DNA from: Candidatus Saccharimonadales bacterium
Lineage (GTDB): Bacteria > Patescibacteriota > Saccharimonadia > Saccharimonadales > DATKHC01
DNA: 64,000 nucleotides
Direction: 5' to 3'
Assembly (NCBI GenBank): GCA_038317055.1
Contig: JBBQBA010000002.1
Location: 70,106-134,105, forward strand
Shown here: positions 1 through 64,000 of the stretch, one piece after another
How the letters are laid out: every line of letters begins with the position of its first letter
How positions within the stretch are numbered: the first letter of the stretch is position 1
The notes under the pieces: model-generated
The model's database searches: none
Told to the model about the DNA's origin: nothing
The model's input: only the letters and a program-made list of their open reading frames with translations
Position numbers and translations under genes: made by a program

Positions 1-330
1 TGTTCGTCCAATCACATGGGCTAGCTGGTGACAATATGCCTGGACTGTTTGACTTGAAGAATATGCCGCTTTAAGTTTTGTGAATGCAGCTGAAACACCC
101 TGTTGTTGGGTAATTGTTTGATATTTTTTCTGATAACAGGATAAACTCTCTTGACCAGCACTACAACTATAATTAAAAGTGTTATTCTCAGTTGATTTAG
201 CAGCATTTGCGCTCATAAAGTGGTAAGCAACAAATCCGATTAATATTACAACTACAAACATGACGCTAACTACTATAGCTATACTTTTTAGATTAGTAGT
301 TTTTTTATTAGTTGCCGCCCGACGTTGCAT
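1..330 (-). CDS. hypothetical membrane-anchored protein, 3' end cut by window edge
   Basis: Own translation from ATG at 330-328: MQRRAATNKKTTNLKSIAIVVSVMFVVVILIGFVAYHF... stays open to position 1 (110 codons). Basic N-terminus plus one hydrophobic helix. Absent from the ORF track because it runs off the edge. Confidence 0.45.
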   Translation of the reverse strand, partial: MQRRAATNKKTTNLKSIAIVVSVMFVVVILIGFVAYHFMSANAAKSTENNTFNYSCSAGQESLSCYQKKYQTITQQQGVSAAFTKLKAAYSSSQTVQAYCHQLAHVIGRT

Positions 331-437
331 TATAAGCATTGTACACTGACAATTCGTATTATTAAAAAAATAAGTGTATAACTTGCTTTTACGTGTCATT
401 TTATATAAGCTCTAAGCATAAGTTCTAAAGAAAAATA

Positions 438-1328
438 ATGAAATATTACAAAATAAATAAATTGAATTCCAAAGGTTTCAGTCTTCACTATCTTTTTCCG
501 TTAATCGTGATTGTAGTTATAGCTATTGCTGGTGTGAGGATCTTAAACGGATCCCATGCATCAAGTCCTATTTCAACTAAGCTTGCATCCCAAACGACTT
601 CTTGTGTTGCACCTACTAATTATCCTGGTGCACCAAATGGAGGAATGACATACGTTAATTGGACATTTAATCATCCAGACATAAATTCGCTAACTAACTC
701 AGTTAAATTAGTAAATAATCCCGGGGTTTCTACTCAAATGTTCTTACAGCTGTACGACTTCAACATAGACAACACAGCTCAATATTATGGCATGCAAACT
801 TCTGGTTTAATCCTTTGGAGTGAGTTTGGAACATCAAACCCTAGCAACGCTATTGCGGGGGCTGGCTCGACTATAGTTGTTGGTTCTGGTGAAGGAAATT
901 TCGTAAGTCTTAGACATAGCTTTGGTTCATTACCGGCAGGTTCATATACAACAAAAGTCTACCGAACAACATCAACTTCAACGGGTGATTGGTTTGCATA
1001 TTATGTGAGCTTCCCAGGGAAAAGTTCGGTTTATGTTGGTTCGCTACTATTTCCGCGAGCAATGGCTGGAGTTCGGGCATCTTTTAAGGATGGTGGCGGA
1101 ACTTGGATAGAAGATTACCAAAATAACGGTTCGGTTCTTTATCCAGTACCCGTATGGAATGTAACAATTGGGATTAAAGCAAACGGGACAGTTGTTCCAA
1201 TTCACGCTCGTAGCGCTTATTCTGCTATGCCAAACTCAAACATAAAAAATTCCGTCACAAAAGGATCTGTAAATATGGTAGTAGGGGGTTCTACTCCACG
1301 TTGTACACCAGCTGGTAATCTTTACTAA
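438..1328 (+). CDS. signal-anchored secreted protein, possibly DUF3472/concanavalin-like fold
   Basis: 296-aa ORF with an N-terminal hydrophobic helix (LFPLIVIVVIAIAGV). The body pattern (YYGMQTSG...ILWSEFG...GEGNF...GDWFAYYV...ASFKDGGGTWIEDY) resembles DUF3472-type domains from memory only. Confidence 0.55.
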   Translation: MKYYKINKLNSKGFSLHYLFPLIVIVVIAIAGVRILNGSHASSPISTKLASQTTSCVAPTNYPGAPNGGMTYVNWTFNHPDINSLTNSVKLVNNPGVSTQMFLQLYDFNIDNTAQYYGMQTSGLILWSEFGTSNPSNAIAGAGSTIVVGSGEGNFVSLRHSFGSLPAGSYTTKVYRTTSTSTGDWFAYYVSFPGKSSVYVGSLLFPRAMAGVRASFKDGGGTWIEDYQNNGSVLYPVPVWNVTIGIKANGTVVPIHARSAYSAMPNSNIKNSVTKGSVNMVVGGSTPRCTPAGNLY

Positions 1329-1369
1329 TCAATAATGATATAAAGTTATACTTAAAATGTAATAAGTAA

Positions 1370-2599
1370 ATGGTCAAGTTAAATAATATATTACCAAAAC
1401 TAGAACCTCAAAAAGCAATTAGTATTATTGTCATTTTAATAATTACAGTTATTGGTGTTAAATTATTAACTTCAAGTAGTGCACAAAGTCCATATGTATC
1501 TTTGGAAGCTGAGAAGGGATCGTTATCGGTTCCAGCTGCGGCTCAGTCTGATAGCAGTTCTTCGGGTAGTTCTTATGTGAATTTTGGTGGTTCAATCCCA
1601 TCTAAAGTAATAGGTGCTTACTCGGGTTATCAAGCAATAAATGCTGCAAAATCAGTTGGTGATCAGATAGGACATCCGCTTACTTTCATCACAGAATATT
1701 TAGACTTTCGTGATCCAGTCAATAGCTGGAATGCTAATGGCGAGAGCATAGCAAATCCCTACTATATAAAACAATGGCAAACTCTTCAAACTGCCAACAA
1801 TACCAACTTTAGAATGATATGGGGTGTACCAATGCTTCCATACAATGGTCCTGATCCTATCACCGGTACATCTATAAATTGTTTAACTTCTGCTTCTGCT
1901 TGTTGGGCGGCAGGTGCAAAAGGCGACTATAATCAATATTTTAAAACAGTAGCTCAAAACATGGTTAATGATGGTCAAGCTAATTCTTTAATTAGAATTG
2001 GTTGGGAATTTAATATTGGCGGTTTTCCCTGGGCGGTACATGGTAATGCTACACCAGCTCAATACATTCAGTATTGGCAAAATATAGTAACGACTATGCG
2101 TTCGGTTCCCGGTGAAAAATTTGTTTTTGTCTGGAATCCTAACTTTGGAGGTGCTGCAACTGACCTACAAAACTATTATCCTGGTGATAGTTATGTCGAT
2201 GCTATTGGCTTTGATTTGTATGACAATGGTTGGTATACAAATACTAGCAATACACCTCAATCTCATTGGAGCTGGTTTATGAATGCTCCAGAGGGGCTTA
2301 ACTGGCTTGCTACTTTTAGTGCTAACCATAACAAACAGATGTCTTTCCCTGAATGGGGTCTTGGTTGGACTGATTGTTCTAACGGTAAAAGAATTATAGG
2401 TCTTGTTTGCCCAAGCGGAACAACGAATAATGGCTCAATAACGGGCGGCGATGATAGTTATTTTATACAGAGTATGGCTACCTATATAGCTACGCATAAT
2501 TTTATAGAAGCTGGAATTTGGAATTGGGGTCTCGCACCAGTGCCTAACTCAACGATTTCACCTAACGCTACCGCTGAGTTTGTAAAAGATTTTAAATAA
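1370..2599 (+). CDS. secreted glycoside hydrolase, GH26-like (COG4124 beta-mannanase-like)
   Basis: 409-aa ORF with a signal anchor. IRIGWEFNIGGFPW and SFPEWGLGW resemble the GH26 acid/base and nucleophile Glu contexts. Confidence 0.6.
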   Translation: MVKLNNILPKLEPQKAISIIVILIITVIGVKLLTSSSAQSPYVSLEAEKGSLSVPAAAQSDSSSSGSSYVNFGGSIPSKVIGAYSGYQAINAAKSVGDQIGHPLTFITEYLDFRDPVNSWNANGESIANPYYIKQWQTLQTANNTNFRMIWGVPMLPYNGPDPITGTSINCLTSASACWAAGAKGDYNQYFKTVAQNMVNDGQANSLIRIGWEFNIGGFPWAVHGNATPAQYIQYWQNIVTTMRSVPGEKFVFVWNPNFGGAATDLQNYYPGDSYVDAIGFDLYDNGWYTNTSNTPQSHWSWFMNAPEGLNWLATFSANHNKQMSFPEWGLGWTDCSNGKRIIGLVCPSGTTNNGSITGGDDSYFIQSMATYIATHNFIEAGIWNWGLAPVPNSTISPNATAEFVKDFK

Positions 2600-2605
2600 T
2601 AGAAA

Positions 2606-3049
2606 TTAATTTTGTATTGGAGCTTTAACAATAGATAATTCACCGCCATCAGCGAGAGTAAATGCAACACGTCCAAGTTCAAGGTATAATCCATTACCGA
2701 CGTAAAGATCTCTCTGTTTTTCTTCTGGTTTTACAAAACTAATAGTATTAAACAAATCAAAAGTTGAACTTGGGCTTATTTCTGTTACAGGGTGTTTATA
2801 TATTCCTTTCGAAGCAGCATCATAACTACTCGCATCAAGTGCAGTTTGGCCGATCTTTAATTGATCCATACGTCTAGGTCGTACGCTATAAATAAGAGAC
2901 TCTGTAAGCTCAATAGCAAACTTATATTCTAAATCTCGAAAACTCTCAGTAAGCTTATTTCCAATTTGGGCACTTTGCTCCCAAGCAACAAGAGCCATAC
3001 TTAATTGTTCTAAATTTGCTTCTTCAAACTCAGGATTTATCTTGATCAT
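2606..3049 (-). CDS. hypothetical cytoplasmic protein
   Basis: 147-aa ORF with no recognisable motif. It fills the gap between flanking genes. Confidence 0.45.
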   Translation of the reverse strand: MIKINPEFEEANLEQLSMALVAWEQSAQIGNKLTESFRDLEYKFAIELTESLIYSVRPRRMDQLKIGQTALDASSYDAASKGIYKHPVTEISPSSTFDLFNTISFVKPEEKQRDLYVGNGLYLELGRVAFTLADGGELSIVKAPIQN

Positions 3050-3100
3050 ATTTTAATGGTAAATAGGGTGCCTTTGAAAGGCAAGCTTAAGCAAAAAACT

Positions 3101-3736
3101 TTACTTTTTTAGATATTTTGTAATGCCAAGACGCTCGGAATAATAAAATCCAAGTATCAATACTAGAATTACGCCGTAGAAGTACCATACATACTGAAAC
3201 CATCCTCCGTGCAAATTACTGCCGAGCTTAAGTCCATGATAAAAAATTGCAAGCATCGCTAACTCATTAGCGTAAACTACATATTTCCACCAAGATCTAT
3301 CTTTAAATAGTCTATATAACTCATAAGCTAGAAATGTTAAAAAGCTTATAGTTCCAAGAAGTACAACCCAACGGAGATTTGGCGCAACATAACTCAGCGT
3401 GCTACGAGGAGGCAGACCGAATCCATCTTTGAATCTTTGGTATGCAAGCAAACCAGGATGAAATAAAATAGCAATAAGTACAATATAGCCTGTTATCTTA
3501 TAGTAGAACTTGAGAGAATCTTGGTTATAGATAGTTCTATTCAAAAAGCTAATTACATAGTGTGACCACATTACGCTAAATGCTATCAAACCGAATATAG
3601 GGAATATAAGATATATAGATAATCCACTAAAATGCCATTGTAGATTAGCACCCCAAACAGCTATGGCAAGAATAACTACTAAAGTCGTTAAGCTCCAGGC
3701 AATGTAGTTTAGTGGTAAGTTGTTTGATTTATTCAT
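3101..3736 (-). CDS. polytopic integral membrane protein (about 6 TM, conserved His residues; ferric-reductase-like TM domain possible)
   Basis: 211-aa highly hydrophobic ORF. Histidines lie in predicted helices (WSHYVISF, LFHPGLL, FYHGLKLG). Confidence 0.55.
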   Translation of the reverse strand: MNKSNNLPLNYIAWSLTTLVVILAIAVWGANLQWHFSGLSIYLIFPIFGLIAFSVMWSHYVISFLNRTIYNQDSLKFYYKITGYIVLIAILFHPGLLAYQRFKDGFGLPPRSTLSYVAPNLRWVVLLGTISFLTFLAYELYRLFKDRSWWKYVVYANELAMLAIFYHGLKLGSNLHGGWFQYVWYFYGVILVLILGFYYSERLGITKYLKK

Positions 3737-3754
3737 ATTAATGATATAATATAG

Positions 3755-3767
3755 TTAAGTTACTTAA
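3755..3767. promoter_or_regulatory. perfect palindrome TTAAGT-T-ACTTAA in the divergent marR promoter region (candidate MarR operator)
   Basis: Read directly at 3755-3767, inside TAGTTAAGTTACTTAATTAAT. A related TAGTTAAGTAATTTAATTAAGTTAC recurs at 4237-4261, upstream of the next gene. Confidence 0.3.
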
Positions 3768-3793
3768 TTAATATATCACAAAAGGATAATAAG

Positions 3794-4228
3794 TTGAATT
3801 TACCTACCTATATGAGCGGTGTACTATTCACCAAAGCACATAAGCTTGTGCGTATTAGAGTATACTCAGTTCTTGAAAAACACAATCTCAATCCTACATA
3901 TTGGTCAATTCTTGGCGCAACAACTCAATCACCTGAAGGTATCAGGTTATCTAATGTTGCATCTATGCTTGGCGTTAAAGCTCCAGTTGTCACAACAGAG
4001 GCTCAGGAACTAATAAACAAAGGATTAATAAGACGAATACCTCATCATAGTGACGGTCGGGCAAAACTCCTAGTTATTACACCGAAAGGAAAAGAATTCG
4101 CAAAAATTATTGAGGCTGAACTCAATATCGAAATCAGTAGCCTATTAAGCGGATTAACACCTCACGAAATTGAAAGCTTCCAAAAAACATTACAAACCAT
4201 TATCACCAATTCCGAAAAAAGTGCTTGA
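3794..4228 (+). CDS. MarR-family transcriptional regulator
   Basis: 144 aa with a winged-helix signature (LIRRIPHHSDGRAKLLVITPKGKEF). TTG start sits 7 nt after AAGGA. Confidence 0.85.
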   Translation: MNLPTYMSGVLFTKAHKLVRIRVYSVLEKHNLNPTYWSILGATTQSPEGIRLSNVASMLGVKAPVVTTEAQELINKGLIRRIPHHSDGRAKLLVITPKGKEFAKIIEAELNIEISSLLSGLTPHEIESFQKTLQTIITNSEKSA

Positions 4229-4236
4229 CTTAATAT

Positions 4237-4261
4237 TAGTTAAGTAATTTAATTAAGTTAC
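4237..4261. promoter_or_regulatory. second copy of the TAGTTAAGT...TTAATTAAGT motif (candidate MarR operator for the cupredoxin operon)
   Basis: Two TTAAGT hexamers, at 4240-4245 and 4254-4259. Shares TAGTTAAGT and TTAATTAA with the 3752-3772 site. Confidence 0.25.
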
Positions 4262-4301
4262 ATAACTAAATTAATGCCTAATCGGCAATAGGAGTAATCA
4301 A

Positions 4302-5003
4302 ATGGAACAACCAACAAAAAATAATAGTAATAGTCATATAGGGTTAATTTTATTAACTCTAGTTATTGGCCTAGTACTAGGATTTGGGATTTCAAAAATC
4401 TCAGATAATCACGCAAAAAATGATTTAAAGAATCAGTTATCAGCAGCACAAGTACCTACATCAGATACTAAAGCAGCTGATCTTAGAGCTAATTTAGTAA
4501 CATTAGGTGTTGAACACATGAGTTTAACTGATCAAGCAGTGGATGGTGCACTAGATGGAAGTCCAAATGCTTCTGCCACAGCAGCGTCTCTATATACTAA
4601 TGGTACAAATATTGGAGCAGCAGTAGGAAGCGTATACGGCCCATCTGCTGAAGCGACATTTAATAGTGTATGGAAACTTCACCTTGATCAATTCGTAGCA
4701 TATGCAGTTGCATCATCAAAGGGCGATGAAACTGGTAAGACAGCAGCTTTGAATGCTATTTCAACTGGCTACACTAAGCCACTCGCGCAATACCTTGCTA
4801 AAGCTAACCCAAACATTGATGAAGCTAATCTAGAAGCAGCACTTGCAGATCACGTTTCTATGACTGCTCATATAATTGATGATCATGTTCAGAAAAACTA
4901 TACAGCTGAAGCATCAGATTTAATGGCCGCTAATAAGCACATTGAAGGAATATTTAGTATCCTTGCCGGTGCAATAGTTAAACAGTACCCAGCTAAGTTC
5001 TAA
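4302..5003 (+). CDS. membrane-anchored Ala-rich helical protein, unknown function
   Basis: 233 aa with an N-terminal TM (IGLILLTLVIGLVLGFGI). Lies 2 nt upstream of the cupredoxin gene. Confidence 0.55.
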   Translation: MEQPTKNNSNSHIGLILLTLVIGLVLGFGISKISDNHAKNDLKNQLSAAQVPTSDTKAADLRANLVTLGVEHMSLTDQAVDGALDGSPNASATAASLYTNGTNIGAAVGSVYGPSAEATFNSVWKLHLDQFVAYAVASSKGDETGKTAALNAISTGYTKPLAQYLAKANPNIDEANLEAALADHVSMTAHIIDDHVQKNYTAEASDLMAANKHIEGIFSILAGAIVKQYPAKF

Positions 5004-5005
5004 CA

Positions 5006-5401
5006 ATGAATAAACGTACAGGCATAATTGTCGCTATCATCGCAGTACTGGTAACAGTAGCTGCGGTGGTAGTTTTGAGTCACAATTCAAAAGATATGAA
5101 AATGCCCATATCATCAAGTTCATCAAACTCCCAAAATGCCGTTGCAACCAGTACTGTAACCATACAGAATTACAACTTTAGCCCATCAACTATTAAGGTA
5201 AAAGTAGGAACTACTGTTACCTGGACCAATCAAGATGACGTAAGTCACACCGTAAACCTAGACAGTGGAAGCGTAGGACCTAACTCGAAGCCTTTGTCTA
5301 AAGGACAATCATACAGTTATACATATAAATCTGCGGGTACATTTAACTATCACTGTGGAATACACCCTGATATGCATGGTAGTGTAATCGTAACTACTTA
5401 A
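5006..5401 (+). CDS. type-1 blue copper protein (plastocyanin/amicyanin-like cupredoxin), membrane anchored
   Basis: 131 aa. The ligand set is intact: ...VSHTV... and YHCGIHPDMHG (His, Cys, His, Met). Confidence 0.85.
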   Translation: MNKRTGIIVAIIAVLVTVAAVVVLSHNSKDMKMPISSSSSNSQNAVATSTVTIQNYNFSPSTIKVKVGTTVTWTNQDDVSHTVNLDSGSVGPNSKPLSKGQSYSYTYKSAGTFNYHCGIHPDMHGSVIVTT

Positions 5402-5412
5402 GGATAATATAT

Positions 5413-5817
5413 ATGTTTAAACTTCTTAAAAACCCACTATACCTAGGAATTACTGCATTAGCCATCGGTGTAATTGTAGTTGTCATATTAGCCATACCTA
5501 ATACCTCGCATGCATACCAAGATTATTGTAAAAATAAGATAGGAGTAACTCACCAAGTAGAATTTAAAGGAGATTACGCTTCTCCTGAAATAACTAATGG
5601 ACATATGTGTGACAAGATCACTTTTACTAATAAAGATCACGAAACCCGAGAAATCGCTTTTGGACCACACGAAAATCACCAAGCTTATGACGGAGTCACC
5701 GAAAAAATATTAAATTATAACCAGTCTTTCACAATTACCCTGAATAAAATTGGTACTTATGATTTCCATGACCATATCCACGACAACGCAATAGGAAACT
5801 TTATTGTTACTAAATAG
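5413..5817 (+). CDS. cupredoxin-like paralog with a non-canonical His/Asp-rich site
   Basis: 134 aa that aligns by eye to the upstream gene (KITFTNKDHE / TVTWTNQDDV; GTYDFHDHIHDNAIGNFIV / GTFNYHCGIHPDMHGSVIV). Cys is replaced by Asp and Met by Ala. Confidence 0.5.
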   Translation: MFKLLKNPLYLGITALAIGVIVVVILAIPNTSHAYQDYCKNKIGVTHQVEFKGDYASPEITNGHMCDKITFTNKDHETREIAFGPHENHQAYDGVTEKILNYNQSFTITLNKIGTYDFHDHIHDNAIGNFIVTK

Positions 5818-5873
5818 TCTAAAATTAAGTTAATTTTAGCGGATCGAATCAATTAAAGTATATAATATACTTC

Positions 5874-6854
5874 ATGTCTAGACTCAACATTGTTCGCAGT
5901 CGAAAGGGTCGCTATTTTGCCTATTATGATGGCGACAAACAAATAACAAAAAAAGCAGATCTAGAACGTATTAGAGCATTACGTATACCACCAGCTTGGA
6001 CTAGCGTAGCTATAGCTGGCAGTGAAAATGCCAAGGTACTCGCAAAAGGAGTAGATAAAGCAGGAAGATCTCAAGCAATCTATAATCCCAAGTTTCGAGC
6101 TAAACAAGAATCTTTAAAATATAAAAGAATCCTACTATTTGCATCTCACTTACCGCATCTTCGTCAACAAGTAGAAGAAGATCTTTTAAAACGTGGTCTA
6201 CCTAAAGAAAAAGTACTAGCGTGTATTGTTAAACTTATTGATATCGCTTATTTCAGAATAGGTAATGAAGAATACGCTAAAGAAAATGATAGCTATGGAA
6301 TTACTACTATGAGAAGTAAGCACATAGACGTTACAAATTACAGCGTAACTTTTGATTTCATGGGTAAAAGCGGTAAACGTCACGTCAAGAAAATAAATGA
6401 TCGAACTATTTCTCGAATTATAAAACAATTGGATGAAATGCCTGGCTATGAGATTTTTAAATACAAAGACGAAGAAGGCAAGATGCACGACATATCATCT
6501 CTAGATGTAAACGAATATATAAAGACATACATGGGTGAGGATTTTACAGCTAAAGATTTCAGGACGTGGGGTGGAACCCTACTCGCAGTAGATCTCCTTG
6601 CAACTGAGGACATAAAAGACTCTGAAACAGAACGTAAGCAAGCTGTCACGGCTTGTGTTAGGCGAGTAGCTCAGCGACTTGGTAATACACCAGCCATTGC
6701 ACGTGCTAGTTATATTAATCCACAAGTATTCAAACGATACATGGGTGGGGAAGATTTTGCTAAAGTTAAACAGACTATTTCCCGTATGAAACCGAAAAAA
6801 TATATTTCCGAAACTGAATGGTGTGCACTAAAAATATTAGAAATGAATACTTAG
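5874..6854 (+). CDS. DNA topoisomerase IB (poxvirus-like bacterial type)
   Basis: 326 aa with RIPPAWTSV, AKGVDKAGRSQAIYNP, TAKDFRTWGGT and LGNTPAIARASYINP (catalytic Tyr context). Confidence 0.88.
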   Translation: MSRLNIVRSRKGRYFAYYDGDKQITKKADLERIRALRIPPAWTSVAIAGSENAKVLAKGVDKAGRSQAIYNPKFRAKQESLKYKRILLFASHLPHLRQQVEEDLLKRGLPKEKVLACIVKLIDIAYFRIGNEEYAKENDSYGITTMRSKHIDVTNYSVTFDFMGKSGKRHVKKINDRTISRIIKQLDEMPGYEIFKYKDEEGKMHDISSLDVNEYIKTYMGEDFTAKDFRTWGGTLLAVDLLATEDIKDSETERKQAVTACVRRVAQRLGNTPAIARASYINPQVFKRYMGGEDFAKVKQTISRMKPKKYISETEWCALKILEMNT

Positions 6855-6867
6855 TAATTTGTTATAA

Positions 6868-7425
6868 ATGAACAAAAAGCTAACCTACCTACTGATTTCG
6901 TTATTAATTATTGGTATTAGTTCATATTTAGCTTCTAGAAAAACTCATACGCCAAATTCAAATACTACAAACCAACAAACCGTAAATGGTTCAAGTAGTG
7001 TCATTGGCCAAAGGACTAAAACATCTGCTTGCATTGTAAATGGACCCCTACAGGATACTGCTTGTTCGCCTGGTGCTGTATTTTCAAACGTTTCCAAAGA
7101 TCAAATATGTGTCAGTGGATATTCAAAATCAGTAAGAAACGTACCAAGCTCAGAAAAAGATGCGGTATATAGCGAGTATGGAATTGCAAGCCATACTTCC
7201 GGTCAATATGAAGTAGACCATCTCATAAGCTTAGAGTTAGGTGGGTCAAATGATATTGCTAATTTGTGGCCTGAAGCAGCCAATCCTATTCCTGGCTTTC
7301 ATCAAAAAGATGCCGTGGAAAATTATCTGCATGATCAAGTATGTAGTGGTAATTTATCGCTAGTAACTGCTCAACAAGAAATATCTACAAACTGGATAAG
7401 TGTATATAATCAAATTCCGCATTAA
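6868..7425 (+). CDS. signal-anchored secreted HNH-family nuclease
   Basis: 185 aa with an N-terminal TM. HNH core is YEVDHLISLELGGSNDIANLWPE. Confidence 0.7.
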   Translation: MNKKLTYLLISLLIIGISSYLASRKTHTPNSNTTNQQTVNGSSSVIGQRTKTSACIVNGPLQDTACSPGAVFSNVSKDQICVSGYSKSVRNVPSSEKDAVYSEYGIASHTSGQYEVDHLISLELGGSNDIANLWPEAANPIPGFHQKDAVENYLHDQVCSGNLSLVTAQQEISTNWISVYNQIPH

Positions 7426-7612
7426 GTTAAATAGTTAACTGACTCTCGGAATACGCAAACTCCGAATTGTTTTACAATTAAAATAATTGTACCGGCGTTA
7501 GAATATCGCCTAGCGTAAATATAACTTCATCCATTTAAAGCATTATAAAAGAAAAATAATTAGTCTATTTATTAATAAAATAAGACGATTAAGTTTTAAT
7601 TAGGTTAAAATA

Positions 7613-8686
7613 GTGTTCAGGACAACAAAAGTGATAAAAATCCCAACCAAACTTCGTAAACCTGAACTAAACAAAATAATTGCAATTTTACTCATATTTG
7701 TTTTGTCATTTGTTGGTGTTAAGCTTTTAACTCAAAGCCATGCTCAATCTCCTTACGTAAATATCGAAGCAGAATCTGGAAATTTAACCACACCCGCCTC
7801 TATTAATGGCGATAATTTATCATCAAACGCTAAAAATGTAGTTTTTGGAAACGTAAATGATCCATCGGGTCAAAGTGTACCGATTGGAAATCAAACTAAT
7901 TTTAAGCAGGTTTTTTACGATAACTTTGCTGATGAGAACGTCCCGCTTGGTAGTTTTTCTGGTTGTGTTAGGGCTTCAACACAGTATTGCAGCGGATTAC
8001 CAAAAACATGTAACACTTCAACAGGATTTTGCTCGAGCTTACCAACAACCGGTCCACAATCAAAATGGTGGGATTATCCAGATGGCTGGCTTGATACACA
8101 AAAAGATTGTCAATATATGCCTTCGCAAACAATGAGCATATCTAGTGGAGTAATGAATATGTTTATACATACAAACAGTGCAGGTACTTGTATGACAGCC
8201 GTACCTGAAGCAAAAATACCAAATGGTTCGCTATCCGATGGTCAATTATACGGTATGTACAGCGTTAGATTTAGATCAGATCCAATTCCAGGTTATAAGA
8301 CGGCATTCTTACTCTGGCCAGATAGTGAAACATGGCCCAGAGATGGTGAAATAGATTGGCCTGAGGGTAATCTTACTGGATCAATGGGAGCACATATGCA
8401 TAAACAAAATGCTACATCAGGAAGCCAACAAGATAATTTCTCCTCTACTGCAACTTATCCATCATGGCATACAGCAACAACGGTTTGGACACCTACATAC
8501 GTTAAATTTATAATGGATGGAGTAGTAATCGGTATATCAACTTCTAGTATTCCCAATACGCCCATGCACTGGGTACTACAAACAGAGTCTGAGCTCAATA
8601 CAACTACTAAACCAGCCGCAAGTGCCCAGGGCAATCTACAGGTTGACTGGGTTTCTGTGTGGGCTTACGATCCATCTATACTTTAA
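7613..8686 (+). CDS. secreted glycoside hydrolase family 16-like (glucanase fold)
   Basis: 357 aa with a signal anchor. WPRDGEIDWPEG matches the GH16 ExDxxE catalytic motif. GTG start. Confidence 0.7.
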   Translation: MFRTTKVIKIPTKLRKPELNKIIAILLIFVLSFVGVKLLTQSHAQSPYVNIEAESGNLTTPASINGDNLSSNAKNVVFGNVNDPSGQSVPIGNQTNFKQVFYDNFADENVPLGSFSGCVRASTQYCSGLPKTCNTSTGFCSSLPTTGPQSKWWDYPDGWLDTQKDCQYMPSQTMSISSGVMNMFIHTNSAGTCMTAVPEAKIPNGSLSDGQLYGMYSVRFRSDPIPGYKTAFLLWPDSETWPRDGEIDWPEGNLTGSMGAHMHKQNATSGSQQDNFSSTATYPSWHTATTVWTPTYVKFIMDGVVIGISTSSIPNTPMHWVLQTESELNTTTKPAASAQGNLQVDWVSVWAYDPSIL

Positions 8687-8703
8687 AATATATAATTAAC
8701 AAC

Positions 8704-9723
8704 TTAGTCACGGTTAACACTAAAGCTGGCACCATCGACATTTATAGAAGTTGGTGTAGAAATTGGCACATTTGATTGATCGACCATTGTTACGGGTTGA
8801 GCTGAAGCACTATTTAAATTCAAAGCACTACCACTAGATATTGTTGAACCTCCAGTAAATGTAGCTATGCCGTAGTTATCGAATGGAATTTGTCTATATG
8901 ATGAGTAGCTAGGGTCTTCTTCTATCCATTCAGCAGAAGAGTGTGAAGAGTTATATGAAACTGTATTTGAGTAAGATTGTCCGTTTGAATTATCAGTAAT
9001 ATTTATAAGCCATTGACCGCTAGATATTTCTGTTATAGATGCTGACATAGAGTCTCCAGGATTAACGGTAATACTAGAAATATTTATTGATGCACCTGGT
9101 AATAATTCATAAAAAGCTGAAGCTGTGACTTGACCATTACTAGATATAACATTATCTGTGCCTGTTTGAATTAAATCTCCACTAGTTACACCACCGATAC
9201 CGATCCAAGTAGCATCAGCTGAAGTTCTCCCTGAAATACCGGTCGGATTTGTAGCATGCCATGATCCAGAAATTGTTGTGTAGTTACCAACTGTTGCTAA
9301 ATAACCCGACCAATTTGTTGACGTGTAGCTGGTTGTTGATGAAGGCGCAGACCCACCAGAACTTGCCGGAGAAGTTGGTGAGGTTGGTGTAAGAGTACTA
9401 ACACTACTGGCAGGTGATGGAATAACAACCGGAAGTGACTTTGATCCAGTAGTAACACCCGGGGGCGTTGGCTTAACTACTGTAGTTTTGGTGTCCGGAA
9501 CAGGTGTTGGAGTAGAAATTATAGGAACAGTAACAGTGGTTACTACTTTTGTGGTTTTGGTAGTAATTTTCTTAATAACTTTGTGTCTTGGTTGAGTTTG
9601 GTTATTTGTGGTGGAACTGAAATAAGTATATGAAACTAGACTTAAGACTGCTACACCAATAAATATAGGTGCTATGAATTCACGTATTCTAGATAAAATG
9701 GCAGTTAAATATATAGTCTTAAC
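8704..9723 (-). CDS. signal-anchored peptidase G1 (eqolisin/scytalidoglutamic peptidase family); open frame lacks a canonical start
   Basis: The track lists only 8704..9048. My translation shows the frame stays open up to the TAG at 9726-9724 (340 codons). N-terminal TM is EFIAPIFIGVAVLSLVSY, followed by a Thr/Pro linker. Family motifs are NWSGY, SGSWHA, ATWIGIGGVTSGDLIQTGTD (catalytic Gln context) and AEWIEEDPS (catalytic Glu context). Confidence 0.7.
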   Translation of the reverse strand, partial: VKTIYLTAILSRIREFIAPIFIGVAVLSLVSYTYFSSTTNNQTQPRHKVIKKITTKTTKVVTTVTVPIISTPTPVPDTKTTVVKPTPPGVTTGSKSLPVVIPSPASSVSTLTPTSPTSPASSGGSAPSSTTSYTSTNWSGYLATVGNYTTISGSWHATNPTGISGRTSADATWIGIGGVTSGDLIQTGTDNVISSNGQVTASAFYELLPGASINISSITVNPGDSMSASITEISSGQWLINITDNSNGQSYSNTVSYNSSHSSAEWIEEDPSYSSYRQIPFDNYGIATFTGGSTISSGSALNLNSASAQPVTMVDQSNVPISTPTSINVDGASFSVNRD

Positions 9724-9842
9724 CTAAACTTTTGATACTTTATTTATTTATTTTTAAGTTAACATTACTATTTTATCAAACTTTTTGATAATATTGTCTA
9801 CTTTTAAACAGGTTTATAATATATGTATAGGAGAAATAAGCT

Positions 9843-10334
9843 ATGACAAATGAAATTATCAAAGATGCATTTAAGCGAATAAGTGAAGTAGTACACAATA
9901 CAGTAGACGGCTTAAGTGATAATAATCTCGTTTTTAGACCTAATGAATCTGCTAATTCTATTGCTTGGTTAGTTTGGCATTTAACTAGGGTTCAAGATGA
10001 TCATATAGCAAAAGTCGCTCATCAGTCTCAGGTTTGGAGCAGGGGCTGGTATGAAAAGTTTGATTTACCGCTTAGTGAGGACGACACTGGATATGGTCAT
10101 AAATCAGACGATGTAGCTTCAATAAAAGTCAGCGCCAAACTTCTACTTATATACTTTGATGAAGTACACGAAGAAACAATTAAATATATTAATAGTTTAG
10201 ATGATGAAGATTATAAAGAAGTAGTAGATGAGAATTGGGATCCACCAGTTACACTTGCTGCACGTATAGTTAGCGTTATCTCCGATGATCTTCAGCATGC
10301 TGGGCAAGCGGCATATGTAAAAGGTTTGCTATAG
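9843..10334 (+). CDS. DinB/YfiT-like metal-dependent four-helix-bundle protein
   Basis: 163 aa with WLVWHLTRVQDDH and DDLQHAGQAAYVKG (DinB_2-type His triad pattern). Confidence 0.75.
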   Translation: MTNEIIKDAFKRISEVVHNTVDGLSDNNLVFRPNESANSIAWLVWHLTRVQDDHIAKVAHQSQVWSRGWYEKFDLPLSEDDTGYGHKSDDVASIKVSAKLLLIYFDEVHEETIKYINSLDDEDYKEVVDENWDPPVTLAARIVSVISDDLQHAGQAAYVKGLL

Positions 10335-10359
10335 GGGTTACTACAGTATAATTATAACT

Positions 10360-11493
10360 ATGTCTGACCGCTTAACGGTAGCTATAATTAATCTTGTTAA
10401 TTACCGCCACAATATTAGGACTATTTTAAAACAACTTGATAAAGGTGTTAAATTAATGGCTATTGTTAAGGCTAATGCATATGGCCATGGACTTGAGGAA
10501 ATCGCCAAAGCATCTATTGAAGCTGGGGCAACTTATATAGGAGTGGTTAGTTTAGGAGAGCTTAAACGAGTAAGAGGAGCCGGTATAACAACCCCGACCC
10601 TAATACTTAATTATATTGATCCAATATCAATAAGTGAGGCAGTAAAACTCGATGCCAGTCTTACGCTAATGAGCCTTAACACAATAGTAGCAGCTCAAAA
10701 AGTAGCTAAAGATCAGTCCAAAATAATAAACGTACATATCAAAATAGATACAGGGATGCACCGCGCAGGTAGTACACCTGAAGAAATATTAGAACTTTCT
10801 CAAAAGGTTGTCAGTTCTCCAAATCTAAATTTAGAAGGAGTATTCACACATTTTGCAGAATCGGAAGCAATTGATGGCTTATTCACAAAAAAGCAGTTAC
10901 ATATATTTAATAACTGTCTTGAAATTCTTAAAAATCATCAAATTAATCCACCATTAATCCATTGTGCCAATAGCGCTGCAACTTTAACTTTTCCTGAGTC
11001 ACATTTTAATATGGTAAGGCCAGGAATAATTAGTTTTGGATTAACTCCTTTTGATCTTACTCACCATAAATACAATTTTGTTAAAAAACAGCTTAAACCA
11101 GTACTTTCACTTAAATGCCAAATAGCGATGTTAAAAATAATTAAATCTGGTGAAACAGTTGGTTATAATCGTCGATGGAAAGCAAAACGAACAAGTAAAC
11201 TAGCACTTTTGCCAATAGGCTACGGTGATGGTTGGCGAAGATCGCCAAATAATGCTGGTCGGGTATTAATAGGTGGTGAATATGTACCTATAGTGGGAAG
11301 CGTTTCTATGGACCAAATAGTTGTTGATGTGACCGGTTTAGACGATATAAAAATTGGAGATGAAGCAGTTTTAATTGGGACTCAAGGCAAATATTCTATA
11401 ACTGCAGATGATGTTGCTGATGCATACGGGACTATTAATTATGAAGTCGTAACAATGTTATCAGAACGTATTGTAAGAAAATATATTACTTAG
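10360..11493 (+). CDS. alr: alanine racemase
   Basis: 377 aa with the PLP-lysine motif AIVKANAYGHG. The C-terminal pattern GYGDGWRR...VSMDQIVVDV is typical of Alr. Confidence 0.9.
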   Translation: MSDRLTVAIINLVNYRHNIRTILKQLDKGVKLMAIVKANAYGHGLEEIAKASIEAGATYIGVVSLGELKRVRGAGITTPTLILNYIDPISISEAVKLDASLTLMSLNTIVAAQKVAKDQSKIINVHIKIDTGMHRAGSTPEEILELSQKVVSSPNLNLEGVFTHFAESEAIDGLFTKKQLHIFNNCLEILKNHQINPPLIHCANSAATLTFPESHFNMVRPGIISFGLTPFDLTHHKYNFVKKQLKPVLSLKCQIAMLKIIKSGETVGYNRRWKAKRTSKLALLPIGYGDGWRRSPNNAGRVLIGGEYVPIVGSVSMDQIVVDVTGLDDIKIGDEAVLIGTQGKYSITADDVADAYGTINYEVVTMLSERIVRKYIT

Positions 11494-11729
11494 TTGAATA
11501 TTTTATCCTTTCTCTAATTACGGTCCATCGGTACAATTTATAATTTATCTATAGAGAGTCAGAAGGGGTTATATGTAGTTTTGTTGATCAAAAAAATATA
11601 TCTGTATTCTACCTATAAAAAAAGCGTTATATTAATTATTTAGAAAATTGTAAGAATAAATTATTGATGGTTAAATATGCTTGAAAATCTTTCTGGAAAG
11701 AGCATAATTGTCATATATAGGAGACGAAA

Positions 11730-12302
11730 ATGAAAAGAAAATTGGTAAAAGAATTTAGACTTTCTATTGGCTCAGTTTTGGCAGATCAAGCTGAACAAAC
11801 AACTCGCATCGAACCAAAACAACGGATAGTTTTATCTGGAAATACTGAGGGTCGGAAAATTGATAATCGTACATATATTTATGTTGGAGAAACCGGTCTA
11901 AGGCCAGCCGTATTTTCCTTTGATCAATTATGGGGAATAACTGAACGAGCTAGACTACCTCAAAAAATTGAGAGGACAGGATATTTAGCCTTACAATCTA
12001 CATATGGTCAAAATAAGAGTTTAACAAGAAGATGGTTATTTGATAGCCCAATGGGGCCATCATATGGAATATCCACATCAAGAGAACTTAAATATGGTGA
12101 TGAAATTGACGACGCTATGACTTGGTTACAAAAACCTCATCTTGCAACTAAAGAAATCGGTAGAATCGCTACACTATTACCTGAAGAAGAAGCTATATTA
12201 CTAGAGCTAGATGAACATTATATTATGGCTAATGAACAGATAATTGCCCAACAAGAACTTGAAGGTAGAGCAAATAATATAATCCACAAAATTTTAATTT
12301 AA
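11730..12302 (+). CDS. hypothetical protein
   Basis: 190-aa ORF with an AGGAG SD 7 nt upstream. No recognised motif. Confidence 0.5.
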   Translation: MKRKLVKEFRLSIGSVLADQAEQTTRIEPKQRIVLSGNTEGRKIDNRTYIYVGETGLRPAVFSFDQLWGITERARLPQKIERTGYLALQSTYGQNKSLTRRWLFDSPMGPSYGISTSRELKYGDEIDDAMTWLQKPHLATKEIGRIATLLPEEEAILLELDEHYIMANEQIIAQQELEGRANNIIHKILI

Positions 12303-12350
12303 TCATATAGAACTAGCAATAATCATTTGATTTTGTTAAAGTTGACACCT

Positions 12351-13649
12351 ATGCAGGTAAAAAGAACTGATAAATCCGAAAACGAAGTTGTACTACTTAT
12401 TAGTGGTGACTTAGTCGAATTAGAACCCCTTAAAGAACATATCCTTAAAGATCATTTTGCAAAAGATATTAAAATTCAGGGCTTCCGACAAGGAAAGGCT
12501 CCACTTAATTTGGTTGAGAAAAATGTAAACCAACAAGAATTTCAAACTAAATTTTTAGATGAAGCTCTAAATAATCTTTATTCAACAGCAATTCAGCAAG
12601 AAAAATTAAGGGCCGTAGACCAGCCTAAGGTAGAAGTTAAAAAATTTGTACCATATACATTGGTTGAGTTTGAAGCAGTAGTACCCGTACTTGGAAAAAT
12701 AACTCTACCTGATTACAAAAGTATTAAATTACCTAAAGAACTAATAAAACCAGTTGGCGCAAAAGAAGTTGAAGAAGTAATAAAAAGGCTTCAAACTCAA
12801 GTAGCTGACAAAAATGATGTAGATAGAGCTATTAAGTCAGGCGACCAGACTTTTATCGACTTTATTGGTAAAAATTCTGATGGCAAACCAGTTAGCGGTG
12901 CAGAGGGTAAGGACTATCCACTAGTAATAGGTAGTGATAATTTTATCCCCGGTTTTGAAAAGAATCTTATTGGAATGAAAGCTGGAGACGAGAAATCTTT
13001 TACTCTTAAATTTCCTAAAGACTACACAATAAAAGCGCTTGCAAGCCGTGATATAACTTTTACTGTAAGTATTATAAAAGTTCAAGAAGTCGTAGAAGCT
13101 AAAGTAGACGACGAATTTGCTAAGAAAGTTGGAAAGTTTGAAAATGTAGCTGAACTTAAAAAAGATATAAAGAACCAGCTTACTCAAGAAAAAGAAAACA
13201 CCGAAGATAGAGATTACGAATCTAAGCTACTGGAACAAATCAGTTCTAAGAGTAAGGTGAAAATTCCCGAAGTATTAATTGAAAAAGAACTCGAAAACAG
13301 ATTAAAAGATTTTAAATTAAATCTTAGTTACCGCGGTCAGACAATGAAAGAATTTTTGGAAGACGAAGGTCAAACAGAGGCAGAATATATAGAAAAAGTA
13401 CTAAAACCAGAAGCAAGTAAACGACTTAAAGCTTCTATTATACTTTCAGAAATATCTGAACTTGAGGACATACCACTTACTAATGAAGAAGTTGATGCAC
13501 GATTACAATTAATGCGGGCCCAATATCAGGATCCTCAATCTAAAGCAGATTTAGATAATCCAGATACAAAACGGGATATAGCAAGTCGTATGCTCGCAGA
13601 AAAGACTATATCGAAACTCACAGATTATGCTAGTCGCTCGGCTAAATAA
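12351..13649 (+). CDS. tig: trigger factor
   Basis: FKBP-type PPIase core PGFEKNLIGMKAGDEKSF. The N-terminus MQVKRTDKSENEVVLLI is typical. The track start TTG 12327 is possible, but ATG 12351 is preferred. Confidence 0.9.
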   Translation: MQVKRTDKSENEVVLLISGDLVELEPLKEHILKDHFAKDIKIQGFRQGKAPLNLVEKNVNQQEFQTKFLDEALNNLYSTAIQQEKLRAVDQPKVEVKKFVPYTLVEFEAVVPVLGKITLPDYKSIKLPKELIKPVGAKEVEEVIKRLQTQVADKNDVDRAIKSGDQTFIDFIGKNSDGKPVSGAEGKDYPLVIGSDNFIPGFEKNLIGMKAGDEKSFTLKFPKDYTIKALASRDITFTVSIIKVQEVVEAKVDDEFAKKVGKFENVAELKKDIKNQLTQEKENTEDRDYESKLLEQISSKSKVKIPEVLIEKELENRLKDFKLNLSYRGQTMKEFLEDEGQTEAEYIEKVLKPEASKRLKASIILSEISELEDIPLTNEEVDARLQLMRAQYQDPQSKADLDNPDTKRDIASRMLAEKTISKLTDYASRSAK

Positions 13650-13664
13650 AAAAGCTTAAGATAT

Positions 13665-14108
13665 ATGAATAAATTTAGATCAAAAAAAGAAAAAATAGTC
13701 TATATTCCTATGGCTGCCGATATATTACATCGTGGACATATTAATATTATAAAAGAGGGGAACAAGCTTGGTTTAGTCATAGTAGGACTATTAACTGACG
13801 AAGCAATCACGGCCTATAAAAGAGTACCAGTGATGGAATACAAAGAAAGATTGGCGGTTGTTGAGAATATTAAAGGTGTATATAAAGTCATTCCTCAATC
13901 CGAATTGGACTACAGGGTCAATTTAATCAAATTAAAACCAGAATATTTTATGCATGGTGATGATTGGAAAACTGGCGTAATGAGCAAGCCACGAGAACTA
14001 GCTATAAAAACAATTTCGAAATGGGACGGAAAATTAGTTGAACCTGAATATACAAAAGGTATTTCAAGTTCAGATATAATTAAGAAAATAAAAGATAGTA
14101 AATATTAA
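13665..14108 (+). CDS. cytidylyltransferase-family enzyme (TagD/ECT-like, HxGH)
   Basis: 147 aa with PMAADILHRGHINII (HxGH) and a C-terminal GISSSDIIKKI, as in glycerol-3-P/phospho-alcohol cytidylyltransferases. Confidence 0.8.
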   Translation: MNKFRSKKEKIVYIPMAADILHRGHINIIKEGNKLGLVIVGLLTDEAITAYKRVPVMEYKERLAVVENIKGVYKVIPQSELDYRVNLIKLKPEYFMHGDDWKTGVMSKPRELAIKTISKWDGKLVEPEYTKGISSSDIIKKIKDSKY

Positions 14109-14109
14109 G

Positions 14110-15096
14110 TTAACTCATTTTTTTCATAGTAATGTAATTTCTATAGATTTTAACTCCAGGTCTTTTCATTTTATAAATTAAGTTACCAACCCTAATAGTA
14201 GAATATATTGCGCCACCTAAACCATCTAATTCGGCCTGTTCATGAACTTTTTTAATTAAAAGACTTGACAGTTTTTTACCTCTAAATTCTGGTAATACAG
14301 CTATTGTTTTAACTATTAATTGATTCTTATATGGATAAGAAATAATAAATCCAATCGGTTTATTGTTATCTTCTAAAAAAAAGCAGTAATTATTATTAAA
14401 AATATTATCTTTACCTTTTAAATTATATGATCTTTCTTTAAAAGATATTTTGGGACAATATATACTGTTTACTGGAAAAATCTCGTTCATAATTTCGTGA
14501 TATATTTTTAGGTTTTCTAACGGTCTCCTTTTACTAAAAGATTGCACCTTATAATTCATATTATTCTTTGAAGGATTTTTAATAAATAATCTAATATATC
14601 GTTGATAATTATTTAATTTACCCGAAACATATCGGTTATAAACTTTGAAGCCAGCTTCTTTAAATACATTTATATACCAGGTCGGATTTATGGGTTCTCC
14701 GGGTATAAGGAAGTCTTCTTGTAAATTAAAGCGGTAGTCATTGGTAATTGTTCCATTTATAGGCCCATAAATTACTTTTAAATTGCGTTCATTTTTTAAC
14801 CATTCAGTTGCTTGATTTAATACTTTTACTCCAGACTCATAGTTCGTACAGCCAAAATATCCAACAATGCCTATTTTTGGTAAGCGACTGTCTATCATGG
14901 CAATTACGTGAGCAGACTGCCCACCTTCACTTAAACTAAATACTTTAGCATCTAAAATATTCCATATAGGATTCTTCGACTGTAAATCTTTATTCCATCT
15001 ATATAATGCTGGCTCCCTAATGTTCTTGTTGTAAGTAATTCTAGAAATATTAGATAATTGAATACGACTGGAACTGAGGAAGCTTAAATCACGCAT
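14110..15096 (-). CDS. GNAT-family acyl/acetyltransferase with N-terminal extension
   Basis: 328 aa. C-terminal GNAT motif A is IAVLPEFRGKKLSSLLIKKV. Overlaps the upstream gene by 8 nt. Confidence 0.6.
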   Translation of the reverse strand: MRDLSFLSSSRIQLSNISRITYNKNIREPALYRWNKDLQSKNPIWNILDAKVFSLSEGGQSAHVIAMIDSRLPKIGIVGYFGCTNYESGVKVLNQATEWLKNERNLKVIYGPINGTITNDYRFNLQEDFLIPGEPINPTWYINVFKEAGFKVYNRYVSGKLNNYQRYIRLFIKNPSKNNMNYKVQSFSKRRPLENLKIYHEIMNEIFPVNSIYCPKISFKERSYNLKGKDNIFNNNYCFFLEDNNKPIGFIISYPYKNQLIVKTIAVLPEFRGKKLSSLLIKKVHEQAELDGLGGAIYSTIRVGNLIYKMKRPGVKIYRNYITMKKMS

Positions 15097-15685
15097 GTTT
15101 TGTATTTATAACTAAAAAGATTATCGCATATACAATCTCAAGTTGAGCAAATAAAGGATGAGGTTTTTTAATAAGTTTTGATGAAACCATCAAGGGAATC
15201 ATGATAACTAATATAAGTAGTGAAATTTTAGATTCAAATAATAGGCAAAGTAGTAAAGCATATTTACTAAACAGCACAGGCAAGCCGGTATAGTATTTTG
15301 ACTTTTTTTCAACATAGCCAACTACAGTAAAACGACTCAATCTAAGAATAGAAGCTAAACAAAAAGTAGTAGTAATTAAAAGACTATACCATTGCCAATT
15401 TGCTTGAATGTTGATAACTAGGGCAGGAAATAATACCCAGCCTAGTACATCATATAAAGTATCAAGTACCTTTCCATATATAGAAGCACCAAATCTTCTC
15501 GCTATGTAACCATCCAAAAAGTCCAAATACATTGAAATAAAAGTTAGTGCTATAGCTAGATATAGTTGTCCTTGCCATAACAACCAGAAAGAATTAATTA
15601 TTAAAAAGACAGCAAGCATGGTTATATAATCAGCCTTCGATAACTCAGTAATAATGTGTTTTTTAGTCATTAGCCAACAACTCAA
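15089..15685 (-). CDS. CDP-alcohol phosphatidyltransferase family protein
   Basis: 198 aa, polytopic. Signature D-x2-DG-x2-AR-x8-G-x3-D-x3-D is present as DFLDGYIARRFGASIYGKVLDTLYD. Confidence 0.85.
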   Translation of the reverse strand: MSCWLMTKKHIITELSKADYITMLAVFLIINSFWLLWQGQLYLAIALTFISMYLDFLDGYIARRFGASIYGKVLDTLYDVLGWVLFPALVINIQANWQWYSLLITTTFCLASILRLSRFTVVGYVEKKSKYYTGLPVLFSKYALLLCLLFESKISLLILVIMIPLMVSSKLIKKPHPLFAQLEIVYAIIFLVINTKHA

Positions 15686-18029
15686 CAGATTGACTTGATG
15701 TATTGATTCTTACATTCATGCCGTTCTTTAAATGTTGAGTAATGTCCTCAACTCCGATTATGCTTGGGATACCAAGTTCTCTAGTTACGATTGAAGCGTG
15801 AGATAGTATTCCGCCGTGTTCGACAATTAAACCTTTGGCTAATGCAATTAAAGGTGTCCAGCCCGGATCCGTATGAGAGACTACTAATATATCGAACGGT
15901 ACTTTTGGAATAATTGGATGTTCTAGTACGATTACCTTACCTTCTATTGTGCCGGGAGACGAAATTGTACCTTTAAAAGTATGTTTATTCGTAGTGTTTA
16001 TAGATTTATGCGTTAGAAAATCAGCTGGAACTGTATTGGTTAAACCTGTTGTTATAAATCTTGCGGGTGGTGATAGCTTTCGGTAACCGCTATATTTTTG
16101 CTTTCTAAAACTTATAATTTGCTTAAGATTATTCTCAAAACCTGTACCATCAATTTGTTTAAATAATTCTTCAATCTCTAAATAATAAATGTCTTTTGCA
16201 CTCTCGATTAAACCCAACTTAGTAAGATTTTCTGATACTTCGATAAATAGTTCACGTAAATATGCGTAGGCTTTACCCCTTAATAACCTGTTTTGTTCCC
16301 TAATTCTGAGGTGCTTCTTTAGGCGACTAATTAACAGCTTATATAAGATTCTTTGTGATAGTTTTAGGCTACTTTGTAATTTAATACTCCTTTCGCTTTC
16401 AGCATTCATTGCTATATTACGTCTATCAGAAATAGTTTTATTGTTGAGTTTAGTATAGCTTTGAATTAACTCATAAAAACCAGATAATTTTAAAAGTGGG
16501 TTAGCTACTTCTAACTTTTGATCTTCTGCGAAACGATGCAAAAAAGTATCACGATACTCTATCAATAAGTCTTTTGCATTGCTATTTAATATATAGTTGT
16601 CTAATTTTATATAATTTGTATTTTTAAGTAAATTTGAAGCCGTTTCATCATTTTTAATATATTCCGCTATTTCACTCAACACTACTGCTTGACGTGCACT
16701 AATTACGTTATGAAGTGAACCAAGAAAGTTCGAAGCTTCATCTTTAGAATTGTTTAACCAAACACTTAACTTCTTTTTCAATATTCCATGATAAATCATT
16801 ACGAAGAAATCATTATCTGCACTACGTCCCATAATTGGAATCACTTTTTGCTCAATGAATGCATAACGGTCCATTTGACTAAATAGATCATTTCCGTGAG
16901 GCATATTCTCAAAATCCTCGTATTTCGATTTAAGTTGACGCCAATATTTTCTTTTCTCAAAATTAAATAATATGGTTCTTCTCATTATTCTAAAATAAAA
17001 ATTTATCCTATAACTTATTGGATAGTTACTAGGAGGTAGATATACTGCATTACCAATAGTTTGTAATTGATCATCTAAATATTTTTGGTTTTGATTGTTG
17101 TTAGGAAAAAAACCTATAAATTTGTACCAACTACTTAAGTTGTAATACATTCTGCCTGCGAATATTCCAACCATTGCATTAAAAGTACGTTGGTTTTCTT
17201 CTAACTGATACCAATTTAATCCTGCAGCATAACCTTGAGATTTATATACAAGTTCATAGCCCCGCCTAGAGATTGAAAATGTAAGAGGTAGTACGATTCC
17301 AGGAAAGCTCTCACCAAGGTTAGCGTTGTCCCATAAACGCAAATGATTAATTACGGTTATTGGTCTTGTTTGTAAATAATAAAATTTGTCACCAACTAAA
17401 GCCCATTCGATATCCTGAGGAGTTGTAAGTTCTTTTTCAATCAACAATACTGCATTAGTTAATTCCTTGATCTTTTTTGGAGAAATCAGATTTTTGGATA
17501 TATTATTTGCATATCTTATATCCCCACCTGGTCTATTGACATGAATTGAATTTGAATCTTTACCATCTACCACCTTACTTCCATGACCTTTAACGGCATT
17601 AATTAACATTTCAGACTGTCCGCTAGCTGGGTTTACACTAAAAATCACACCCGCTATGTCAGGCTCTATATATAATTGAACTATTGCATTTACAGAATAT
17701 TGCTTGGCCAATTTATAGCCTTTAAAGGGTTTACTCGAGGCAACTTTACGTAGTGCTTTTATAAAATCTGTACTATTGGTTACAGGCATAACACTAATAA
17801 ATTGACCGGCATAGGATTTATTGTCAGAATCTTCTTCTTCAGCAGAAGATCTAACTGCTACACTCATGCAATTGTATTCTTTAGACCATGACTCAAAATC
17901 ACGAATTAATGACTCAATTATATTTTCATTTAGGTTTTGTATTGTTGTTGACGGAATAACATAAAAATCAGGAACGTTTAACCCAATATTTTTTAATTTC
18001 TGTAAGTTTTTAGCTTTATTACCATACAT
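15663..18029 (-). CDS. PEP-utilising-family dikinase-like phosphotransferase (ATP-grasp PPDK_N + central domain + swivel-His domain; rifampin-phosphotransferase-like architecture)
   Basis: 788 aa. N-terminus has GNKAKNLQKLKNIGLNVPDFYVIP and VAVRSSAEEEDSDNKSYAGQF. C-terminus has DILVVSHTDPGWTPLIALAKGLIVEHGGILSHASIVTRELGIPSIIGV. No PEP/pyruvate TIM-barrel segment was recognised. Confidence 0.82.
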   Translation of the reverse strand: MYGNKAKNLQKLKNIGLNVPDFYVIPSTTIQNLNENIIESLIRDFESWSKEYNCMSVAVRSSAEEEDSDNKSYAGQFISVMPVTNSTDFIKALRKVASSKPFKGYKLAKQYSVNAIVQLYIEPDIAGVIFSVNPASGQSEMLINAVKGHGSKVVDGKDSNSIHVNRPGGDIRYANNISKNLISPKKIKELTNAVLLIEKELTTPQDIEWALVGDKFYYLQTRPITVINHLRLWDNANLGESFPGIVLPLTFSISRRGYELVYKSQGYAAGLNWYQLEENQRTFNAMVGIFAGRMYYNLSSWYKFIGFFPNNNQNQKYLDDQLQTIGNAVYLPPSNYPISYRINFYFRIMRRTILFNFEKRKYWRQLKSKYEDFENMPHGNDLFSQMDRYAFIEQKVIPIMGRSADNDFFVMIYHGILKKKLSVWLNNSKDEASNFLGSLHNVISARQAVVLSEIAEYIKNDETASNLLKNTNYIKLDNYILNSNAKDLLIEYRDTFLHRFAEDQKLEVANPLLKLSGFYELIQSYTKLNNKTISDRRNIAMNAESERSIKLQSSLKLSQRILYKLLISRLKKHLRIREQNRLLRGKAYAYLRELFIEVSENLTKLGLIESAKDIYYLEIEELFKQIDGTGFENNLKQIISFRKQKYSGYRKLSPPARFITTGLTNTVPADFLTHKSINTTNKHTFKGTISSPGTIEGKVIVLEHPIIPKVPFDILVVSHTDPGWTPLIALAKGLIVEHGGILSHASIVTRELGIPSIIGVEDITQHLKNGMNVRINTSSQSVELLAND

Positions 18030-18031
18030 AA

Positions 18032-18961
18032 CTATTGAAAATACAATGTAGCCGCCGCAGCAAGATACATTACAAGGGAAGTACCATTTAGAAGTTCGGC
18101 ATTTTTCATTATTGGCTTTCTCTTATATTTATATATAGACCAACCAACTGTTAAAAGGCCTATAATTAATATGTACCATTTTGTATTACCTCCTAAATAT
18201 TTAATAAGGAAAGCTGTGTATATAGCAGATCCTAACGTAAAAAATACAAATGATGTTAAGGCTACATTTACTCCTAAAAAATATGAATATCTATCTTTGG
18301 CTGCCTTGCCATCAATTCCGCCAATTGTTCTTGATGCTTCTACCATACCAATCATAATGATCACAAAAACGAAAAATAATAGTTTCTGTCTAATGGGCTG
18401 AATACCTAGTACAGTTAAAATAAGCCAATCAAGAATTAGCAATTGAACATAATGAGAAAATTGATAAGTTAGAAAATGTTGTCTAAGCCAATCTCTCATA
18501 AAAAACTCGTGTCTTGTCAGATACGAGTAAAATTGTTGAAGACAGGCAAGCATGAAGACTTCTAGTGAACCGGTTAGTGCAGATAATATAAAGAATAAAC
18601 ATATAGTAATAGTTTTTAATTTCGATAATTCTTTAAGTGTTATTACGCCTCTTTGAACTGGTCTATCAGGATAAAATTCATTATCATGTTCAAAATCTTT
18701 AGGTTCGTCAGCTAGCCGTATCTGAAGAAAATATAGCACAATCATAAAAGTGGCGATCAATACTTCATTCCATTTATAAGACCCACCTGACTTTGCTAAA
18801 GTTGCTGATAGAGTAAAACCTATGACAGTCATTATTATTATTGGTATGCGCTCAGTCTGAAATATCCAAAATCTATGAGAAAAAGACCATTTATTATACG
18901 GTGGTTTTAATTTACTAGATTTATAAATTCTATCGAGACGTTTTTTTTCGTTTTTTCCCAT
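18032..18961 (-). CDS. UbiA-superfamily-like polytopic membrane protein (divergent prenyltransferase)
   Basis: 309 aa with about 8 TM. RLADEPKDFEHDNEFYPDRPVQRG resembles the first Asp-rich UbiA motif. Lies 2 nt upstream of the dikinase gene. Confidence 0.5.
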   Translation of the reverse strand: MGKNEKKRLDRIYKSSKLKPPYNKWSFSHRFWIFQTERIPIIIMTVIGFTLSATLAKSGGSYKWNEVLIATFMIVLYFLQIRLADEPKDFEHDNEFYPDRPVQRGVITLKELSKLKTITICLFFILSALTGSLEVFMLACLQQFYSYLTRHEFFMRDWLRQHFLTYQFSHYVQLLILDWLILTVLGIQPIRQKLLFFVFVIIMIGMVEASRTIGGIDGKAAKDRYSYFLGVNVALTSFVFFTLGSAIYTAFLIKYLGGNTKWYILIIGLLTVGWSIYKYKRKPIMKNAELLNGTSLVMYLAAAATLYFQ

Positions 18962-18991
18962 GTTGACTAAAGTATACTAATTTATGTACGG

Positions 18992-19135
18992 ATGTTAAAA
19001 GAAAATATACATAGAATACTTGCTCTCCTAGTTTTAGTTTTATTTAGCCTTATAACCGTTAAATATCACTTTCTCTGGCCTGTTTTGATTTTTATTGGCA
19101 TTAGCTTAATCCCAGCACAACGGACAAAGAAGTAG
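18992..19135 (+). CDS. possible 47-aa hydrophobic micro-protein upstream of the UbiA gene
   Basis: Own translation: MLKENIHRILALLVLVLFSLITVKYHFLWPVLIFIGISLIPAQRTKK. Its TAG lies 1 nt before the ATG at 19137. No clear SD, and it is below the track size cutoff. Confidence 0.3.
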   Translation: MLKENIHRILALLVLVLFSLITVKYHFLWPVLIFIGISLIPAQRTKK

Positions 19136-19136
19136 C

Positions 19137-20075
19137 ATGATTAGACAGTCACTCAAATTTGCCAGAATTAGAATTATCGCAACATGTGCTTCGATATTGT
19201 TTTTAGGTAGCGCTTACTCAGGCAGTATCACAATAAAAACTTTACTTGGACTTGTATTAATTGTTGGATTCACGATACATGCTAATTCGATTAACGATTA
19301 TAGCGATAAAGAGATCGACAAAATAAATTTAAAAAATGCACACGATAGACCTTTAGCAACGAATCATATTAACTCAAAGCAATTATGGATAATCAACGCT
19401 GTAAGTGGCTTATTAATTCTATTGGTGTCTCTTATTTATGGATTGGATGTATTTATACTTAGTATTTTTATATTACTTATAGACTACGCTTATTCACTTA
19501 AACCTTTTAGAATTACAAATAGAACAATCTTAAGTCCTGTTCTACTATCGGTATCATATGTATATTATTCCTTCTCAATTGGTTTTTTGTCCACACCAAC
19601 CACCAGTAAATATCCCTGGTTGTTGACTATAGGCTTAAGTTTTGGATTTTTTGCAAGATTGTTGTTAAAGGATTTCCGTGATGTGGTTGGTGATAAAAAA
19701 TTTGGAAAAATAACTTTTCTAATTCGTTATGGACAATCACTAACCTGTCTTACAAGCGGCATATTTTGGGCGTTTGCTTTATTTTTAATTATTAAAGCTA
19801 GCTCATTCAATCTTGCATTAGGATTGGTACTTCTGGTTGCATTTATAGAATCGACAATTTTATTAAATATACTAGCAAAGGAAATTAAGTATAAGAATCA
19901 GGAAAAGTTAATTAGTTATATAGCTAAAGCTGCTAATTACACAATAATAACAATACTTGCATATCTACTATGCGTCGCTGAAAATGGTATTACGAATAGA
20001 CAGACACAAGTCATAACTGTTCTCGTTGGTATGATATTACTTACTTATAACTGGTTAGAATATAGGATGAATTGA
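19137..20075 (+). CDS. UbiA-family prenyltransferase
   Basis: 312 aa, polytopic. Motif 1 is NSINDYSDKEIDKIN...DRPL and motif 2 is KDFRDVVGDKKFGKIT. Confidence 0.8.
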   Translation: MIRQSLKFARIRIIATCASILFLGSAYSGSITIKTLLGLVLIVGFTIHANSINDYSDKEIDKINLKNAHDRPLATNHINSKQLWIINAVSGLLILLVSLIYGLDVFILSIFILLIDYAYSLKPFRITNRTILSPVLLSVSYVYYSFSIGFLSTPTTSKYPWLLTIGLSFGFFARLLLKDFRDVVGDKKFGKITFLIRYGQSLTCLTSGIFWAFALFLIIKASSFNLALGLVLLVAFIESTILLNILAKEIKYKNQEKLISYIAKAANYTIITILAYLLCVAENGITNRQTQVITVLVGMILLTYNWLEYRMN

Positions 20076-20076
20076 A

Positions 20077-20928
20077 ATGACTAAACAGCACGATAATGTT
20101 CTTGCGTATTACAAATCAACAAACTTCGATTATGAACATTTTTGGTCTGGTAAAAATGCTTTAGCACTTCATTTTGGATATTATGATAATTCAGTTAAAT
20201 CACATCAACAATCATTAATGAAAATGAATGATGTCTTAGCAAGATATGGAGATATAAAAGATACTGAATCAGTGCTTGATGCTGGCTGTGGTTATGGTGG
20301 AAGTTCATTATGGTTAGCAGAAAACATAGGATGCGATGTTACCGGAATATCAATTGTCCCCTATCAAATAAAAAAAGCCCGAATCGAAGCTAATAAATCC
20401 GGGCTAAATAAGCGATTGAAGTTTATAAGGGGGGATTATGCGAATACTGATCTTCCATCAAAATCTTTTGATGTTATTTGGGGCCTCGAGAGTATTGTCC
20501 ATTGTGAAGATAAGTTAGCATTTACGAAAGAAGCCTTCCGTTTATTAAAACCAAATGGTCGATTAATAATATCTGAATATATGTTGAGGCAAAAACCGTT
20601 ACTTTCTAAAAAAGAACATTCAAAAATGGAGCCATTTTTGAAAGGTTGGATGATGCCGGATCTGTTAACCTTAGATCAATATAAGAAGTATTCAAAATCT
20701 GCTGGATTTAATACTTTTAAGGATTTTGATCTTTCGAAAAATGTAGATAAATCATTGCGTGAATGTCGTAGAAATGCTGCGATGGCAAAGCCATTTGTGG
20801 GAATATTAAAACAACTTGGTTTAATTAATCCGATTCGTCACGACTACACCATGGCGAACTATCTACTATACGACTTATTTAAGGAAGGACTTTGGAGCTA
20901 CAGAGTGTTAATTGCAGTTAAGTCTTAA
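20077..20928 (+). CDS. class I SAM-dependent methyltransferase (gamma-tocopherol/phosphoethanolamine MT-like)
   Basis: 283 aa with HFGYYD followed by VLDAGCGYGGSSLWLA (motif I). Lies 1 nt after the UbiA stop. Confidence 0.85.
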   Translation: MTKQHDNVLAYYKSTNFDYEHFWSGKNALALHFGYYDNSVKSHQQSLMKMNDVLARYGDIKDTESVLDAGCGYGGSSLWLAENIGCDVTGISIVPYQIKKARIEANKSGLNKRLKFIRGDYANTDLPSKSFDVIWGLESIVHCEDKLAFTKEAFRLLKPNGRLIISEYMLRQKPLLSKKEHSKMEPFLKGWMMPDLLTLDQYKKYSKSAGFNTFKDFDLSKNVDKSLRECRRNAAMAKPFVGILKQLGLINPIRHDYTMANYLLYDLFKEGLWSYRVLIAVKS

Positions 20929-20938
20929 TAATTCGGTT

Positions 20939-21544
20939 TTATAAATTATATATGTATTTCATAAGGTTTTCAGGAGATCTATTTATTCCACCTGAAATCG
21001 GTTTGCCTATGTAGACATGGCAAGTCCATCTGTTAACCCAGTCTATTTTTACCGGTATTAAGAAAGTGCTATTTTCTTTAGCAAGTACTGAAATACCTGA
21101 TTTTACTATTTTCTCACGAGTTCTAGAACCAGAAGGAAACATAAGAATTGTTTGACCTGTTTTTAGTAAGGTTTTGGCTTTGTCTATGCCATATCGTTTA
21201 TTTTCTATAAAATGCGCAGGGAAGCCACCCAGTGAAATTAATAAGAAACCAATAAATCCATTCAGTTAAGTATTTTCAACAAAAAAACGAAACGGCAATA
21301 GTCGATATATTATATTAAAAGGCATTGATGCGGTAATTATAAAAGGATCAAAAATACTTTGGTGATTAGAATAGACAATCAATTTAGAATCTTTTGGAAG
21401 ATTGTTTAAGGATAGAATATTTTTATCAAAACGTAAATTACTCCTGACTATTAAAAATCTAAATATATAGAGAAACATTGCAATGATAATTTGAGCTAAA
21501 TAGACCAATAACTTCTCAGTGCGGTATATATTTTTAGTTTTCAT
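20939..21544 (-). pseudogene. 1-acyl-sn-glycerol-3-phosphate acyltransferase-like (PlsC family) interrupted by one in-frame TAA
   Basis: Track ORFs 21266..21544 and 20939..21142 are in the same frame. My translation reads ...SNHQSIFDPF (HX4D)...FRFFVENT*LNGFIGFLLISLGGFPAHFIENKRYGIDKAKTLLKTGQTILMFPSGSRT (FPEG-like)... The only stop is TAA at 21268-21266. Confidence 0.75.
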
Positions 21545-21639
21545 CTAAACTAGTATCCCATATTCATATTTTAGTATTAATTAATTGTAACTGCTTGTGT
21601 TAATATTTTCTTAAAGCACATTAATTAAGGGGACGTAAA

Positions 21640-22290
21640 ATGAGTGTTTCATTATCAAATTTAATAGTAGATTTATTCTTTATACACGCTACTTTAGCAA
21701 CGGGCATTATTGCGTGGTATTTTTTAACAAAAAAGAAAAAAGTATTTAAGGATTTTGGTTGGGGTATGCTTGGTTATAGTTTAGGATTAGCATCTTGGAC
21801 CGTTTTAGTTATAACAAGACCGAATGATCTTAAACCTCTTATTATTATTGGTGTAATCCCGTTTTTATTAGGTGCATTAGCTTACGCTCGCGCCGCTTCA
21901 GATAAGTTTCCGATTAATGGTAATACTTTATTAACATTGGTTCTACTGCTTATTGTGGCGACGTTTGTTACTCGCACCTACTTCTATCCATCAGATCCAT
22001 ATTTTTCAAGTAAAGGGCTACTATTCTTCGGCTTAGCACCAGTTCCTATAGCTCTTTATATAGCGACAATATCAGTAACATTTCTTCCAGCTATACGCGC
22101 AGTGATTGCTAGCATGAAAGATAAAGTTATGAAGTCAGTGTTGGGCGTAGGTTTAACGGTACTCTATGTGTGTTCTATCATTTTAATAAGCTCAAATGAT
22201 AATACATTATTGTTAATTAACGGTGTAGTAATCACGGTATCTTTGTTAGTTATTTGGGTAAAGATTTTAGGTTCACCAAACAAAATATAA
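21640..22290 (+). CDS. polytopic membrane protein, unknown function
   Basis: 216 aa with about 6-7 hydrophobic helices. AAGGGGA SD upstream. Confidence 0.55.
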   Translation: MSVSLSNLIVDLFFIHATLATGIIAWYFLTKKKKVFKDFGWGMLGYSLGLASWTVLVITRPNDLKPLIIIGVIPFLLGALAYARAASDKFPINGNTLLTLVLLLIVATFVTRTYFYPSDPYFSSKGLLFFGLAPVPIALYIATISVTFLPAIRAVIASMKDKVMKSVLGVGLTVLYVCSIILISSNDNTLLLINGVVITVSLLVIWVKILGSPNKI

Positions 22291-22310
22291 CAGAGTGTAA
22301 GCATAATAAA

Positions 22311-22337
22311 TTAGCACTCTTGACTCACGAGTGCTAA
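22311..22337. promoter_or_regulatory. CIRCE element (HrcA operator), perfect consensus
   Basis: TTAGCACTC (22311-22319), N9 ttgactcac, then GAGTGCTAA (22329-22337). Identical to the published CIRCE consensus TTAGCACTC-N9-GAGTGCTAA. Confidence 0.85.
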
Positions 22338-22348
22338 TTAGCTATTAT
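22320..22348 (+). promoter_or_regulatory. putative sigma-70-type clpP promoter overlapping CIRCE
   Basis: TTGACT (22320-22325), 17 nt spacer, TATTAT (22343-22348). The clpP ATG lies only 6 nt after the -10 box. Confidence 0.4.
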
Positions 22349-22354
22349 GTATGT

Positions 22355-22960
22355 ATGACACAACGAACTAATTCGATCCTTATTCCTACAGTTATTGAAC
22401 AAGAAGGCCAGATGGAGCGAGCCTACGATATATACTCTCGTCTGTTAAAAGACCGCATTATATTTTTAGGTACAGCTATTGATGAACACACAGCTAATTT
22501 AATCGTTGCTCAGCTTCTATTTTTAGATAGTCAGGATACAAAGAAAGACATTTCTATATATATAAATAGTCCCGGTGGAAGTGTTTATGATGCTTTTGCG
22601 ATATACGATACGATAAACTTTATTAAATCAGATGTTTCAACAATTGCCGTTGGAATGGCAGCAAGCGCCGCAGCATTTTTACTAAGTAGTGGAACTAAGG
22701 GTAAAAGATTTGCACTACCTCATTCAAAAATTATGATACACCAACCTTCAAGCGGCACTCGTGGAAAAGTAACTGATATGGAAATAGATCTTGAAGAATC
22801 AATCAAACTTAAGAAACAACTCGAAGAAATATTAGCAAAGAACTCAGGTCAAAAAGTTAGCAGAATACATACAGATATGGAGAGAGACTACTATATGAGT
22901 GCTGATGAAGCTCATAAATATGGTTTAGTCGATAGCATTATCCGTACTATCAAGAAATAA
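22355..22960 (+). CDS. clpP: ATP-dependent Clp protease proteolytic subunit
   Basis: [36 protein letters not shown] (Ser) and IMIHQP (His). The track GTG start at 22331 lies inside CIRCE, so ATG 22355 is preferred. Confidence 0.93.
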
Positions 22961-22970
22961 AATTACTTTA

Positions 22971-23261
22971 ATGGACAAAGAAGCGTTAGCTAATTCAATT
23001 GATGATCTAAAGATTCACAGAAAGAAGAATTTAAGAGATGGGTGGTTACTAGCTTCTTTATCAGTTTTTAATATTTTAGGTACTGACACAAGCAATAATA
23101 CATTCTATAAATTTTTTGCAGGAAGTATGGCGGTAGCTGCATCCTTATATGCAACGCATGATTTTCTAGAAGCTAGAGAAGATAGACAATTTATAGATGG
23201 TCTTGAAATGGTACTAGAAGAACAAGATCATATCATAGAAAAAGACGATAATATCGAATAA
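22971..23261 (+). CDS. hypothetical small protein with hydrophobic core segment
   Basis: 96-aa ORF with no recognised motif. Confidence 0.45.
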   Translation: MDKEALANSIDDLKIHRKKNLRDGWLLASLSVFNILGTDTSNNTFYKFFAGSMAVAASLYATHDFLEAREDRQFIDGLEMVLEEQDHIIEKDDNIE

Positions 23262-23520
23262 ATAGATTAATTGTGGGTTTTATGAAATTTATTTAGTACA
23301 CACGTAATACATATATTGAACTTAACTAAAAAAGTCTTGACATTAGCGAAACTATTCCTCACACTATGATCTAAAGAAGTAGTATACGTCGGCGTGGTTT
23401 TAATTTATTTAAAATCCACCAAAAAATACCAATCGTAGTGATCTTCGTGCACGAAATTCAAATAAATCAAATTTATAAATCTAACTAATTAATTAAATAT
23501 TGTTGGGAGTTAATTAGAGT

Positions 23521-26500
23521 ATGGTAAAAAACGTTGCTACTAAAAGTGACCTTGTAAAGCGAACTTATTTTTCAAAAACAGACAATTTATTAGATGTACC
23601 AAACTTAGTTGATCACCAAAATCGTTCATTCCAGTGGTTTGTGGAAGAAGGTTTAGGTGAGATTTTTGCTGAAATAAGTCCAATCGATGACTACACTGGC
23701 ACTAAACTATCATTAAGTTTTAAAGACTATCATTTTGAAGAACCAAAATTAACCGAAATTGAAGCAAGATCTAATAATGTATCTTATGACGCTCCACTTA
23801 AGGCTACTGTAGAATTAACTAATAAAGTTACTGGTGAAATTAAAGAGCAAGAAATATATCTCGGTGACTACCCATGGATGACTTCTCGAGGAACTTTTGT
23901 TATAAACGGCGCTGAGCGAGTGGTTGTAAGTCAACTTATTCGAAGTTCTGGAGTATTCTTCACATCTGAAGTTTCAGGTTCAGCTAATGTATATGGTGCT
24001 AAAGTTATTCCGAACCGTGGTGCATGGCTTGAATTCGAAACCGCAAATAGTGGTGTTATATATGTAAAGATTGACCGAAAACGTAAAATACCTGTTACTA
24101 CACTACTTAAGGCCCTCGGAATGACTGAAGCTCAAATGCGAGAAGCCTTTGGTCATGTTGATCAAGGTGAACTAAGTTACCTAGATACTACCCTAAAGAA
24201 AGATCCATCACGTGGCACTAATGATGCATTAATTGAGATTTATCGAAGACTACGACCAGGTGATCTAGCTACTGTAGAAAACGCTCGTTCATTAATCGAG
24301 AACATGTTCTATAACTTCAAACGATTCGATTTTAGTCGAGTTGGTCGTTATAAGCTCAATAAGCGATTAAACCTTGATTTGCCCAACACAATCGAGAACC
24401 GAATAATGCGACTGGAAGATCTAACAGCTATTGTGGCTGAGATAATTCGTCTAAATAATACTCAAGATCCAGCAGATGACATTGATTCACTAGCAAATCG
24501 AAGAGTAAAACTCGTTGGTGAACTCGTTCAAAGACAATTCCGAATCGGACTTCTGCGAATGGAGCGAAACACTAAAGATCGAATGAGTATGAACGAAATT
24601 GAGACTGTAACTGCCGCTCAACTTATAAATGCTCGTCCTATTGTTGCTGCTGTTCGCGAATTTTTCGCAATTTCACAGTTATCACAATTCATGGATCAGA
24701 TTAATCCATTATCAGAACTTGCCCACAAACGTCGATTAAGTTCAATGGGACCTGGTGGACTATCACGAGAACGAGCTGGTTTCGAAGTTAGGGATGCACA
24801 TGCAACCCATTACGGTCGAATCTGTACCGTAGAAACCCCAGAAGGATCAAACATCGGACTAGTCCTAAACCTTGCTAGTTATGCAAGAATTAACGACTAC
24901 GGTTTTGTAGAAACTCCTTATAAGAAAGTTGTAAACTCAACCACTGCTAAAGATGCTATTGGTCGCATCGCACGACACGACCTTGAAGATTCTAAGGGTA
25001 AAACTATTGTAAAATCTGGATCAAAAATTACAGCCACTCAAGCTGCTGCCCTAGGTAAGATTAAGGAACAAGTTACTTGGCCAATAAAACCTTTCGTTAC
25101 TGATGAAATAGTGTATCTTGATGCTGCTGAAGAAGAAGTCGCAGTTATAGCCTCAGCTGACGCAAAGTTTGATGATGATGGATTCTTTATTAGTGATCGT
25201 GTTGGTGCTCGAAACCGATTAGTTACTGGAGAAGTTGATTCAAGTATTGTTACTCATGTTGATGCTGCCACTAATCAGACAATTGGTGCAAATGCCACAT
25301 TAATTCCTTTTATCGAAAAAGACCGAGTTGACCGTGCACTTGTTGGCGCTAACCAGCAAAAACAAGCTGTGCCACTAGTTCGTCCTATGTCTCCAACAGT
25401 AGGAACTGGCTATGAGCGAACTCTTGCTCTAAATACCTCTCAGCTAATTGTTGCTGAAGATAATGGTGAAGTACTTAAAGCTACAGCAGATGAAGTAGTT
25501 ATTAAGTATCCAAAATTGACTAAAACCTATACTCCGCTACATTTCCAGCGAAGTAATGAAGGTACCTCAATGAATCAAAAAGTTGTAATTAGCTCTGGCG
25601 ACAAAGTTAAAAAAGGCCAACCGCTAATTGAGGGAATGAGTGTTCAGGATGGCGAAATCGCTTTAGGCCGTGACGTTAAAGTCGCATTTATGCCTTGGCA
25701 TGGTTACAACTTCGAAGATGCAATCGTTATTTCTCAAAGACTTGTTCAAGAAGATGTCTTTACGTCTATTAATATTATGGACTTCATGGTTGAAGTTCGT
25801 GAGACAAAATTAGGTCCAGAAGTTTTAACTCGAGATATTCCAAATGTATCAGAGGAAGTTCTGCGACATTTAGATGATGATGGAATTGTACGAATCGGTG
25901 CAGAAGTTCATCCAGGTGATATTCTTGTTGGAAAAATTACCCCTAAGGGTGAGCAAGAACTAAGTTCTGAAGAACGATTACTCCGAGCTATCTTTGGTGA
26001 AAAAGCAAAAGAAGTTCGTGATACTTCAGAGCGAATGAGCAATGGTAAACACGGTAAAGTTGTCGGTGTTAAGGTATTCTCAAGAGATAATGGCCATGAA
26101 CTAAAATCTGGTGTTATTAAGCAGGTACAAGTATTCGTAGCTCAAATGCGAAAAATACAAGTTGGAGATAAGTTAGCTGGAAGACACGGTAACAAGGGCG
26201 TTATTGCTCGAGTTTTACCAGTTTCTGATATGCCTTTCTTAGAAGACGGATCACCAGTTGATGTTGTACTAAATCCAATGGGTGTACCATCAAGAATGAA
26301 CATTGGACAGTTATTTGAAACGCACCTTGGAATGGCAGCAAGTGCGCTTGGTATTAAAGTTGCTACTCCTCCATTTAATGGAGTAACAGTCGAAAAGATA
26401 CAAGAACTACTTAAAGAAGCAGGATTACCTGAAGATGGTAAACAGCAACTATATGATGGTCAAACCGGTGAAGCTTTTAAAGAACGAACAGTTGTTGGTG

Positions 26501-27105
26501 TGATGCATATTCTTAAATTAGAACATATGGTTACTGATAAGATTCATGCAAGATCAACTGGACCATACACTATGGTTACCCAGCAACCACTTGGTGGTAA
26601 AGCCCAGAATGGTGGCCAAAGATTCGGAGAAATGGAAGTATGGGCTCTAGAAGCATACGGTGCAGCCGTATCTCTACAAGAAATGCTAACTATTAAATCT
26701 GATGACGTATACGGACGAAGTAAAGCATATGAATCAATAATTAAGGGTACTGAAATTGTCGGACCTAAAGTTCCTGAAAGCTTTAACGTGCTAGTTAAAG
26801 AACTTCAAGGACTAAGTCTTAAGGTTGACCTTATTAGCTCTTCGGAAATTATTGACGCTGAAGCAGTTCTTGCTAGCAATATTAAAGAAGAAGCTAAAAA
26901 TCTAACAACTGTAGATGTTCCTCAACCAATGGTTTCTGATGTAGATGCCTCAGCTGATAGTGGAGTAAACGAATTTATGGAAGTTGGGCTTGGAATTGAC
27001 GATTCTCTACACGACGATACTACGGTTGCAACTGACGACGTAACGATCGATGACGAAGATGCGGTACTAACCGTTACAGAAGAAGAAACAAAGGAGGAAG
27101 CGTAA
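23521..27105 (+). CDS. rpoB: DNA-directed RNA polymerase subunit beta
   Basis: 1194 aa with canonical blocks (GTFVINGAERVVVSQL, RLSSMGPGGLSRERAGFEVRD, NMQRQAVPL-like QQKQAVPL, GDKLAGRHGNKGV, GGQRFGEMEVWALEAYGA). Confidence 0.98.
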   Translation: MVKNVATKSDLVKRTYFSKTDNLLDVPNLVDHQNRSFQWFVEEGLGEIFAEISPIDDYTGTKLSLSFKDYHFEEPKLTEIEARSNNVSYDAPLKATVELTNKVTGEIKEQEIYLGDYPWMTSRGTFVINGAERVVVSQLIRSSGVFFTSEVSGSANVYGAKVIPNRGAWLEFETANSGVIYVKIDRKRKIPVTTLLKALGMTEAQMREAFGHVDQGELSYLDTTLKKDPSRGTNDALIEIYRRLRPGDLATVENARSLIENMFYNFKRFDFSRVGRYKLNKRLNLDLPNTIENRIMRLEDLTAIVAEIIRLNNTQDPADDIDSLANRRVKLVGELVQRQFRIGLLRMERNTKDRMSMNEIETVTAAQLINARPIVAAVREFFAISQLSQFMDQINPLSELAHKRRLSSMGPGGLSRERAGFEVRDAHATHYGRICTVETPEGSNIGLVLNLASYARINDYGFVETPYKKVVNSTTAKDAIGRIARHDLEDSKGKTIVKSGSKITATQAAALGKIKEQVTWPIKPFVTDEIVYLDAAEEEVAVIASADAKFDDDGFFISDRVGARNRLVTGEVDSSIVTHVDAATNQTIGANATLIPFIEKDRVDRALVGANQQKQAVPLVRPMSPTVGTGYERTLALNTSQLIVAEDNGEVLKATADEVVIKYPKLTKTYTPLHFQRSNEGTSMNQKVVISSGDKVKKGQPLIEGMSVQDGEIALGRDVKVAFMPWHGYNFEDAIVISQRLVQEDVFTSINIMDFMVEVRETKLGPEVLTRDIPNVSEEVLRHLDDDGIVRIGAEVHPGDILVGKITPKGEQELSSEERLLRAIFGEKAKEVRDTSERMSNGKHGKVVGVKVFSRDNGHELKSGVIKQVQVFVAQMRKIQVGDKLAGRHGNKGVIARVLPVSDMPFLEDGSPVDVVLNPMGVPSRMNIGQLFETHLGMAASALGIKVATPPFNGVTVEKIQELLKEAGLPEDGKQQLYDGQTGEAFKERTVVGVMHILKLEHMVTDKIHARSTGPYTMVTQQPLGGKAQNGGQRFGEMEVWALEAYGAAVSLQEMLTIKSDDVYGRSKAYESIIKGTEIVGPKVPESFNVLVKELQGLSLKVDLISSSEIIDAEAVLASNIKEEAKNLTTVDVPQPMVSDVDASADSGVNEFMEVGLGIDDSLHDDTTVATDDVTIDDEDAVLTVTEEETKEEA

Positions 27106-30100
27106 TGAGAAACTATACACCCGGTACAAATATTGCCGATTTTGACGCAGTCCGACTAGCAGTAGCTAGTCCTGAAGATATCCTTGAATGGAGTTATGGT
27201 GAAGTTACAAAACCAGAAACTATTAACTATCGAACACAGAAACCTGAACGAGATGGTCTTTTCTGTGAGCGAATATTCGGACCAGTTAAAGATATAAATC
27301 CACACGATGCTAAATATAAAGGAATGCGATCTCGTGAAGCTGCAATAGATAAGAACGGTGAAATTGTTACCAAATCTATTGTTCGTCGAGAAAGAATGGC
27401 ACATATAGCATTAGCTAGCCCAGTTGCTCATATTTGGTTCCTACGTGGCACACCATCAGCGATTGGTCTTCTTCTTGGAATGACCGTAAAGAATTTAGAG
27501 CGCGTAGTATATTTTGCGGCTTACATCATTAAGTCAGTTGATAAAGAAAAGCGCGATAAGATTTTAGCTGATAAAGAAGCAGAGTTTGCAGCAGCTAAAG
27601 AAGCAATTAAAATTCGATATGAAGCTGCTTCAAAAGAAGAAAATTCAAATATTAAAGCTCTAGCCGAAATGCAAACTAAAGAAATCGAAGAAGTTACTAA
27701 AAACTTTAGTGAAGTTAAAGATCAGTTGACTGCTCTTGAAAAACTTAACTTAATTTCAGAAAACGATTTTAGAATGCTACCTGACGAAGTTCGCTCAACA
27801 ATTACTGTTGGAATGGGCGGAGTGGCTATTAAAGATCTACTTGTAGAAATTGACCTTGGCAAATTAATTGCTGACCTATCAAAAGAAGCAGAAGAAGTTA
27901 AAGGACAAAGAAAGAAAAAAATAACGAAGCGACTAAGACTACTTGAGAGTATGTACCGAGCTGGAATTAAACCATCAAGTATGTGCTTTAGTGTGCTTCC
28001 TGTTATTCCTCCAGACCTAAGACCTATGGTTCAACTTACTGGTGGAAGATTCGCAACTTCTGATCTTAACGATCTTTATCGTCGAGTTATCAACCGTAAT
28101 AATCGACTTAAGAAATTAATTGAATTAAAAGCTCCGGAGATTATCCGAAGAAACGAACAAAGAATGCTTCAAGAAGCAGTCGATGCATTAATAGATAATA
28201 ACAGTGCTAGATCGGGTCGTGCAGTAGCTGCAACCGGTCAACACCGTCGACTTAAGTCACTTTCAGACATGCTTAAAGGTAAGCAAGGACGTTTCCGTCA
28301 GAACTTACTAGGTAAGCGTGTAGATTATTCTGGTCGTTCAGTAATTGTATCTGGACCAGAACTTAAGATTTATCAGTGTGGTCTACCAAAGATGATGGCA
28401 CTAGAGTTATTTAAACCATTCGTTATAGGACACCTTATTACGAACGAATACGCTCACAACATTAGATCTGCAACTCGTATGATTGAATTAGGTGAAACAG
28501 CAGTTTGGGATGCACTCGATGAAGTCATTAAAGGTAAATATGTACTATTAAATCGTGCACCAAGTCTTCACCGACTTTCTATACAGGCTTTCCAACCAGT
28601 ACTTATTGAGGGTAAAGCTATTCAACTGCACCCACTTGTATGTAAAGGTTTCAATGCTGATTTTGATGGTGACCAAATGGCAGTACACTTACCGTTATCT
28701 GACGAAGCACAAGCTGAAGCTAAGAACATCATGGCAAGTAACAAGAACTTACTGAAGCCAGCTGATGGTTCTCCAATTCTACATATTGAACAAGATATTG
28801 TACTCGGATGTTACTACTTAACATACGATCGACCTTCAGCCACTGAAGGAAAAGCAGTTAGAGTATTCTCAGGTATAGATGAAGCCATAATGAGTTACGA
28901 AGCTGGTGGAATTGAACTTCAAAGCAGGGTTAAAATACCTTTCCGAGGTGAAACTCGTGAATCTACATTAGGCAGATTCCTATTTAATGAAATCTTCCCA
29001 GAAGATTTTCCATTCCAAGATGATGCTATGAGTAAGAAGAAACTACAAGCTGCTATGGCACTAGTATATGCAACTTATGGTCAAGAAATTGCCGCAGAAA
29101 TTGCCGATGATCTTAAAGATATAGGTTTTGACTACGCTACAACTTCAGGTATTTCAATGGGTATGGGAGACTTTACCGCAATTGATGGAATGGATGAGGC
29201 AATAGTACTTGCCGAGGAAAAAGCTAAGAAAGTTAGTGATCAATATAATGAAGGTCTTATAACCGACGAAGAAAGATACCGTTTAACTGTTGAAGTTTGG
29301 ATGGATACAGATAATTCAGTTCAGGAAATGTTAGTTAATCAGTTTTCAGAACGAGACTCATCGATGTCAATTGCCGTACTTTCTGGTGCTCGTGGTTCAA
29401 TTGGTCAGGTAAAAATGACCGTAGGTACAGTTGGAATTCAGGCTGATACAACTGGACGTGCTATTGAACTTCCAATTAGAAATAACTATAAGTCCGGTCT
29501 TACTCCACTTGAATATTTCACAGCCGCTCGTGGTGCTCGAAAAGGACTAATTGATACAGCCCTAAAGACTGCTGATTCAGGTTATCTAACAAGACGACTT
29601 GTGGATGTATCACAAGATGTATTTACGATCGATGATGATTCCCACGATCCAGGATTCTCGATGCACCGTTCTGATGCTAAAGAAATCGGTGTCCCATATG
29701 CTTCTCGACTATATGGTCGATTCGCTGCCGAAAATATCGCTAAATTTGTAAAAGCTGGTGAATTTATTGACCGAAAAGCAGCTGATGGAATTGATGCAGA
29801 TAGCTCACTTGACGGAGTTAAGATTATGAGTGTACTAAGCTCAACTAACGTTCGAGGTGTACCTAGAAAGAGTTATGGACTTGATCCAGCAACTGGTAAC
29901 TTAGTAGTTTCTCATCATCCAGTTGGTGTAATTGCTGCTCAGTCTATTGGTGAGCCAGGAACACAGTTAACACTAAAGACTTTCCATGCTGGAGGTACTG
30001 CAGGAGACGATATTACTTCTGGTCTACCACGTGTAGAAGAACTGTTTGAAGTTCGTAGTCCAAAAGGACAAGCTACAATTTCCGAACTTACTGGTGTTGC

Positions 30101-30923
30101 TAATGTTTGGGAAGAGGGAGAACATTACATAGTTCAAATTACTAGTGCAGATAATTCAGATAAAAAGACCTTTGAAGCTAACCTAGGCGTTAAGAAACCA
30201 GCGTTACAAAATGGTCAAACTGTCGCTATTGGTGACGTAATTGCTGCCGGAAAGACCGGTAAGAGCCCAGTCATTTCACCAATCCCAGGAATCGTTGAAT
30301 ATACTGACAAGAAAGTAATTGTTGTACCAACTGGTGAAACAGTAATAAAGTATGAAATTCCTGGATTCAAGCAGCTACTGGTTGCTGATGGTGATCATGT
30401 TGAAGTAGGACAGAAAGTATCTAATGGTTCAATTAACCTACACGAACTCATGACACTTAAGGGTGTTGAACACACACAAAGATATATCATGAATGAGATA
30501 CTTGGAATCTTTGCTTCTCAGGGACAAACTATCGCCGATAAGCACCTTGAGATCATTGTTCACCAAATGTTTAGTCGAGTACAAATCGAAGAAGCTGGGA
30601 ACAGCGACTTTGTTACTGGTGACATGGCAAGTAAACTTTCAGTAGTTGTTGCTAATGAGGAACTTGTCAAAAATGGTAAGAATCCTGCTAAATACAGTCA
30701 ATTACTTCTTGGCATTACTAAAGCCAGTCTAACTACCGATTCATTCCTAAGTTCAGCAAGTTTCCAAGACACAACAAGAGTATTAATTTCTGCAGCTACT
30801 AGTGGTAAGGTCGACCACTTATATGGGCTTAAAGAAAACGTTATACTAGGTCGTCGAATTCCGGTTGGCACGGGTTATTATGACCCCGAAGCCGAAGAAG
30901 TTGCGACAGAGTTTGACGATTAA
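27105..30923 (+). CDS. rpoC: DNA-directed RNA polymerase subunit beta'
   Basis: 1272 aa with the NADFDGDQMAVH catalytic motif. The start overlaps the rpoB stop (TAATG). Confidence 0.98.
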   Translation: MRNYTPGTNIADFDAVRLAVASPEDILEWSYGEVTKPETINYRTQKPERDGLFCERIFGPVKDINPHDAKYKGMRSREAAIDKNGEIVTKSIVRRERMAHIALASPVAHIWFLRGTPSAIGLLLGMTVKNLERVVYFAAYIIKSVDKEKRDKILADKEAEFAAAKEAIKIRYEAASKEENSNIKALAEMQTKEIEEVTKNFSEVKDQLTALEKLNLISENDFRMLPDEVRSTITVGMGGVAIKDLLVEIDLGKLIADLSKEAEEVKGQRKKKITKRLRLLESMYRAGIKPSSMCFSVLPVIPPDLRPMVQLTGGRFATSDLNDLYRRVINRNNRLKKLIELKAPEIIRRNEQRMLQEAVDALIDNNSARSGRAVAATGQHRRLKSLSDMLKGKQGRFRQNLLGKRVDYSGRSVIVSGPELKIYQCGLPKMMALELFKPFVIGHLITNEYAHNIRSATRMIELGETAVWDALDEVIKGKYVLLNRAPSLHRLSIQAFQPVLIEGKAIQLHPLVCKGFNADFDGDQMAVHLPLSDEAQAEAKNIMASNKNLLKPADGSPILHIEQDIVLGCYYLTYDRPSATEGKAVRVFSGIDEAIMSYEAGGIELQSRVKIPFRGETRESTLGRFLFNEIFPEDFPFQDDAMSKKKLQAAMALVYATYGQEIAAEIADDLKDIGFDYATTSGISMGMGDFTAIDGMDEAIVLAEEKAKKVSDQYNEGLITDEERYRLTVEVWMDTDNSVQEMLVNQFSERDSSMSIAVLSGARGSIGQVKMTVGTVGIQADTTGRAIELPIRNNYKSGLTPLEYFTAARGARKGLIDTALKTADSGYLTRRLVDVSQDVFTIDDDSHDPGFSMHRSDAKEIGVPYASRLYGRFAAENIAKFVKAGEFIDRKAADGIDADSSLDGVKIMSVLSSTNVRGVPRKSYGLDPATGNLVVSHHPVGVIAAQSIGEPGTQLTLKTFHAGGTAGDDITSGLPRVEELFEVRSPKGQATISELTGVANVWEEGEHYIVQITSADNSDKKTFEANLGVKKPALQNGQTVAIGDVIAAGKTGKSPVISPIPGIVEYTDKKVIVVPTGETVIKYEIPGFKQLLVADGDHVEVGQKVSNGSINLHELMTLKGVEHTQRYIMNEILGIFASQGQTIADKHLEIIVHQMFSRVQIEEAGNSDFVTGDMASKLSVVVANEELVKNGKNPAKYSQLLLGITKASLTTDSFLSSASFQDTTRVLISAATSGKVDHLYGLKENVILGRRIPVGTGYYDPEAEEVATEFDD

Positions 30924-30949
30924 GAGTAAATCTGGTTAAATTATAGCTT

Positions 30950-31363
30950 ATGCCAACGATCAATCAACTAGTTAAAAAACCACGCAAGCGAGCGACTACC
31001 AAATCTAAGTCGCCAGCTATGCACCGCGTGGTTAACAATTTAAAGACAAGAAACTATGAAAAAGCAGCGCCATTCAAACGAGGTGTCTGTATAAAGGTAA
31101 CTACCAAAACACCAAAGAAACCTAACTCAGCTCTACGAAAAGTTGCACGTGTACGACTTACTAATGGCTATGAAGTTTGGGCATATATCGGCGGTGAAGG
31201 TCATAACCTACAAGAGCACGCAGTTGTTCTAGTACGTGGTGGACGTGTAAAAGATCTTCCAGGTGTCAGATACCACATTGTACGAGGTCACCTTGATCTC
31301 CAGGGTGTGTCAGGACGTAAGAATGGACGTAGTAAATATGGATCCAAGAAAGATGGAAAATAA
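30950..31363 (+). CDS. rpsL: 30S ribosomal protein S12
   Basis: MPTINQL...[19 protein letters not shown]...[14 protein letters not shown]. Confidence 0.97.
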
Positions 31364-31842
31364 TGCCTAGAAAAAAGACTAAATCTCTAGTAAGAGAAGT
31401 TAATCCTGATCGAATATATAACAGTGTACCTGTACAAAAAGTTATAAATCGAGTCATGCTAGACGGCAAGAAACAAATTGCCGAAAAAGCCGTATATAAC
31501 GGAATGCAAAAAGCTGCTGATAAAGTTAAGGTTCAAAACCCTCTTGAAGTATTTGAAAAAGCTATCCGAAACATTCAACCTCATATGGAAACTCGATCAC
31601 GACGTGTTGGTGGTGCTAACTATCAAATTCCTTTTGAAGTAAAAGGCCAAAGACAACAACATTTAACTACTATGTGGTTTGTTGCTGCTGCACGAGCTAA
31701 AAAAGGTATGGGGATTGAAGATCGAATTGCAATCGAACTTGTAGATGCTTACAACAATACAGGCACTGCAGTTCGTAAAAAAGAAGATACTCATAAGATG
31801 GCAGACGCGAACCGTGCTTTCGCTCATTTTGCAAGATACTAA
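31363..31842 (+). CDS. rpsG: 30S ribosomal protein S7
   Basis: 159 aa with VGGANYQIPFEV and ANRAFAHFR-like C-terminus. Follows rpsL. Confidence 0.96.
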   Translation: MPRKKTKSLVREVNPDRIYNSVPVQKVINRVMLDGKKQIAEKAVYNGMQKAADKVKVQNPLEVFEKAIRNIQPHMETRSRRVGGANYQIPFEVKGQRQQHLTTMWFVAAARAKKGMGIEDRIAIELVDAYNNTGTAVRKKEDTHKMADANRAFAHFARY

Positions 31843-31863
31843 AAATTAATAAATTAGGTAAAC

Positions 31864-33951
31864 ATGGCAGAGAAAACTTATCCATTAGAGAAATTACGTA
31901 ACATTGGCATTATTGCTCATATTGATGCTGGAAAGACAACTACTACAGAAGCAATTCTTTATAGAACTGGCCTTAAACATAAAATAGGTGCGGTTCACGA
32001 AGGTGGAACTACTACCGACTGGATGGAACAAGAACGCGAACGTGGTATCACTATTACTAGTGCAGCGGTTACTTGTTTCTGGAAAGACCACAAGATTAAC
32101 ATTATAGATACTCCAGGACATATTGACTTTACGGTTGAGGTTGAGCGATCGCTTCGTGTGTTAGATGGTGCTGTCACAGTATTTGACGGAAAAATGGGTG
32201 TCGAAAGTCAGTCTGAAACTGTTTGGCGTCAAGCTAATAAATATAATGTTCCACGAATTTGTTTCATTAATAAGATTAATCAAACAGGTGGAGACTTTAA
32301 AAAATCTCTCGATTCTATTCACCAACGATTATCTAAGCAAGCTTTTCCAATACATCTACCAATTGGTTTTGAACAATCAATTAGCGGTGTAATTGATCTA
32401 GTTGAAATGAAAAGCTACACATACAAAGAATTTACTGATCATGAACTAATCGAGGGCGATGTACCTGAAGATATGCTAGTTGAAGCAAAACGATATCGTT
32501 CACTACTTATTGAAAATGCCGTCGCTGAAGATGAGAAAATGCTCGAGAAATTCTTTGAAGTAGGTGAAGAAGGTTTAACTGTACCTGAAATCAAACATGC
32601 AATTAGAAGCGCAGTTCTTAGCGGTAAGTTCTACGCTGTATCTGGTGGAGATGGTCGTGGTGTTATCGTCGAAAAACTTCTTGATGCAGTTAATGATTAT
32701 CTACCTTCTCCAATTGACCGTGGATCAACTTGGGGTACTCACCCTAAAACTGGTGACGAGACTGAGCGTAAACCCGAAGTATCACAACCATTCTCAGCCC
32801 TAGCTTTTAAGATTGCGACTGATCCTTTTGTAGGAAAACTGGCATTCTTCAGAGTATATTCTGGCAAAGTAAAGTCAGGTAGTTATGTACTAAATAGTTC
32901 AACAGGTGAAAAAGAACGAGTAGGACGAATTGTACGTATGCACGCAAATGATCGAGAAGATGTTGAAGAAGTTACTACTGGAGACATTGCAGCAATTGTT
33001 GGACTTAAGGGCACTACTACTGGTAATACAATCTCAGATCTAACTAATCCAATTATTCTAGAATCGATTACTTTCCCTGAACCACCAGTATCTATTGCTA
33101 TAGAACCTAAGACTAAGAGCGACCAAGAAAAAATGGGTCTAGCTATGCAAAGGCTCGCTGAAGAAGATCCAACTTTCAGAATTAAAGTTGATCACGAAAC
33201 TGGCCAAACAATTATTAGTGGAATGGGTGAGTTACACCTAGAAATCATTGTAGATCGAATGAAACGAGAATTTAATGTTGATGCTGCAATTGGTGAACCA
33301 CAAGTAGCTTACCGAGAAACGATTCGAAAAGATGGTGTAGAAGCTGAAGGTAAATTCATACGTCAAACTGGTGGACGTGGACAATACGGACATGTTTGGG
33401 TCCGACTTTCGCAGAACGAACAAGGTAAGGGTTTCGAATTTATTAACAGCATAAAAGGTGGTGTAGTACCAAGTGAATATATTAACCCTGTTAGAAAAGG
33501 TATTGAAGAAGCATTAAATAACGGTGTTATTGCTGGGTATCCTGTAGTGGACGTAAAAGTTGAATTATATGATGGCAGTTATCACGATGTGGATTCATCC
33601 GAGCTAGCTTTCGGTATTGCCGGATCGATGGCAGTACAAGAAGGAGTTAAGAAAGCTGGACCAGTTATCCTTGAACCGATTATGAAAATTGTTGCCGTAA
33701 CTCCTGAGTCTTACATGGGTGATGTTATTGGAGACCTAAACTCAAAGCGTGGACGAATTGAATCAATGGAAGACTTAACTCCTGGAATTAAAGAAATTAC
33801 CGCTTTCGTACCACTAGGTGAAATGTTTGGCTACACAACAAGTCTTCGAAGCATGACTCAAGGTCGTGCTAGCTCAAGTATGGAACTTGATCACTATGCT
33901 GATGTTCCAAACCATGTTGCAGAAGCAATCATAAGCAAAAACGCAAAGTAA
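31864..33951 (+). CDS. fusA: elongation factor G
   Basis: 695 aa with the GTPase motifs [14 protein letters not shown] and NKID-like INKIN. Confidence 0.97.
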
Positions 33952-33989
33952 TTGCTCAAACTCGCTTAATAATTTAGTCGAGCAAGGTA

Positions 33990-34018
33990 TTTACAAATAG
34001 AGTTCTATCAGATACAAT
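33990..34018 (+). promoter_or_regulatory. putative internal promoter for tuf
   Basis: TTTACA (33990-33995), 17 nt spacer, TACAAT (34013-34018), in the 136-nt fusA-tuf spacer. Confidence 0.4.
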
Positions 34019-34087
34019 GAACTGTATAACTCATCGCGAGTTTAATATACTCGTGCTAAATATAATTTAAAGAGGACTATATAGAAG

Positions 34088-35269
34088 ATGGCAGAATTCA
34101 AACGCGATAAACCACATGTAAACGTCGGAACTATGGGCCACGTTGACCATGGTAAAACAACACTAACAGCAGCGATTACGTCAGTATTAGCTAAAAAGCT
34201 TCCAAGCGATATTAACAAATCAATAGCTTATGATCAGATTGATAATGCACCTGAGGAAAAGCAGCGTGGTATTACCATTGCAACTTCTCACCAGGAATAT
34301 GAATCAGAAAAGCGTCACTACGCTCACGTTGATATGCCAGGTCACGCCGATTACGTTAAAAACATGATTACTGGCGCAGCTCAAATTGACGGTGCTATCT
34401 TAGTTGTATCTGCAGCAGATGGTCCTATGCCTCAAACTCGAGAACACGTTCTACTTGCAAAGCAAGTTGGCGTTCCTTCAATTCTTGTATTCATGAACAA
34501 GATGGATCTTGCAGATCCTGAGCTAGTTGAACTAGTTGAAATGGATATCCGTGAACTTCTAGCTAAGAATGATTTTGATGACAACTGTCCGATTATAAAA
34601 GGTTCAGCTACTAAAGCTCTTGAAGGTTCTAAAGAAGATGAAGATGCAATCATGGAACTTGTTAAAGCTATGGATGATTACATTCCAGAACCAAAGCGAG
34701 AACTAGACAAGCCTTTCCTAATGCCAATTGAAGATGTTTTCTCTATTAAGGGACGTGGAACAGTTGCTACCGGCCGAGTTGAACAAGGTATTGTAAAAGT
34801 TAACGAAGAAGTTGAAATCGTTGGAATTAGAGATACACGAAAGAGTGTTGTTACTGGTGTTGAAATGTTCAAGAAAAATCTAGATCAAGGTCAAGCTGGT
34901 GATAACGTTGGAATATTACTACGAGGTGTTGAGCGAGAAGATATCGAACGTGGTCAAGTTCTTGCAAAACCTGGAACTATTACTCCTCACACAGAATTTG
35001 ATTCAGAAGTATATATCCTAACCAAAGAAGAAGGTGGTCGTCACACTCCTTTCTTTAAAGGTTACAAACCACAATTTTATTTCCGAACAACTGACGTAAC
35101 TGGTGAAGTAGAATTACCTGCAGACAAAGAAATGGTTATGCCTGGTGATACAACTACTTTTAAAGTTAAATTACTAGCACCTATCGCTATGGAACAAGGT
35201 TTACGCTTCGCAATTCGTGAAGGTGGCCGTACAGTTGGCGCTGGTGTTATCACTAAAGTAGTTAAATAA
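34088..35269 (+). CDS. tuf: elongation factor Tu
   Basis: 393 aa with [18 protein letters not shown] and NKMD. Confidence 0.98.
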
Positions 35270-35277
35270 GAAAATAA

Positions 35278-35523
35278 ATGTCAAATCCTGAATATCACAT
35301 TTTCGAACAACAGGAAGAATTTGAAGAACTATTTCGTGTTGGAAATACCGAATTAGGTATCGGTGTAATGATCGATACAGAAGAAGCTGCGGGTAGAGTA
35401 GCTGACATGCAACAAGGTTTAAATACAGTACATATTAAGGGAATGCGAGTACATTCACATGCATTACTTGATAACCCAATTCTTAGAGATATGTGGTTAA
35501 GAGAAAGTGGAGAAGAAGAATAA
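35278..35523 (+). CDS. acidic 81-aa protein of unknown function embedded between tuf and rpsJ
   Basis: The ORF starts 8 nt after the tuf stop. Its TAA overlaps the next ATG (TAATG at 35521-35525). No recognised family. Confidence 0.55.
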   Translation: MSNPEYHIFEQQEEFEELFRVGNTELGIGVMIDTEEAAGRVADMQQGLNTVHIKGMRVHSHALLDNPILRDMWLRESGEEE

Positions 35524-35747
35524 TGACAACTCCTGAATATTCACAGCCCGATTACGAACCAGTCATAGGTTTTGATGGCAAGGTTTATACCGCCGACGAA
35601 GTACGATTAGTCGAAGCAGAATTTGCTGTTGAATCAGCTGTAGCTTCTGAAAGACTTTTTAGTGATGGTTTTGGTGAAATACAAATTGCTGAGTTAAGCA
35701 TTGAGGCAGTTAGACTTCGAGCACGTCAATCAGGAGGAGTTATATAA
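35523..35747 (+). CDS. acidic 74-aa protein of unknown function, translationally coupled to rpsJ
   Basis: ATG 35523 ([22 protein letters not shown]...) has GGAGAAG upstream. Its TAA overlaps the rpsJ ATG at 35747. The track's longer 35493 start overlaps the previous ORF. Confidence 0.55.
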
Positions 35748-36088
35748 TGGCAGCAGCAACTGAATCTAAAAAGACCGAAACTGGTAAACAACGAATCAGA
35801 ATCCGACTTAAGGCATATGACCATCGTGTTATAGACCAGTCAGCGAAACAAATTGTAGATACAGCACTTAGAACAGGCGCAACCATTGCTGGACCAATAC
35901 CACTACCTACGAATAGAACTCTGTACACCGTAGTTAAGAGTCCTCACGTCTATAAAAAAGGACGTGAACAGTTTGAAATGCGTGTACATAAACGTCTTAT
36001 TGATATATTTGAACCTACTCCTAAGACAATTGATTCGTTAATGAATCTAAGTCTTCCAGCTGGCTGTGACGCCGAAATCAAGATGTAG
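35747..36088 (+). CDS. rpsJ: 30S ribosomal protein S10
   Basis: [34 protein letters not shown] 9 nt upstream. Confidence 0.96.
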
Positions 36089-36174
36089 TATAAACAACAG
36101 ATTGACAGGAGTAACGCTATAGTGTTACTATTGGTAGAATTTGACGAGTATTTTGCTTGGTGAACTAGGCAGGT

Positions 36175-36195
36175 CTGTCTTTTAGAAAAAGACGG
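36175..36195 (+). other. 9-bp stem-loop in the unusually long rpsJ-rplC spacer
   Basis: CTGTCTTTT-AGA-AAAAGACGG (one G-U pair). No following T-run, so it is not a canonical intrinsic terminator. Confidence 0.3.
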
Positions 36196-36265
36196 ATACC
36201 ACCAGTCACCAAGAATTTTATTGTCAAAACTTACGTTATTAATAACAGATGGGCAAAGGATAAAA

Positions 36266-36880
36266 GTGAAAGCTTTAATTTCTAGAAAAATTGGTATGAC
36301 TAGCACTATCTCTGAGGCCGGTGTCTCTCAGGCTATTACTCTGTTGTCTGTTGATCCTAATGTAGTTACTCAAATAAAAACCGTTGAAAAAGACGGTTAC
36401 AGTGCTATCCAAATTGGAAGCGAGAAAGCCAAGAAAACTAACAAACCACAAATCAACCATTTTAAAGCTTCAAAAATACTTCCAAAGATTGTCCGCGAAT
36501 ATAATATTAACGATGATGAATCAAACGAATTAGCTATCGGTGACACACTAACTGCCGATAGTTTTTCAATTGGAGATACTGTAAATGTTACTTCTACTTC
36601 AAAAGGTAAAGGTTTTGCTGGAACAATTAAACGACATAACTTCCACCGTGGTCGTAAAACTCATGGAGGTCGAAGCTATCGACGTCCTGGCTCTATTGGT
36701 TCAATGTACCCACAAAAGATTTTTAAAGGAAAAAAAATGGCAGGCCGAATGGGCCATGATCAAGTTACAGTCAAGAATCTAAAGATTGCTCTTGTTGATA
36801 CTGAACTTAAGGTTATAGGTGTTACTGGTGCAGTTCCTGGTCCTCGTAAAGGTATTGTGATGATTAAGGGGAATAAATAA
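36266..36880 (+). CDS. rplC: 50S ribosomal protein L3
   Basis: GTG 36266 lies 5 nt after AAGGA and gives [13 protein letters not shown]..., a typical L3 N-terminus. The track TTG 36221 would add 15 aa. Confidence 0.93.
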
Positions 36881-37518
36881 TGCCCGTTACATCATTTACT
36901 AAGACTGGTAATAAATCTACAACTGCAGTAAAGCTAGATAAAGATGTTTTTGATATTGAACCTAAGAATCACGAACTTCTAAAAGCAAATTATGTAGCAT
37001 ACCTAGCTAATGGCCGAGAAAACCTAGCAGTAACTAAAACTCGTGGACTTGTTCGTGGTGGTGGTAAGAAACCTTGGCGACAAAAAGGTACTGGCCGAGC
37101 TCGATTTGGTTCTTCAAGAAACCCAATATGGCGCGGCGGTGGAATTGTATTTGGACCAACAGGAAATGAGAATTATTCACATAAAGTTCATAAGAGCGCG
37201 AAACGAACTGCTATTCGTCAAAGCCTAAGTCTTGCTAATAAAGAAAATAAGATAATTATTATCGAAGACCTAGTATTTGCAGATAACAAGACAAAAGCAG
37301 CAGTCGCACTTCTAAAAAAGATTGGAGCTATAAAGAAAACTTTGCTAGTAGTTGAAAATAAAACTCCCGAGTTAGAGCGTGCAATCAATAATCTATCTAA
37401 TGTAAAACTAGTTCAAGCTAAATACATAAACATTTTTGATAGTATGAACGCTGATCACATCGTAATTACACAAGGAGCTTTGAAAATAGTTTCTGAATGG
37501 TTAGGCGGAGATAAGTAA
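36880..37518 (+). CDS. rplD: 50S ribosomal protein L4
   Basis: GGGKKPWRQKGTGRARFGSSRNPIWRGGG. Confidence 0.96.
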   Translation: MPVTSFTKTGNKSTTAVKLDKDVFDIEPKNHELLKANYVAYLANGRENLAVTKTRGLVRGGGKKPWRQKGTGRARFGSSRNPIWRGGGIVFGPTGNENYSHKVHKSAKRTAIRQSLSLANKENKIIIIEDLVFADNKTKAAVALLKKIGAIKKTLLVVENKTPELERAINNLSNVKLVQAKYINIFDSMNADHIVITQGALKIVSEWLGGDK

Positions 37519-37877
37519 TGTATAAGCAGATCCTACTTAAGCCTCGTATTTCCGAGAAAGCTTATGCTCAGAGCCAGACAGATAATGTTTATGTATTTTC
37601 TGTTCCTCAAAGTGCAAATAAAATGACAGTAGCTCGAGCCGTAACAGCTCAATTTAATGTCGTTGTTATTAGTGTACGAATTGCACATCTACCACCTACG
37701 CCTAAACGAAGTATCCGTAATGGTGGTCGTAAAGTAAATAAAGGTTTTCAACCAGGCATAAAGAAAGCCTACGTCACCCTAAAAGAAGGTGAAGCAATTC
37801 CTATATATGCTGCTGAGGAAGAAGAAAAAGTTCGAACTGAGAAGCTTAATAAGCAGCTCGCGAAAGGTAAAAAATAA
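37518..37877 (+). CDS. rplW: 50S ribosomal protein L23
   Basis: 119 aa in the L4-L23-L2 position. LKPRISEKA and KKAYVTLKEG are typical. Confidence 0.92.
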   Translation: MYKQILLKPRISEKAYAQSQTDNVYVFSVPQSANKMTVARAVTAQFNVVVISVRIAHLPPTPKRSIRNGGRKVNKGFQPGIKKAYVTLKEGEAIPIYAAEEEEKVRTEKLNKQLAKGKK

Positions 37878-38713
37878 TGGCTATTAAAGTTCTAAAACCA
37901 AATACACCAGGCCAAAGAGGCATGACCACTCAGGACTTTAGTACTATTACAACAAAGCGTCCTCTTAAATCATTGTTAGTTGCAAAAAAACGCGGTAGTG
38001 GCCGAAACAACCAAGGTCGAATAACTACTCGACATAAAGGTGGTGGAGCAAAGAAATTCTATCGTCTAATTAACTTTAAACTTGCGCCTGGAACTGTTGC
38101 CAAAATTGAGCACATAGAATATGATCCTAACCGATCTGCTCGAATAGCTCGAATTAAAGAAATCAATGGTACATATCACTACATTCTTGCAGCTAATGGT
38201 ATGCAAGTTGGCAATACGATTACCGTTGCCGCCGATGCACCTATTGAAATTGGTAATCGACTTCCATTAAAGAGTATTCCTCTCGGTAGTGTTATTCACG
38301 CAATTGAAATGCAACCCGGTAAAGGTGCTCAAATTGCTAGATCAGCCGGAGCCAGAGTTCAACTTGTTGCTAAAGAAAATGGTTACGCACAGCTTAAATT
38401 GCCAAGTGGTGAAGTTAGAGCCGTTAGACTTGAGTGTTTAGCATCAATGGGTGCAGTAGGAAATGAACAACACCAAAACATTAAGATCGGAAAAGCCGGA
38501 CGAAACCGAAATAAAGGTATCCGACCTGGTGTACGTGGAGTTGTTATGAATGCAGTAGATCACCCTCATGGTGGAGGAGATGGTGGACGACACGGAACCG
38601 CTAAGGATCCGAGAACACCTTGGGGTCAAAAGACATTAGGTTTTAAGACTCGAAGTCGCAAGAAAGTTAATAAGCAAATTATCCGTAGCCGACACGAAAG
38701 TAAGAGGAGATAG
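37877..38713 (+). CDS. rplB: 50S ribosomal protein L2
   Basis: GRNNQGRITTRHKGGG, and VMNAVDHPHGGGDG as the variant of the canonical L2 motif MNPVDHPHGGGEG. Confidence 0.97.
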   Translation: MAIKVLKPNTPGQRGMTTQDFSTITTKRPLKSLLVAKKRGSGRNNQGRITTRHKGGGAKKFYRLINFKLAPGTVAKIEHIEYDPNRSARIARIKEINGTYHYILAANGMQVGNTITVAADAPIEIGNRLPLKSIPLGSVIHAIEMQPGKGAQIARSAGARVQLVAKENGYAQLKLPSGEVRAVRLECLASMGAVGNEQHQNIKIGKAGRNRNKGIRPGVRGVVMNAVDHPHGGGDGGRHGTAKDPRTPWGQKTLGFKTRSRKKVNKQIIRSRHESKRR

Positions 38714-38715
38714 TT

Positions 38716-38982
38716 GTGAGCGCTAATCTTAAAACAATAGAACAAGAAATTGATCGTAGACAAAATTTCGTTCAAGGTAAAAAACTTGGAGAAATACTTG
38801 CAAGATCAGTTAACGACGACGAACTTCGTGATGTTGCAGTATTTATTGGTCAAATATTTAAAGAATCATCATTGCCAGGTGCAGCTATTCCATACGCAAC
38901 TGCACAAGGCATGTGGTATGGTCTCGATTATCAGGAAGAAACACTAAGTATGATTACATCTAAGACAGCAGGAGCACAATAA
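38716..38982 (+). CDS. 88-aa protein of unknown function inserted between rplB and rpsS
   Basis: GTG 38716 lies 6 nt after GGAG (38706-38709). Its TAA overlaps the rpsS ATG (TAATG at 38980-38984). No recognised family. Confidence 0.6.
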
Positions 38983-39257
38983 TGAGTCGTTCACTTAAAA
39001 AAGGTCCATTTATAGATCCTAAACTTGCAAAGAAAGTTGCGGCTCTTGGTAGTGATGATCGAACAATTATCAAAACATGGGCACGAGCATCTACGATTTC
39101 ACCAGAACTAGTAGGTCGCACAATCGCTGTACATAACGGTAAAGTTCATGTGCCTGTATTTATTTCCGAAAACATGGTTGGACATAAGCTTGGTGAATTT
39201 TCTCCAACTCGTAAATTCAGATCACATGGCGGCAAGCTAGCTAAGGGTGGTAAATAA
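38982..39257 (+). CDS. rpsS: 30S ribosomal protein S19
   Basis: [12 protein letters not shown]...[10 protein letters not shown]...[12 protein letters not shown]. Confidence 0.97.
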
Positions 39258-39259
39258 TC

Positions 39260-39652
39260 ATGGCCGTTAAAGCAATAGCTAGAGGCGTTCGTATGAGTCA
39301 TCGTAAAGTTGGTGTTGTCGCAGCGCTTGTTCGAAATCATACTGTTGCAGATGCATTAATTATTTTAGAGCACACACCACGAGCTTCAGCTATACCCGTT
39401 AGGAAAGTAATAGAAAGTGCACGAGCTAACGCCGACTACAATCACAATTACAAACCTGATACTCTTCGAATCGTAGAAATAATTGTCAGCCCTGGTCCAA
39501 GTACAAAACGATATCGTCCAGCAGCACGAGGCCGAGCATTACCTTTTCTTAAGCGTACCTCACATATACATGTACTTGTTGATGGTGATAAAAGAGAACC
39601 TAAGAAACCTGTAGCTGCTAAGAAAACTACCACAAAGGTAGAGGAGAAATAA
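39260..39652 (+). CDS. rplV: 50S ribosomal protein L22
   Basis: 130 aa with RMSHRKVGVVAALVRN. Operon position fits. Confidence 0.95.
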   Translation: MAVKAIARGVRMSHRKVGVVAALVRNHTVADALIILEHTPRASAIPVRKVIESARANADYNHNYKPDTLRIVEIIVSPGPSTKRYRPAARGRALPFLKRTSHIHVLVDGDKREPKKPVAAKKTTTKVEEK

Positions 39653-39653
39653 T

Positions 39654-40286
39654 ATGGGACAAAAAGTAAATCCAATAAGTATGCGCCTACAGCTTAATAA
39701 AGACTGGCGAAGTCGTTGGTTCGCTAATAAGCGTGACTATGCTGCTCAGCTTACTCAAGATTTAGCTGTTCGAAAATACATCCAAGATAAACTTGGTAGT
39801 CGTGCATCTATTAATAAAGTAGATATAGAACGCTCACCAAATCAAGTATCAGTTAACATATCAACTGCAAAAGCTGGTGTTGTAATTGGACGAGGTGGTA
39901 CAGGTGCACAAGAACTTAAATTAGCTATCGAGAAAATCTACGGTATGCCAATTCGACTTAATATTGAAGAACTTAAGAAACCTGAGTTATATGCAAAATT
40001 AGTTGCAGAAAATATTGCCCACCAATTAGAACGAAGAATATCATTCCGAAGAGCTATGAAATCTACCGCTGCATCAACAATGCGTGCTGGGGCTAAAGGT
40101 GTTCGAATTGAAATGTCAGGCCGACTTGGTGGTGCAGAAATGTCACGCCGAGAAAAAGAAGTACAAGGAAGTGTTCCACTTCACACTATGCGAGCTGATA
40201 TTGATTATCATGCATCTAGAGCATTGTATCCAGGTGCTGGAATTATCGGAATTAAAGTTTGGATTTACAAAGGAGAGGTTGTCTAG
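39654..40286 (+). CDS. rpsC: 30S ribosomal protein S3
   Basis: [12 protein letters not shown] with a KH domain (GVVIGRGG). Confidence 0.97.
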
Positions 40287-40288
40287 TC

Positions 40289-40702
40289 ATGTTGATGCCT
40301 AACCGAACTAAGTATCGTAAAGTCAGAAAAGGACGAATTACTGGCCCTGCTACTAGTGGTAACACTATTGCATTTGGCCAATATGCTCTTCAGTCACTTG
40401 ATGGTGAGCGAATTACCTCACGTCAAATTGAAGCTGCTCGTCAAGCTATGACTAGATACATAAAGCGAGGCGGTAAAGTTTGGATTAGAATATTCCCACA
40501 AATTCCAGTAACCCGTAAACCACAAGACGTTAAAATGGGCGGTGGTAAAGGTAATCCAGAGTTTTTTGTAGCTAAAGTCCGACCTGGAACAATTATGTTT
40601 GAGATGCAAGGTGTATCTGAAGAAGTAGCAAGAGAAGCAATGAGATTAGCTGCTCATAAATTACCAGTTAAAACTAGATTCTTAGTTCGTGAGGAGGCTT
40701 AG
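40289..40702 (+). CDS. rplP: 50S ribosomal protein L16
   Basis: ATG 40289 gives [16 protein letters not shown]. The track start 40259 overlaps rpsC. Confidence 0.95.
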
Positions 40703-40705
40703 CTT

Positions 40706-40906
40706 ATGAAAATTTCAGACATTCGTAAACACACAACAACTGAGCTAACTACAGAAACTACGAAGCTACGTGAAGAAATAGTTGAGCTTAGACGAAAGAT
40801 TCAATTAGGTGAACTTCAGGATGTACGACAGTTGCGAAATAAGAGAAAAGATTTGGCCCGAATGCTTACAGTACTTGGCGAACAACTCTCAAAGGAGAAA
40901 ATGTAA
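40706..40906 (+). CDS. rpmC: 50S ribosomal protein L29
   Basis: 66 aa in the L16-L29-S17 position. Helical (LREEIVELRRKIQLG). Confidence 0.9.
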   Translation: MKISDIRKHTTTELTTETTKLREEIVELRRKIQLGELQDVRQLRNKRKDLARMLTVLGEQLSKEKM

Positions 40907-41178
40907 TGAGTAAAATTTTAGTTGGAACAGTGTCATCGGAAAAGAACAATAAGACTATTGTTGTTACTGTAGTGACTAACAAGATTCACCCAATATATAA
41001 GAAACAATATGTTTCTTCAAAGAAATACCAGGCACATGACGAAAAAAATGAAGCCCATTTAGGTGATAAAGTTTCGATTATCGAAACTCGTCCACTTAGT
41101 GCTACTAAGCATCATAAATTAGAGAAAATTGTAACTAAAGCAGCAATAACCCACAAGGAAGAGGAGCCAGAAGTATGA
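40906..41178 (+). CDS. rpsQ: 30S ribosomal protein S17
   Basis: 90 aa with [16 protein letters not shown]...HPIYKK. Ends in TGA overlapping the rplN ATG. Confidence 0.94.
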
Positions 41179-41543
41179 TTCAACAAGAATCAAGACTAAC
41201 TGTCTGTGATAACTCAGGTGCAAAAGAAATACTTTGCATACGTGTTCTTGGTGGCAGCCGTCGTCGATATGCTCGAGTTGGTGACGTTATTGTTGCAACC
41301 GTTAAACAAGCTAGTCCTAATGGTACCGTAAAGAAAAAGACTGTTATAAGAGCGGTAGTAGTTCGTACTCGTAAAGCTATTAACCGTAAAGATGGTTCTA
41401 CAATACGATTTGATGATAATGCTGCAGTAGTTATAGGTGATGACAAATTACCACGTGGTACTCGTATATTTGGACCAGTTCCAAGAGAACTTCGTGATAT
41501 GGGTTACTCTAAGATAATTTCACTAGCTCCGGAGGTCCTATAA
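41175..41543 (+). CDS. rplN: 50S ribosomal protein L14
   Basis: [18 protein letters not shown]...IRFDDNA. Confidence 0.97.
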
Positions 41544-41875
41544 TGGCTGAATCTACATACAAGATCCGTTTGAAAAAAGGTGACAAAGTAATGGTCAGAG
41601 CAGGTAAATATAAGGGTAAAACTGGTACGGTTTTATCTACCTACCCAAGAACAAACAAAGTCATGGTTGAAGGTATAAACATCGTTAAGAAGCACGTTAA
41701 ACCAAATCGTGCACTTCCTCAGGGTGGAATTATAGACTTAACCAAACCTATAGATGTATCCAAAGTTGGAATCATTGAACCAACTAGCAAGAAGCCTTCA
41801 AGAATCAGCTACAAGATAAATAAAGAAGGCGTAAAGACAAGAATATTTACGAAATCTGGAAAGGAGATCAAGTAA
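41543..41875 (+). CDS. rplX: 50S ribosomal protein L24
   Basis: KOW motif KKGDKVMVRAGKYKGKTGTV. Confidence 0.94.
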   Translation: MAESTYKIRLKKGDKVMVRAGKYKGKTGTVLSTYPRTNKVMVEGINIVKKHVKPNRALPQGGIIDLTKPIDVSKVGIIEPTSKKPSRISYKINKEGVKTRIFTKSGKEIK

Positions 41876-42486
41876 TGGCTACTACAACCGCTAAACCTAC
41901 TGCTACTAAAGCGTCTAAAGCTAAATCAAATTCAAGTCGATTGAAGGATCTTTACTATACTCAGATTTCTAAACAACTTGTTGAAGAACTTAAACTCAAG
42001 AACGTAAACGAAGTACCGAAATTAGAAAAAATAGTTGTTAATGTAGGACTTGGACGCGGTAAAGACGACAAGAAACTAATTGAAGTTGCAACAAATACAG
42101 TTCGTAAAATTACTGGTCAGCAACCAATCCAAACCAAAGCTAAGAAATCAATCGCTACTTTTAAGCTTCGAGAAGGTAATGTTATAGGCATCAAAGTCAC
42201 GCTTCGTGACGAAAAGATGTATGAATTTATGGATAGATTAATAAATATAGTCCTGCCAAGACTTAGAGACTTTCACGGTGTTAAGAATAAAGCTTTTGAT
42301 AAGTCTGGTAACTTTTCAGTAGGTATAACAGAGCAATCAGTATTTCCTGAACTTACGTTCGAGGAAACTACTACTGCACACGGCATTCAAGCTGTATTTG
42401 TTATTAATACTTTAAAACCTGAGTATTCTAAGGCTTTACTTGAAAAATTTGGAATGCCTTTTGAAAAGATTAAGGAGATAAAGTAA
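41875..42486 (+). CDS. rplE: 50S ribosomal protein L5
   Basis: 203 aa with LPRLRDFHG and [13 protein letters not shown]. Confidence 0.95.
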
Positions 42487-42755
42487 TGGCTAAGAAATCA
42501 ATGATAGCTCGAGACCTCAAGCGTCAGAAAATGATCAAACAATATGCAGCAAAACGAGCTGAACTTAAAGCTATGGGTGATTTAGATGGACTAGCTAACT
42601 TACCTCGTAATTCAAGTCCAACTCGATGGAAGAATCGATGTAGTGAAACAGGACGACCACGTGCATACATGAGACAGTTTGGTCTATCAAGAATTTCGTT
42701 TAGAGAACACGCAAGCAAAGGAGAAATACCAGGTATTACTAAGAGTAGCTGGTAG
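42486..42755 (+). CDS. rpsN: 30S ribosomal protein S14 (long, Cys-less form)
   Basis: 89 aa with RNRC-like [13 protein letters not shown] and LSRISFRE. No CxxC pairs. Confidence 0.93.
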
Positions 42756-42764
42756 GAGAAGCAT

Positions 42765-43172
42765 ATGACAACAATATCTACAGACCCAATAGCTGACATG
42801 CTAACTCGAATCCGTAATGCAATTGCGGTACAGAAAAACGAAGTTAAATTGCCTCACTCATCAATGAAGGAACAAGTAGCTAGAGTTCTTAAATCTAAGA
42901 ATCTTATTGAAAGTGTTGAAGTATTACCAATAAAAGATTCTGTATATAAAGATCTAAAAATTGTAATTAATCAACCTGATGCTAATGCACGAATTACTGA
43001 AATTCAAAGAATATCTAAGCCTGGTCGTAGACTATATGCACGTGCGGATAAGATCCCTACTGTGAAAAACGGACGAGGTTTTGTGTTAGTTTCAACATCA
43101 CGAGGATTAATGACAGGTTCAGAAGCCAAGAAATTAGGAATTGGCGGAGAGTTAATTTGTAAGGTTTATTAG
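42765..43172 (+). CDS. rpsH: 30S ribosomal protein S8
   Basis: DPIADMLTRIRNA. Confidence 0.96.
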   Translation: MTTISTDPIADMLTRIRNAIAVQKNEVKLPHSSMKEQVARVLKSKNLIESVEVLPIKDSVYKDLKIVINQPDANARITEIQRISKPGRRLYARADKIPTVKNGRGFVLVSTSRGLMTGSEAKKLGIGGELICKVY

Positions 43173-43173
43173 T

Positions 43174-43713
43174 ATGAGTCGTATAGGAAAACAACCAATA
43201 ACAATACCAAGTGGCGTCAATGTAGTAATTGACTCAGACAATGTTGTGGTTAATGGAACAAAAGGCAGTCTTACTCAGTTTAGACTTGAGGGTATAGACA
43301 TAGTTCAAGAAGGTGAAGAAATTTTGGTAAGCCGAAAGTCAGACGAAGCCGAATTTAGAGCACGACATGGATTAATGAGAAGTCTAATAAATAACATGGT
43401 GGTAGGTGTTAGTTCGGGATTCTCCAAGAAACTAGAATTAAATGGAGTTGGATATCGAGTAGCTTCAGAAGGTGCTGGCTTAAAACTAAATTTAGGTTTT
43501 TCTCATGATGTCCGATTCCCATTACCTCAAGGTGTTGATGCGAAAGTTGAAGGTAACTTAATTACCATTAGTGGTATTAGTAAGCAACAAGTCGGTCAAA
43601 TAGCAGCTGAGATACGAGCATTAAAGAAGCCAGAACCATATAAAGGTAAAGGTATTAAATACGAGAACGAAAGAATTATCCGTAAGAGCGGTAAGAGCGG
43701 TAAGGAAAAATAG
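43174..43713 (+). CDS. rplF: 50S ribosomal protein L6
   Basis: MSRIGKQPITIPSGV...GVGYR. Confidence 0.96.
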   Translation: MSRIGKQPITIPSGVNVVIDSDNVVVNGTKGSLTQFRLEGIDIVQEGEEILVSRKSDEAEFRARHGLMRSLINNMVVGVSSGFSKKLELNGVGYRVASEGAGLKLNLGFSHDVRFPLPQGVDAKVEGNLITISGISKQQVGQIAAEIRALKKPEPYKGKGIKYENERIIRKSGKSGKEK

Positions 43714-43714
43714 T

Positions 43715-44071
43715 ATGAGTAGATTAAAAACTGTCCGAGACCAAGAGATACAACGAAAAATTAGAGTTCGTTCTCTAATTACTGGTACTAAAGAACGACC
43801 AAGACTAAGCGTTTCAATTAGTAACCGACATATCACAGCTCAAATAATTGATGATGAAGCTAGTAAGACAATTGTCTACGTATCATCAGTTGGTAAAAAG
43901 TCTATGGCCGAAACCATGACTGAAGAAGCGGCAGTTCTTGGTACTGATCTTGCAAAGAAAGCTAAGACCGCTAAAGTAACAAAGGTTGTTTTTGACCGAG
44001 GCAGTAGACTATATCACGGAAGAATTAAAGCATTAGCTGATGCAGCTAGAGAAGGCGGATTGGAGTTTTAA
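43715..44071 (+). CDS. rplR: 50S ribosomal protein L18
   Basis: 118 aa with RPRLSVSISNRHITAQIIDD and VFDRGSRLYHGRIKALADAAREGGL. Confidence 0.95.
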   Translation: MSRLKTVRDQEIQRKIRVRSLITGTKERPRLSVSISNRHITAQIIDDEASKTIVYVSSVGKKSMAETMTEEAAVLGTDLAKKAKTAKVTKVVFDRGSRLYHGRIKALADAAREGGLEF

Positions 44072-44072
44072 T

Positions 44073-44756
44073 ATGGCAGATCAAAGACGAAGAGACCAAC
44101 CAAGACGGGACCGAAGACAAATGGATCCTGAGGAAAAACAGTTTGATGAGCAAGTAGTACATATTGACCGAGTAGCCCGTGTTGTTAAAGGTGGTCGCCG
44201 TTTCCATTTCCGAGCACTAACCGCAGTTGGTGACCACAAAGGTCAAATTGGAATTGGTGTTTCAAAAGGCGTAGACGTAACCTCGGCTGTTACTAAATCA
44301 GTTGGCGTAGCAAAAAAGAATATGACCACAATTCATTTATATAATGAAACTATCCCACATGAAGCTGAAGCTAAAGTTGGTGGAGCACATATTCTAATTA
44401 AACCTGCAGCTCCTGGAACTGGTCTAAAGGCTGGTGGTGTTGTCCGAGTAGTGCTTGATGTTGCTGGAGTAAAGAACGTACTATCAAAGTCACTAGGTTC
44501 GAGCAATAAGATTAATGCGGCTTACGCAACACTTACCGCACTAAAGCTTATTGAACCTCAAGAAAACTGGGTTTCAAGATACGGATATTCAAACGATGAC
44601 AGTAAAAAGGTTGTAGTTGAATCCAAAGAAACACCAGTTGAAGAAACTACTGAAGAGGTAAAAGAAGTTAAACAAACAACTCCTAAAAAAGCTACCTCCA
44701 GCTCTAAACCAAAAGTAGCCGCAAAACCTAAAGCAGCTAAGAAAGCAACCAAATGA
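44073..44756 (+). CDS. rpsE: 30S ribosomal protein S5 with Lys/Ala/Pro-rich C-terminal extension
   Basis: ATG 44073 lies right after the rplR stop. Core is VVHIDRVARVVKGGRRFHFRAL. Roughly 60 extra C-terminal residues end ...KPKVAAKPKAAKKATK. Confidence 0.94.
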   Translation: MADQRRRDQPRRDRRQMDPEEKQFDEQVVHIDRVARVVKGGRRFHFRALTAVGDHKGQIGIGVSKGVDVTSAVTKSVGVAKKNMTTIHLYNETIPHEAEAKVGGAHILIKPAAPGTGLKAGGVVRVVLDVAGVKNVLSKSLGSSNKINAAYATLTALKLIEPQENWVSRYGYSNDDSKKVVVESKETPVEETTEEVKEVKQTTPKKATSSSKPKVAAKPKAAKKATK

Positions 44757-45235
44757 AATATAACGAACTACAAGTAAAGTCGAATAAAGCTAGAAACCGA
44801 GTAGGTCGTGGTATTGCTGCCGGCCAAGGTAAGACTGCTGGACGTGGAACTAAGGGTCAGAGATCACGAACAGGAAGTAGTCGAAAACCAGGGTTTGAAG
44901 GTGGTTCTAATCCTTTGATTCAAAGACTTCCTAAATTACGAGGTTTTAATACTCACAAAGAGCCTCCAACAGCTGTATACACCGGTCAACTCGATAAACT
45001 TACCGTCAAAAATGTGGATACCGAAGTATTGTACAAAGCTGGTATTATTGAGAATCCATATCTTCGAGTTAAGTTGATAGTAAACGGTGAGCTTAAAAAA
45101 GCTCAAGACGTAAAACTTCAACTTGCAAGTAAGACTGCGATTGCAGTAGTAGAAAAAGCTGGTGGTAAATTTAGTATAGTTGAACAAGTTGGACGACCAA
45201 AGTCTGAAAAGACAAAATCTAAGTCTTCAAAATAG
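44753..45235 (+). CDS. rplO: 50S ribosomal protein L15
   Basis: RVGRGIAAGQGKTAGRGTKGQ. The start overlaps the rpsE stop (ATGA). Confidence 0.95.
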   Translation: MKYNELQVKSNKARNRVGRGIAAGQGKTAGRGTKGQRSRTGSSRKPGFEGGSNPLIQRLPKLRGFNTHKEPPTAVYTGQLDKLTVKNVDTEVLYKAGIIENPYLRVKLIVNGELKKAQDVKLQLASKTAIAVVEKAGGKFSIVEQVGRPKSEKTKSKSSK

Positions 45236-45306
45236 CTTGAACTTAGATATTTCTGTATACTTAATAAGATTTTAGCGGGTAATTAAGGGCAAAAGTTTTT
45301 TAGAAA

Positions 45307-46818
45307 ATGAACTGGAACATAATATTAAAATCACTGAAAAGCAAAGATATGCGCAAGCGTATATTCGCTGTTCTTGGAATGTTACTTATATTCCGAGCAC
45401 TAACTTATGTACCGATTCCTATCGGTAATACCGCTACTCTTAAAACTTTCATAGATCATTTATTTACTTCTACAAATACCCCACAATTACTTAGTTATCT
45501 GAACGTTTTATCTGGTGGTGCTCTAGCTAACTTCTCTATAATGCTGGTTGGCTTAGGGCCATATATTAATGCCTCAATTATTATGCAATTGTTAACCAAA
45601 GCAATACCTAAACTTGAGGCCTTAAATAAAGAAGGTGAATTTGGACGTAAGAAGATAAATCAGTACACTCGAATTCTTACATTTCCACTGGCTATTATTC
45701 AATCAGTTGGTGCAATCTATCTTATGAATGAGGCTGCTATACAGCTCGGTAGTCAGAGTATTATTGCCAATGCGTCAATAATGCAATGGATAATTATGGT
45801 GGGATCTCTAACTGGTGGTTCTATGTTGCTAATGTGGCTTGGAGAGTTAATTACTGAACAAAGTATTGGTAATGGAATTTCACTACTAATTACCGTTGGA
45901 ATCGTCAGTCGACTGCCGCAGTCAATTGCTTCAATTGTGTCAGCACTCACAGTAAATAAAGCTAGATTAATAGTACTCGGTCACAAGACATTTATCGTAA
46001 GGGAAGCTGTATTTTGGTATATGGTCGTACTCCTATTCGTGGTAGTACTAACAGTACTGGTCGTAAAACTTAATGAAGCATCTGAAAGAGTAACAATTAA
46101 TTACGCCAAACGAGTAAAAGGTAATCGGGCTTATGGTGAGGTAACTACGGTGCTCCCGATAAAACTAATTGCCGCCGGAGTTATACCGATTATTTTTGCA
46201 GTAGCTTTCTTAAGTGTGCCCAGTTTTGTGGGTCAATTAATGTCAGGTTCTAATAGTGCACATTTGCATCAAATTGGTACTGAACTAACTAAATATTTCC
46301 AAAGTCCGAGTAGTACAACTTTTGCAGCTGGCGGATGGATTCCGTATCTCTATCCTGGAATATACTTTATTTTAGTTTTTGCTTTTACATTCTTCTACAC
46401 GGGTATTACTTTCAATGCAAAAGAAATTGCTGAAAATCTCCAAAAGCAAGGTGGCTTTTTGGAGGGAGTCCGTGCTGGTACTCAGACAGAAAAGTTCCTA
46501 AGTAAAAAGGTAAACAGATTAACATTATTTGGTGGATTTGCTCTTGGTTGTCTAGCTGTACTTCCTATATTGCTGCAAAGGTTCGTAAGTACAAATATTA
46601 GCGTTGGTGGTACATCTATTTTAATTCTTGTCGCTGTATCACTAGAAACTCTTCGAGCAATAGAGTCACGAGCACTAATGGTAACCTACGACCAATACGA
46701 ACAACCAGATTTCTTTTACGATGCTGACGATGGAGCACTTGCGGCAACTGGAGCATCGAGATTGAGATTTATTCCAGGACGTAGTAAAATTAAAAATAAT
46801 AAAGACAAAACCCTTTGA
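45307..46818 (+). CDS. secY: preprotein translocase subunit SecY
   Basis: 503 aa with 10 TM. GLGPYINASIIMQLL, and a C-terminal acidic/basic tail beyond the usual length. Confidence 0.95.
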   Translation: MNWNIILKSLKSKDMRKRIFAVLGMLLIFRALTYVPIPIGNTATLKTFIDHLFTSTNTPQLLSYLNVLSGGALANFSIMLVGLGPYINASIIMQLLTKAIPKLEALNKEGEFGRKKINQYTRILTFPLAIIQSVGAIYLMNEAAIQLGSQSIIANASIMQWIIMVGSLTGGSMLLMWLGELITEQSIGNGISLLITVGIVSRLPQSIASIVSALTVNKARLIVLGHKTFIVREAVFWYMVVLLFVVVLTVLVVKLNEASERVTINYAKRVKGNRAYGEVTTVLPIKLIAAGVIPIIFAVAFLSVPSFVGQLMSGSNSAHLHQIGTELTKYFQSPSSTTFAAGGWIPYLYPGIYFILVFAFTFFYTGITFNAKEIAENLQKQGGFLEGVRAGTQTEKFLSKKVNRLTLFGGFALGCLAVLPILLQRFVSTNISVGGTSILILVAVSLETLRAIESRALMVTYDQYEQPDFFYDADDGALAATGASRLRFIPGRSKIKNNKDKTL

Positions 46819-46862
46819 CTTTAAAACAGGGGTTGTGATACAATTAGTCTCTGTTACTATTT

Positions 46863-47081
46863 ATGGTCAAAAATAAGGAAGTTATAGAGTTATCTGGAAC
46901 AATAGTCGAGGCATTGCCTGGGACTCAGTTCAAAGTAGAACTCGAGAATGGCCATCAAATAATAGCTCATGTCGCAGGGAAAATGCGTAAGCATTACATA
47001 AGATTAGTACCTGGTGATGGCGTGACGGTTGAATTGACTCCTTATGATCTTACAAAGGGTCGGATAACCTACCGCAAATAA
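46863..47081 (+). CDS. infA: translation initiation factor IF-1
   Basis: 72 aa with an S1-like fold ([35 protein letters not shown]). Confidence 0.96.
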
Positions 47082-47127
47082 CAATTTTATATAAGCAGTG
47101 AGTCATTACTGTAAAGGAGTGATCCGC

Positions 47128-47244
47128 ATGAAAGTGCGTGCAAGTGTTAAGAAAATTAGCCCCGATGATAAAATAGTCCGCCGTAAAGGACGAGTTTACG
47201 TTATCAATAAACTTAAACCACGTCATAAGCAGAGGCAAGGTTAA
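47128..47244 (+). CDS. rpmJ: 50S ribosomal protein L36 (Cys-less form)
   Basis: Not in the track (38 aa). Own translation: [45 protein letters not shown] upstream. Confidence 0.9.
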
Positions 47245-47247
47245 TAT

Positions 47248-47634
47248 ATGGCTCGAATTTCAGGTGTAACTATTCCGGATAATAAGCAGATTCAAATCTC
47301 GCTTACTTATGTTTATGGAATTGGACCAAAATTTAGTAGAGATATTCTTGGAGCCGCTAAAATTGATCCTACTGTAAGGGTTAAGGATTTAACTGACACA
47401 GAAGTTTCTCGTATCCAAGACGTTATCAACGATAAATATATAGTTGAAGGCGATTTACAAAGAATCGTTACTGGTAACATCAAACGACTACGAGACATTA
47501 ATAGTTATAGAGGCTTAAGACATAAAGCAGGACTTCCAGTTCGTGGTCAACGTACAAGAACTAATGCTCGAACCAAACGAGGTCGTAAGTTAACAGTTGG
47601 TGGAACAGCCAAGAAAGTAGCATCAAAGACTTAG
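47248..47634 (+). CDS. rpsM: 30S ribosomal protein S13
   Basis: MARISGVTIPDNKQ...YRGLRHKAGLPVRGQRT. Confidence 0.97.
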   Translation: MARISGVTIPDNKQIQISLTYVYGIGPKFSRDILGAAKIDPTVRVKDLTDTEVSRIQDVINDKYIVEGDLQRIVTGNIKRLRDINSYRGLRHKAGLPVRGQRTRTNARTKRGRKLTVGGTAKKVASKT

Positions 47635-47653
47635 GGTCTATAACGGAGAAATT

Positions 47654-48064
47654 ATGGCAGAAGCAGCAGTACCACCAATTCCAATCGCAGTTAAGAAAAA
47701 GAAGGCTAAACGAGCAGTACCTTACGGTCAAGTTCATATTCAGTCAACTTTTAATAACACCATCATTACCTTTACCGACCAAACAGGTGGTGCATTATCT
47801 AATGCAAGCGCTGGTGGCTGTGGATTTAGAGGATCTAAAAAAGGTACGGCTTACGCAGCTCAAATTGCAATGGAAAAAGCTGGTAATACAGCTAAACAAC
47901 TTCACGGTATATCAAAAGTTGATGTATTCGTTAAAGGTTTAGGTTTGGGACGCGATGCAGCTGTTCGTTCACTCCAGAATCTAGACATACATGTTGAAGT
48001 ATTAAAAGACGTTACTGGTGTACCTCATGGTGGATGCAGACCACGGAAAGCAAGAAGAGTTTAG
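47654..48064 (+). CDS. rpsK: 30S ribosomal protein S11
   Basis: VHIQSTFNNTIITFTD...PHGGCRPRKARR. Confidence 0.97.
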   Translation: MAEAAVPPIPIAVKKKKAKRAVPYGQVHIQSTFNNTIITFTDQTGGALSNASAGGCGFRGSKKGTAYAAQIAMEKAGNTAKQLHGISKVDVFVKGLGLGRDAAVRSLQNLDIHVEVLKDVTGVPHGGCRPRKARRV

Positions 48065-48067
48065 TTT

Positions 48068-48682
48068 ATGGCACGAGATCTACAATCAATAGTTAAAATG
48101 AGTCGACGTGAAGGTTATGCGCTTCATCCTAAAGCCCACAAAGCTCTAGTAAAGCGAACTGCTCCTCCAGGTGGAATGCGAAGCGGCCGTCCTGCACAAA
48201 AAAGCCAGTATTCTACGCAGCTAAGAGAGAAGCAGAAGGTTAAAAGATTATATGGACTGCTTGAAAAGCAATTCGTGATTCTTATGAAAGAAGCATTGCG
48301 TAAGCAAGGACCTTCTGGAGAATTATTATTGCAATTTCTAGAACAGCGTTTAGATAACGCGCTATACCGAGCTGGATTTTCAACTAGCCGCCGAGGCGCA
48401 CGACAATTAGTAACTCATGGTCACTTTATGTTAAACGATCGACGTGTTGATATACCATCAATTCGCTTGAAGGCTGGTGACGTTATTGTTATCCGACCAA
48501 CAAGTAAAAAGAATAATTATTTTTTGAATTTAGACGATGTAAGCCCAGCAGCTGGAGATGTTCCAAGCTGGTTGAGTGTTGATCGAAAGAAGTTACAAAT
48601 AACAGTTACTGGTGTACCGCTTCGAGAAGAAGCAGAACCAGAAATTAATGAGCAGTTAATAGTGGAATATTACTCACGCTAA
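48068..48682 (+). CDS. rpsD: 30S ribosomal protein S4
   Basis: 204 aa with LEQRLDNALYRAGF and an S4 RNA-binding domain. Confidence 0.95.
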   Translation: MARDLQSIVKMSRREGYALHPKAHKALVKRTAPPGGMRSGRPAQKSQYSTQLREKQKVKRLYGLLEKQFVILMKEALRKQGPSGELLLQFLEQRLDNALYRAGFSTSRRGARQLVTHGHFMLNDRRVDIPSIRLKAGDVIVIRPTSKKNNYFLNLDDVSPAAGDVPSWLSVDRKKLQITVTGVPLREEAEPEINEQLIVEYYSR

Positions 48683-48695
48683 GGAGGCAAATTAT

Positions 48696-49640
48696 ATGTC
48701 AAAAACTATCCACACACCAAGTATCGTAAACGTAGAGGATCACACAGATAATAGTGCTACATTTACAGTTGAACCATTGCACACTGGCTACGGTATGACA
48801 CTTGGTAACTCAATAAGACGAGTATTGCTTTCCAGCATTGCCGGAGCTGCAATTACTTCTTTTAGACTTCAAGGAGTTAGTCATGAATTTACTACTCTAC
48901 CTGGTGTTAAAGAAGATATCGTTGATATCATGTTGAACCTAAAGAATGTTCGATTCAGAGTATTTGGCGAAGGACCTCAGACGCTACGTATTAGTAAAAA
49001 GGGTAAAGGTTTGGTAAAAGCCAAAGATATTCAAACAAACGCAGATGTTGAAGTAGTTAATCCAACATATGTTATTGCTTCACTTGATGATGAGAAAGCT
49101 ACTTTTGACCTAGAAATGGTTGTTGAAATTGGCCGAGGCTACCAGGCTATTGAAGAAGGTGTTTCACATAAACCTAGTACAGATATGATTGCTATAGATG
49201 CAGTATTTGGTCCTGTACAAAGAGTTAGATACAAAGTTGAGAATACTCGTGTTGGACAAATTACAGATTTAGATAAGTTAATTATTACAATTGATACTGA
49301 CGGTTCAATCTCACCACGTGATGCATTTGAAGAAGCTTCAGCAATTCTTGTTAATCAATACACTGCATTAGCTGGCCAAACCAGAGTAGAACAAACTACA
49401 CTTGTTGCTCTAAATAGCGCTGATGAAGAAAAAGAAGAAGATGAAGAATCTTCTAAACTTATGACTCCTATTGAAGAACTAAATCTATCTGCTCGAACTA
49501 CTAACGCTCTAGTAAACAATGACATCCATACACTACGTGACTTATTTAGTCTAAGTGATTCAGAATTACGTGAACTTAAGGGCTTTGGTAACAAAGCGCT
49601 TGATGAAGTTAAAGAAAAGTTAGCAGAACTGGAACTATAA
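48696..49640 (+). CDS. rpoA: DNA-directed RNA polymerase subunit alpha
   Basis: 314 aa with GYGMTLGNSIRRVLLSS and the C-terminal domain LNLSARTTNAL. Confidence 0.96.
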   Translation: MSKTIHTPSIVNVEDHTDNSATFTVEPLHTGYGMTLGNSIRRVLLSSIAGAAITSFRLQGVSHEFTTLPGVKEDIVDIMLNLKNVRFRVFGEGPQTLRISKKGKGLVKAKDIQTNADVEVVNPTYVIASLDDEKATFDLEMVVEIGRGYQAIEEGVSHKPSTDMIAIDAVFGPVQRVRYKVENTRVGQITDLDKLIITIDTDGSISPRDAFEEASAILVNQYTALAGQTRVEQTTLVALNSADEEKEEDEESSKLMTPIEELNLSARTTNALVNNDIHTLRDLFSLSDSELRELKGFGNKALDEVKEKLAELEL

Positions 49641-50108
49641 ATGCATCGTCACGGATATAAAGGTCGAAAATTTCACCGCGAAACAGATCAAAGATCAGCT
49701 TTGGTTAAGAGTCTTGCGGAAGCTTTGATCATTAATGAAACTATCGAAACTACTCTGCCTAAAGCTAAAGAGTTAGTTCCTTATGTTGAAAAACTGATAA
49801 CTAAAGCCAAAAAGAATGACCTTCATAATCGACGACAAATTATAAGAAAACTTCAAACATTAAGTTCAGCTCATAAATTAGTTGATGATATTGCTCCTAA
49901 ACTTGATGGACGAGATAGTGGACATTTAAGAATTGAACGAACTCGGCTTCGAAGAGGTGACAATGCTCAACTTGCACGAGTTGAATTTGTTGATGATCTA
50001 AAAGTAGCACCAGTTGCTAAAGCTGTAGTGGCAGAACCTAAAGCTAAACCAGTTAAAGCACCTGTTGCTAAAAAACCAACTCCTAAGCCTAAGAAGGAGA
50101 CTAAATAA
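49641..50108 (+). CDS. rplQ: 50S ribosomal protein L17 with Lys/Ala/Pro-rich tail
   Basis: MHRHGYKGRKFHRETDQRSAL. The tail is ...AEPKAKPVKAPVAKKPTPKPKKETK. Confidence 0.94.
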   Translation: MHRHGYKGRKFHRETDQRSALVKSLAEALIINETIETTLPKAKELVPYVEKLITKAKKNDLHNRRQIIRKLQTLSSAHKLVDDIAPKLDGRDSGHLRIERTRLRRGDNAQLARVEFVDDLKVAPVAKAVVAEPKAKPVKAPVAKKPTPKPKKETK

Positions 50109-50548
50109 TGAAGACTTATAGCGCAAAACCAACCGAAGTAGAACGAAAATGGTATATTCTTGACGCATCTAAACTTCCACTTGGTCGAATATCTACTGTT
50201 GCTGCAACTTTACTACTTGGAAAAGGTAAACCAATGTTCACACACCACATAGATACTGGTGACTATGTAATTGTTATAAACTCAGATTCATTGATTGTAA
50301 CTGGCAATAAACTAGAAGATAAAAAATACTACCGACATAGCGGCTATCCTGGTGGCTTAAAGACTTCATCGCTTCAAGAAAAAATGGAAGATAATTCTGA
50401 ATTTGTAATAACTCATTCGATAAGAGGTATGCTACCAGTCAATAAACTACGCGACGCACGTCTTGCACGACTAAAAGTCTACAAAGGCGAAGTACATAAC
50501 CATGAAGCACAGAAACCTGAAGTATTTAAGATAGGAAAGACAAAGTAA
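50108..50548 (+). CDS. rplM: 50S ribosomal protein L13
   Basis: KWYILDASKLPLGR...YYRHSGYPGG. Confidence 0.95.
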   Translation: MKTYSAKPTEVERKWYILDASKLPLGRISTVAATLLLGKGKPMFTHHIDTGDYVIVINSDSLIVTGNKLEDKKYYRHSGYPGGLKTSSLQEKMEDNSEFVITHSIRGMLPVNKLRDARLARLKVYKGEVHNHEAQKPEVFKIGKTK

Positions 50549-50946
50549 TGGCTACACAGACTTATTATTACGGACTTGGACGAAGAAAAAGCTCGACTGC
50601 TTCAGTAAGACTACAAAAAGGTAAGGGAAGTATTGTAATTAACTCTAAACCAGCTATGGAATATTTTTCTGGTAGTAAGGTACTTGTAAATCGATTAAAT
50701 AAACCTTTTGCGACTCTCGAAATTGAAAATAAATTTGATGTTAGTGTCAGAGTAAGTGGTGGTGGAGTTTCTGGCCAGGTTGATGCAATAGTGCTTGGAA
50801 TATCTAAGTCTCTAGCTGTAATGAACGAAGACCTTAAACCAACACTTAAGAAAGCTGACCTTCTTGGCCGAGATCCTAGAGAAAAAGAACGAAAGAAATT
50901 CGGTCTTAAGGGTGCTCGTAAACAGCGACAGTTCACAAAGCGATAA
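50548..50946 (+). CDS. rpsI: 30S ribosomal protein S9
   Basis: YGLGRRKSSTASVRL...GARKQRQFTKR. Confidence 0.95.
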   Translation: MATQTYYYGLGRRKSSTASVRLQKGKGSIVINSKPAMEYFSGSKVLVNRLNKPFATLEIENKFDVSVRVSGGGVSGQVDAIVLGISKSLAVMNEDLKPTLKKADLLGRDPREKERKKFGLKGARKQRQFTKR

Positions 50947-51003
50947 ACAATACAAAGTGCATATGCTTGCTAGTTAGAGTTATAAGAAGTTAAAATACCC
51001 CTA

Positions 51004-51576
51004 ATGGAGCAAGCTCAATTAGATAAACAATATATTGAAACACCAGAATCATTGCCTTTAATGGATGAAGCTGCAATACTTGCGACTTTAAGTTATTTAC
51101 AACTAGAAGATAATAGTTACTTTGTTATCGGCGGAGCAAACATGGTTCTAAGAGGTATTAAACATAGAACTAGTGATTTAGATATTTTAGTAAATCAAGA
51201 AACTTTTGATTGGATGACAACTTTACCGGATGTAGTTATAAAGGATCCGCCACAACCTGCAATTGAACGAGGTGCAGATAATAAAACAGCTTGGCTATAT
51301 AATCTACATACCCTTGTACCCGTTAGTGCAACAACATCACTTGGTGATGGTTTTCACCCAATGTCTTTTAATAGTCACAAAGACAGAGTGGATTTGCAAA
51401 CTGGTGTACCATGTGTATATTTAGGCGAAGTTATATTGTCAAAAATTGCTATAAAACGTAGCAAAGATTTATTTGATCTGAGAAAAATCGCAACCCATAT
51501 AGGTATTAGCATAGAAACTATACTTCCTGAATTTAGAAATATTATTGCTAACTCTGAGATAGACGTTAAATATTAA
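51004..51576 (+). CDS. hypothetical protein, possible minimal pol-beta-type nucleotidyltransferase
   Basis: 190 aa. VIGGANMVLRGIKHRTSDLDILV fits the G[GS]-x(9-13)-DxD NTase pattern. Confidence 0.4.
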   Translation: MEQAQLDKQYIETPESLPLMDEAAILATLSYLQLEDNSYFVIGGANMVLRGIKHRTSDLDILVNQETFDWMTTLPDVVIKDPPQPAIERGADNKTAWLYNLHTLVPVSATTSLGDGFHPMSFNSHKDRVDLQTGVPCVYLGEVILSKIAIKRSKDLFDLRKIATHIGISIETILPEFRNIIANSEIDVKY

Positions 51577-51616
51577 ATTATCTAATGTTACTTTAATTCA
51601 GTTATAATATATACAA

Positions 51617-52678
51617 ATGAGTAAAGAAGTAATATTGACTGGCCTAAGGTCAAATAGTGAATTTCATTTAGGCAATTACTTGGGTGCAATATTACCAATG
51701 GTAAATCTGCAGAAAAAATTAGCTGGAAAATACCAGATTAATATGTTTGTGCCAGATCTTCATAGTTTTACAACTCCGATAGATCATAAAAACTTATATA
51801 AGCAAACTATTGATAATGTAAAAGTCTATGTTGCGGCAGGATTAAATCTAGATGATGAAAATACATACGTTTATAGACAAAGTTATGTTAGCGCACACTC
51901 TGAGCTAGCTTGGATACTAAGTTGTTTCTCATATTACGGTGAAATTAGTCGAATGACTCAATTTAAAGATAAATCTTCCAGACAAGATTCAACAAATGAC
52001 GATGCAACAAAACAAAAATCCAATGTAACTGCTGGATTATTTAATTACCCAATTCTTATGGCTGCCGATATCTTGTTATATGATGCTAAATGGGTTCCGT
52101 TAGGAGAAGATCAACAGCAACATCTAGAACTTGCAAGGGATGTAGCTATCCGCATGAATAATAAATTCGACAAAGAATTATTTACTATTCCAAATGACTG
52201 GAAGACTCAACTTGAATTTATTAACCGGGATAAGGGAGCCAGAATTCGAAGCCTGAAAGTACCAGAGCGAAAAATGAGTAAAAGTATTGATGATCCTGCT
52301 GGCACAATTATGTTATCTGACAGTCCCTCAGAAGCCGCCAAAAAAGTAATGTCGGCAACAACTGACTCACTTCAATCGATAAACCTAGACTGGGAAAAAC
52401 AACCAGGTATATCAAACTTACTACAGATAATTGCACTTATTGAAGAAAAATCTATTGCTAAAGTTGCGGGAGAGTGGCAAGGCAAAACAAATTACGCTGA
52501 ATTGAAAAAGACTGTAGCGGACTTAGTTTCAAAACTACTTTTAGATTTTCAGGCGAAGCTAAGTGGTGTGAACGAATCGTCTACATTAGCAAAACTTGCT
52601 GCTGATGAGCTAAAAATTAATGTTATAGCTAACGCAAAACTTTTGAACATTCAAAAAGCGCTTGGATTACGAGAATAA
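51617..52678 (+). CDS. trpS: tryptophan--tRNA ligase
   Basis: 353 aa with a HIGH-type FHLGNYLG and KMSKS. YPILMAADILLY is typical of TrpRS. Confidence 0.88.
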   Translation: MSKEVILTGLRSNSEFHLGNYLGAILPMVNLQKKLAGKYQINMFVPDLHSFTTPIDHKNLYKQTIDNVKVYVAAGLNLDDENTYVYRQSYVSAHSELAWILSCFSYYGEISRMTQFKDKSSRQDSTNDDATKQKSNVTAGLFNYPILMAADILLYDAKWVPLGEDQQQHLELARDVAIRMNNKFDKELFTIPNDWKTQLEFINRDKGARIRSLKVPERKMSKSIDDPAGTIMLSDSPSEAAKKVMSATTDSLQSINLDWEKQPGISNLLQIIALIEEKSIAKVAGEWQGKTNYAELKKTVADLVSKLLLDFQAKLSGVNESSTLAKLAADELKINVIANAKLLNIQKALGLRE

Positions 52679-52682
52679 AATT

Positions 52683-53552
52683 ATGCCAATATTTGTAGCA
52701 GAAGAGAGCGAAACTGGCTCAAGGTTAGATGTATTTTTATCTAATAATTTGCCCGATTATAGCAGGGCTTTTTTAGCTTCACTTATTGATACTCAAGTTT
52801 TAGTTAATAAAAAGGTTTCAAGGGCAAGTTATAAAATTAGACTAAATGATAGCGTAGAAATAGATTTAAGTAAAAGTACCAATAAACAGATTGAAAAAAT
52901 AGAAATACCTATTATTTATGAAGATAAAGACTGCATTGTAATTAATAAACCGTTAGGAATATTGAGTCATGCAAAAGGAAAATACAGTAATGAAGGAACA
53001 GTTGAGTCATTTATTCTTGATAAAATATCAGGATTTGAGGGCGATAGGGCAGGTATAGTTCACAGACTTGATCGGGGTACTAGCGGAGTTATGATTTGCG
53101 CCAAAAATCCTAAAGCCTATGTCTGGCTGCAAAAACAATTCTCAACCAGAAAAGTTAATAAGGGTTATGTTGCAATCGTTAGCGGTCATCTTAAGGATGA
53201 TGAGGCGGTTATAGATCTACCGATTGACCGTAACCCAAAAGCACCTTCCACATTCAGAGTTAATAGTAATGGTAAATCAGCAGTTACGTCCTATAAAGTA
53301 ATAAAGTTATCGCCACACTACTCGATGATTAGCTTACATCCAAAAACCGGTAGAACCCACCAACTGAGAGTTCATTTAAGCTATTTAGGTCATTCTATAG
53401 TTGGAGATACGTTTTATAAAGGAAAACCAGCTGACAGACTCTATTTACATGCTGAAAGCCTTGAAATTAAACTACCAGATGACCAAATTCATAAATTCGA
53501 AGTTAAACTACCAAAAGAATTCGATACACTATTAAATAGTGACAATGGATAA
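52683..53552 (+). CDS. RluA-family 23S rRNA pseudouridine synthase (RluD-like)
   Basis: S4 domain plus the catalytic HRLDRGTSGVM. ATG 52683 is preferred over the track TTG 52662, which overlaps trpS. Confidence 0.88.
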   Translation: MPIFVAEESETGSRLDVFLSNNLPDYSRAFLASLIDTQVLVNKKVSRASYKIRLNDSVEIDLSKSTNKQIEKIEIPIIYEDKDCIVINKPLGILSHAKGKYSNEGTVESFILDKISGFEGDRAGIVHRLDRGTSGVMICAKNPKAYVWLQKQFSTRKVNKGYVAIVSGHLKDDEAVIDLPIDRNPKAPSTFRVNSNGKSAVTSYKVIKLSPHYSMISLHPKTGRTHQLRVHLSYLGHSIVGDTFYKGKPADRLYLHAESLEIKLPDDQIHKFEVKLPKEFDTLLNSDNG

Positions 53553-54417
53553 TATACTATTTTCGGTAAAAAATAAGACAGAAATAGATCGTTTTATAGG
53601 TAATCCTGCTCACGCAGTAATGTTAATTGGTAAGTATGGATATGGTAAGCGTACCCTAGCTGAATATTTAGCCAGTAAACTGCTTGACGTTGAGTTAGTT
53701 GAGGAATTAGAACGTAATCCATATTATTTTGTGGTTGAATCAGAAAATAATGTAATTAGTATAGAAAAAATACGAAATTTAAAGAAAATATTTCAACTTA
53801 AGACTACTGGTAAAAATGATATTAGGCGAGTAGTTATCATTGAGAATGCTGAGACAATGAACGATGAATCTCAAAATGCTATTTTAAAAATATTGGAAGA
53901 ACCACCAAGAGATAGCGTAATTATATTGACTGTTAAAAACGAAAGTCTGCTTAAGCCTACTGTTTTATCAAGAAGTCAAAAGATAAAGTTACTAAAACCT
54001 ACATTAGATGAAGTAACTGAATTTTATAGTAACAAAGGTATAGATAGCCAACTGATTTATAAAAACTATATGTTTACTAATGGTGCACTTGGGTTAATGA
54101 CTAGTCTTCTAGATGAAAATAATCAGACTGAATATAATAAATATATAGGTGACTCTAAGATCTTGCTAAGAGAAAATCTACTAGGTAAACTAATTTCGAT
54201 TGATAGTCTTGTAAAAGACAAAGATACACTTCAGTATCGGCTTTATTGTTTGAAGCAGATAGCGAAATCATTATTAAAACAATCAATTTCTAAAAATCAA
54301 GATAAACTTACCAATTATTGGTTGAGAGTACTTACATCAATTCAGAAAAGTGAAGACCAAATGGCTAAAGGTGCAAATACTAAACTACTTCTGACCAACT
54401 TGTTTTTACACATGTAG
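53545..54417 (+). CDS. holB: DNA polymerase III subunit delta'
   Basis: GKYGYGKRT P-loop-like segment and VVIIENAETMNDESQNAILKILEEPP. The start could instead be GTG 53539. Confidence 0.8.
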   Translation: MDNILFSVKNKTEIDRFIGNPAHAVMLIGKYGYGKRTLAEYLASKLLDVELVEELERNPYYFVVESENNVISIEKIRNLKKIFQLKTTGKNDIRRVVIIENAETMNDESQNAILKILEEPPRDSVIILTVKNESLLKPTVLSRSQKIKLLKPTLDEVTEFYSNKGIDSQLIYKNYMFTNGALGLMTSLLDENNQTEYNKYIGDSKILLRENLLGKLISIDSLVKDKDTLQYRLYCLKQIAKSLLKQSISKNQDKLTNYWLRVLTSIQKSEDQMAKGANTKLLLTNLFLHM

Positions 54418-54434
54418 TATACTAATTAGTACAT

Positions 54435-55094
54435 ATGTTGGAGCTAATCCTTATATTGGCATTTGCAGGACTTGTATTTTGGAGCCTAAACGCCAATTTG
54501 AAAAACAAAGACATTAAAGTCTTACCAAGAAAACTAAGTGACCGACTTGGTCAACTTTGGGATATAGCCCATGAAGGTATGCGTGAGAATAGATTTTTAA
54601 GAGCTGAGAAGGCGTTACTCACAATACTTAAGATTGATAGTAAAAACGCACCTGCATATAACCGACTTGGAATTTTATATGCAAAACAAAAGGAATATAA
54701 GGATGCAATTGATTGTTTTGAGATTGCATCGAGTATTGAGCCTACAGCTTCGAGTCTTCACAACTTGGGTTTAATTTACTATGAGACAGAAAACTATGAA
54801 AAAGCAGCTATTGCCTTTGAACAAGCGCTTAAACTAGAAGATAATCTAGCGACGCGTCATATTGCGTATGCGAAAGTTCAAGAAAAACTCGGCAACCACA
54901 AACTCATGATTGATGAACTAGAAAAAGCAGTAGAACTAGAACCTAATCAGGAGAGCTACTCTTTGATTAAAAAAGCCTACGAGGACTTGGGTATGGCTCA
55001 AGAAGCCGATCAGATTGATGAAAAAATAAAGAAACTTGTACACGCGCCCGCCAAACCAAAACGTGTTTTAAGACCCAGAAGAGTTGTCATCTAG
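54435..55094 (+). CDS. membrane-anchored TPR-repeat protein
   Basis: 219 aa with an N-terminal TM and repeated TPR consensus (AYNRLGILYAKQKEYKDAIDCFEIA...). Confidence 0.75.
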   Translation: MLELILILAFAGLVFWSLNANLKNKDIKVLPRKLSDRLGQLWDIAHEGMRENRFLRAEKALLTILKIDSKNAPAYNRLGILYAKQKEYKDAIDCFEIASSIEPTASSLHNLGLIYYETENYEKAAIAFEQALKLEDNLATRHIAYAKVQEKLGNHKLMIDELEKAVELEPNQESYSLIKKAYEDLGMAQEADQIDEKIKKLVHAPAKPKRVLRPRRVVI

Positions 55095-55209
55095 TAATGA
55101 CATTTGCTACACTTTGATCTGATACTGGAATAACGTTGAAATAAGCGTTTAAGTTAGCTCCTTTACAAACAAACATCTTTATGTAAAATATGATGTTATA
55201 ATTTTCGTA

Positions 55210-55620
55210 ATGAGAGAATGTCTAAACTGTAATAAGCAGAATATTAAAAAAAATTATACGTACTGTTCAAACAAATGCCAGCTTGACTATCAATATAAGG
55301 ACTATATAGAAAGATGGAAGTCAAACAAGGTTAGCGGGAGCCGTGGTATAAGTGCAAAAAATATCTCAGGACATATAAAAAGATACTTATTTGAAAAATA
55401 TCCTACCTATTGCTCGATATGTAAATGGTGTAAATTGAATCCAGTTACCGGAAAGGTTCCTTTAGAAATTGATCACATAGATGGTAATTCAGAAAATAAT
55501 AATGAAAATAATCTACGTCTAATTTGCCCAAACTGTCATTCTCTAACTTCAAACTATAGAAACTTAAACATAAGACATGGAAGGGTATGGAGAAGAAATA
55601 AATATATAAAACTAACCTAA
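55210..55620 (+). CDS. HNH endonuclease
   Basis: 136 aa with the EIDHIDGNSENNNENNLRLICPNCHS core and N-terminal CxxC pairs. Confidence 0.8.
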   Translation: MRECLNCNKQNIKKNYTYCSNKCQLDYQYKDYIERWKSNKVSGSRGISAKNISGHIKRYLFEKYPTYCSICKWCKLNPVTGKVPLEIDHIDGNSENNNENNLRLICPNCHSLTSNYRNLNIRHGRVWRRNKYIKLT

Positions 55621-55625
55621 TAGAT

Positions 55626-55701
55626 GCCACCTTAGCTCAGTTGGTAGAGCAACACTTTTGTAAAGTGAAGGTCGTCGGTTCGAGTCCGACAGGTGGCTCC
55701 A
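55626..55701 (+). tRNA. tRNA-Thr (anticodon UGU), CCA encoded
   Basis: Hand-folded cloverleaf: acceptor GCCACCT/AGGTGGC, D stem GCTC/GAGC, anticodon loop TTTGTAA, T arm GTCGG-TTCGAGT-CCGAC. 76 nt. Confidence 0.9.
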
Positions 55702-55709
55702 TATATAAC

Positions 55710-55794
55710 GCAGGGGTAGTGAAGTGGTTAAACACAGCAGGCTGTAAACCTGCCCTCTCTGAGTTCGGGGGTTCGAATCCCTCCCCCTGCACCA
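55710..55794 (+). tRNA. tRNA-Tyr (anticodon GUA), long variable arm, CCA encoded
   Basis: Acceptor GCAGGGG/CCCCTGC, anticodon stem-loop GCAGG-CTGTAAA-CCTGC, class II variable arm, T loop TTCGAAT. 85 nt. Confidence 0.9.
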
Positions 55795-55912
55795 ATTAAC
55801 CAATATATTAGAGAAGTTTTATTGCGGAGCTTTTTTTAAAATTATTATGAATTAATGAGGACTTAAAACTTATTATGTGTCATACTTTAAGTAATATATA
55901 AGGAGATTTTAC

Positions 55913-56143
55913 ATGTTCGCAACCACAATATTAGGCGTTACTTTAGGTACAATATGGTACATATTGATATTTTTTGCATGGGTAATTATTGCACTCTGGC
56001 CAGCTTCTATCGCTCGAGCTAAGGGTCGTAGCTTTTGGCTATATTTCATAATTAGTTTATTCTTTTGGTGGATTACGTTATTTGTAGTCCTATTTATGAA
56101 AGATACTGGTACAAAATCCACAGCTTCAGTACCCAAGGAATAA
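55913..56143 (+). CDS. 76-aa two-TM membrane protein with charged C-terminus (holin-like topology)
   Basis: AAGGAG SD 8 nt upstream of the ATG. Two hydrophobic helices, then KDTGTKSTASVPKE. The overlapping minus-strand ORF 55909..56166 is rejected. Confidence 0.6.
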   Translation: MFATTILGVTLGTIWYILIFFAWVIIALWPASIARAKGRSFWLYFIISLFFWWITLFVVLFMKDTGTKSTASVPKE

Positions 56144-56488
56144 GCAGAGAGGTAAAATTTAGCCAAAAATACATATAAAATTCTGAATTCAGGCTTTACA
56201 GAGCACCAAATAGAACGAGCTTGGTTATGTTACATAAATCACTCTCGTTAAATCGTGAAATTTTTGGATCGATATTTAGATTTTGGATATTACAGTGAAT
56301 GGTTCAATAACCACTAAAAGCGATAAAAATAAGTTAGTATTGTAGCTAATAGTATTATTTCTGAATAATAGTTCGAAAATATATCAATCTCAACCCTAAC
56401 CTAAGCTATTTTAAATAAAGATTATTCTCCCGTACTAGTCTATAATGTACAGTAAATACTAGTGGTTAGGGGATAAACTTATAACGTA

Positions 56489-57550
56489 ATGGCAAGACTA
56501 CCGCAACCTGGGGGAGATAACGGCAATTGGGGGGAAATCCTAAATAGCTTTCTTGAAGTGTCTTTTAACGCTGACGGTACCTTAAGAGGCTCAGCAGTTG
56601 GAGCCACTGGCCCGCAAGGTACATCCGTTATTGGTGCGACTGGAGCTCAAGGTCCAACCGGCCCAGGAGGTGGTGCAACTGGGGCTACAGGACCAAACAG
56701 CATAGACATATACTCTACTCCTATAAACTCTGGTACTTCCGGCAGAGTTTTATATGATAATTCCTCAACTATCGGTGAACTCGCTACGACAGGTTCTGGT
56801 AATGTTGTTCTTGCTAACTCACCTCTATTAACTACGCCGTCATTAGGGGTGGCTTCCGCTACTTCGATTAATAAAGTTTCTCTTACAACTCCTGTAACCG
56901 GATCTGTCTTAACAATTGCTGACGGAAAAACTTTTACTGCAAACAATTCACTTACGTTTACTGGCTCTGATGGAACTACAATGAACTTTCCCGGTGCAAA
57001 CTCAACTGTCGTAACACTTGCCTCAATATCGTTAATTACAGGTCCGAAAACATTTAACATTGCCGGAAACGTTGGTAACTTAATAATAGCCGGTAATACT
57101 TCTGGAACAATCAAACTTAATGCCGCAGATGTCGCAGGTAATAATACATTATCTCTTCCAGCAACTACTGATACACTTGCCGTCGTTGGAACTGCACAAA
57201 CCTTTACTGCGACTCAAACTAGCAGTTTGTGGACACAAACACCGTCTACGATTATCGTTGCATCAAACGCGGGTACTGCCGATATTGCCCATGGGATTCA
57301 GAACTTTATTAATTCTTCAGCTGCCACAATGGCAATAACCATTTCTACATCTGGAGCTGCCGACGGCCAGCAGTTAATAATAAGGGTTTTCGATTTTTCT
57401 GCTGTTACTGAAACTATTGGCTGGGTAAATACCGAGAATTCCAGTTTAAATGTACCGACGGTTTCAAATGGATCTATTACTTCACCACTAACCGTTGGAT
57501 TTATGTATAACGGAACTACTAGTAAATGGCGCTGCATTGCAGTAGCTTAG
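56489..57550 (+). CDS. collagen-repeat, phage tail-fibre-like protein (no signal peptide)
   Basis: 353 aa with N-terminal PQPGGDNGNWGEILNSFL...DGTL and G-X-Y run GATGPQGTSVIGATGAQGPTGPGGGATGATGP. GSGNVVLANSPLLTTPSLG resembles a recurrent tail-fibre motif. Confidence 0.7.
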   Translation: MARLPQPGGDNGNWGEILNSFLEVSFNADGTLRGSAVGATGPQGTSVIGATGAQGPTGPGGGATGATGPNSIDIYSTPINSGTSGRVLYDNSSTIGELATTGSGNVVLANSPLLTTPSLGVASATSINKVSLTTPVTGSVLTIADGKTFTANNSLTFTGSDGTTMNFPGANSTVVTLASISLITGPKTFNIAGNVGNLIIAGNTSGTIKLNAADVAGNNTLSLPATTDTLAVVGTAQTFTATQTSSLWTQTPSTIIVASNAGTADIAHGIQNFINSSAATMAITISTSGAADGQQLIIRVFDFSAVTETIGWVNTENSSLNVPTVSNGSITSPLTVGFMYNGTTSKWRCIAVA

Positions 57551-57560
57551 GAAATATTCA

Positions 57561-59651
57561 ATGGCAACCCAAACAGTAGCAGCAGGCGGCGGTAACTGGA
57601 GTTCATCAACAACCTGGGCACCTGGTTCTATCCCAATAGCAGGTGATGATGTCATTTTAAATGCTAGTTCCGGACAACTAACTATTGACATAAATACAAA
57701 TATTATTCGTTCATTAATATGTACTGGGTATACCGGAACCATAACACACAATGCTGTTACCCCTTTAAATATAGGTGGTGTAGTTGCTCCAGCGGGAAAT
57801 GTTGCTCTAGTTTTTGTAGCAGGTATGACTTATACGCTTGTCGATGTGGCAACTTCAAATATTGTCATAACTGATTCATCGGGCGCAACAAATACTTACA
57901 ACTTCAATGGTGCAACCCTTGGTAACTTGACCATAAATAATGGCACTACGACGACTACTCAGCTAGTCACTAGTGGCTTCACGCAGGGGGCAGCAACCAC
58001 CGTTACCCTTGCCCAAGGGGGTTTGGATACAAATGGGCAAAGCTGTACTTGGGGAAGCTTTACTTCAAATAATACCAACACTAGAACACTTACAATGGGC
58101 TCTTCCTCCATTACACTTACTAATAACAACTCGATCGTATGGAATATAACCACAGGTACAAATCTAGTAATAACCAATAATACCGCAACGATTACTGGTT
58201 CAAGTTCAGCATTTGCACAAACTTATACCTTTTATGGACTAAATTATAATGGGGTCAGCCTCGTCTTTAATGCAACTGGTACTACTACGTTTAATAGTAG
58301 TACTGGTACATTTGCTAATATTACGTATAATCCTGCAACAACAAATGCTAACAATATTAAGTTCAATGCAAACATAACTATTACAGGGAACCTAACCCTA
58401 ACCGGAAGTTCTTCTCCGCTTCGCATATTAGTATCCTCGGTTACCAATGGGACTCAGATAACCCTAACATGTAATGGTACTGTGACGGCTTCTTACGTTG
58501 ATTTTAGAGATATTAAAGGTGCGGGTTCTGCATCATGGAATTTATCTGGTATAACTGGAGGCAGCGGCGATTGCCAGGGCAACAGCAGTATAACCCTTAC
58601 CACAACACAGACCAATTACTTCAAAGGGTCAGCTAATGATAACTTTTCGAGAGCAGCTTATTGGTATTTGGCGACAAATGGAGGGGGTGGAGCTGGACGA
58701 GTCCCTTTACCTCAGGACAATGCTATTTTTGATGCTAATTCAGGCGTAAATACATATCAATTCGATACTCCGAGAATAGGTACAATAACGACAACTGGAT
58801 TTACCGGCACATTATCATTCATCAGTTTAACCGTACAATGTTATGGCAATATTACTTGGGGCTCAGGTATTACACTAACTGCATCGCAAGTTTTTGCTTT
58901 TTGGGGACGTGGGTCTCAGACAATCACCACCAATGGTATAAGATATAATAATAATTACAATTTAAATGCTTTTGTTGGTACTTATACGCAGCAGGACAAT
59001 CTAAGCACCAATACATTTACGTTTACTACTGGTACTTGGAGCACCAATAACTTTAATATAATATCTGCTATTTTCACAAATGCCTCAGCCGCAGGTTCGC
59101 CAGTTACAATAAATATGGGGAGCGGAATCTGGACAATCTATAATAGCGTAATCGGTCAAACACCTTGGGCTTTCGGCATTACAGCAGGACTCACTCTTAA
59201 TTGCAATACGTCAACTATTAATTGGACACCGATAGGTAATGGTACTTGGTATTTCGTCGGTGGTAACCAAACATATTATAACTTTTCTTGGCCTGGTACT
59301 AACTTACAAACACAGACTTTAGTAATGAGTAATAATAATATTTTTAATTCGTTTTCTTACGTTGCTGCTGCTGCTTTAAGAACTATTCAGTTGGCGGCCA
59401 GTTCGACGCAAGCCATTGGAACACTTTCCCTACAAGGACAAACTGGATATATTCTAACAATTAATTCTAACCTTAGCGGTACAGCTGCGACATTTTCTGT
59501 GGCAACAGGGATAGTTAGTGCTAATAATATTAGCCTTACGGATAATACTGCTTCCGGCGGAGCCAATTTCTTTGCCGGGAATAACTCTACTATAGGCACC
59601 AATGTTACTGGCTGGAATCAGTTAAATTCGAGTTTTTTAAATTTTATGTAG
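57561..59651 (+). CDS. Thr/Asn/Gly-rich large protein, probable beta-helix/fibre (no signal peptide)
   Basis: 696 aa. N-terminus is GGGNWSSSTTWAPGSIPIAGDDVIL. Irregular T/N-rich beta-strand-like repeats run throughout. Starts 10 nt after the previous gene. Confidence 0.65.
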   Translation: MATQTVAAGGGNWSSSTTWAPGSIPIAGDDVILNASSGQLTIDINTNIIRSLICTGYTGTITHNAVTPLNIGGVVAPAGNVALVFVAGMTYTLVDVATSNIVITDSSGATNTYNFNGATLGNLTINNGTTTTTQLVTSGFTQGAATTVTLAQGGLDTNGQSCTWGSFTSNNTNTRTLTMGSSSITLTNNNSIVWNITTGTNLVITNNTATITGSSSAFAQTYTFYGLNYNGVSLVFNATGTTTFNSSTGTFANITYNPATTNANNIKFNANITITGNLTLTGSSSPLRILVSSVTNGTQITLTCNGTVTASYVDFRDIKGAGSASWNLSGITGGSGDCQGNSSITLTTTQTNYFKGSANDNFSRAAYWYLATNGGGGAGRVPLPQDNAIFDANSGVNTYQFDTPRIGTITTTGFTGTLSFISLTVQCYGNITWGSGITLTASQVFAFWGRGSQTITTNGIRYNNNYNLNAFVGTYTQQDNLSTNTFTFTTGTWSTNNFNIISAIFTNASAAGSPVTINMGSGIWTIYNSVIGQTPWAFGITAGLTLNCNTSTINWTPIGNGTWYFVGGNQTYYNFSWPGTNLQTQTLVMSNNNIFNSFSYVAAAALRTIQLAASSTQAIGTLSLQGQTGYILTINSNLSGTAATFSVATGIVSANNISLTDNTASGGANFFAGNNSTIGTNVTGWNQLNSSFLNFM

Positions 59652-59864
59652 TTAGGCTAATTTACCAAAGCAACAGGTACTGAATTATGTATTTCATTTT
59701 TTTGTTAGATATTCATCAGGTACTTACTCCGGATAATGGAGATCGTACTATTCTCAATATTAGAATTAAATGAGCATATTAAATCTTTTTATTTATACAA
59801 TCTGACGAGTAATATATATAATGCTCTTGCTTGCAATTATATCTTTAGGCTCTACTATAAAATA

Positions 59865-61133
59865 ATGCAGGAAAAACAACCAGACGTGGAAGAAGTCGAA
59901 AGTACTGAAACTACTAACATTGTATCAACAAGTACTAAGTCAAAATCCAATCAAAAAAAGAAATTATCTAAAAACAATTTATTTTTAGTAAGACTAGGTA
60001 TTATTTTACTAATATTTATTGTCGGTGTTACGTTATTTAGGTATATAAGTACAACTGTAAGTAGTAGCAATAATAGTAGTGGTCGACTTCTTACTTACGT
60101 CGATACGAATAACTACTCTAATTTAATAGTAAATACTTCACCAACAAAAACTATCGCCAAATTAACCTTAAAAGGGAATGACAATACTTTTGAAGTTATC
60201 ACTAATAACGGTCAGTCTGTAATTGTAATGGAAGGTCAAGGAGTTAATAATGGTACTTCTACCTCAACTATTAACAAAAAGTATTACCTAATTAATCACC
60301 AAGGTAAAATAACTACATTATCAAATGTCTTTGCATCAGCATTTAATAATTCTGTTTCCGGTGCATTTCTTGGAAGTAACAATAATTACTTCTACGTCAG
60401 CTGTACAGCACAACAATGTCAGTTAAATAACCTAAACTTAACGACTTACGCAAGTTCTGTATTAATGACATATTCAGTATCTCCCGTTGCGAATAGTGGA
60501 GGTGCCACTACCTCCTTGGATCTTGTTGGAGTATCACTAGACAACTTAGCTTATTTAATTACCTATCCACAAACATCCGGACTCGCTGATAATTTTAATA
60601 TATATAATATGCAGACAAAGAAAATGAAAATAACTTTCGTATTACCAAACCTGGGTATAAACGTTAACCTTCCCGCGTTATCTTATGATCACAATCATCT
60701 AGTATACACAAGTAACCTTAGTCCAAATATTTCTGAACTAACCGATATTTCTACTACAAAGACCACCGCCATTAACCAACTAGTAAAAGGAACTAATTCA
60801 GGAATAAATAATTATGTATGGTCACCTGATAGTAAAAACATAGCTTATAAGGATACTGGATCAACATCAGGCGATAGCTCGTTGTCAACAATCATCGGAT
60901 ATATAAATGTAGACAGTCATAAGGATAATATTCTAAAAAATCTTGGTAATTTTACAAATAACGTAATAAACATAGATGGTTGGTCGGCTAATAATCAATT
61001 AGAGTATACTAATTTAAATCTTATAACTACAGGGACCACAACTAAAAGTCATCCAACTTTCTATGCTATTAAGGTACCTAGTGGAACTACAACTGCACAA
61101 CCATTACCTAAGGGTTACGTTTTAGTAAACTAA
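59865..61133 (+). CDS. membrane-anchored protein with possible PD40/TolB-like beta-propeller segment
   Basis: ATG 59865 (MQEKQPDVEE...) is preferred over the track start 59736. TM is LFLVRLGIILLIFIVGVTLF. WSPDSKNIAYKD resembles a PD40 repeat. Confidence 0.55.
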   Translation: MQEKQPDVEEVESTETTNIVSTSTKSKSNQKKKLSKNNLFLVRLGIILLIFIVGVTLFRYISTTVSSSNNSSGRLLTYVDTNNYSNLIVNTSPTKTIAKLTLKGNDNTFEVITNNGQSVIVMEGQGVNNGTSTSTINKKYYLINHQGKITTLSNVFASAFNNSVSGAFLGSNNNYFYVSCTAQQCQLNNLNLTTYASSVLMTYSVSPVANSGGATTSLDLVGVSLDNLAYLITYPQTSGLADNFNIYNMQTKKMKITFVLPNLGINVNLPALSYDHNHLVYTSNLSPNISELTDISTTKTTAINQLVKGTNSGINNYVWSPDSKNIAYKDTGSTSGDSSLSTIIGYINVDSHKDNILKNLGNFTNNVINIDGWSANNQLEYTNLNLITTGTTTKSHPTFYAIKVPSGTTTAQPLPKGYVLVN

Positions 61134-61182
61134 CTGTTTAGACCAATGGCTAGTCGCTTAAATAAATGGTAATAATATATAT

Positions 61183-61797
61183 ATGAGTTATGAATTATCT
61201 GATTTTACTTTTGATCGACGTATCAGAGGTGACTTTAAACCAGAAGACATTGCTAAAATAGAAGATCTTCTTGGAGATATATCTACACGTAACTATTTCG
61301 AGGTTGTTGATTATAAGGAAGAAGCTAGCAGGGTTGCAACAAGAGAAGACTTAGCATCTAGATTTAATACAAAATATCTTACCGAATACTTAATTGATGA
61401 TATACCTACATATGTTGTTACTCATGCTGATTTTGTTTGTTTTTATAAATATGAAAAAAAACAAATCAGTCGAAGAAAAATTGAAAGTGCTTGGGGAGTA
61501 TTAGACAAACACTTAACTATGCTCCACAGTAATCAATCAGAACTTGGAATCTCGTCGTGTTTAGACTGTACTCTTGTACCGGTATTTTATAATACACCGA
61601 GTAGTCATAGTCCATCTGAATTTAGCGGTAGATTATCTCTTTTTGGTATTACACCAGACAGCCTAGATGATAATGCTTCTAAGCTAGATGAGCTATCGGC
61701 CGGAAGTCGTCCTATAACTAGGAATAAGCAAAAAATAAATATTTTACCTGTGCATACTATAAGGTTATTTACGGATGGGATAAGGTTAGAAGTATGA
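61183..61797 (+). CDS. hypothetical protein
   Basis: 204-aa ORF with no recognised motif. Its stop overlaps the next start (ATGA). Confidence 0.5.
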   Translation: MSYELSDFTFDRRIRGDFKPEDIAKIEDLLGDISTRNYFEVVDYKEEASRVATREDLASRFNTKYLTEYLIDDIPTYVVTHADFVCFYKYEKKQISRRKIESAWGVLDKHLTMLHSNQSELGISSCLDCTLVPVFYNTPSSHSPSEFSGRLSLFGITPDSLDDNASKLDELSAGSRPITRNKQKINILPVHTIRLFTDGIRLEV

Positions 61798-62024
61798 GCG
61801 AACTTACACACGATGTTTATGAACCGTTATCAACAGTTGCAAGAGCAAGTAGAATTGGTGCGATCGCAGTTGGATTTTTTGTTGCGTCATTTGGTGTTGG
61901 GGAATTCTTATATGGTACGGATTTTGCGGGAATTCTCGCAGAAGGTCTCGCTGCATATTTAATTATTCCAAATTACGCAGATATTTTTTATGATAACAAC
62001 TATGAAAGACCCGAGCTTGAATAA
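61794..62024 (+). CDS. 76-aa two-TM membrane protein
   Basis: Hydrophobic segments IGAIAVGFFVASFGV and FAGILAEGLAAYLII. Overlaps both neighbouring genes. Confidence 0.45.
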   Translation: MSELTHDVYEPLSTVARASRIGAIAVGFFVASFGVGEFLYGTDFAGILAEGLAAYLIIPNYADIFYDNNYERPELE

Positions 62025-62961
62025 CTATCATCAATCTAAAATTGCGCTTGGTGGCGAAGTAACTCTTAATCTAGTCAGTAAACTTGATATAAAATCTATA
62101 GATAAAATATATTTAGAATTATGGAGCTACATAGATAACTTTGAAATTAGATTTAGTAGATTTAAGCATGATAGTGAACTTTCACGATTTAATCGTGGTG
62201 CTGGAACAAAACAATATGTAGGTCAAGAATTTATAGATATCTTAATGGTTTCTAAAAAATATTATGAAATTACTAAAGGGCTATTTAATCCATTTATTCT
62301 ACCCGCACTTCAAAAGGCTGGATATAATAAGTCTTTTGTAAATAAAAGTGAAGATAATTTGGATGATTTTTCGAAACGTGCAGTAATTAAGGCCAATCTA
62401 ATTAAATTGGGTAGTGACTGGGCGATGATTCCTTATGGAAGTGCAATAGATTTTGGTGGCATCGGTAAAGGATATTTAGCTGATAAACTGACAGATATTA
62501 TTAAAAACTACGATGTAGAAGGTTATTGGTTATCACTTGGAGGGGATATTGTAGTTAATGGGGTTAGTTCAAAAAGTACTAATTGGATTATTGATATTCA
62601 AGATGCAACAAAACCAAAAGAAATTGTTGGTAAATTAAAACTGCCAAAAAACTTTTATTCAGGCGTTGCAACTTCGGGAACAATAAAAAGAAAAGGTATC
62701 CATAATAATAAAAAATGGCATCATATAATTGATCCAAGGACACTAGAACCAGCAATTACAGATATAAAGTCAGTAACTATTGCTACTAAATCTGGTATTG
62801 AAGCAGATATACTGGCAACTTGTGCGGTAATTTTAGGATATAAGAAAGCTCTAATATTTTTAAAAGAACATAAAGTCAAGGCTGCTTTAATCCAATATGA
62901 AAAAGACAATTCAACACTCAGTTTGAAAACAGTCGGCAATCTTATAGAATTAAACAGGTAA
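61990..62961 (+). CDS. apbE: FAD:protein FMN transferase (ApbE family)
   Basis: AIDFGGIGKGYLADK, GVATSGTIKRKG and WHHIIDPRT. No signal peptide or lipobox is visible. The start could be ATG 62002. Confidence 0.82.
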   Translation: MITTMKDPSLNNYHQSKIALGGEVTLNLVSKLDIKSIDKIYLELWSYIDNFEIRFSRFKHDSELSRFNRGAGTKQYVGQEFIDILMVSKKYYEITKGLFNPFILPALQKAGYNKSFVNKSEDNLDDFSKRAVIKANLIKLGSDWAMIPYGSAIDFGGIGKGYLADKLTDIIKNYDVEGYWLSLGGDIVVNGVSSKSTNWIIDIQDATKPKEIVGKLKLPKNFYSGVATSGTIKRKGIHNNKKWHHIIDPRTLEPAITDIKSVTIATKSGIEADILATCAVILGYKKALIFLKEHKVKAALIQYEKDNSTLSLKTVGNLIELNR

Positions 62962-62977
62962 ACAGATATAAATTTAA

Positions 62978-63052
62978 GCCGAAGTAGCTCAGCGGTAGAG
63001 CATCGCCATGGTAAGGCGGGGGTCACGGGTTCAAGTCCCGTCTTCGGCTCCA
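62978..63052 (+). tRNA. tRNA-Thr (anticodon GGU), CCA encoded
   Basis: Acceptor GCCGAAG/CTTCGGC, D stem GCTC/GAGC, anticodon loop ATGGTAA, T arm ACGGG-TTCAAGT-CCCGT. 75 nt. Confidence 0.9.
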
Positions 63053-63119
63053 TAATCTGTTTACAATTTAAACTCAATCTGTTAAGCTTGGACAGTTATA
63101 AAGATATTAGAAAGTATAT

Positions 63120-63326
63120 ATGGCAAAAAAAGGCGATAAACGAAAAATTGTAGGAATGGTGTCAGAAGGATCTGGCCACCGTATATATTACACTGGAAAA
63201 AATACAATGAATTCTCCGGACAAACTTAGTCTTAAAAAATACGATCCAGTACTTCGAAAACATGTTTTATTTACAGAGACAAAGAAAAACTTAGGACGTA
63301 ACGAAGTTAAACCCCGTAAACACTAA
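63120..63326 (+). CDS. rpmG: 50S ribosomal protein L33 (Cys-less form, extended C-terminus)
   Basis: 68 aa. [14 protein letters not shown]...[22 protein letters not shown] parallels E. coli-type C-minus L33. Confidence 0.85.
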
Positions 63327-63328
63327 AT

Positions 63329-64000
63329 TTAATTTTTCAAATCCTCTAAAACTAATATGGTGTTAATGAGTTCAGCGTGACTCCAAACTAGTGGTGCAAC
63401 TGAAATTGATTCACCGCTGTTTGGGTTTATTTGTTCTGCTAAAATACCACTTTTGTAACTGTGACTAAGAGTCCAGTCAATATAGCTTTTTGCTTTATCG
63501 ATGTCGCCAGTTTTAGCATAATACTGAGCTAACCAAAGAGTTGTAACGAACCATGGATTACCTTGGTAGGCAGTATCAGTTGCAAAGTAGTTATCGTGTT
63601 CGTATCTAGGTGAGCCCTTGGAGGGGGATTGGTCTAGTAGTATTTTCTCAGCAGCCATTGCAGTTTGATGAACGTGGTTTATGCCGACCGGTAATTCAAA
63701 TGTCGTAGCTCCGTAAAAACTTGATATATCGAGAGTGTTATCGTTTTGTAATGATCCATCTTCTTGAAGTAGAAAACCTTTAATTAGAAGTTGACGATCT
63801 TCGCTGAAAAGCTGATCGAGTCCGGTCGATATTTTATCGGCAGCTTCCTTCCATTTAACTATGTCATTAGGATACTCAAACATTTCAGCAAACACTACTG
63901 CTGACAATAAACTTTTATATACAATCGACGTAGTGTAAGTGCTGGTTAAGAATTTCTCTTCCCATAGATCATAAGTAGCATGAGGTAAGTTTGTTTGTGG
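63329..64000 (-). CDS. glycoside hydrolase family 15 (glucoamylase/glucodextranase-like), 5' end beyond window
   Basis: The frame stays open past the track start (TTG 63907) to position 64000, reading ...YDLWEEKF (GH15 catalytic region). GNPWFVTTLWLAQYY and EQINPNSGESISVAPLVWSHAE are also present. Confidence 0.8.
   Translation of the reverse strand, partial: PQTNLPHATYDLWEEKFLTSTYTTSIVYKSLLSAVVFAEMFEYPNDIVKWKEAADKISTGLDQLFSEDRQLLIKGFLLQEDGSLQNDNTLDISSFYGATTFELPVGINHVHQTAMAAEKILLDQSPSKGSPRYEHDNYFATDTAYQGNPWFVTTLWLAQYYAKTGDIDKAKSYIDWTLSHSYKSGILAEQINPNSGESISVAPLVWSHAELINTILVLEDLKN

Follow-up and report, generated by a model that had tools for sequence, protein, structure and literature searches.

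A predicted membrane-anchored G1 glutamic peptidase gene of Saccharibacteria that lacks a canonical start codon

The minus strand of a 64,000-nucleotide stretch of Candidatus Saccharimonadales DNA (the window, by which we mean the whole of this stretch) contains an intact reading frame for an anchored G1 glutamic peptidase in which no canonical start codon precedes the membrane anchor. Comparison with relatives suggests that the ancestral ATG was lost; its positional equivalent would now be ATA 9747, which is followed by the in-frame TAG 9726. We lean towards a model in which translation of the gene continues at a low level through near-cognate initiation, most likely at ATA 9714 or ATT 9699. 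In this model, the intact body of the gene would still be translated, inefficiently, from an AUH codon located between the TAG and the membrane helix. The likeliest start would be the AUA at 9714, which lies 7 nt past AGGU, and the next likeliest would be the AUU at 9699. We infer both AUH initiation in this gene and the codon that is used. The preliminary description of this locus posed a choice between initiation at AUA or AUU and very recent loss of the start codon, and this remains the right question.

Predicted architecture and catalytic residues

The open frame (minus strand, 8707–9723; 339 codons) encodes, by its reading-frame translation, a membrane anchor, a linker, and a G1 peptidase domain. 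A short basic N-terminus precedes the anchor, FIAPIFIGVAVLSLVSYTYF, which comprises residues 16–35 (9619–9678) and has a hydropathy of 2.24. Because no signal-peptidase motif is evident, the segment is considered a putative signal anchor. It is followed by a Thr/Pro/Ser-rich stalk of ~95 residues (9331–9618) that is predicted to be disordered, with pLDDT values below 50 for residues 77–130. Alignment of 28 sequences revealed an invariant motif in the stalk, PVVIPSPASSVSTLTP (9385–9432); residues P98, V100, P102, P104, S106, V108, L111, and P113 are unchanged in all 28 and conform to the pattern PVVxPSPxSxVSxLTP.

Residues 136–336 (8716–9318) form the Peptidase_A4 (MEROPS G1) catalytic domain, which matches Pfam PF01828 with E=1.7e-32 and a score of 113 bits (cut-off 22.3) over profile positions 1–204 of 206. 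The CAA at 9166–9168 encodes the catalytic Gln186, which is located in the sequence LIQTG and aligns with Gln24 of the aspergilloglutamic peptidase heavy chain (1y43_B). The GAA at 8917–8919 encodes the catalytic Glu269, the second glutamate of WIEED, which aligns with Glu110 of 1y43_B and Glu136 of 1s2b_A. Gln186 and Glu269 are both invariant across the 28 aligned family members. The motifs singled out in the preliminary description, NWSGY, ATWIGIGGVTSGDLIQTGTD, and AEWIEEDPS, are all found in the translated frame.

An AlphaFold model, built on an alignment of 28 family members, predicts a helix at residues 2–35, disorder at residues ~40–130, and then a mostly confident all-beta domain. Within the catalytic domain, pLDDT is 86–98 in most 10-residue blocks, with three lower blocks (about 45–70). 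The best PDB matches of the predicted domain are 2ifw_A (E=4e-13, TMt 0.79) and 1y43_B (TMt 0.83), and the predicted fold matches the eqolisin beta-sandwich typified by scytalidoglutamic peptidase. Membership in the G1 (eqolisin) family, which had been proposed at the outset, is upheld by the PF01828 match, the alignment of the Gln/Glu dyad with solved structures, and the similarity of the predicted fold. The proposed layout of a TM anchor, a Thr/Pro linker, and a complete catalytic core is likewise borne out by hydropathy, AlphaFold, and Pfam.

If the protein is made, its N-terminus would be cytoplasmic after membrane insertion and the protease would stand out from the cell surface on its stalk. 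By analogy with characterized G1 enzymes, the Gln/Glu dyad implies proteolysis that would be active at acidic pH and insensitive to pepstatin. An acidic pH optimum and pepstatin insensitivity are family-defining properties of G1 peptidases (PMC3009609). The presumed role of the protein is digestion of extracellular or host-surface protein at acidic pH, and such an enzyme would have an obvious use in amino-acid-auxotrophic epibionts, which could scavenge peptides from their surroundings or from the surface of the host.

Distribution and conservation of the family

A protein search identified 703 homologues. The best 120 of the 703 are 250–381 amino acids in length (mostly 320–380), contain PF01828, and nearly all exhibit the anchor-stalk-domain layout; many homologues are named 'G1 family glutamic endopeptidase [Candidatus Saccharimonadales]' by NCBI. 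Relatives were also found among GTDB species representatives (81, mostly Saccharibacteria) and in JGI metagenomes (129). Judged by sequence, the protein is an ordinary member of a family with hundreds of members in Saccharibacteria. The preliminary description had considered such a secreted acid protease unusual in an epibiont-like organism, a view that is not supported by the 703 homologues and the standard layout of the best 120. The accompanying statement that bacterial members of the family are only sporadic is outdated for this phylum, as indicated by the same 703 homologues and by the predominance of Saccharibacteria among the 81 GTDB relatives.

In the protein search, identity reached at most 54% over the full length and 68% over the domain. 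A same-species orthologue was sought and none was found in GTDB genomes, where matches reached at most 62%, or in JGI metagenomes, where they reached at most 73% (a fragment). A search for the orthologue by way of a neighbor gene returned the self match at 100% and the next match at 68%. The flanking and nearby genes encode a convergent signal-anchored GH16-like protein, a DinB-like protein, alanine racemase, trigger factor, rpoB/rpoC, and a ribosomal-protein cluster, which is an ordinary saccharibacterial chromosomal neighborhood. An Rfam scan of the window detected three tRNAs only. Our literature search yielded no work on glutamic peptidases or on the usage of start codons in Saccharibacteria.

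The body of the gene is well preserved. At the 74 columns that are conserved in at least 90% of 120 homologues, the window protein deviates at four, all of them conservative (T/S, F/Y, A/S, and S/T), and 20 of the 120 homologues deviate at least as much. No frameshift, internal stop, or loss of the catalytic dyad was found in the 339 codons past the TAG. The disabling lesions that are present consist of the absent canonical start and the TAG that lies in frame past the equivalent of the ancestral start. The changes from the family pattern, ATA 9747 and TAG 9726, lie within the first 8 ancestral codons, and no disabling change follows over a further 1017 nt; this fits continued selection on the body. 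The preliminary description had associated a pseudogene with an ATG at the aligned positions of relatives together with other decay; the ATG is indeed present in relatives, and other decay is absent from the 339-codon frame.

The genome has a GC content of 36%, and at least one other gene in the window has been damaged. A PlsC-like acyltransferase gene (20939–21544) that retains its HxxxxD motif contains an in-frame TAA (21268–21266), and the stop is also present in a Logan contig. This read-supported TAA indicates that gene loss by point lesions is happening in this genome.

Absence of an initiator codon

The frame is closed on its upstream side by a TAG (9724–9726), which is situated 7 codons past an in-frame ATA at 9747, and it ends with the gene's stop codon, a TAA (8704–8706). 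The earliest canonical start is the ATG at 9046–9048, which encodes Met226; no in-frame ATG, GTG, or TTG occurs before this codon. These coordinates agree with those given in the preliminary description, with 339 sense codons preceding the TAA. The window contains 83 stop-to-stop frames that are 100 codons or longer; of these, the present frame has the most codons ahead of its first canonical start, 225, and the runner-up has 66. The length of this start-free run is nevertheless unremarkable, because ATG, GTG, and TTG together account for only 3.0% of codons in this genome, internal start-free runs of 150–207 codons occur in other genes here, and an internal Met before the same point is absent from 20 of 120 homologues. 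The true anomaly is only the missing initiator codon.

ATG 9048 sits between the codons for the catalytic Gln and the catalytic Glu, and the 114-amino acid product that starts from it therefore cannot be an enzyme. The codon positions bear out the earlier claim that a start at this ATG deletes the membrane anchor and the catalytic Gln, neither of which is present in the 114-amino acid product. The public gene call on the source NCBI contig is this very fragment, beginning at ATG 9048.

The preliminary description had recommended that read support for the 5' region be checked. Exact look-ups in a contig index with the 114-amino acid call and with the GH16-like neighbor produced no match. Exact look-up of the DinB-like neighbor gene led to Logan contig L082, which derives from a separate short-read assembly of run SRR19962015 and is 100% identical to positions 9290–9860 of the window; the literature search yielded no publication on this run. 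The 5' sequence is real and is not an assembler artefact.

Sequence upstream of the anchor

An extended -10 promoter-like element, TGATAAAAT, was read from the sequence at 9770–9778; its promoter function is putative. The same TGnTAnnAT element is found upstream of homologous genes in other Saccharibacteria. The 5' regions of relatives follow a common plan in which the extended -10 element (TGnTAnnAT) is followed by ~12–25 nt, an A-rich AAAAACAAA(A/C), and then ATG. In some species, the ATG precedes the A-rich element, which then reads as QKQK. The A-rich element occurs ahead of the anchor in 57 of 129 distinct loci and in none of the 129 control windows taken from within the gene. As a genome-wide signal, A-rich AAAAACAAAA is not enriched in the window (6 matches vs 6.85 expected). 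The family leader AAAAACAAAA is degenerate in the window gene, where it reads TTAAAAATAAAT, and the leader is ~55 nt long as opposed to 23–26 nt in the family.

An ATA at 9745–9747, in frame and 22 nt past the extended -10 element, occupies the position at which relatives have ATG and is probably a degenerate ancestral start. The closest full-length homologue (P0001/L081) has GTTAAC, AAAAACAAAC, and ATG in succession, and the window has GTTAAC, TTAAAAATAA, and ATA 9747–9745, with 10 nt between. ATA 9747 is followed in frame by AAT AAA GTA TCA AAA GTT and then by TAG 9726. Because this ATA lies where relatives have ATG, the TAG looks less like a plain 5' limit of the frame than like a nonsense codon within the ancestral N-terminus. 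The most economical history that can be read from the sequence would begin with an ancestral M-N-K-V-S-K-V-x-V-K-T-I-Y-L-T-A-I-L-S-R-I-R-E-F-(anchor), in which the ATG changed to ATA and a nonsense codon arose at position 8.

Three ATH codons between the TAG and the anchor are candidate starts. The preferred candidate is the ATA at 9712–9714, the first ATH past the TAG, which lies 7 nt after AGGT (9725–9722) and would place the N-terminus MYLTAILSRIREF ahead of the membrane helix. The second candidate is the ATT at 9697–9699, the product of which would begin MLSRIREFIAP and resemble the common family N-terminus ML(K/Q)(K/N)I(R/G). This ATT is preceded by TATATT (9713–9708) and 8 nt, the spacing seen in leaderless-type genes of the window. 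Both codons, together with the AGGT, had been named in the preliminary description and are present as it located them. The third candidate, the ATA at 9685–9687, corresponds in a codon-level alignment to the second in-frame ATG of P0001/L081. Start contexts were scored with a position-weight model derived from 62 starts of the window. Relative to true starts, ATA 9714 reached the 13th percentile, ATT 9699 the 2nd, and ATA 9687 the 5th. When ranked against ATH decoys from internal in-frame positions, ATA 9714 reached only the 63rd percentile and could not be told apart from them. The model favors none of the candidate ATH codons.

Other ways of reaching the frame were also considered. Reassignment or read-through of TAG was rejected, as this codon ends 19 of 73 genes. 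Rescue of the frame through GTG 9683 by a frameshift or a sequence error (AA to AAA) was rejected as well; the independent assembly has the same AA, and no homopolymer is present. The locus does not have the features of homopolymer-switched phase variation: the out-of-frame GTG 9683 and TTG/GTG 9659–9654, the only such starts nearby, reach stops within 1–3 codons, no homopolymer of 5 or more lies between them and the ORF, and the independent assembly is identical.

Start codons of relatives

Relatives were examined at 145 complete loci with an anchor, of which 129 have distinct 5' regions. An ATG is located ahead of the anchor in ~125 of the 129 distinct loci. At least four other lineages of the family, ~3% of those sampled, have ATT, ATC, or ATA where relatives have ATG.

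The most informative of these are loci L018 and L030, which belong to two different MAG species and have 72.5% nucleotide identity with a pS of 0.66. They share an identical 18-nt stretch, CAT ATA AAA ACA AAC ATC. The 8 codons past this stretch contain four synonymous and two non-synonymous changes, and the synonymous differences found past it are AAA/AAG, ATC/ATT, AGG/AGA, TTA/TTG, and CAG/CAA. The first canonical starts, a GTG in L018 and a TTG in L030, are not conserved, and each corresponds to a non-start synonymous codon in the other locus. The pair has an overall dN/dS of 0.09, and a value of 0.14 when the first 60 codons are taken alone. Because the stretch from ATA to ATC is conserved, the canonical starts are not, and dN/dS is low, these comparisons indicate that translation in both species must begin at ATC or ATA and that the genes are under purifying selection.

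Two further proteins were each found on three contigs from three samples. P0002 (L083–85), which is the closest homologue by domain identity, and P0021 (L086–88) have no canonical start ahead of the anchor. An ATT 25 nt past the -10 element in P0002 and an ATC 23 nt past it in P0021 stand directly after the A-rich element, where relatives have ATG. Another locus, L008, is a frameshift case, because its out-of-frame ATG precedes an A7 run, the arrangement of a homopolymer-switched gene. P0001, P0044, and P0106, the gene calls of which are short, were considered as additional ATH cases and rejected; they have ordinary upstream ATGs that the gene caller missed.

Discussion

The interpretation of this locus depends on how a well-preserved gene that lacks an initiator is weighed. 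Low-level initiation at an AUH codon is supported by the intact 339-codon body with its full-length Pfam match, dyad, and fold in a genome of 36% GC, by the precedent for ATH starts among family relatives, which includes the selected pair L018/L030, and, for ATA 9714 in particular, by the AGGT 7 nt before it. Counting against it are the weak start contexts, the degenerate leader that is longer than that of the family, the low yield of non-canonical starts in E. coli, and the point lesion in the PlsC-like gene of the same window. These last observations also speak for a very young pseudogene, in which the last functional ATG (at 9714, 9699, or 9687) would have been lost by a single G-to-A or G-to-T change, too recently for further lesions to have accumulated, and useful amounts of protein would no longer be made. 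Each candidate ATH is one third-position change from ATG; when homologues are aligned, ATA 9687 falls on the second ATG of L081 and, in an unscored reading by eye, ATT 9699 falls on the Met of ML..IR-type N-termini. The frame has no canonical start, the initiation contexts of all candidates are weak, changes from G/C to A/T are expected at 36% GC, and the read-supported TAA of the PlsC-like gene lies in the same 64 kb. Against recent death of the gene stand 339 codons without a frameshift, a stop, or loss of a conserved residue, and the small size of the start codon as a mutational target relative to the whole gene. On base rates, a functional ATH start is likelier, because ~3% of sampled lineages have ATH at the start and one such pair, with a dN/dS of 0.09, is under selection. 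We regard a young pseudogene as the main alternative, possible and somewhat doubtful.

Less conventional routes to the frame are improbable. These include initiation at ATA 9747 or at ATG 9765 of a 3-codon mini-ORF, with termination at a stop and then re-initiation a few codons further on, read-through of TAG 9726, and a frameshift from the out-of-frame GTG 9683. ATA 9747 and ATG 9765 are in frame with the ORF and occupy the region of the relatives' promoter-proximal start, ATA 9714 is only 9 nt past the TAG, and out-of-frame canonical starts lie beside A-runs in L008, L083, and L086. However, TAG functions as an ordinary terminator in this genome, ATG 9765 is cut off from the ORF by two TAA codons, and the Rfam scan disclosed no element besides the three tRNAs. 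No slippery heptamer or homopolymer is present near GTG 9683, and joining of the frames would require AAA where the independent assembly also shows AA. It is more improbable still that the real genome has an ATG, or an indel that places a start in frame, and that the sequence is in error. The source contig (332,905 bp, NCBI) was assembled from a metagenome, and single-base consensus errors happen in such assemblies; yet the separate Logan assembly is identical across the 5' region, it reproduces the in-frame stop of the PlsC-like gene, and the other ~70 genes of the window are intact and free of indel noise. Near-cognate initiation, most probably at AUA 9714, is the reading we prefer.

It is tempting to speculate, and we do so tentatively, that Saccharibacteria routinely tolerate AUU, AUC, or AUA starts in this surface-protease family with the help of the conserved A-rich AAAAACAAAA, and that the window gene is a live example in which the start migrated to a near-cognate codon just past a nonsense codon. 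If this is true, genes of this kind are systematically shortened or dropped when Saccharibacteria genomes are annotated automatically. The calls for P0001, P0044, and P0106 are too short because an upstream ATG was missed, and those for P0002 and P0021 are too short with only ATH at the expected start. Given that the present locus and several relatives are called too short, start-codon rules are distorting the protease inventories of Saccharibacteria. The occurrence of ATH starts beside an A-rich leader, together with one selected pair, hints that initiation in reduced epibionts may be more permissive than ATG, GTG, and TTG. Should this hint fail, the locus would be a very young pseudogene in a gene-losing genome. 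As a protein, the product is unexceptional within a large family that NCBI already names; the by-products of most use are the ATH starts as a pattern across the family and the A-rich element conserved at the 5' end.

The window protein shares a full-length Peptidase_A4 domain with the G1 enzymes scytalidoglutamic peptidase (1S2B/2IFW), aspergilloglutamic peptidase (1Y43), and Alicyclobacillus pepG1 (PMC3009609). The Gln/Glu dyad lies in the same motifs as in the solved enzymes (LIQTG and WIEED), and the predicted fold matches theirs with TM values of 0.79–0.83. Identity to the fungal enzymes is ~25%. The fungal enzymes have a cleavable prepro region, whereas the window protein has a membrane anchor and a long Thr/Pro/Ser stalk with PVVxPSPxSxVSxLTP. 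Closer resemblance is found to the G1 proteins of Saccharibacteria named by NCBI (P0030, P0042, P0052, P0056, and P0116), which are 45–68% identical to the window protein, belong to the same length class, and have the same architecture and invariant residues. Their genes have the same extended -10 promoter type as the window gene. Unlike these relatives, the window copy has no ATG, GTG, or TTG before the anchor, and its A-rich leader is degenerate and longer.

The infC and pcnB genes of E. coli have near-cognate starts. AUU- and AUA-start mRNAs have been described (PMC5499595), and measurements of initiation at each of the 64 codons put the yield of non-canonical starts in E. coli at only 0.01–2% of AUG output (bioRxiv 10.1101/063800). 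Unlike genes with established near-cognate starts, the window gene is without known autoregulatory logic, its use of ATH is putative, and the context is weak. Like them, it has an intact, conserved coding region for which ATH codons are the sole plausible initiators.

Start codons and 5′ regions of G1 peptidase genes

In four other lineages of the G1 peptidase family, the ATG used by relatives is replaced by ATT, ATC, or ATA. These lineages are represented by homologous loci L018 (2677–2760), L030 (2605–2690), L083 (the locus of database protein P0002; 2923–3000), and L086 (the locus of P0021; 2899–3000), and none of the four has a conserved canonical start 5′ of the membrane anchor. The L018/L030 pair exhibits a dN/dS of 0.09. 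Truncation at the N-terminus is frequent in public calls of the family; those for P0001, P0044, P0106, P0002, and P0021 begin within or 3′ of the anchor. The short calls arise because a downstream start was picked or because only ATT, ATC, or ATA codons were on offer upstream.

Comparison of 5′ regions across G1 peptidase loci L001–L168 (e.g., L081, the locus of P0001, at 1140–1165, as well as L005, L008, L037, and L101) showed that AAAAACAAA(A/C), an A-rich nucleotide element, is conserved and lies immediately 5′ of the ATG. An alternative placing is immediately 3′ of the ATG, where the element is translated as QKQK. The element was found in 57 of 129 distinct loci versus 0 of 129 control windows, and a search of the window for genome-wide enrichment detected none. 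It may constitute a family-specific translational or regulatory element.

Homologue L008 contains an out-of-frame ATG (ATG CCA TTA GAA AAA AAT TAA; 2700–2760), with an A7 run lying between it and the ORF. This arrangement could stem from a frameshift mutation or from an error in assembly, or expression of the gene could depend on slippage.

Upstream of the peptidase ORF and in frame with it, the minus strand carries a three-codon mini-ORF (ATG TTA ACT TAA; 9754–9765) that starts 4 nt downstream of the extended −10 element. At the same position, homologue L054 has TAAAAT followed by 4 nt and an ATG that is likely the real start of that gene.

Gene starts and neighboring genes

Several first-in-operon genes, which start at 5874 (bacterial type IB topoisomerase; 5874–6854, plus strand; PF01028 and PF21338), 10360, 51617, 55210, and 61183, have TATAAT (a close variant at 61183) 7–8 nt 5′ of the ATG and lack a Shine-Dalgarno sequence, which suggests that leaderless mRNAs are frequent. 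Ribosomal-protein genes of the window use AGGAG/GGAGG. The convergent neighbor of the peptidase ORF also encodes a signal-anchored, secreted hydrolase, which is GH16-like (7613–8686, plus strand; PF00722). Rather than at 7613, the position of the first GTG, this gene likely starts at the second GTG (~7634), which has AGGA and an A-rich stretch upstream of it.

A minus-strand gene at 20939–21544 encodes a PlsC-like acyltransferase of ~200 amino acids that contains NHQSIFDP (HxxxxD motif) and matches PF01553 in its C-terminal half. The frame is broken by an in-frame TAA at 21268–21266 (FFVENT*LNGFIGF), and the resulting 92-amino acid product is also encoded by Logan contig L169 from sequencing run SRR19962015. 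The gene is probably a young pseudogene.

Conserved motif in the peptidase stalk

The stalk motif PVVIPSPASSVSTLTP (9385–9432, minus strand) is invariant in 28 family members, even though the surrounding stalk is variable and predicted to be disordered. It could mark where the protein is processed or glycosylated, or form a propeptide-like segment.

Follow-up and report, generated by a model that had tools for sequence, protein, structure and literature searches.

The operator CIRCE and its repressor HrcA are known from Bacillus subtilis, in which they exert class I heat-shock control over dnaK and groESL (Zuber & Schumann 1994, cited in PMC3192767 and PMC7737663). The accompanying GroE titration model was put forward by Mogk et al. 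(1997, cited in the same two articles), and our use of it draws on the B. subtilis and Mycoplasma work covered by PMC7737663. A case in which clpP itself is a target comes from Streptococcus salivarius, whose clpP gene is under dual regulation by CtsR and HrcA (Chastanet & Msadek 2003, J Bacteriol 185:683, as cited in PMC3842655). In the Mollicutes, the HrcA regulon is recognized by CIRCE elements upstream of lon, clpB, dnaK and dnaJ. These four are the CIRCE genes of M. gallisepticum; in M. pneumoniae, the tig promoter drives lon, and a CIRCE lies immediately in front of it, while Spiroplasma carries a double CIRCE at dnaK and at clpB (PMC7737663, PMC4245973, PMC5138195). Leaderless mRNAs, the second subject of this work, have been described in Actinobacteria such as Mycobacterium tuberculosis (Cortes et al. 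2013, cited in PMC12641261).

Our literature search found no paper linking HrcA, CIRCE or leaderless mRNAs to Saccharibacteria, Patescibacteria or CPR bacteria. To our knowledge, gene regulation in CPR bacteria (Patescibacteria) is almost unstudied. Here we analyze the clpP promoter on a 64-kb stretch of Saccharibacteria DNA (hereafter the window) together with its counterparts across the lineage.

Compared with B. subtilis, the operator consensus TTAGCACTC-N9-GAGTGCTAA is identical, the repressors carry the same Pfam HrcA domains with a near-identical winged helix-turn-helix (wHTH) in the segment SSATIR...QPHTSAGRIPTDKGYRFY, and Saccharibacteria keep an hrcA-grpE-dnaK-dnaJ operon under CIRCE. 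CIRCE elements in B. subtilis are transcribed, being placed at the transcription start or downstream of it. In contrast, here the gene behind the operator is clpP, the −35 box is enclosed by the operator spacer, the mRNA is probably leaderless with CIRCE outside the RNA, and the HrcA proteins of Saccharibacteria measure about 235 aa rather than the about 340 aa of those studied. The S. salivarius system, as far as the citing article describes it, shares with this locus a clpP gene under HrcA and so provides a precedent for this control, but CtsR co-regulates the gene there, whereas in the present case clpP has no CtsR box nearby, clpC too is preceded by CIRCE, and the phylum is a different one. 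With the Mollicutes, the Saccharibacteria share a reduced genome, very few transcription factors and an HrcA that controls, here by prediction, an ATP-dependent protease as well as chaperones. The tig-CIRCE-lon arrangement of M. pneumoniae resembles the tig-CIRCE-clpP arrangement of Saccharibacteria, and the double CIRCE of Spiroplasma resembles the tandem operators at CPR dnaK. The HrcA-controlled protease of the Mollicutes is Lon, however, not ClpP, and the cited articles describe none of those genes as leaderless. Since the two lineages are unrelated, the resemblance is probably convergent.

A CIRCE operator within the clpP promoter

The inverted repeat TTAGCACTCTTGACTCACGAGTGCTAA, at positions 22311–22337 of the window, matches the CIRCE consensus at 18/18 positions, as established by reading the sequence and by pattern search (Table 1). 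The CIRCE pattern has this single match in the whole window even when up to three mismatches are allowed, against 0.02 expected from shuffled sequences. The element is located 18 nt 5′ of clpP, a protease gene, and overlaps TTGACT-N17-TATTAT, the top-scoring σ70-like site within 21500–23600 (10/12 consensus positions). Sites of this type are otherwise depleted in the region, with 4 found against 10.9 in shuffles. The original prediction, made from the letters alone, had claimed both an exact match to the CIRCE consensus and an overlap with this promoter. The search returns 0 mismatches and places the −35 box inside the operator spacer, and the observation on the clpP promoter is thereby confirmed in every detail.

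Table 1. Features of the clpP locus in window coordinates; negative positions are relative to the predicted transcription start at 22355
Feature	Position	Strand	Remarks
CIRCE left arm TTAGCACTC	22311..22319	+	−44 to −36; exact consensus; conserved in orthologous clpP promoters
−35 hexamer TTGACT	22320..22325	+	−35 to −30; first six bases of the 9-nt CIRCE spacer (22320–22328)
CIRCE right arm GAGTGCTAA	22329..22337	+	−26 to −18; exact consensus; hardly varies among aligned relatives
−10 hexamer TATTAT	22343..22348	+	−12 to −7; 17 nt past the −35 box; same TATTAT in L001, L212, L215 and L217
clpP start codon ATG	22355..22357	+	6 nt (22349–22354) past the −10 box; transcription predicted to start on its A
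clpP coding sequence, 201 aa + stop	22355..22960	+	Pfam PF00574 CLP_protease, 1.4e-78; 93% identical to L001 ClpP
96-aa ORF	22971..23261	+	10 nt past clpP; possibly co-transcribed (uncertain)

We also considered CtsR as the regulator. The CtsR box RGTCAAA-NAN-RGTCAAA has no match at ≤3 mismatches within 1 kb of clpP; window-wide, 18 matches at this threshold compare with 11.5 expected from shuffles. A tblastn search with the CtsR of B. subtilis as probe gave no match to ctsR, either in the window or among 24 loci of Saccharibacteria.

Reading of the stretch from the operator to the clpP ATG reveals no Shine–Dalgarno (SD) motif of the form GGAG, GAGG or AGGA. Neither of two nearby ATGs (22347 and 22351) is in frame with clpP, and a GTG that does share its frame, at 22331, falls within the right operator arm, 5′ of the −10 box. 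Some gene callers extend the start to a GTG within the operator, giving a 209-aa form of ClpP (P0128). With the alternatives out of frame or in an operator arm, the proposal that the ATG at 22355, 6 nt past the −10 box and without an SD, is the only plausible one for clpP holds. The N-terminus MTQRTN that follows is common to the ClpP proteins of the window, L001 and L217, and the protein database contains a 201-aa entry (P0121) that is 100% identical to the window ClpP. The geometry had been called near-leaderless. The short spacing stands, but this wording proves too weak: because the gap between the −10 box and the ATG is 6 nt, a canonical start would fall on the A of the ATG, which fits a fully leaderless geometry and not merely a near-leaderless one.

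The operator is conserved at most Saccharibacteria clpP loci

We assembled 27 clpP loci, comprising the window, L001–L024, L212, L215 and L217, with the identical L022 and L023 counted once. Since these loci were fetched by ClpP protein similarity and not by a DNA motif, the set is not biased towards CIRCE. The element was counted as present when found with 0–3 mismatches within 120 nt upstream of clpP. By this definition, CIRCE precedes clpP at 22/27 loci, against a chance that we estimate at about 3e-5 per locus. The five loci without it (L013, L014 and L017–L019) have a more divergent ClpP, and the link between CIRCE and clpP is therefore not universal in Saccharibacteria.

The promoter is conserved along with the operator. 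All 22 CIRCE-bearing loci contain a TTGNNN hexamer in the spacer, at offset 0 in 16 of them, at +2 in one and at +4 in five. Scripted scoring finds a TAnnnT −10 box 17–18 nt downstream of the −35 box at 21 of these 22 loci. At L002, the automated scan returned no promoter pair, and a TATAAT read by eye overlaps the end of the right arm. At the 21 scored loci, the −10 box keeps pace with the offset of the −35 box, a co-shift that shows these promoter elements to be real.

A scan of species genomes identified the complete chromosome OY969420.1 (779,761 bp; locus L001) as the nearest genome, with a ClpP 93% identical to that of the window. Its CIRCE is identical to the window’s, while the flanking bases differ. 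The gene order of the relatives is hisS-tig-clpP-rpoB; in the window, tig lies at 12327–13649 and an 8.6-kb inserted block separates it from clpP. The operator has been retained with clpP despite a differing upstream gene, which is tig in the relatives and part of the inserted block in the window.

Leader classes and leaderless geometry

By the stretch between the −10 box and the ATG, the 22 clpP promoters with a CIRCE can be sorted into two classes; a few starts were corrected by eye. In 13 of them, the −10 box lies 6–9 nt before the ATG and no SD is present (one locus, L022, is ambiguous at 9–12 nt). The other nine have a leader of 25–56 nt, and every one of these leaders (9/9) contains an SD of the GGAG/GAGG/AGGA type. 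The orthologs with short spacing all start with ATG, and the five loci without CIRCE have a TATAAT- or TACAAT-type box 6–8 nt before the ATG.

Close relatives of the window differ in this respect. L212, L215 and L217, whose ClpP proteins are 88–90% identical to the window’s, have the same operator, −35 box and TATTAT box and a MTQRTN-type N-terminus, together with a leader of 25–29 nt that contains AGGAG, AAGGAG or TGGAGA. This leader is missing entirely in the window and in L001.

We then measured the distance from TATAAT-like hexamers to the ATG of long ORFs in the window and L001–L024 (417 kb), independently of gene calls. The distances peak at 6–9 nt with 13, 23, 11 and 13 cases, that is, 60 against about 12 expected, an approximately five-fold enrichment over a background of about 3 per position elsewhere. 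Composition-matched control hexamers, reversed or rotated, gave only 19–20 cases at 6–9 nt, and GTG or TTG starts in the same 417 kb gave no peak at this distance (3 cases). An enrichment restricted to AUG starts is what leaderless initiation predicts. Within the window, the arrangement of TATAAT, 7–8 nt and an ATG without SD is found at the genes for topoisomerase IB (5874), alanine racemase (10360) and a class I tRNA synthetase (51617), and also at two hypothetical genes (51004 and 55210).

The same geometry is shared by many genes of M. tuberculosis: according to the article citing that work, transcription starts on the AUG itself, about 6–7 nt past a −10 box, and an SD is absent. For Saccharibacteria, the comparison draws on geometry and comparative data. 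The original prediction had suggested a leaderless or very-short-leader clpP mRNA, and the SD-less orthologs with short spacing, the relatives with SD-containing leaders and the lineage-wide enrichment at 6–9 nt all lend this support. The clpP mRNA of the window is probably leaderless, and the spacing data suggest that leaderless genes are widespread in Saccharibacteria.

As a separate observation, an obvious SD is missing at many genes of the window.

HrcA and its regulon in Saccharibacteria

A metagenome scan for CIRCE elements with TTGAC in the spacer listed at least 120 loci. The TTGAC makes the otherwise symmetrical search directional, so that the downstream gene can be identified. Among the loci listed, this gene is hrcA-like in about 40, dnaK in 25, a clpC-type ATPase in 11, clpP in 8, groES/groEL in 6, hsp20 in 3 and dnaJ in 1; an FmdB-like gene follows in 4, on high-GC contigs, and a few genes occur as singletons. 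Loci retrieved by HrcA protein similarity have the order lepA...hrcA-grpE-dnaK-dnaJ, with a TTGAC-bearing CIRCE before hrcA. L203 and L204 have another CIRCE before grpE-dnaK, followed by a weaker tandem operator, and L206–L209 have a weaker second operator within the hrcA leader. At L002, a second CIRCE precedes clpC. The same operator-in-promoter design recurs in Saccharibacteria and elsewhere in the CPR: hrcA and grpE-dnaK carry it in Saccharibacteria, and dnaK, groES, hsp20 and clpC carry it in CPR metagenome loci.

The hrcA-like proteins are 225–245 aa long (about 235 aa) and contain Pfam PF01628 (HrcA C-terminal) and PF03444 (HrcA wHTH). Their wHTH aligns with that of Thermotoga maritima HrcA (PDB 1STZ; E 1e-23), a protein of 338 aa, compared with which they are about 100 aa shorter. 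In the profile search against the PDB, the wHTH alone aligned and did not delimit the missing segment, and an AlphaFold model of the short HrcA is unusable at a mean pLDDT of 42. Homologs are extremely numerous, with at least 8000 for each of two query clades. Among the matches listed, those named by NCBI belong to Candidatus Saccharibacteria or Saccharimonadales, and some lie on contigs of 777–810 kb, that is, in near-complete genomes.

HrcA probes from B. subtilis and E. coli and probes of the CPR type all failed to match in the window and the Saccharibacteria clpP loci, and hrcA is therefore not a neighbor of clpP. Probes for GroES, GroEL, DnaK and ClpX, likewise from B. subtilis and E. coli, gave no match in the same sequences. 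One HrcA protein (P0093) was examined as a link to the window’s genome and rejected, as the 283-aa methyltransferase adjoining it is only 31% identical to the window’s.

The idea that HrcA has taken over the control of proteolysis, advanced for this reduced genome, is supported at the level of the lineage: CIRCE stands at 22/27 clpP loci and also at clpC, HrcA is abundant, and no CtsR box lies near clpP. Judged by these comparisons, the clpP promoter is real and probably HrcA-controlled, and ClpP appears to be part of one HrcA-centered protein-quality-control regulon that includes hrcA, grpE-dnaK-dnaJ, groES, hsp20, clpC and clpP.

A model of clpP control and its alternatives

We propose that clpP of the window is transcribed from a σ70-type promoter with a built-in CIRCE, which would be repressed by HrcA, start on the ATG and produce a leaderless mRNA; we put the probability of this reading at about 0.72. 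In the proposed mechanism, an HrcA dimer would occupy both operator arms (−44 to −18), with the −35 hexamer between them. Because the arms flank this hexamer, RNA polymerase would be excluded from the −35 region and clpP would be repressed. By analogy with the GroE titration model, induction under stress would come about as unfolded proteins accumulate and occupy GroEL/ES, upon which HrcA would become inactive and the clpP promoter would fire. The first transcribed base would be the A of the ATG at 22355, 7 nt beyond the end of the −10 box, and ribosomes would translate the resulting mRNA without an SD. If the clpP mRNA is indeed leaderless, CIRCE would lie outside the transcript and could act at the DNA level only.

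The most serious alternative accepts the operator as real but has clpP expressed mainly from a leadered transcript, by read-through from upstream or from another promoter, with an SD-less start at 22355 and with CIRCE serving as a roadblock, as a 5′ UTR hairpin, or as both. The layout upstream would allow this, given that a co-directional gene (21640–22290) stops 20 nt ahead of CIRCE and nothing resembling a terminator intervenes. The RNA of 22291–22375 folds at −22.8 kcal/mol (z = −3.35), and an SD-less start would be in keeping with the many window genes at which no obvious SD is seen. Yet the junction from promoter to ATG is identical in L001, although tig lies upstream there, and leader-bearing clpP orthologs always have an SD. 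For these two reasons we rate a leadered transcript lower and consider it unlikely. Furthermore, the −10 box stands at the exact canonical distance from the ATG, a spacing enriched lineage-wide at ATG starts only, and a functionless promoter matching 10/12 consensus positions would be odd in a region with fewer promoter-like sites than its shuffles.

We regard it as very improbable that the inverted repeat is a relic, or the site of a regulator other than HrcA, in a genome that has lost hrcA. The gene is indeed not in the window, and it was not recovered for this genome among the best 120 of at least 8000 matches to two queries, a result that is uninformative on its absence; the five Saccharibacteria clpP loci without CIRCE also indicate that the link can be lost. 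A relic would decay, however, whereas this site keeps 18/18 consensus positions, and L001, with a ClpP 93% identical, has it unchanged between flanks that differ. HrcA is, moreover, extremely common in Saccharibacteria, near-complete genomes on 777–810 kb contigs included, and the wHTH of the short HrcA closely matches the CIRCE-binding HrcA family. That the palindrome, a perfect 9-bp stem 20 nt past the upstream stop codon, is instead a terminator or 3′ stability hairpin of the upstream gene and no regulatory site of clpP can practically be dismissed: the stem has no T-run after it, a scan for terminators was negative, the element travels with clpP whatever the upstream gene, the same sequence also stands before hrcA, dnaK, clpC and groES, and it matches the CIRCE consensus base for base.

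Significance of the proposed HrcA regulon and of probable leaderless genes

The regulator and operator of the favored HrcA-repressed, leaderless clpP promoter are textbook elements, so the surprise to a specialist is moderate. Distinct here are the target pair of clpP and clpC, the −35 box within the operator spacer, the probable leaderless transcript and an HrcA shorter by about 100 aa. The interest is mainly lineage-wide and lies in one HrcA regulon that includes the Clp protease, in genes that appear widely leaderless, and in leaders that come and go. For episymbionts, this amounts to a concrete and testable circuit in which one repressor and one operator design would join chaperones and Clp protease in a single regulon, in parallel with the use of Lon by Mollicutes. 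Widespread leaderless genes would also affect the prediction of gene starts in thousands of metagenome-assembled genomes and would bear on translation initiation by the reduced ribosomes of CPR bacteria.

In its broadest form, which we offer tentatively and at slightly less than even odds, the proposal is that Saccharibacteria and much of the CPR place their whole protein-quality-control network under a single truncated HrcA of about 235 aa with its operator around the −35 box, and that a considerable fraction of its genes, as of the lineage’s genes overall, is expressed as leaderless mRNA, with leaders gained and lost between close relatives. If this were true, leaderless initiation would count as a major mode of translation, and one labile in evolution, in a phylum whose ribosomes are reduced, and a minimal HrcA lacking about 100 residues would still sense stress.

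Sequences downstream of clpP

The 96-aa ORF that follows clpP has no Pfam match, and the terminator scan detected no terminator-like site separating the two. Small ORFs of variable size are found at the same position after clpP in L001 and L212, but not in L215. Elsewhere in the window, an Rfam scan identified three tRNAs only, and other proteins encoded in the window match short Logan contigs of run SRR19962015.

HrcA of Saccharibacteria

The HrcA proteins of Saccharibacteria are 232-257 aa long, versus 338 aa for T. maritima HrcA. Their HMMER alignment to 1STZ covers the wHTH only, and against the Pfam C-terminal model the match is confined to the model's last ~115-140 positions. In NCBI records they are annotated as "transcriptional regulator", "HTH domain-containing protein" or "hypothetical protein". 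The domain missing from the short HrcA could not be identified in the AlphaFold model, the quality of which was too poor.

Operator variants and possible regulon members

Analysis of the promoters reveals tandem operators at dnaK/grpE and also at some hrcA genes. In the tandem pair, the -35 box lies within a strong CIRCE; the leader, 3' of the -10 box, holds a second, weaker one, TTGGCA(C/A)TC-N9-GAGTGCTAA. The tandem arrangement resembles the double CIRCE described for Spiroplasma dnaK and clpB (PMC5138195).

CIRCE also precedes a gene for a ClpC-type AAA+ ATPase, both in a further clpP locus and in four metagenome loci. No clpX adjoining clpP was found in any Saccharibacteria locus examined; clpX matches were many (53 in all) in the non-Saccharibacteria loci of the same scan. 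In Saccharibacteria, ClpP may have ClpC as its partner. Four other metagenome loci, on contigs that appear high-GC, carry a CIRCE with TTGAC in its spacer upstream of a small FmdB-like zinc-ribbon protein (MPIYEYxCxxCG...); this protein may belong, so far unrecognised, to the HrcA regulon of another phylum.

Five Saccharibacteria clpP loci (L013, L014, L017, L018 and L019) lack CIRCE; the operator has therefore been acquired or lost by some members of the phylum. The ClpP proteins of these loci are 64-66% identical to that of the window, and all five genes show the leaderless-type geometry, in which the -10 box lies shortly before the ATG.

Leaderless candidates and start-codon calls

In five other genes of the window, the ATG follows 7-8 nt after a box of the TATAAT or TAAAAT type, with no SD; these genes are probably leaderless. 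The database entries for two close ClpP relatives, P0128 (209 aa) and P0129 (211 aa), extend 8-10 residues beyond the 201-aa form, with a start that is probably a GTG within the right arm of CIRCE, 5' of the -10 box. If so, this would constitute a systematic start-codon error, of a kind that leaderless genes can provoke.

Positions of features in the window and in the compared loci
Feature	Sequence	Positions
hrcA genes for short HrcA (proteins P0001-P0120, P0241-P0360)	L116, L124, L154, L203, L206, L210
Tandem operators, dnaK	L083, L097, L100, L111, L117, L144, L151
Tandem operators, hrcA locus	L203	10707-10778
Tandem operators, hrcA locus	L206	9923-9999
ClpC-type ATPase after CIRCE, clpP locus	L002	3549-6113
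ClpC-type ATPase after CIRCE, metagenome loci	L133, L156, L180, L202
FmdB-like protein after CIRCE	L086, L089, L115, L142
Box-to-ATG stretches (topoisomerase IB, alanine racemase, hypothetical protein, class I (Trp/Tyr-type) tRNA synthetase, hypothetical protein)	Window	5861-5876, 10347-10362, 50991-51006, 51603-51619, 55197-55212
Block between tig and clpP	Window	13665-22290
Cytidylyltransferase	Window	within block
GNAT	Window	within block
CDP-alcohol phosphatidyltransferase	Window	within block
PPDK_N/PEP-utilizer protein, 788 aa	Window	within block
UbiA prenyltransferases (two)	Window	within block
SAM methyltransferase	Window	within block
Membrane protein	Window	within block
Split lepA	L210	5840-8494
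Split lepA	L211	2060-4714
rpoB and rpoC in short ORFs	L001 (OY969420.1)	11686-17811
MarR-family regulator and following genes	Window	3794-5817
DNA topoisomerase IB	Window	5874-6854

Gene context

An 8.6-kb block separates tig and clpP in the window; in L001 and L212-L217, the close relatives inspected for the gene upstream of clpP, tig stands immediately before it. The GC content of the block is 0.315-0.33, below that of the rest of the window. The block appears to be a cluster of acquired genes for lipids or the cell envelope.

A methyltransferase only 31% identical to that of the window is found in two hrcA loci from independent assemblies, L210 and L211. There, lepA is apparently interrupted by a 283-aa SAM-methyltransferase ORF lying in line with it: 280 aa remain as an N-terminal ORF and 338 aa as a C-terminal one, and the methyltransferase ORF overlaps each of them at one end.

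In the closest relative, OY969420.1, a complete chromosome, rpoB and rpoC are broken into many short ORFs, which points to frameshift errors in the assembly; protein-based searches of OY969420.1 may therefore miss genes.

Elsewhere in the window, the annotated parts yielded a single recognisable transcription factor, a MarR-family regulator. After it come a 233-aa protein without a Pfam match and two cupredoxin-like proteins. The topoisomerase IB, encoded here in a small genome, is of the eukaryotic type (Pfam Topoisom_I and Top1B_N_bact).

Follow-up and report, generated by a model that had tools for sequence, protein, structure and literature searches.

At the str/S10 junction of Escherichia coli K-12, 17 kb of DNA (chiA, bfd, bfr and gsp) lie between tufA and rpsJ, and these non-ribosomal, lineage-specific inserts are long, lie partly on the opposite strand (gspC-O) and form independent transcription units. 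The S10 leader of the E. coli type is positioned upstream of rpsJ and acts by L4-mediated attenuation. Two further points of comparison are the hotspots of chromosomal integration that lie between core genes, a general idea in bacterial pangenomics, and the ribosomal-protein genes that overlap at their stop and start codons (TAATG or ATGA) and are coupled by termination-reinitiation. The tuf-rpsJ junction of a Saccharibacterium (TM7) was analysed here within a 64,000-nt stretch of its DNA (the window); a literature search gave no publication dealing with it, either in Saccharibacteria or in other Patescibacteria. The features of the junction are as follows.

34088 to 35269, forward strand: tuf (EF-Tu, 393 aa), with Pfam GTP_EFTU plus domains 2 and 3; upstream flank.
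35268 to 35295, forward strand: 28-nt direct repeat, copy 1, comprising the A-rich linker, ATG and the first six ORF1 codons (M-S-N-P-E-Y).
35270 to 35277, forward strand: A-rich linker GAAAATAA, 8 nt, from the tuf stop to the ORF1 ATG.
35278 to 35523, forward strand: ORF1, encoding an 81-aa acidic protein (pI 4.6); codon score +0.58.
35509 to 35512, forward strand: GGAG, read from the sequence as a possible ORF2 Shine-Dalgarno motif, within ORF1 and 10 nt 5' of the ORF2 ATG.
35513 to 35540, forward strand: 28-nt direct repeat, copy 2, the same module at the ORF2 start (M-T-T-P-E-Y).
35523 to 35747, forward strand: ORF2, encoding a 74-aa acidic protein (pI 4.2); codon score +0.57.
35732 to 35737, forward strand: AGGAGG, read from the sequence as the rpsJ Shine-Dalgarno motif, within ORF2 and 9 nt 5' of the rpsJ ATG.
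35747 to 36088, forward strand: rpsJ (S10, 113 aa), matching Pfam Ribosomal_S10 at E = 2e-35; downstream flank.

As in E. coli K-12, the tuf|rpsJ boundary is thus occupied by genes of non-ribosomal type, but ORF1 and ORF2 are tiny, stand within a coupling chain (8-nt and 1-nt junctions) and are without signals of their own. With the tuf stop codon (TAA) at 35267-35269 and the ORF1 ATG at 35278, the gap between the two genes is exactly 8 nt. ORF1 ends with TAA at 35521-35523, ORF2 runs from an ATG at 35523 to TAA at 35745-35747, and the sequence TAATG is consequently found at both the ORF1/ORF2 boundary (35521-35525) and the ORF2/rpsJ boundary (35745-35749). Aspartate and glutamate account for 17 of the 81 residues of ORF1 and 14 of the 74 residues of ORF2. 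The coordinates, 8-nt gap, TAATG overlaps and Shine-Dalgarno motif inside ORF2 reported in a first-pass annotation of this DNA were correct to the base, and its description of the products as acidic and family-less was confirmed by the pI values and by the lack of any match to either protein in Pfam, NCBIfam, PHROGs or PADLOC. An identical sequence of the region is present in the Logan assembly of run SRR19962015, an independent assembly that was probably made from the same reads.

The in-frame codon log-likelihood per codon was +0.58 for ORF1 and +0.57 for ORF2, tuf scoring 0.63 and genes on average 0.39 (sd 0.15). The high scores of the two ORFs partly reflect the Glu/Asp-rich composition of their products, GAA and GAT being frequent also in highly expressed genes. 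The remaining five frames of the two ORFs scored between -0.03 and -1.49, such that genome-like codon usage was confined to one frame, and none of the off-frame 80-codon windows taken from the long genes of the window attained the in-frame scores. When per-locus codon models were applied across loci, ORF1 and ORF2 ranked top among 64 forward-strand spacer ORFs. Guanine occupies 41% and 49% of first codon positions in the two ORFs, and their GC content of 36-41% is like that of the neighbouring genes. Two forward-strand ORFs of at least 74 codons are not expected by chance in this 481-nt stretch (P = 0.0006, 5,000 dinucleotide-preserving shuffles). The RNA of the junction shows no unusual structure (fold z = -0.58) and has no Rfam match.

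Taken together, these features indicate that ORF1 and ORF2 are very probably genuine protein-coding genes, in agreement with the coding reading of the first-pass annotation. That annotation had also raised the alternative of a regulatory leader that now happens to be open. Some relatives do have long tuf-rpsJ spacers devoid of long ORFs, as a non-coding leader or spacer open by chance would lead one to expect, but the shuffle statistic, the failure of off-frame sequence ever to attain such codon scores, the unremarkable fold, the absence of an Rfam match and the lack of sequence conservation with relatives leave this explanation scarcely credible. The region shares with the E. coli-type S10 leader its location directly upstream of rpsJ, but it carries neither a structure signal nor conservation, and no conserved RNA structure that might account for it was detected. 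Furthermore, this clade has its conserved leader-like RNA 3' of rpsJ: between rpsJ and rplC, Saccharibacteria carry a conserved promoter box and an attenuator-like, covarying hairpin with a U-run, unlike the arrangement in E. coli. The alignment of this rplC leader comprised 27 sequences. This element is probably the real leader of the operon, and its position 3' of rpsJ would place ORF1 and ORF2 at the end of the tuf unit and not at the start of the rplC operon.

A promoter scan revealed a promoter-like site (TTTACA-17-TACAAT, 33990-34018) upstream of tuf, and forward-strand terminator-like sites were absent from 34088 to 36152. Within ORF1 and ORF2, promoter-like matches were weak only (9/12). 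Together with the 8-nt gap and the two TAATG overlaps, this is the geometry of coupled operon members, and ∼12 other junctions in the window, between ribosomal-protein genes or at rpoB/rpoC, show the same 1-nt stop/start overlap. ORF1 and ORF2 therefore share the stop/start geometry of coupled ribosomal-protein genes, although their products are non-ribosomal and not conserved. Transcription of both ORFs would occur by read-through from the tuf promoter. Ribosomes finishing tuf would restart 8 nt downstream at ORF1 and would then reach ORF2 and rpsJ through the two TAATG overlaps, with possible assistance from the GGAG and AGGAGG motifs. The tuf-ORF1 linker (35270 to 35277) is without a GGAG-type Shine-Dalgarno motif, and translation of ORF1 would thus rest on reinitiation. 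On this layout, ORF1 and ORF2 are probably expressed through transcriptional read-through from tuf combined with coupled translation, and their tuf-like codon usage suggests strong expression as well as a sufficiently long residence for adaptation. The earlier proposal that the two genes are co-transcribed and co-translated with the S10 operon stands in so far as the layout fits expression with tuf and rpsJ and no terminator intervenes; strict membership of the S10 operon does not, given the promoter box and hairpin after rpsJ. In N. lyticus TM7x, the tuf “promoter and terminator regions” and a predicted rpsJ promoter have been used as expression parts (Wang et al. 2023, PMC10633639), and the use of separate parts suggests separate transcription units in that organism.

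Word-indexed searches of 5.8 billion clustered proteins with ORF1 and ORF2 returned self-hits only, and a HMMER search of 1.84 billion representatives with a concatenated ORF1+ORF2 query returned only self-hits and Kazal-repeat proteins. Neither protein had a sequence match in the PDB (none at E <= 10 in the case of ORF2) or relatives in JGI metagenome contigs or IMG/VR contigs, tblastn of phage records was empty, and tblastn and blastn against the loci of 80 relatives gave no similarity to the ORF1/ORF2 region. As far as these searches extend, ORF1 and ORF2 are lineage-specific and without detectable relatives, and a second genome with the two ORFs did not emerge, which bears out the lineage-specific status claimed for them previously. 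Single-sequence AlphaFold2 models had pLDDT values of 47 for ORF1 and 63 for ORF2, low values at which a fold is neither confirmed nor denied; the ORF2 model comprises a hairpin (residues 14-22) and two helices (24-47 and 60-70), and the best Foldseek match of this model in the PDB had E = 2.2. No hydrophobic N-terminal segment is present in either protein, and both products are probably cytoplasmic.

The Kazal matches arise from ORF2, residues 4-23 of which match the central motif of Kazal-type inhibitors, PESCPQEYDPVCGSDGHTYS, at 9 of 20 positions, and the hairpin followed by a helix in the ORF2 model is an arrangement also seen in Kazal domains. By contrast with these inhibitors, which have six cysteines forming three disulfides, ORF2 contains no cysteine and no signal peptide, and it gave no Pfam Kazal match at E <= 1. 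The library E-value of 1e-19 represents one short motif summed over 11 repeats. Given the absence of cysteines and of a Pfam Kazal match, assignment of ORF2 to the Kazal family was rejected as a short-motif artefact inflated by the repeats, and residues 3-24 are, at the level of sequence, a case of Kazal resemblance and not of membership.

Inspection of the two ORF starts revealed the 28-nt direct repeat, whose copies are 82% identical and stand 245 nt apart; none of 100 shuffled versions of the window yielded a match of this kind. The similarity is confined to the first 6 codons and the 10 nt that precede them. Paralogy of ORF1 and ORF2 beyond these 28 nt was considered and rejected, BLASTP being empty and the alignment scores shuffle-like (z = -0.7 and +0.5). 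An origin of the module from a duplicated rpsJ start was likewise discarded after comparison of the three starts with the rpsJ starts of relatives, which gave no convincing relation.

The repeat also bears on whether the two ORFs might be a single gene of ∼155 codons split by a frameshift, whether through sequencing or assembly error, as a pseudogene or by programmed frameshifting at the overlap. A GTG-extended version of ORF2 would overlap ORF1 by 31 nt, and one relative (L005, EF-Tu 94% identical) has a 482-nt spacer containing one ORF of 138 aa, both of which fit such a gene. However, ORF2 opens with the 28-nt start module of ORF1, as expected of an independent start, the TAATG junction is precise and has GGAG 10 nt upstream, no homopolymer or slippery run is found there, the sequence is identical in two assemblies, and the L005 ORF has no similarity to ORF1 or ORF2. 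A split gene is accordingly very unlikely.

To place the junction in context, it was compared with that of 76 Saccharibacteria relatives, in which the tuf-rpsJ spacer ranges from -10 to 2,514 nt with a median of ∼500. The spacer measures at least 300 nt in 47 of the 76 and is mostly filled by unrelated genes. The assumption that rpsJ or a leader normally comes directly after tuf consequently does not hold for this group, nor does it hold for E. coli K-12 with its 17-kb insert. Altogether 85 forward-strand spacer ORFs of at least 55 aa were collected (2 being those of the window); these gave only 4 small families, nearly all being singletons. Cargo in the relatives includes Bac_transf (sugar transferase), sulfotransferase, NUDIX, DnaJ (J-domain), glyoxalase, DUF5684 and CxxCxxCC proteins as well as many orphans, and the comparative check recommended by the first-pass annotation revealed a hypervariable spacer, with nothing similar to ORF1 or ORF2 in the loci of relatives. 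In the nearest relatives (L082-L087; EF-Tu identity 94-96% for the longer fragments, L3 69-84% and L4 82-87% where covered), the tuf stop is followed after 6-18 nt by the rpsJ ATG, which is the distance at which the ORF1 ATG follows tuf in the window.

Conserved flanks with unrelated content are what is seen at integration hotspots, and here too tuf, rpsJ and rplC are conserved while the content between them differs in nearly all genomes compared. The tuf-rpsJ slot is unlike such hotspots in that its cargo consists mostly of single small genes on the operon strand and in that the gene cluster around it is the most conserved in the genome. The stretches inspected contained no integrase, tRNA or att-like repeats, a scan of 20 larger cargo ORFs gave no integrase-like Pfam match, and no boundary repeat is shared across seven multi-ORF spacers of relatives, the 28-nt repeat being found in the window only. 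Because the junction holds different, unrelated genes in most relatives, ORF1 and ORF2 look like ordinary lineage-specific passengers. On balance, we consider it probable that they are genuine small acidic genes, restricted to their lineage, in a recurrent tuf|rpsJ insertion slot with genome-specific content.

The same data may be read in terms of age. ORF1 and ORF2 could be young genes, born or remodelled in place after the junction had expanded, the start module being a local duplication of a working translation start; since the junction would be transcribed and ribosomes would arrive from tuf, open frames there would be translated and retained. Complete orphan status, low-confidence predicted structures, neighbour-like GC content and a repeat that falls exactly at both ORF starts, with nothing alike beyond, are consistent with this origin, as are the spacers of 480-620 nt in relatives such as L006, L007 and L014 that contain no forward-strand ORF over 45 aa. 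Codon usage of tuf grade would not be expected of young de novo genes, however; the G-rich first codon positions are typical of established coding sequence, and no non-coding ancestor was identified, there being no relative with DNA similarity. We regard such an origin as unlikely.

Antitoxins, immunity proteins and DNA mimics are typically small and acidic, and two small overlapping genes in a hypervariable slot might alternatively be a horizontally acquired two-gene conflict cassette (a toxin-antitoxin, immunity or anti-defence pair) in a hotspot between ultra-conserved genes. Saccharibacteria are naturally competent (PMC10633639), which would favour such acquisition. Nevertheless, both products are acidic, so that the overlapping pair lacks the basic or enzymatic partner of a type II toxin-antitoxin system, and it has neither a family match (PADLOC, Pfam, NCBIfam or PHROG) nor a convincing promoter or a terminator of its own. 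The codon usage is native and highly adapted, and phage and viral collections hold no relatives. A conflict cassette is on these grounds improbable.

The first-pass annotation had linked the two ORFs to an insert between rplB and rpsS. This 88-aa ORF is acidic, strongly coding and TAATG-coupled and has no similarity in the loci of relatives or in family libraries, so the link holds as a pattern. The three orphan ORFs (74-88 aa) have pI values of 4.2-4.8 and codon scores of 0.56-0.58, but no mutual similarity. They might be dedicated translation-associated micro-proteins, for instance acidic escorts or chaperones that bind adjacent basic ribosomal proteins (S10 and S19) or EF-Tu. In keeping with this, the three are alike in acidity and in top-range codon scores, TAATG overlaps couple ORF2 to rpsJ and the 88-aa ORF to rpsS, both genes for basic ribosomal proteins, and the site of the ORFs in the most highly expressed operons would yield near-stoichiometric synthesis. 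Against it stand their mutual dissimilarity and the absence of conservation: the nearest relatives have no tuf|rpsJ insert at all, and rplB and rpsS abut in six relatives. Moreover, other Saccharibacteria carry enzymes, J-domain proteins and membrane proteins in the slot, and position alone is thus no sign of a role in translation. With such miscellaneous cargo in relatives and nothing in the closest of them, the translation-associated function proposed earlier does not find support, and we judge it improbable. On the comparative picture, dedicated translation factors are less likely than accessory passengers that exploit a slot with strong expression.

A bolder proposal, which we consider a long shot, is that the three micro-proteins would be lineage-specific co-translational escorts for S10, S19 or EF-Tu or, in milder form, that the slots flanking rpsJ would be a highly expressed nursery or landing pad in which small genes are continually born or exchanged. 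Dedicated chaperones are known for eukaryotic ribosomal proteins; to our knowledge, none have been described in bacteria.

Considered alone, ORF1 and ORF2 add another two hypothetical small proteins to those on record, and their direct importance is modest. The wider picture is that rpsJ of Saccharibacteria has a hypervariable slot on either side (tuf|rpsJ and rpsJ|rplC) in an otherwise rigid ribosomal cluster, with turnover of small, mostly acidic and unrelated genes, some of them in a translational coupling chain. Operon position is consequently no guide to function in this phylum, which is a warning for annotation, and the leader-like RNA 3' of rpsJ may be a new ribosomal-protein regulatory element. 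The slots provide a tractable site for studying gene gain in episymbionts with reduced genomes, and they suggest neutral, highly expressed insertion sites for new Saccharibacteria genetic tools.

When the sequence was re-read, the coordinates that the first-pass annotation had assigned to two small acidic ORFs between tuf (EF-Tu) and rpsJ (S10), here termed ORF1 and ORF2, proved exact. The gene order is rpoB-rpoC-rpsL-rpsG-fusA-tuf-(ORF1-ORF2)-rpsJ-rplC and onward to rplQ, in a host belonging to the Saccharibacteria (TM7) as judged by its S10 and EF-Tu sequences. The junction comprises the following features.

34088-35269, + strand, tuf, confirmed by Pfam, stop TAA at 35267-35269
tuf stop to ORF1 ATG, A-rich 8-nt linker GAAAATAA
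35278-35523, + strand, ORF1, 81 aa, ATG at 35278, TAA at 35521-35523
35523-35747, + strand, ORF2, 74 aa, ATG at 35523, TAA at 35745-35747
35747-36088, + strand, rpsJ, confirmed by Pfam

The final A of the ORF1 stop doubles as the first base of the ORF2 ATG (35523), and that of the ORF2 stop as the first base of the rpsJ ATG (35747). GGAG (35509-35512) lies 10 nt 5′ of the ORF2 start and AGGAGG (35732-35737) 9 nt 5′ of the rpsJ start; no motif of this type precedes ORF1. Both products are acidic, with pI values of 4.6 and 4.2 and Asp+Glu contents of 21 and 19% for ORF1 and ORF2, respectively, and neither has a hydrophobic N-terminal segment.

The two ORFs share a start module of 28 nt (AAGAAAATAAATGTCAAATCCTGAATAT, 35268-35295; AAGAAGAATAATGACAACTCCTGAATAT, 35513-35540), a direct repeat with 82% identity between its copies and a spacing of 245 nt, which takes in the A-rich linker, the ATG, and six codons (M-S/T-N/T-P-E-Y). 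No comparable repeat pair arose in 100 shuffles of the window, and no equivalent was found in the spacers of relatives. Past the module, the two proteins are unrelated. The reading of ORF1 and ORF2 as one gene split by a frameshift is considered very improbable. The module may be a relic of local duplication, a similarity of starts selected for reinitiation, or a recombination boundary. A relationship between the module and the start of rpsJ was considered and rejected, alignment with the rpsJ starts of relatives having given no convincing sign of one.

Coding potential was assessed with a codon log-likelihood model whose training set was the window's 48 ORFs of 150 aa or longer. In-frame scores per codon were +0.58 for ORF1 and +0.57 for ORF2, compared with 0.63 for tuf, 0.38 for rpsJ, and a mean of 0.39 (sd 0.15) for in-frame 80-codon windows of real genes. 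Off-frame windows averaged −0.87, none reaching 0.57, and the remaining five frames of each ORF scored −0.03 to −1.49. G occupies the first codon position in 41% of ORF1 and 49% of ORF2 codons. When the 481-nt stretch was shuffled with dinucleotides preserved, the longest + strand ORF averaged 41 codons, and only 0.06% of 5,000 shuffles contained two ORFs with 74 or more codons. RNA folding of the region was no better than that of shuffles (z = −0.58), and Rfam gave no match at gathering score or E ≤ 1. Because of these codon scores, the shuffle result, and the absent RNA fold and Rfam signals, ORF1 and ORF2 are very probably genuine coding sequences, and their codon usage is typical for native genes expressed at a high level. 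On the same evidence, the alternative raised at first pass, that the space is non-coding and once held a regulatory leader that now happens to be open, is very unlikely indeed.

When 5.8 billion protein clusters were searched by word index, each ORF matched only itself, in singleton clusters whose sources were a single NCBI contig and a single Logan assembly. With ORF1 and ORF2 concatenated as the query, full HMMER scanning of 1.84 billion representatives yielded three Kazal-repeat proteins of eukaryote type besides the two self-hits. The Kazal similarity is confined to ORF2 residues 3-24 (9/20 identical to PESCPQEYDPVCGSDGHTYS), and its E-value of 1e-19 is that of one short motif summed across 11 repeats. 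ORF2 was rejected as a Kazal domain, having no cysteines, no signal peptide, and no Pfam Kazal match at E ≤ 1; we treat the likeness as motif resemblance (a beta-hairpin turn) and not as family membership. Single-sequence AlphaFold2 models were of low confidence (pLDDT 47 for ORF1 and 63 for ORF2), and Foldseek found no match below E = 2. There were no matches in Pfam, PHROGs, PADLOC, NCBIfam, or PDB sequences, nor in phage records, IMG/VR, or JGI metagenome contigs; that the pair is a conflict-related cassette is judged quite unlikely. Apart from the Kazal motif resemblance, the earlier statement that the proteins match no recognized family was upheld in all collections searched, and that they are lineage-specific is very probable.

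In the nearest relatives compared (L082-L087), EF-Tu is 94-96% identical to that of the window (longer fragments), tuf is ∼80-86% identical in nucleotide sequence, and the covered parts of L3 and L4 are 69-84 and 82-87% identical. Because their tuf stop and rpsJ ATG are separated by 6-18 nt, the ORF1 ATG sits where these relatives have the rpsJ ATG. On this comparison, the ∼470-nt two-gene block would be an insertion exactly at the coupling point, or the relatives' state would be a deletion. Birth of the genes in place is judged unlikely but not remote.

The first-pass annotation had assumed that tuf is normally followed directly by rpsJ or by an S10 leader. The rpsJ neighborhoods of 80 species-representative genomes and of six contigs with the most similar S10 proteins of the large protein collection were compared, and in the 76 loci having both genes the tuf-rpsJ spacer ranged from −10 to 2,514 nt (median, ∼500 nt). 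It was <50 nt in 15 loci, 50-299 nt in 14, and at least 300 nt in 47, so the premise fails in Saccharibacteria; nor is it general, since even in E. coli K-12 tufA and rpsJ are separated by chiA, bfd, bfr, and the gsp cluster. Long spacers hold mostly + strand, mutually unrelated ORFs, although a few (L006, L007, and L014) have no long ORF. Among the 85 spacer ORFs that reach 55 aa, to which the window contributes two, only four small families were discerned; the others are singletons. Identified cargo includes NUDIX, glyoxalase, bacterial sugar transferase, sulfotransferase, a DUF5684 membrane protein, and a CxxCxxCC protein; numerous others are small acidic orphans. The sole family present in more than three loci is a J-domain (DnaJ) protein of ∼140 aa, found in five different genomes (L016:2376-2786, L017:2369-2797, L028:2381-2821, L053:2042-2452, and L059:319-774). 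Two more related spacer ORFs appeared HIT-like by eye; the L032 copy was scanned and had no Pfam match. With per-locus codon models, 45% of + strand spacer ORFs scored >0.15 versus 2% of − strand ORFs, and ORF1 and ORF2 ranked top. As novel orphans lodged in a variable slot, ORF1 and ORF2 are of a kind already known.

Tight coupling to rpsJ like that in the window was seen in L005, L043, L065, and L070, and in some relatives a −10-like box immediately precedes the ATG, or tuf is followed by a hairpin. For several spacer genes of relatives, a TATAAT-like box ends 5-9 nt 5′ of the ATG (L013:∼2548-2567, L023:∼2178-2196, L028:∼1478-1495, L035:∼1758-1776, and L053:∼2026-2044), which suggests that Saccharibacteria make transcripts with no leader or almost none.

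Three further small acidic ORFs are present in the window.

38716-38982, + strand, 88-aa ORF between rplB and rpsS, GTG start, GAGGAG upstream
22971-23261, + strand, 96-aa ORF just upstream of rpoB, pI 4.6, codon score 0.45
61794-62024, + strand, 76-aa ORF, pI 4.2, codon score 0.44

The 88-aa ORF (pI 4.8, codon score 0.56) overlaps rpsS at TAATG and has no match in the relatives' loci, PADLOC, or NCBIfam; rplB and rpsS abut without an insert (gap, −1 to 7 nt) in all six relatives with data. Because it has the same character as ORF1 and ORF2, this genome shows a real pattern of acidic, lineage-specific micro-proteins whose genes are coupled to those of basic ribosomal proteins. The proposed set therefore stands as regards shared acidity, coupling, and high codon score, but its "translation-associated" label is not borne out: for ORF1 and ORF2 the link to translation is position alone, which is uninformative in this phylum given the variable slot. 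That the micro-proteins act as escorts or chaperones, as their pairing with basic partners might invite, is distinctly unlikely.

A promoter-like site lies 5′ of tuf (33990-34018), matches within ORF1 and ORF2 are weak only (9/12), and no + strand terminator-like site was found between tuf and 36152. One-nt stop/start overlaps also occur at rpoB/rpoC, rpsL/rpsG, and rplC/rplD/rplW/rplB and at numerous further junctions in the window. In the most economical model, inferred throughout from anatomy, ORF1 and ORF2 would be transcribed by read-through from tuf and translated by termination-reinitiation: over the 8-nt gap without a Shine-Dalgarno sequence for ORF1, at TAATG plus GGAG for ORF2, and at TAATG plus AGGAGG for rpsJ.

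Within the rpsJ-rplC spacer (36089-36265; fold z = −4.57), whose counterparts include L082:1354-1498 and L007:4798-4940, is a TTGACA-18-TACTAT site. Its extended box, CAACNNRTTGACA (36095-36107), is present as one + strand copy in 48 of 87 Saccharibacteria loci. The box is followed by a hairpin, CTTGGTG...AGGTC...GAWACCRC...CACCAAG (36156-36213), and a U-run (36216-36219). Box and hairpin are ∼50 nt apart in the window and 50-80 nt apart in the relatives checked. The loop motif AGGTC...GAWACCRC occurs in 34/87 loci; in those with a mapped rplC start, the motif lies directly 5′ of that gene. Of the 15 pairs in an RNAalifold consensus built from 27 sequences, 9 show compensatory changes. The element matches nothing in Rfam 15. 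Box and hairpin together look like an attenuator-type ribosomal-protein leader; the regulatory leader envisaged 5′ of rpsJ was not upheld there, and a candidate appears 3′ of rpsJ instead. With a leader-like element in that position, ORF1 and ORF2 would close the tuf unit and lie outside the rplC operon. The earlier claim of co-expression with the S10 operon is accordingly divided: coupling with tuf and rpsJ is very probable from the overlaps and the lack of a terminator, but the promoter box after rpsJ argues against placement in the rplC operon. The rpsJ-rplC gap is itself hypervariable, at 134 to 2,683 nt among relatives (60 loci), and since the tuf-rpsJ spacer also varies, rpsJ is bracketed by two variable slots. 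Of these observations, the hotspot pattern across the phylum and the candidate leader of rplC are the most valuable.
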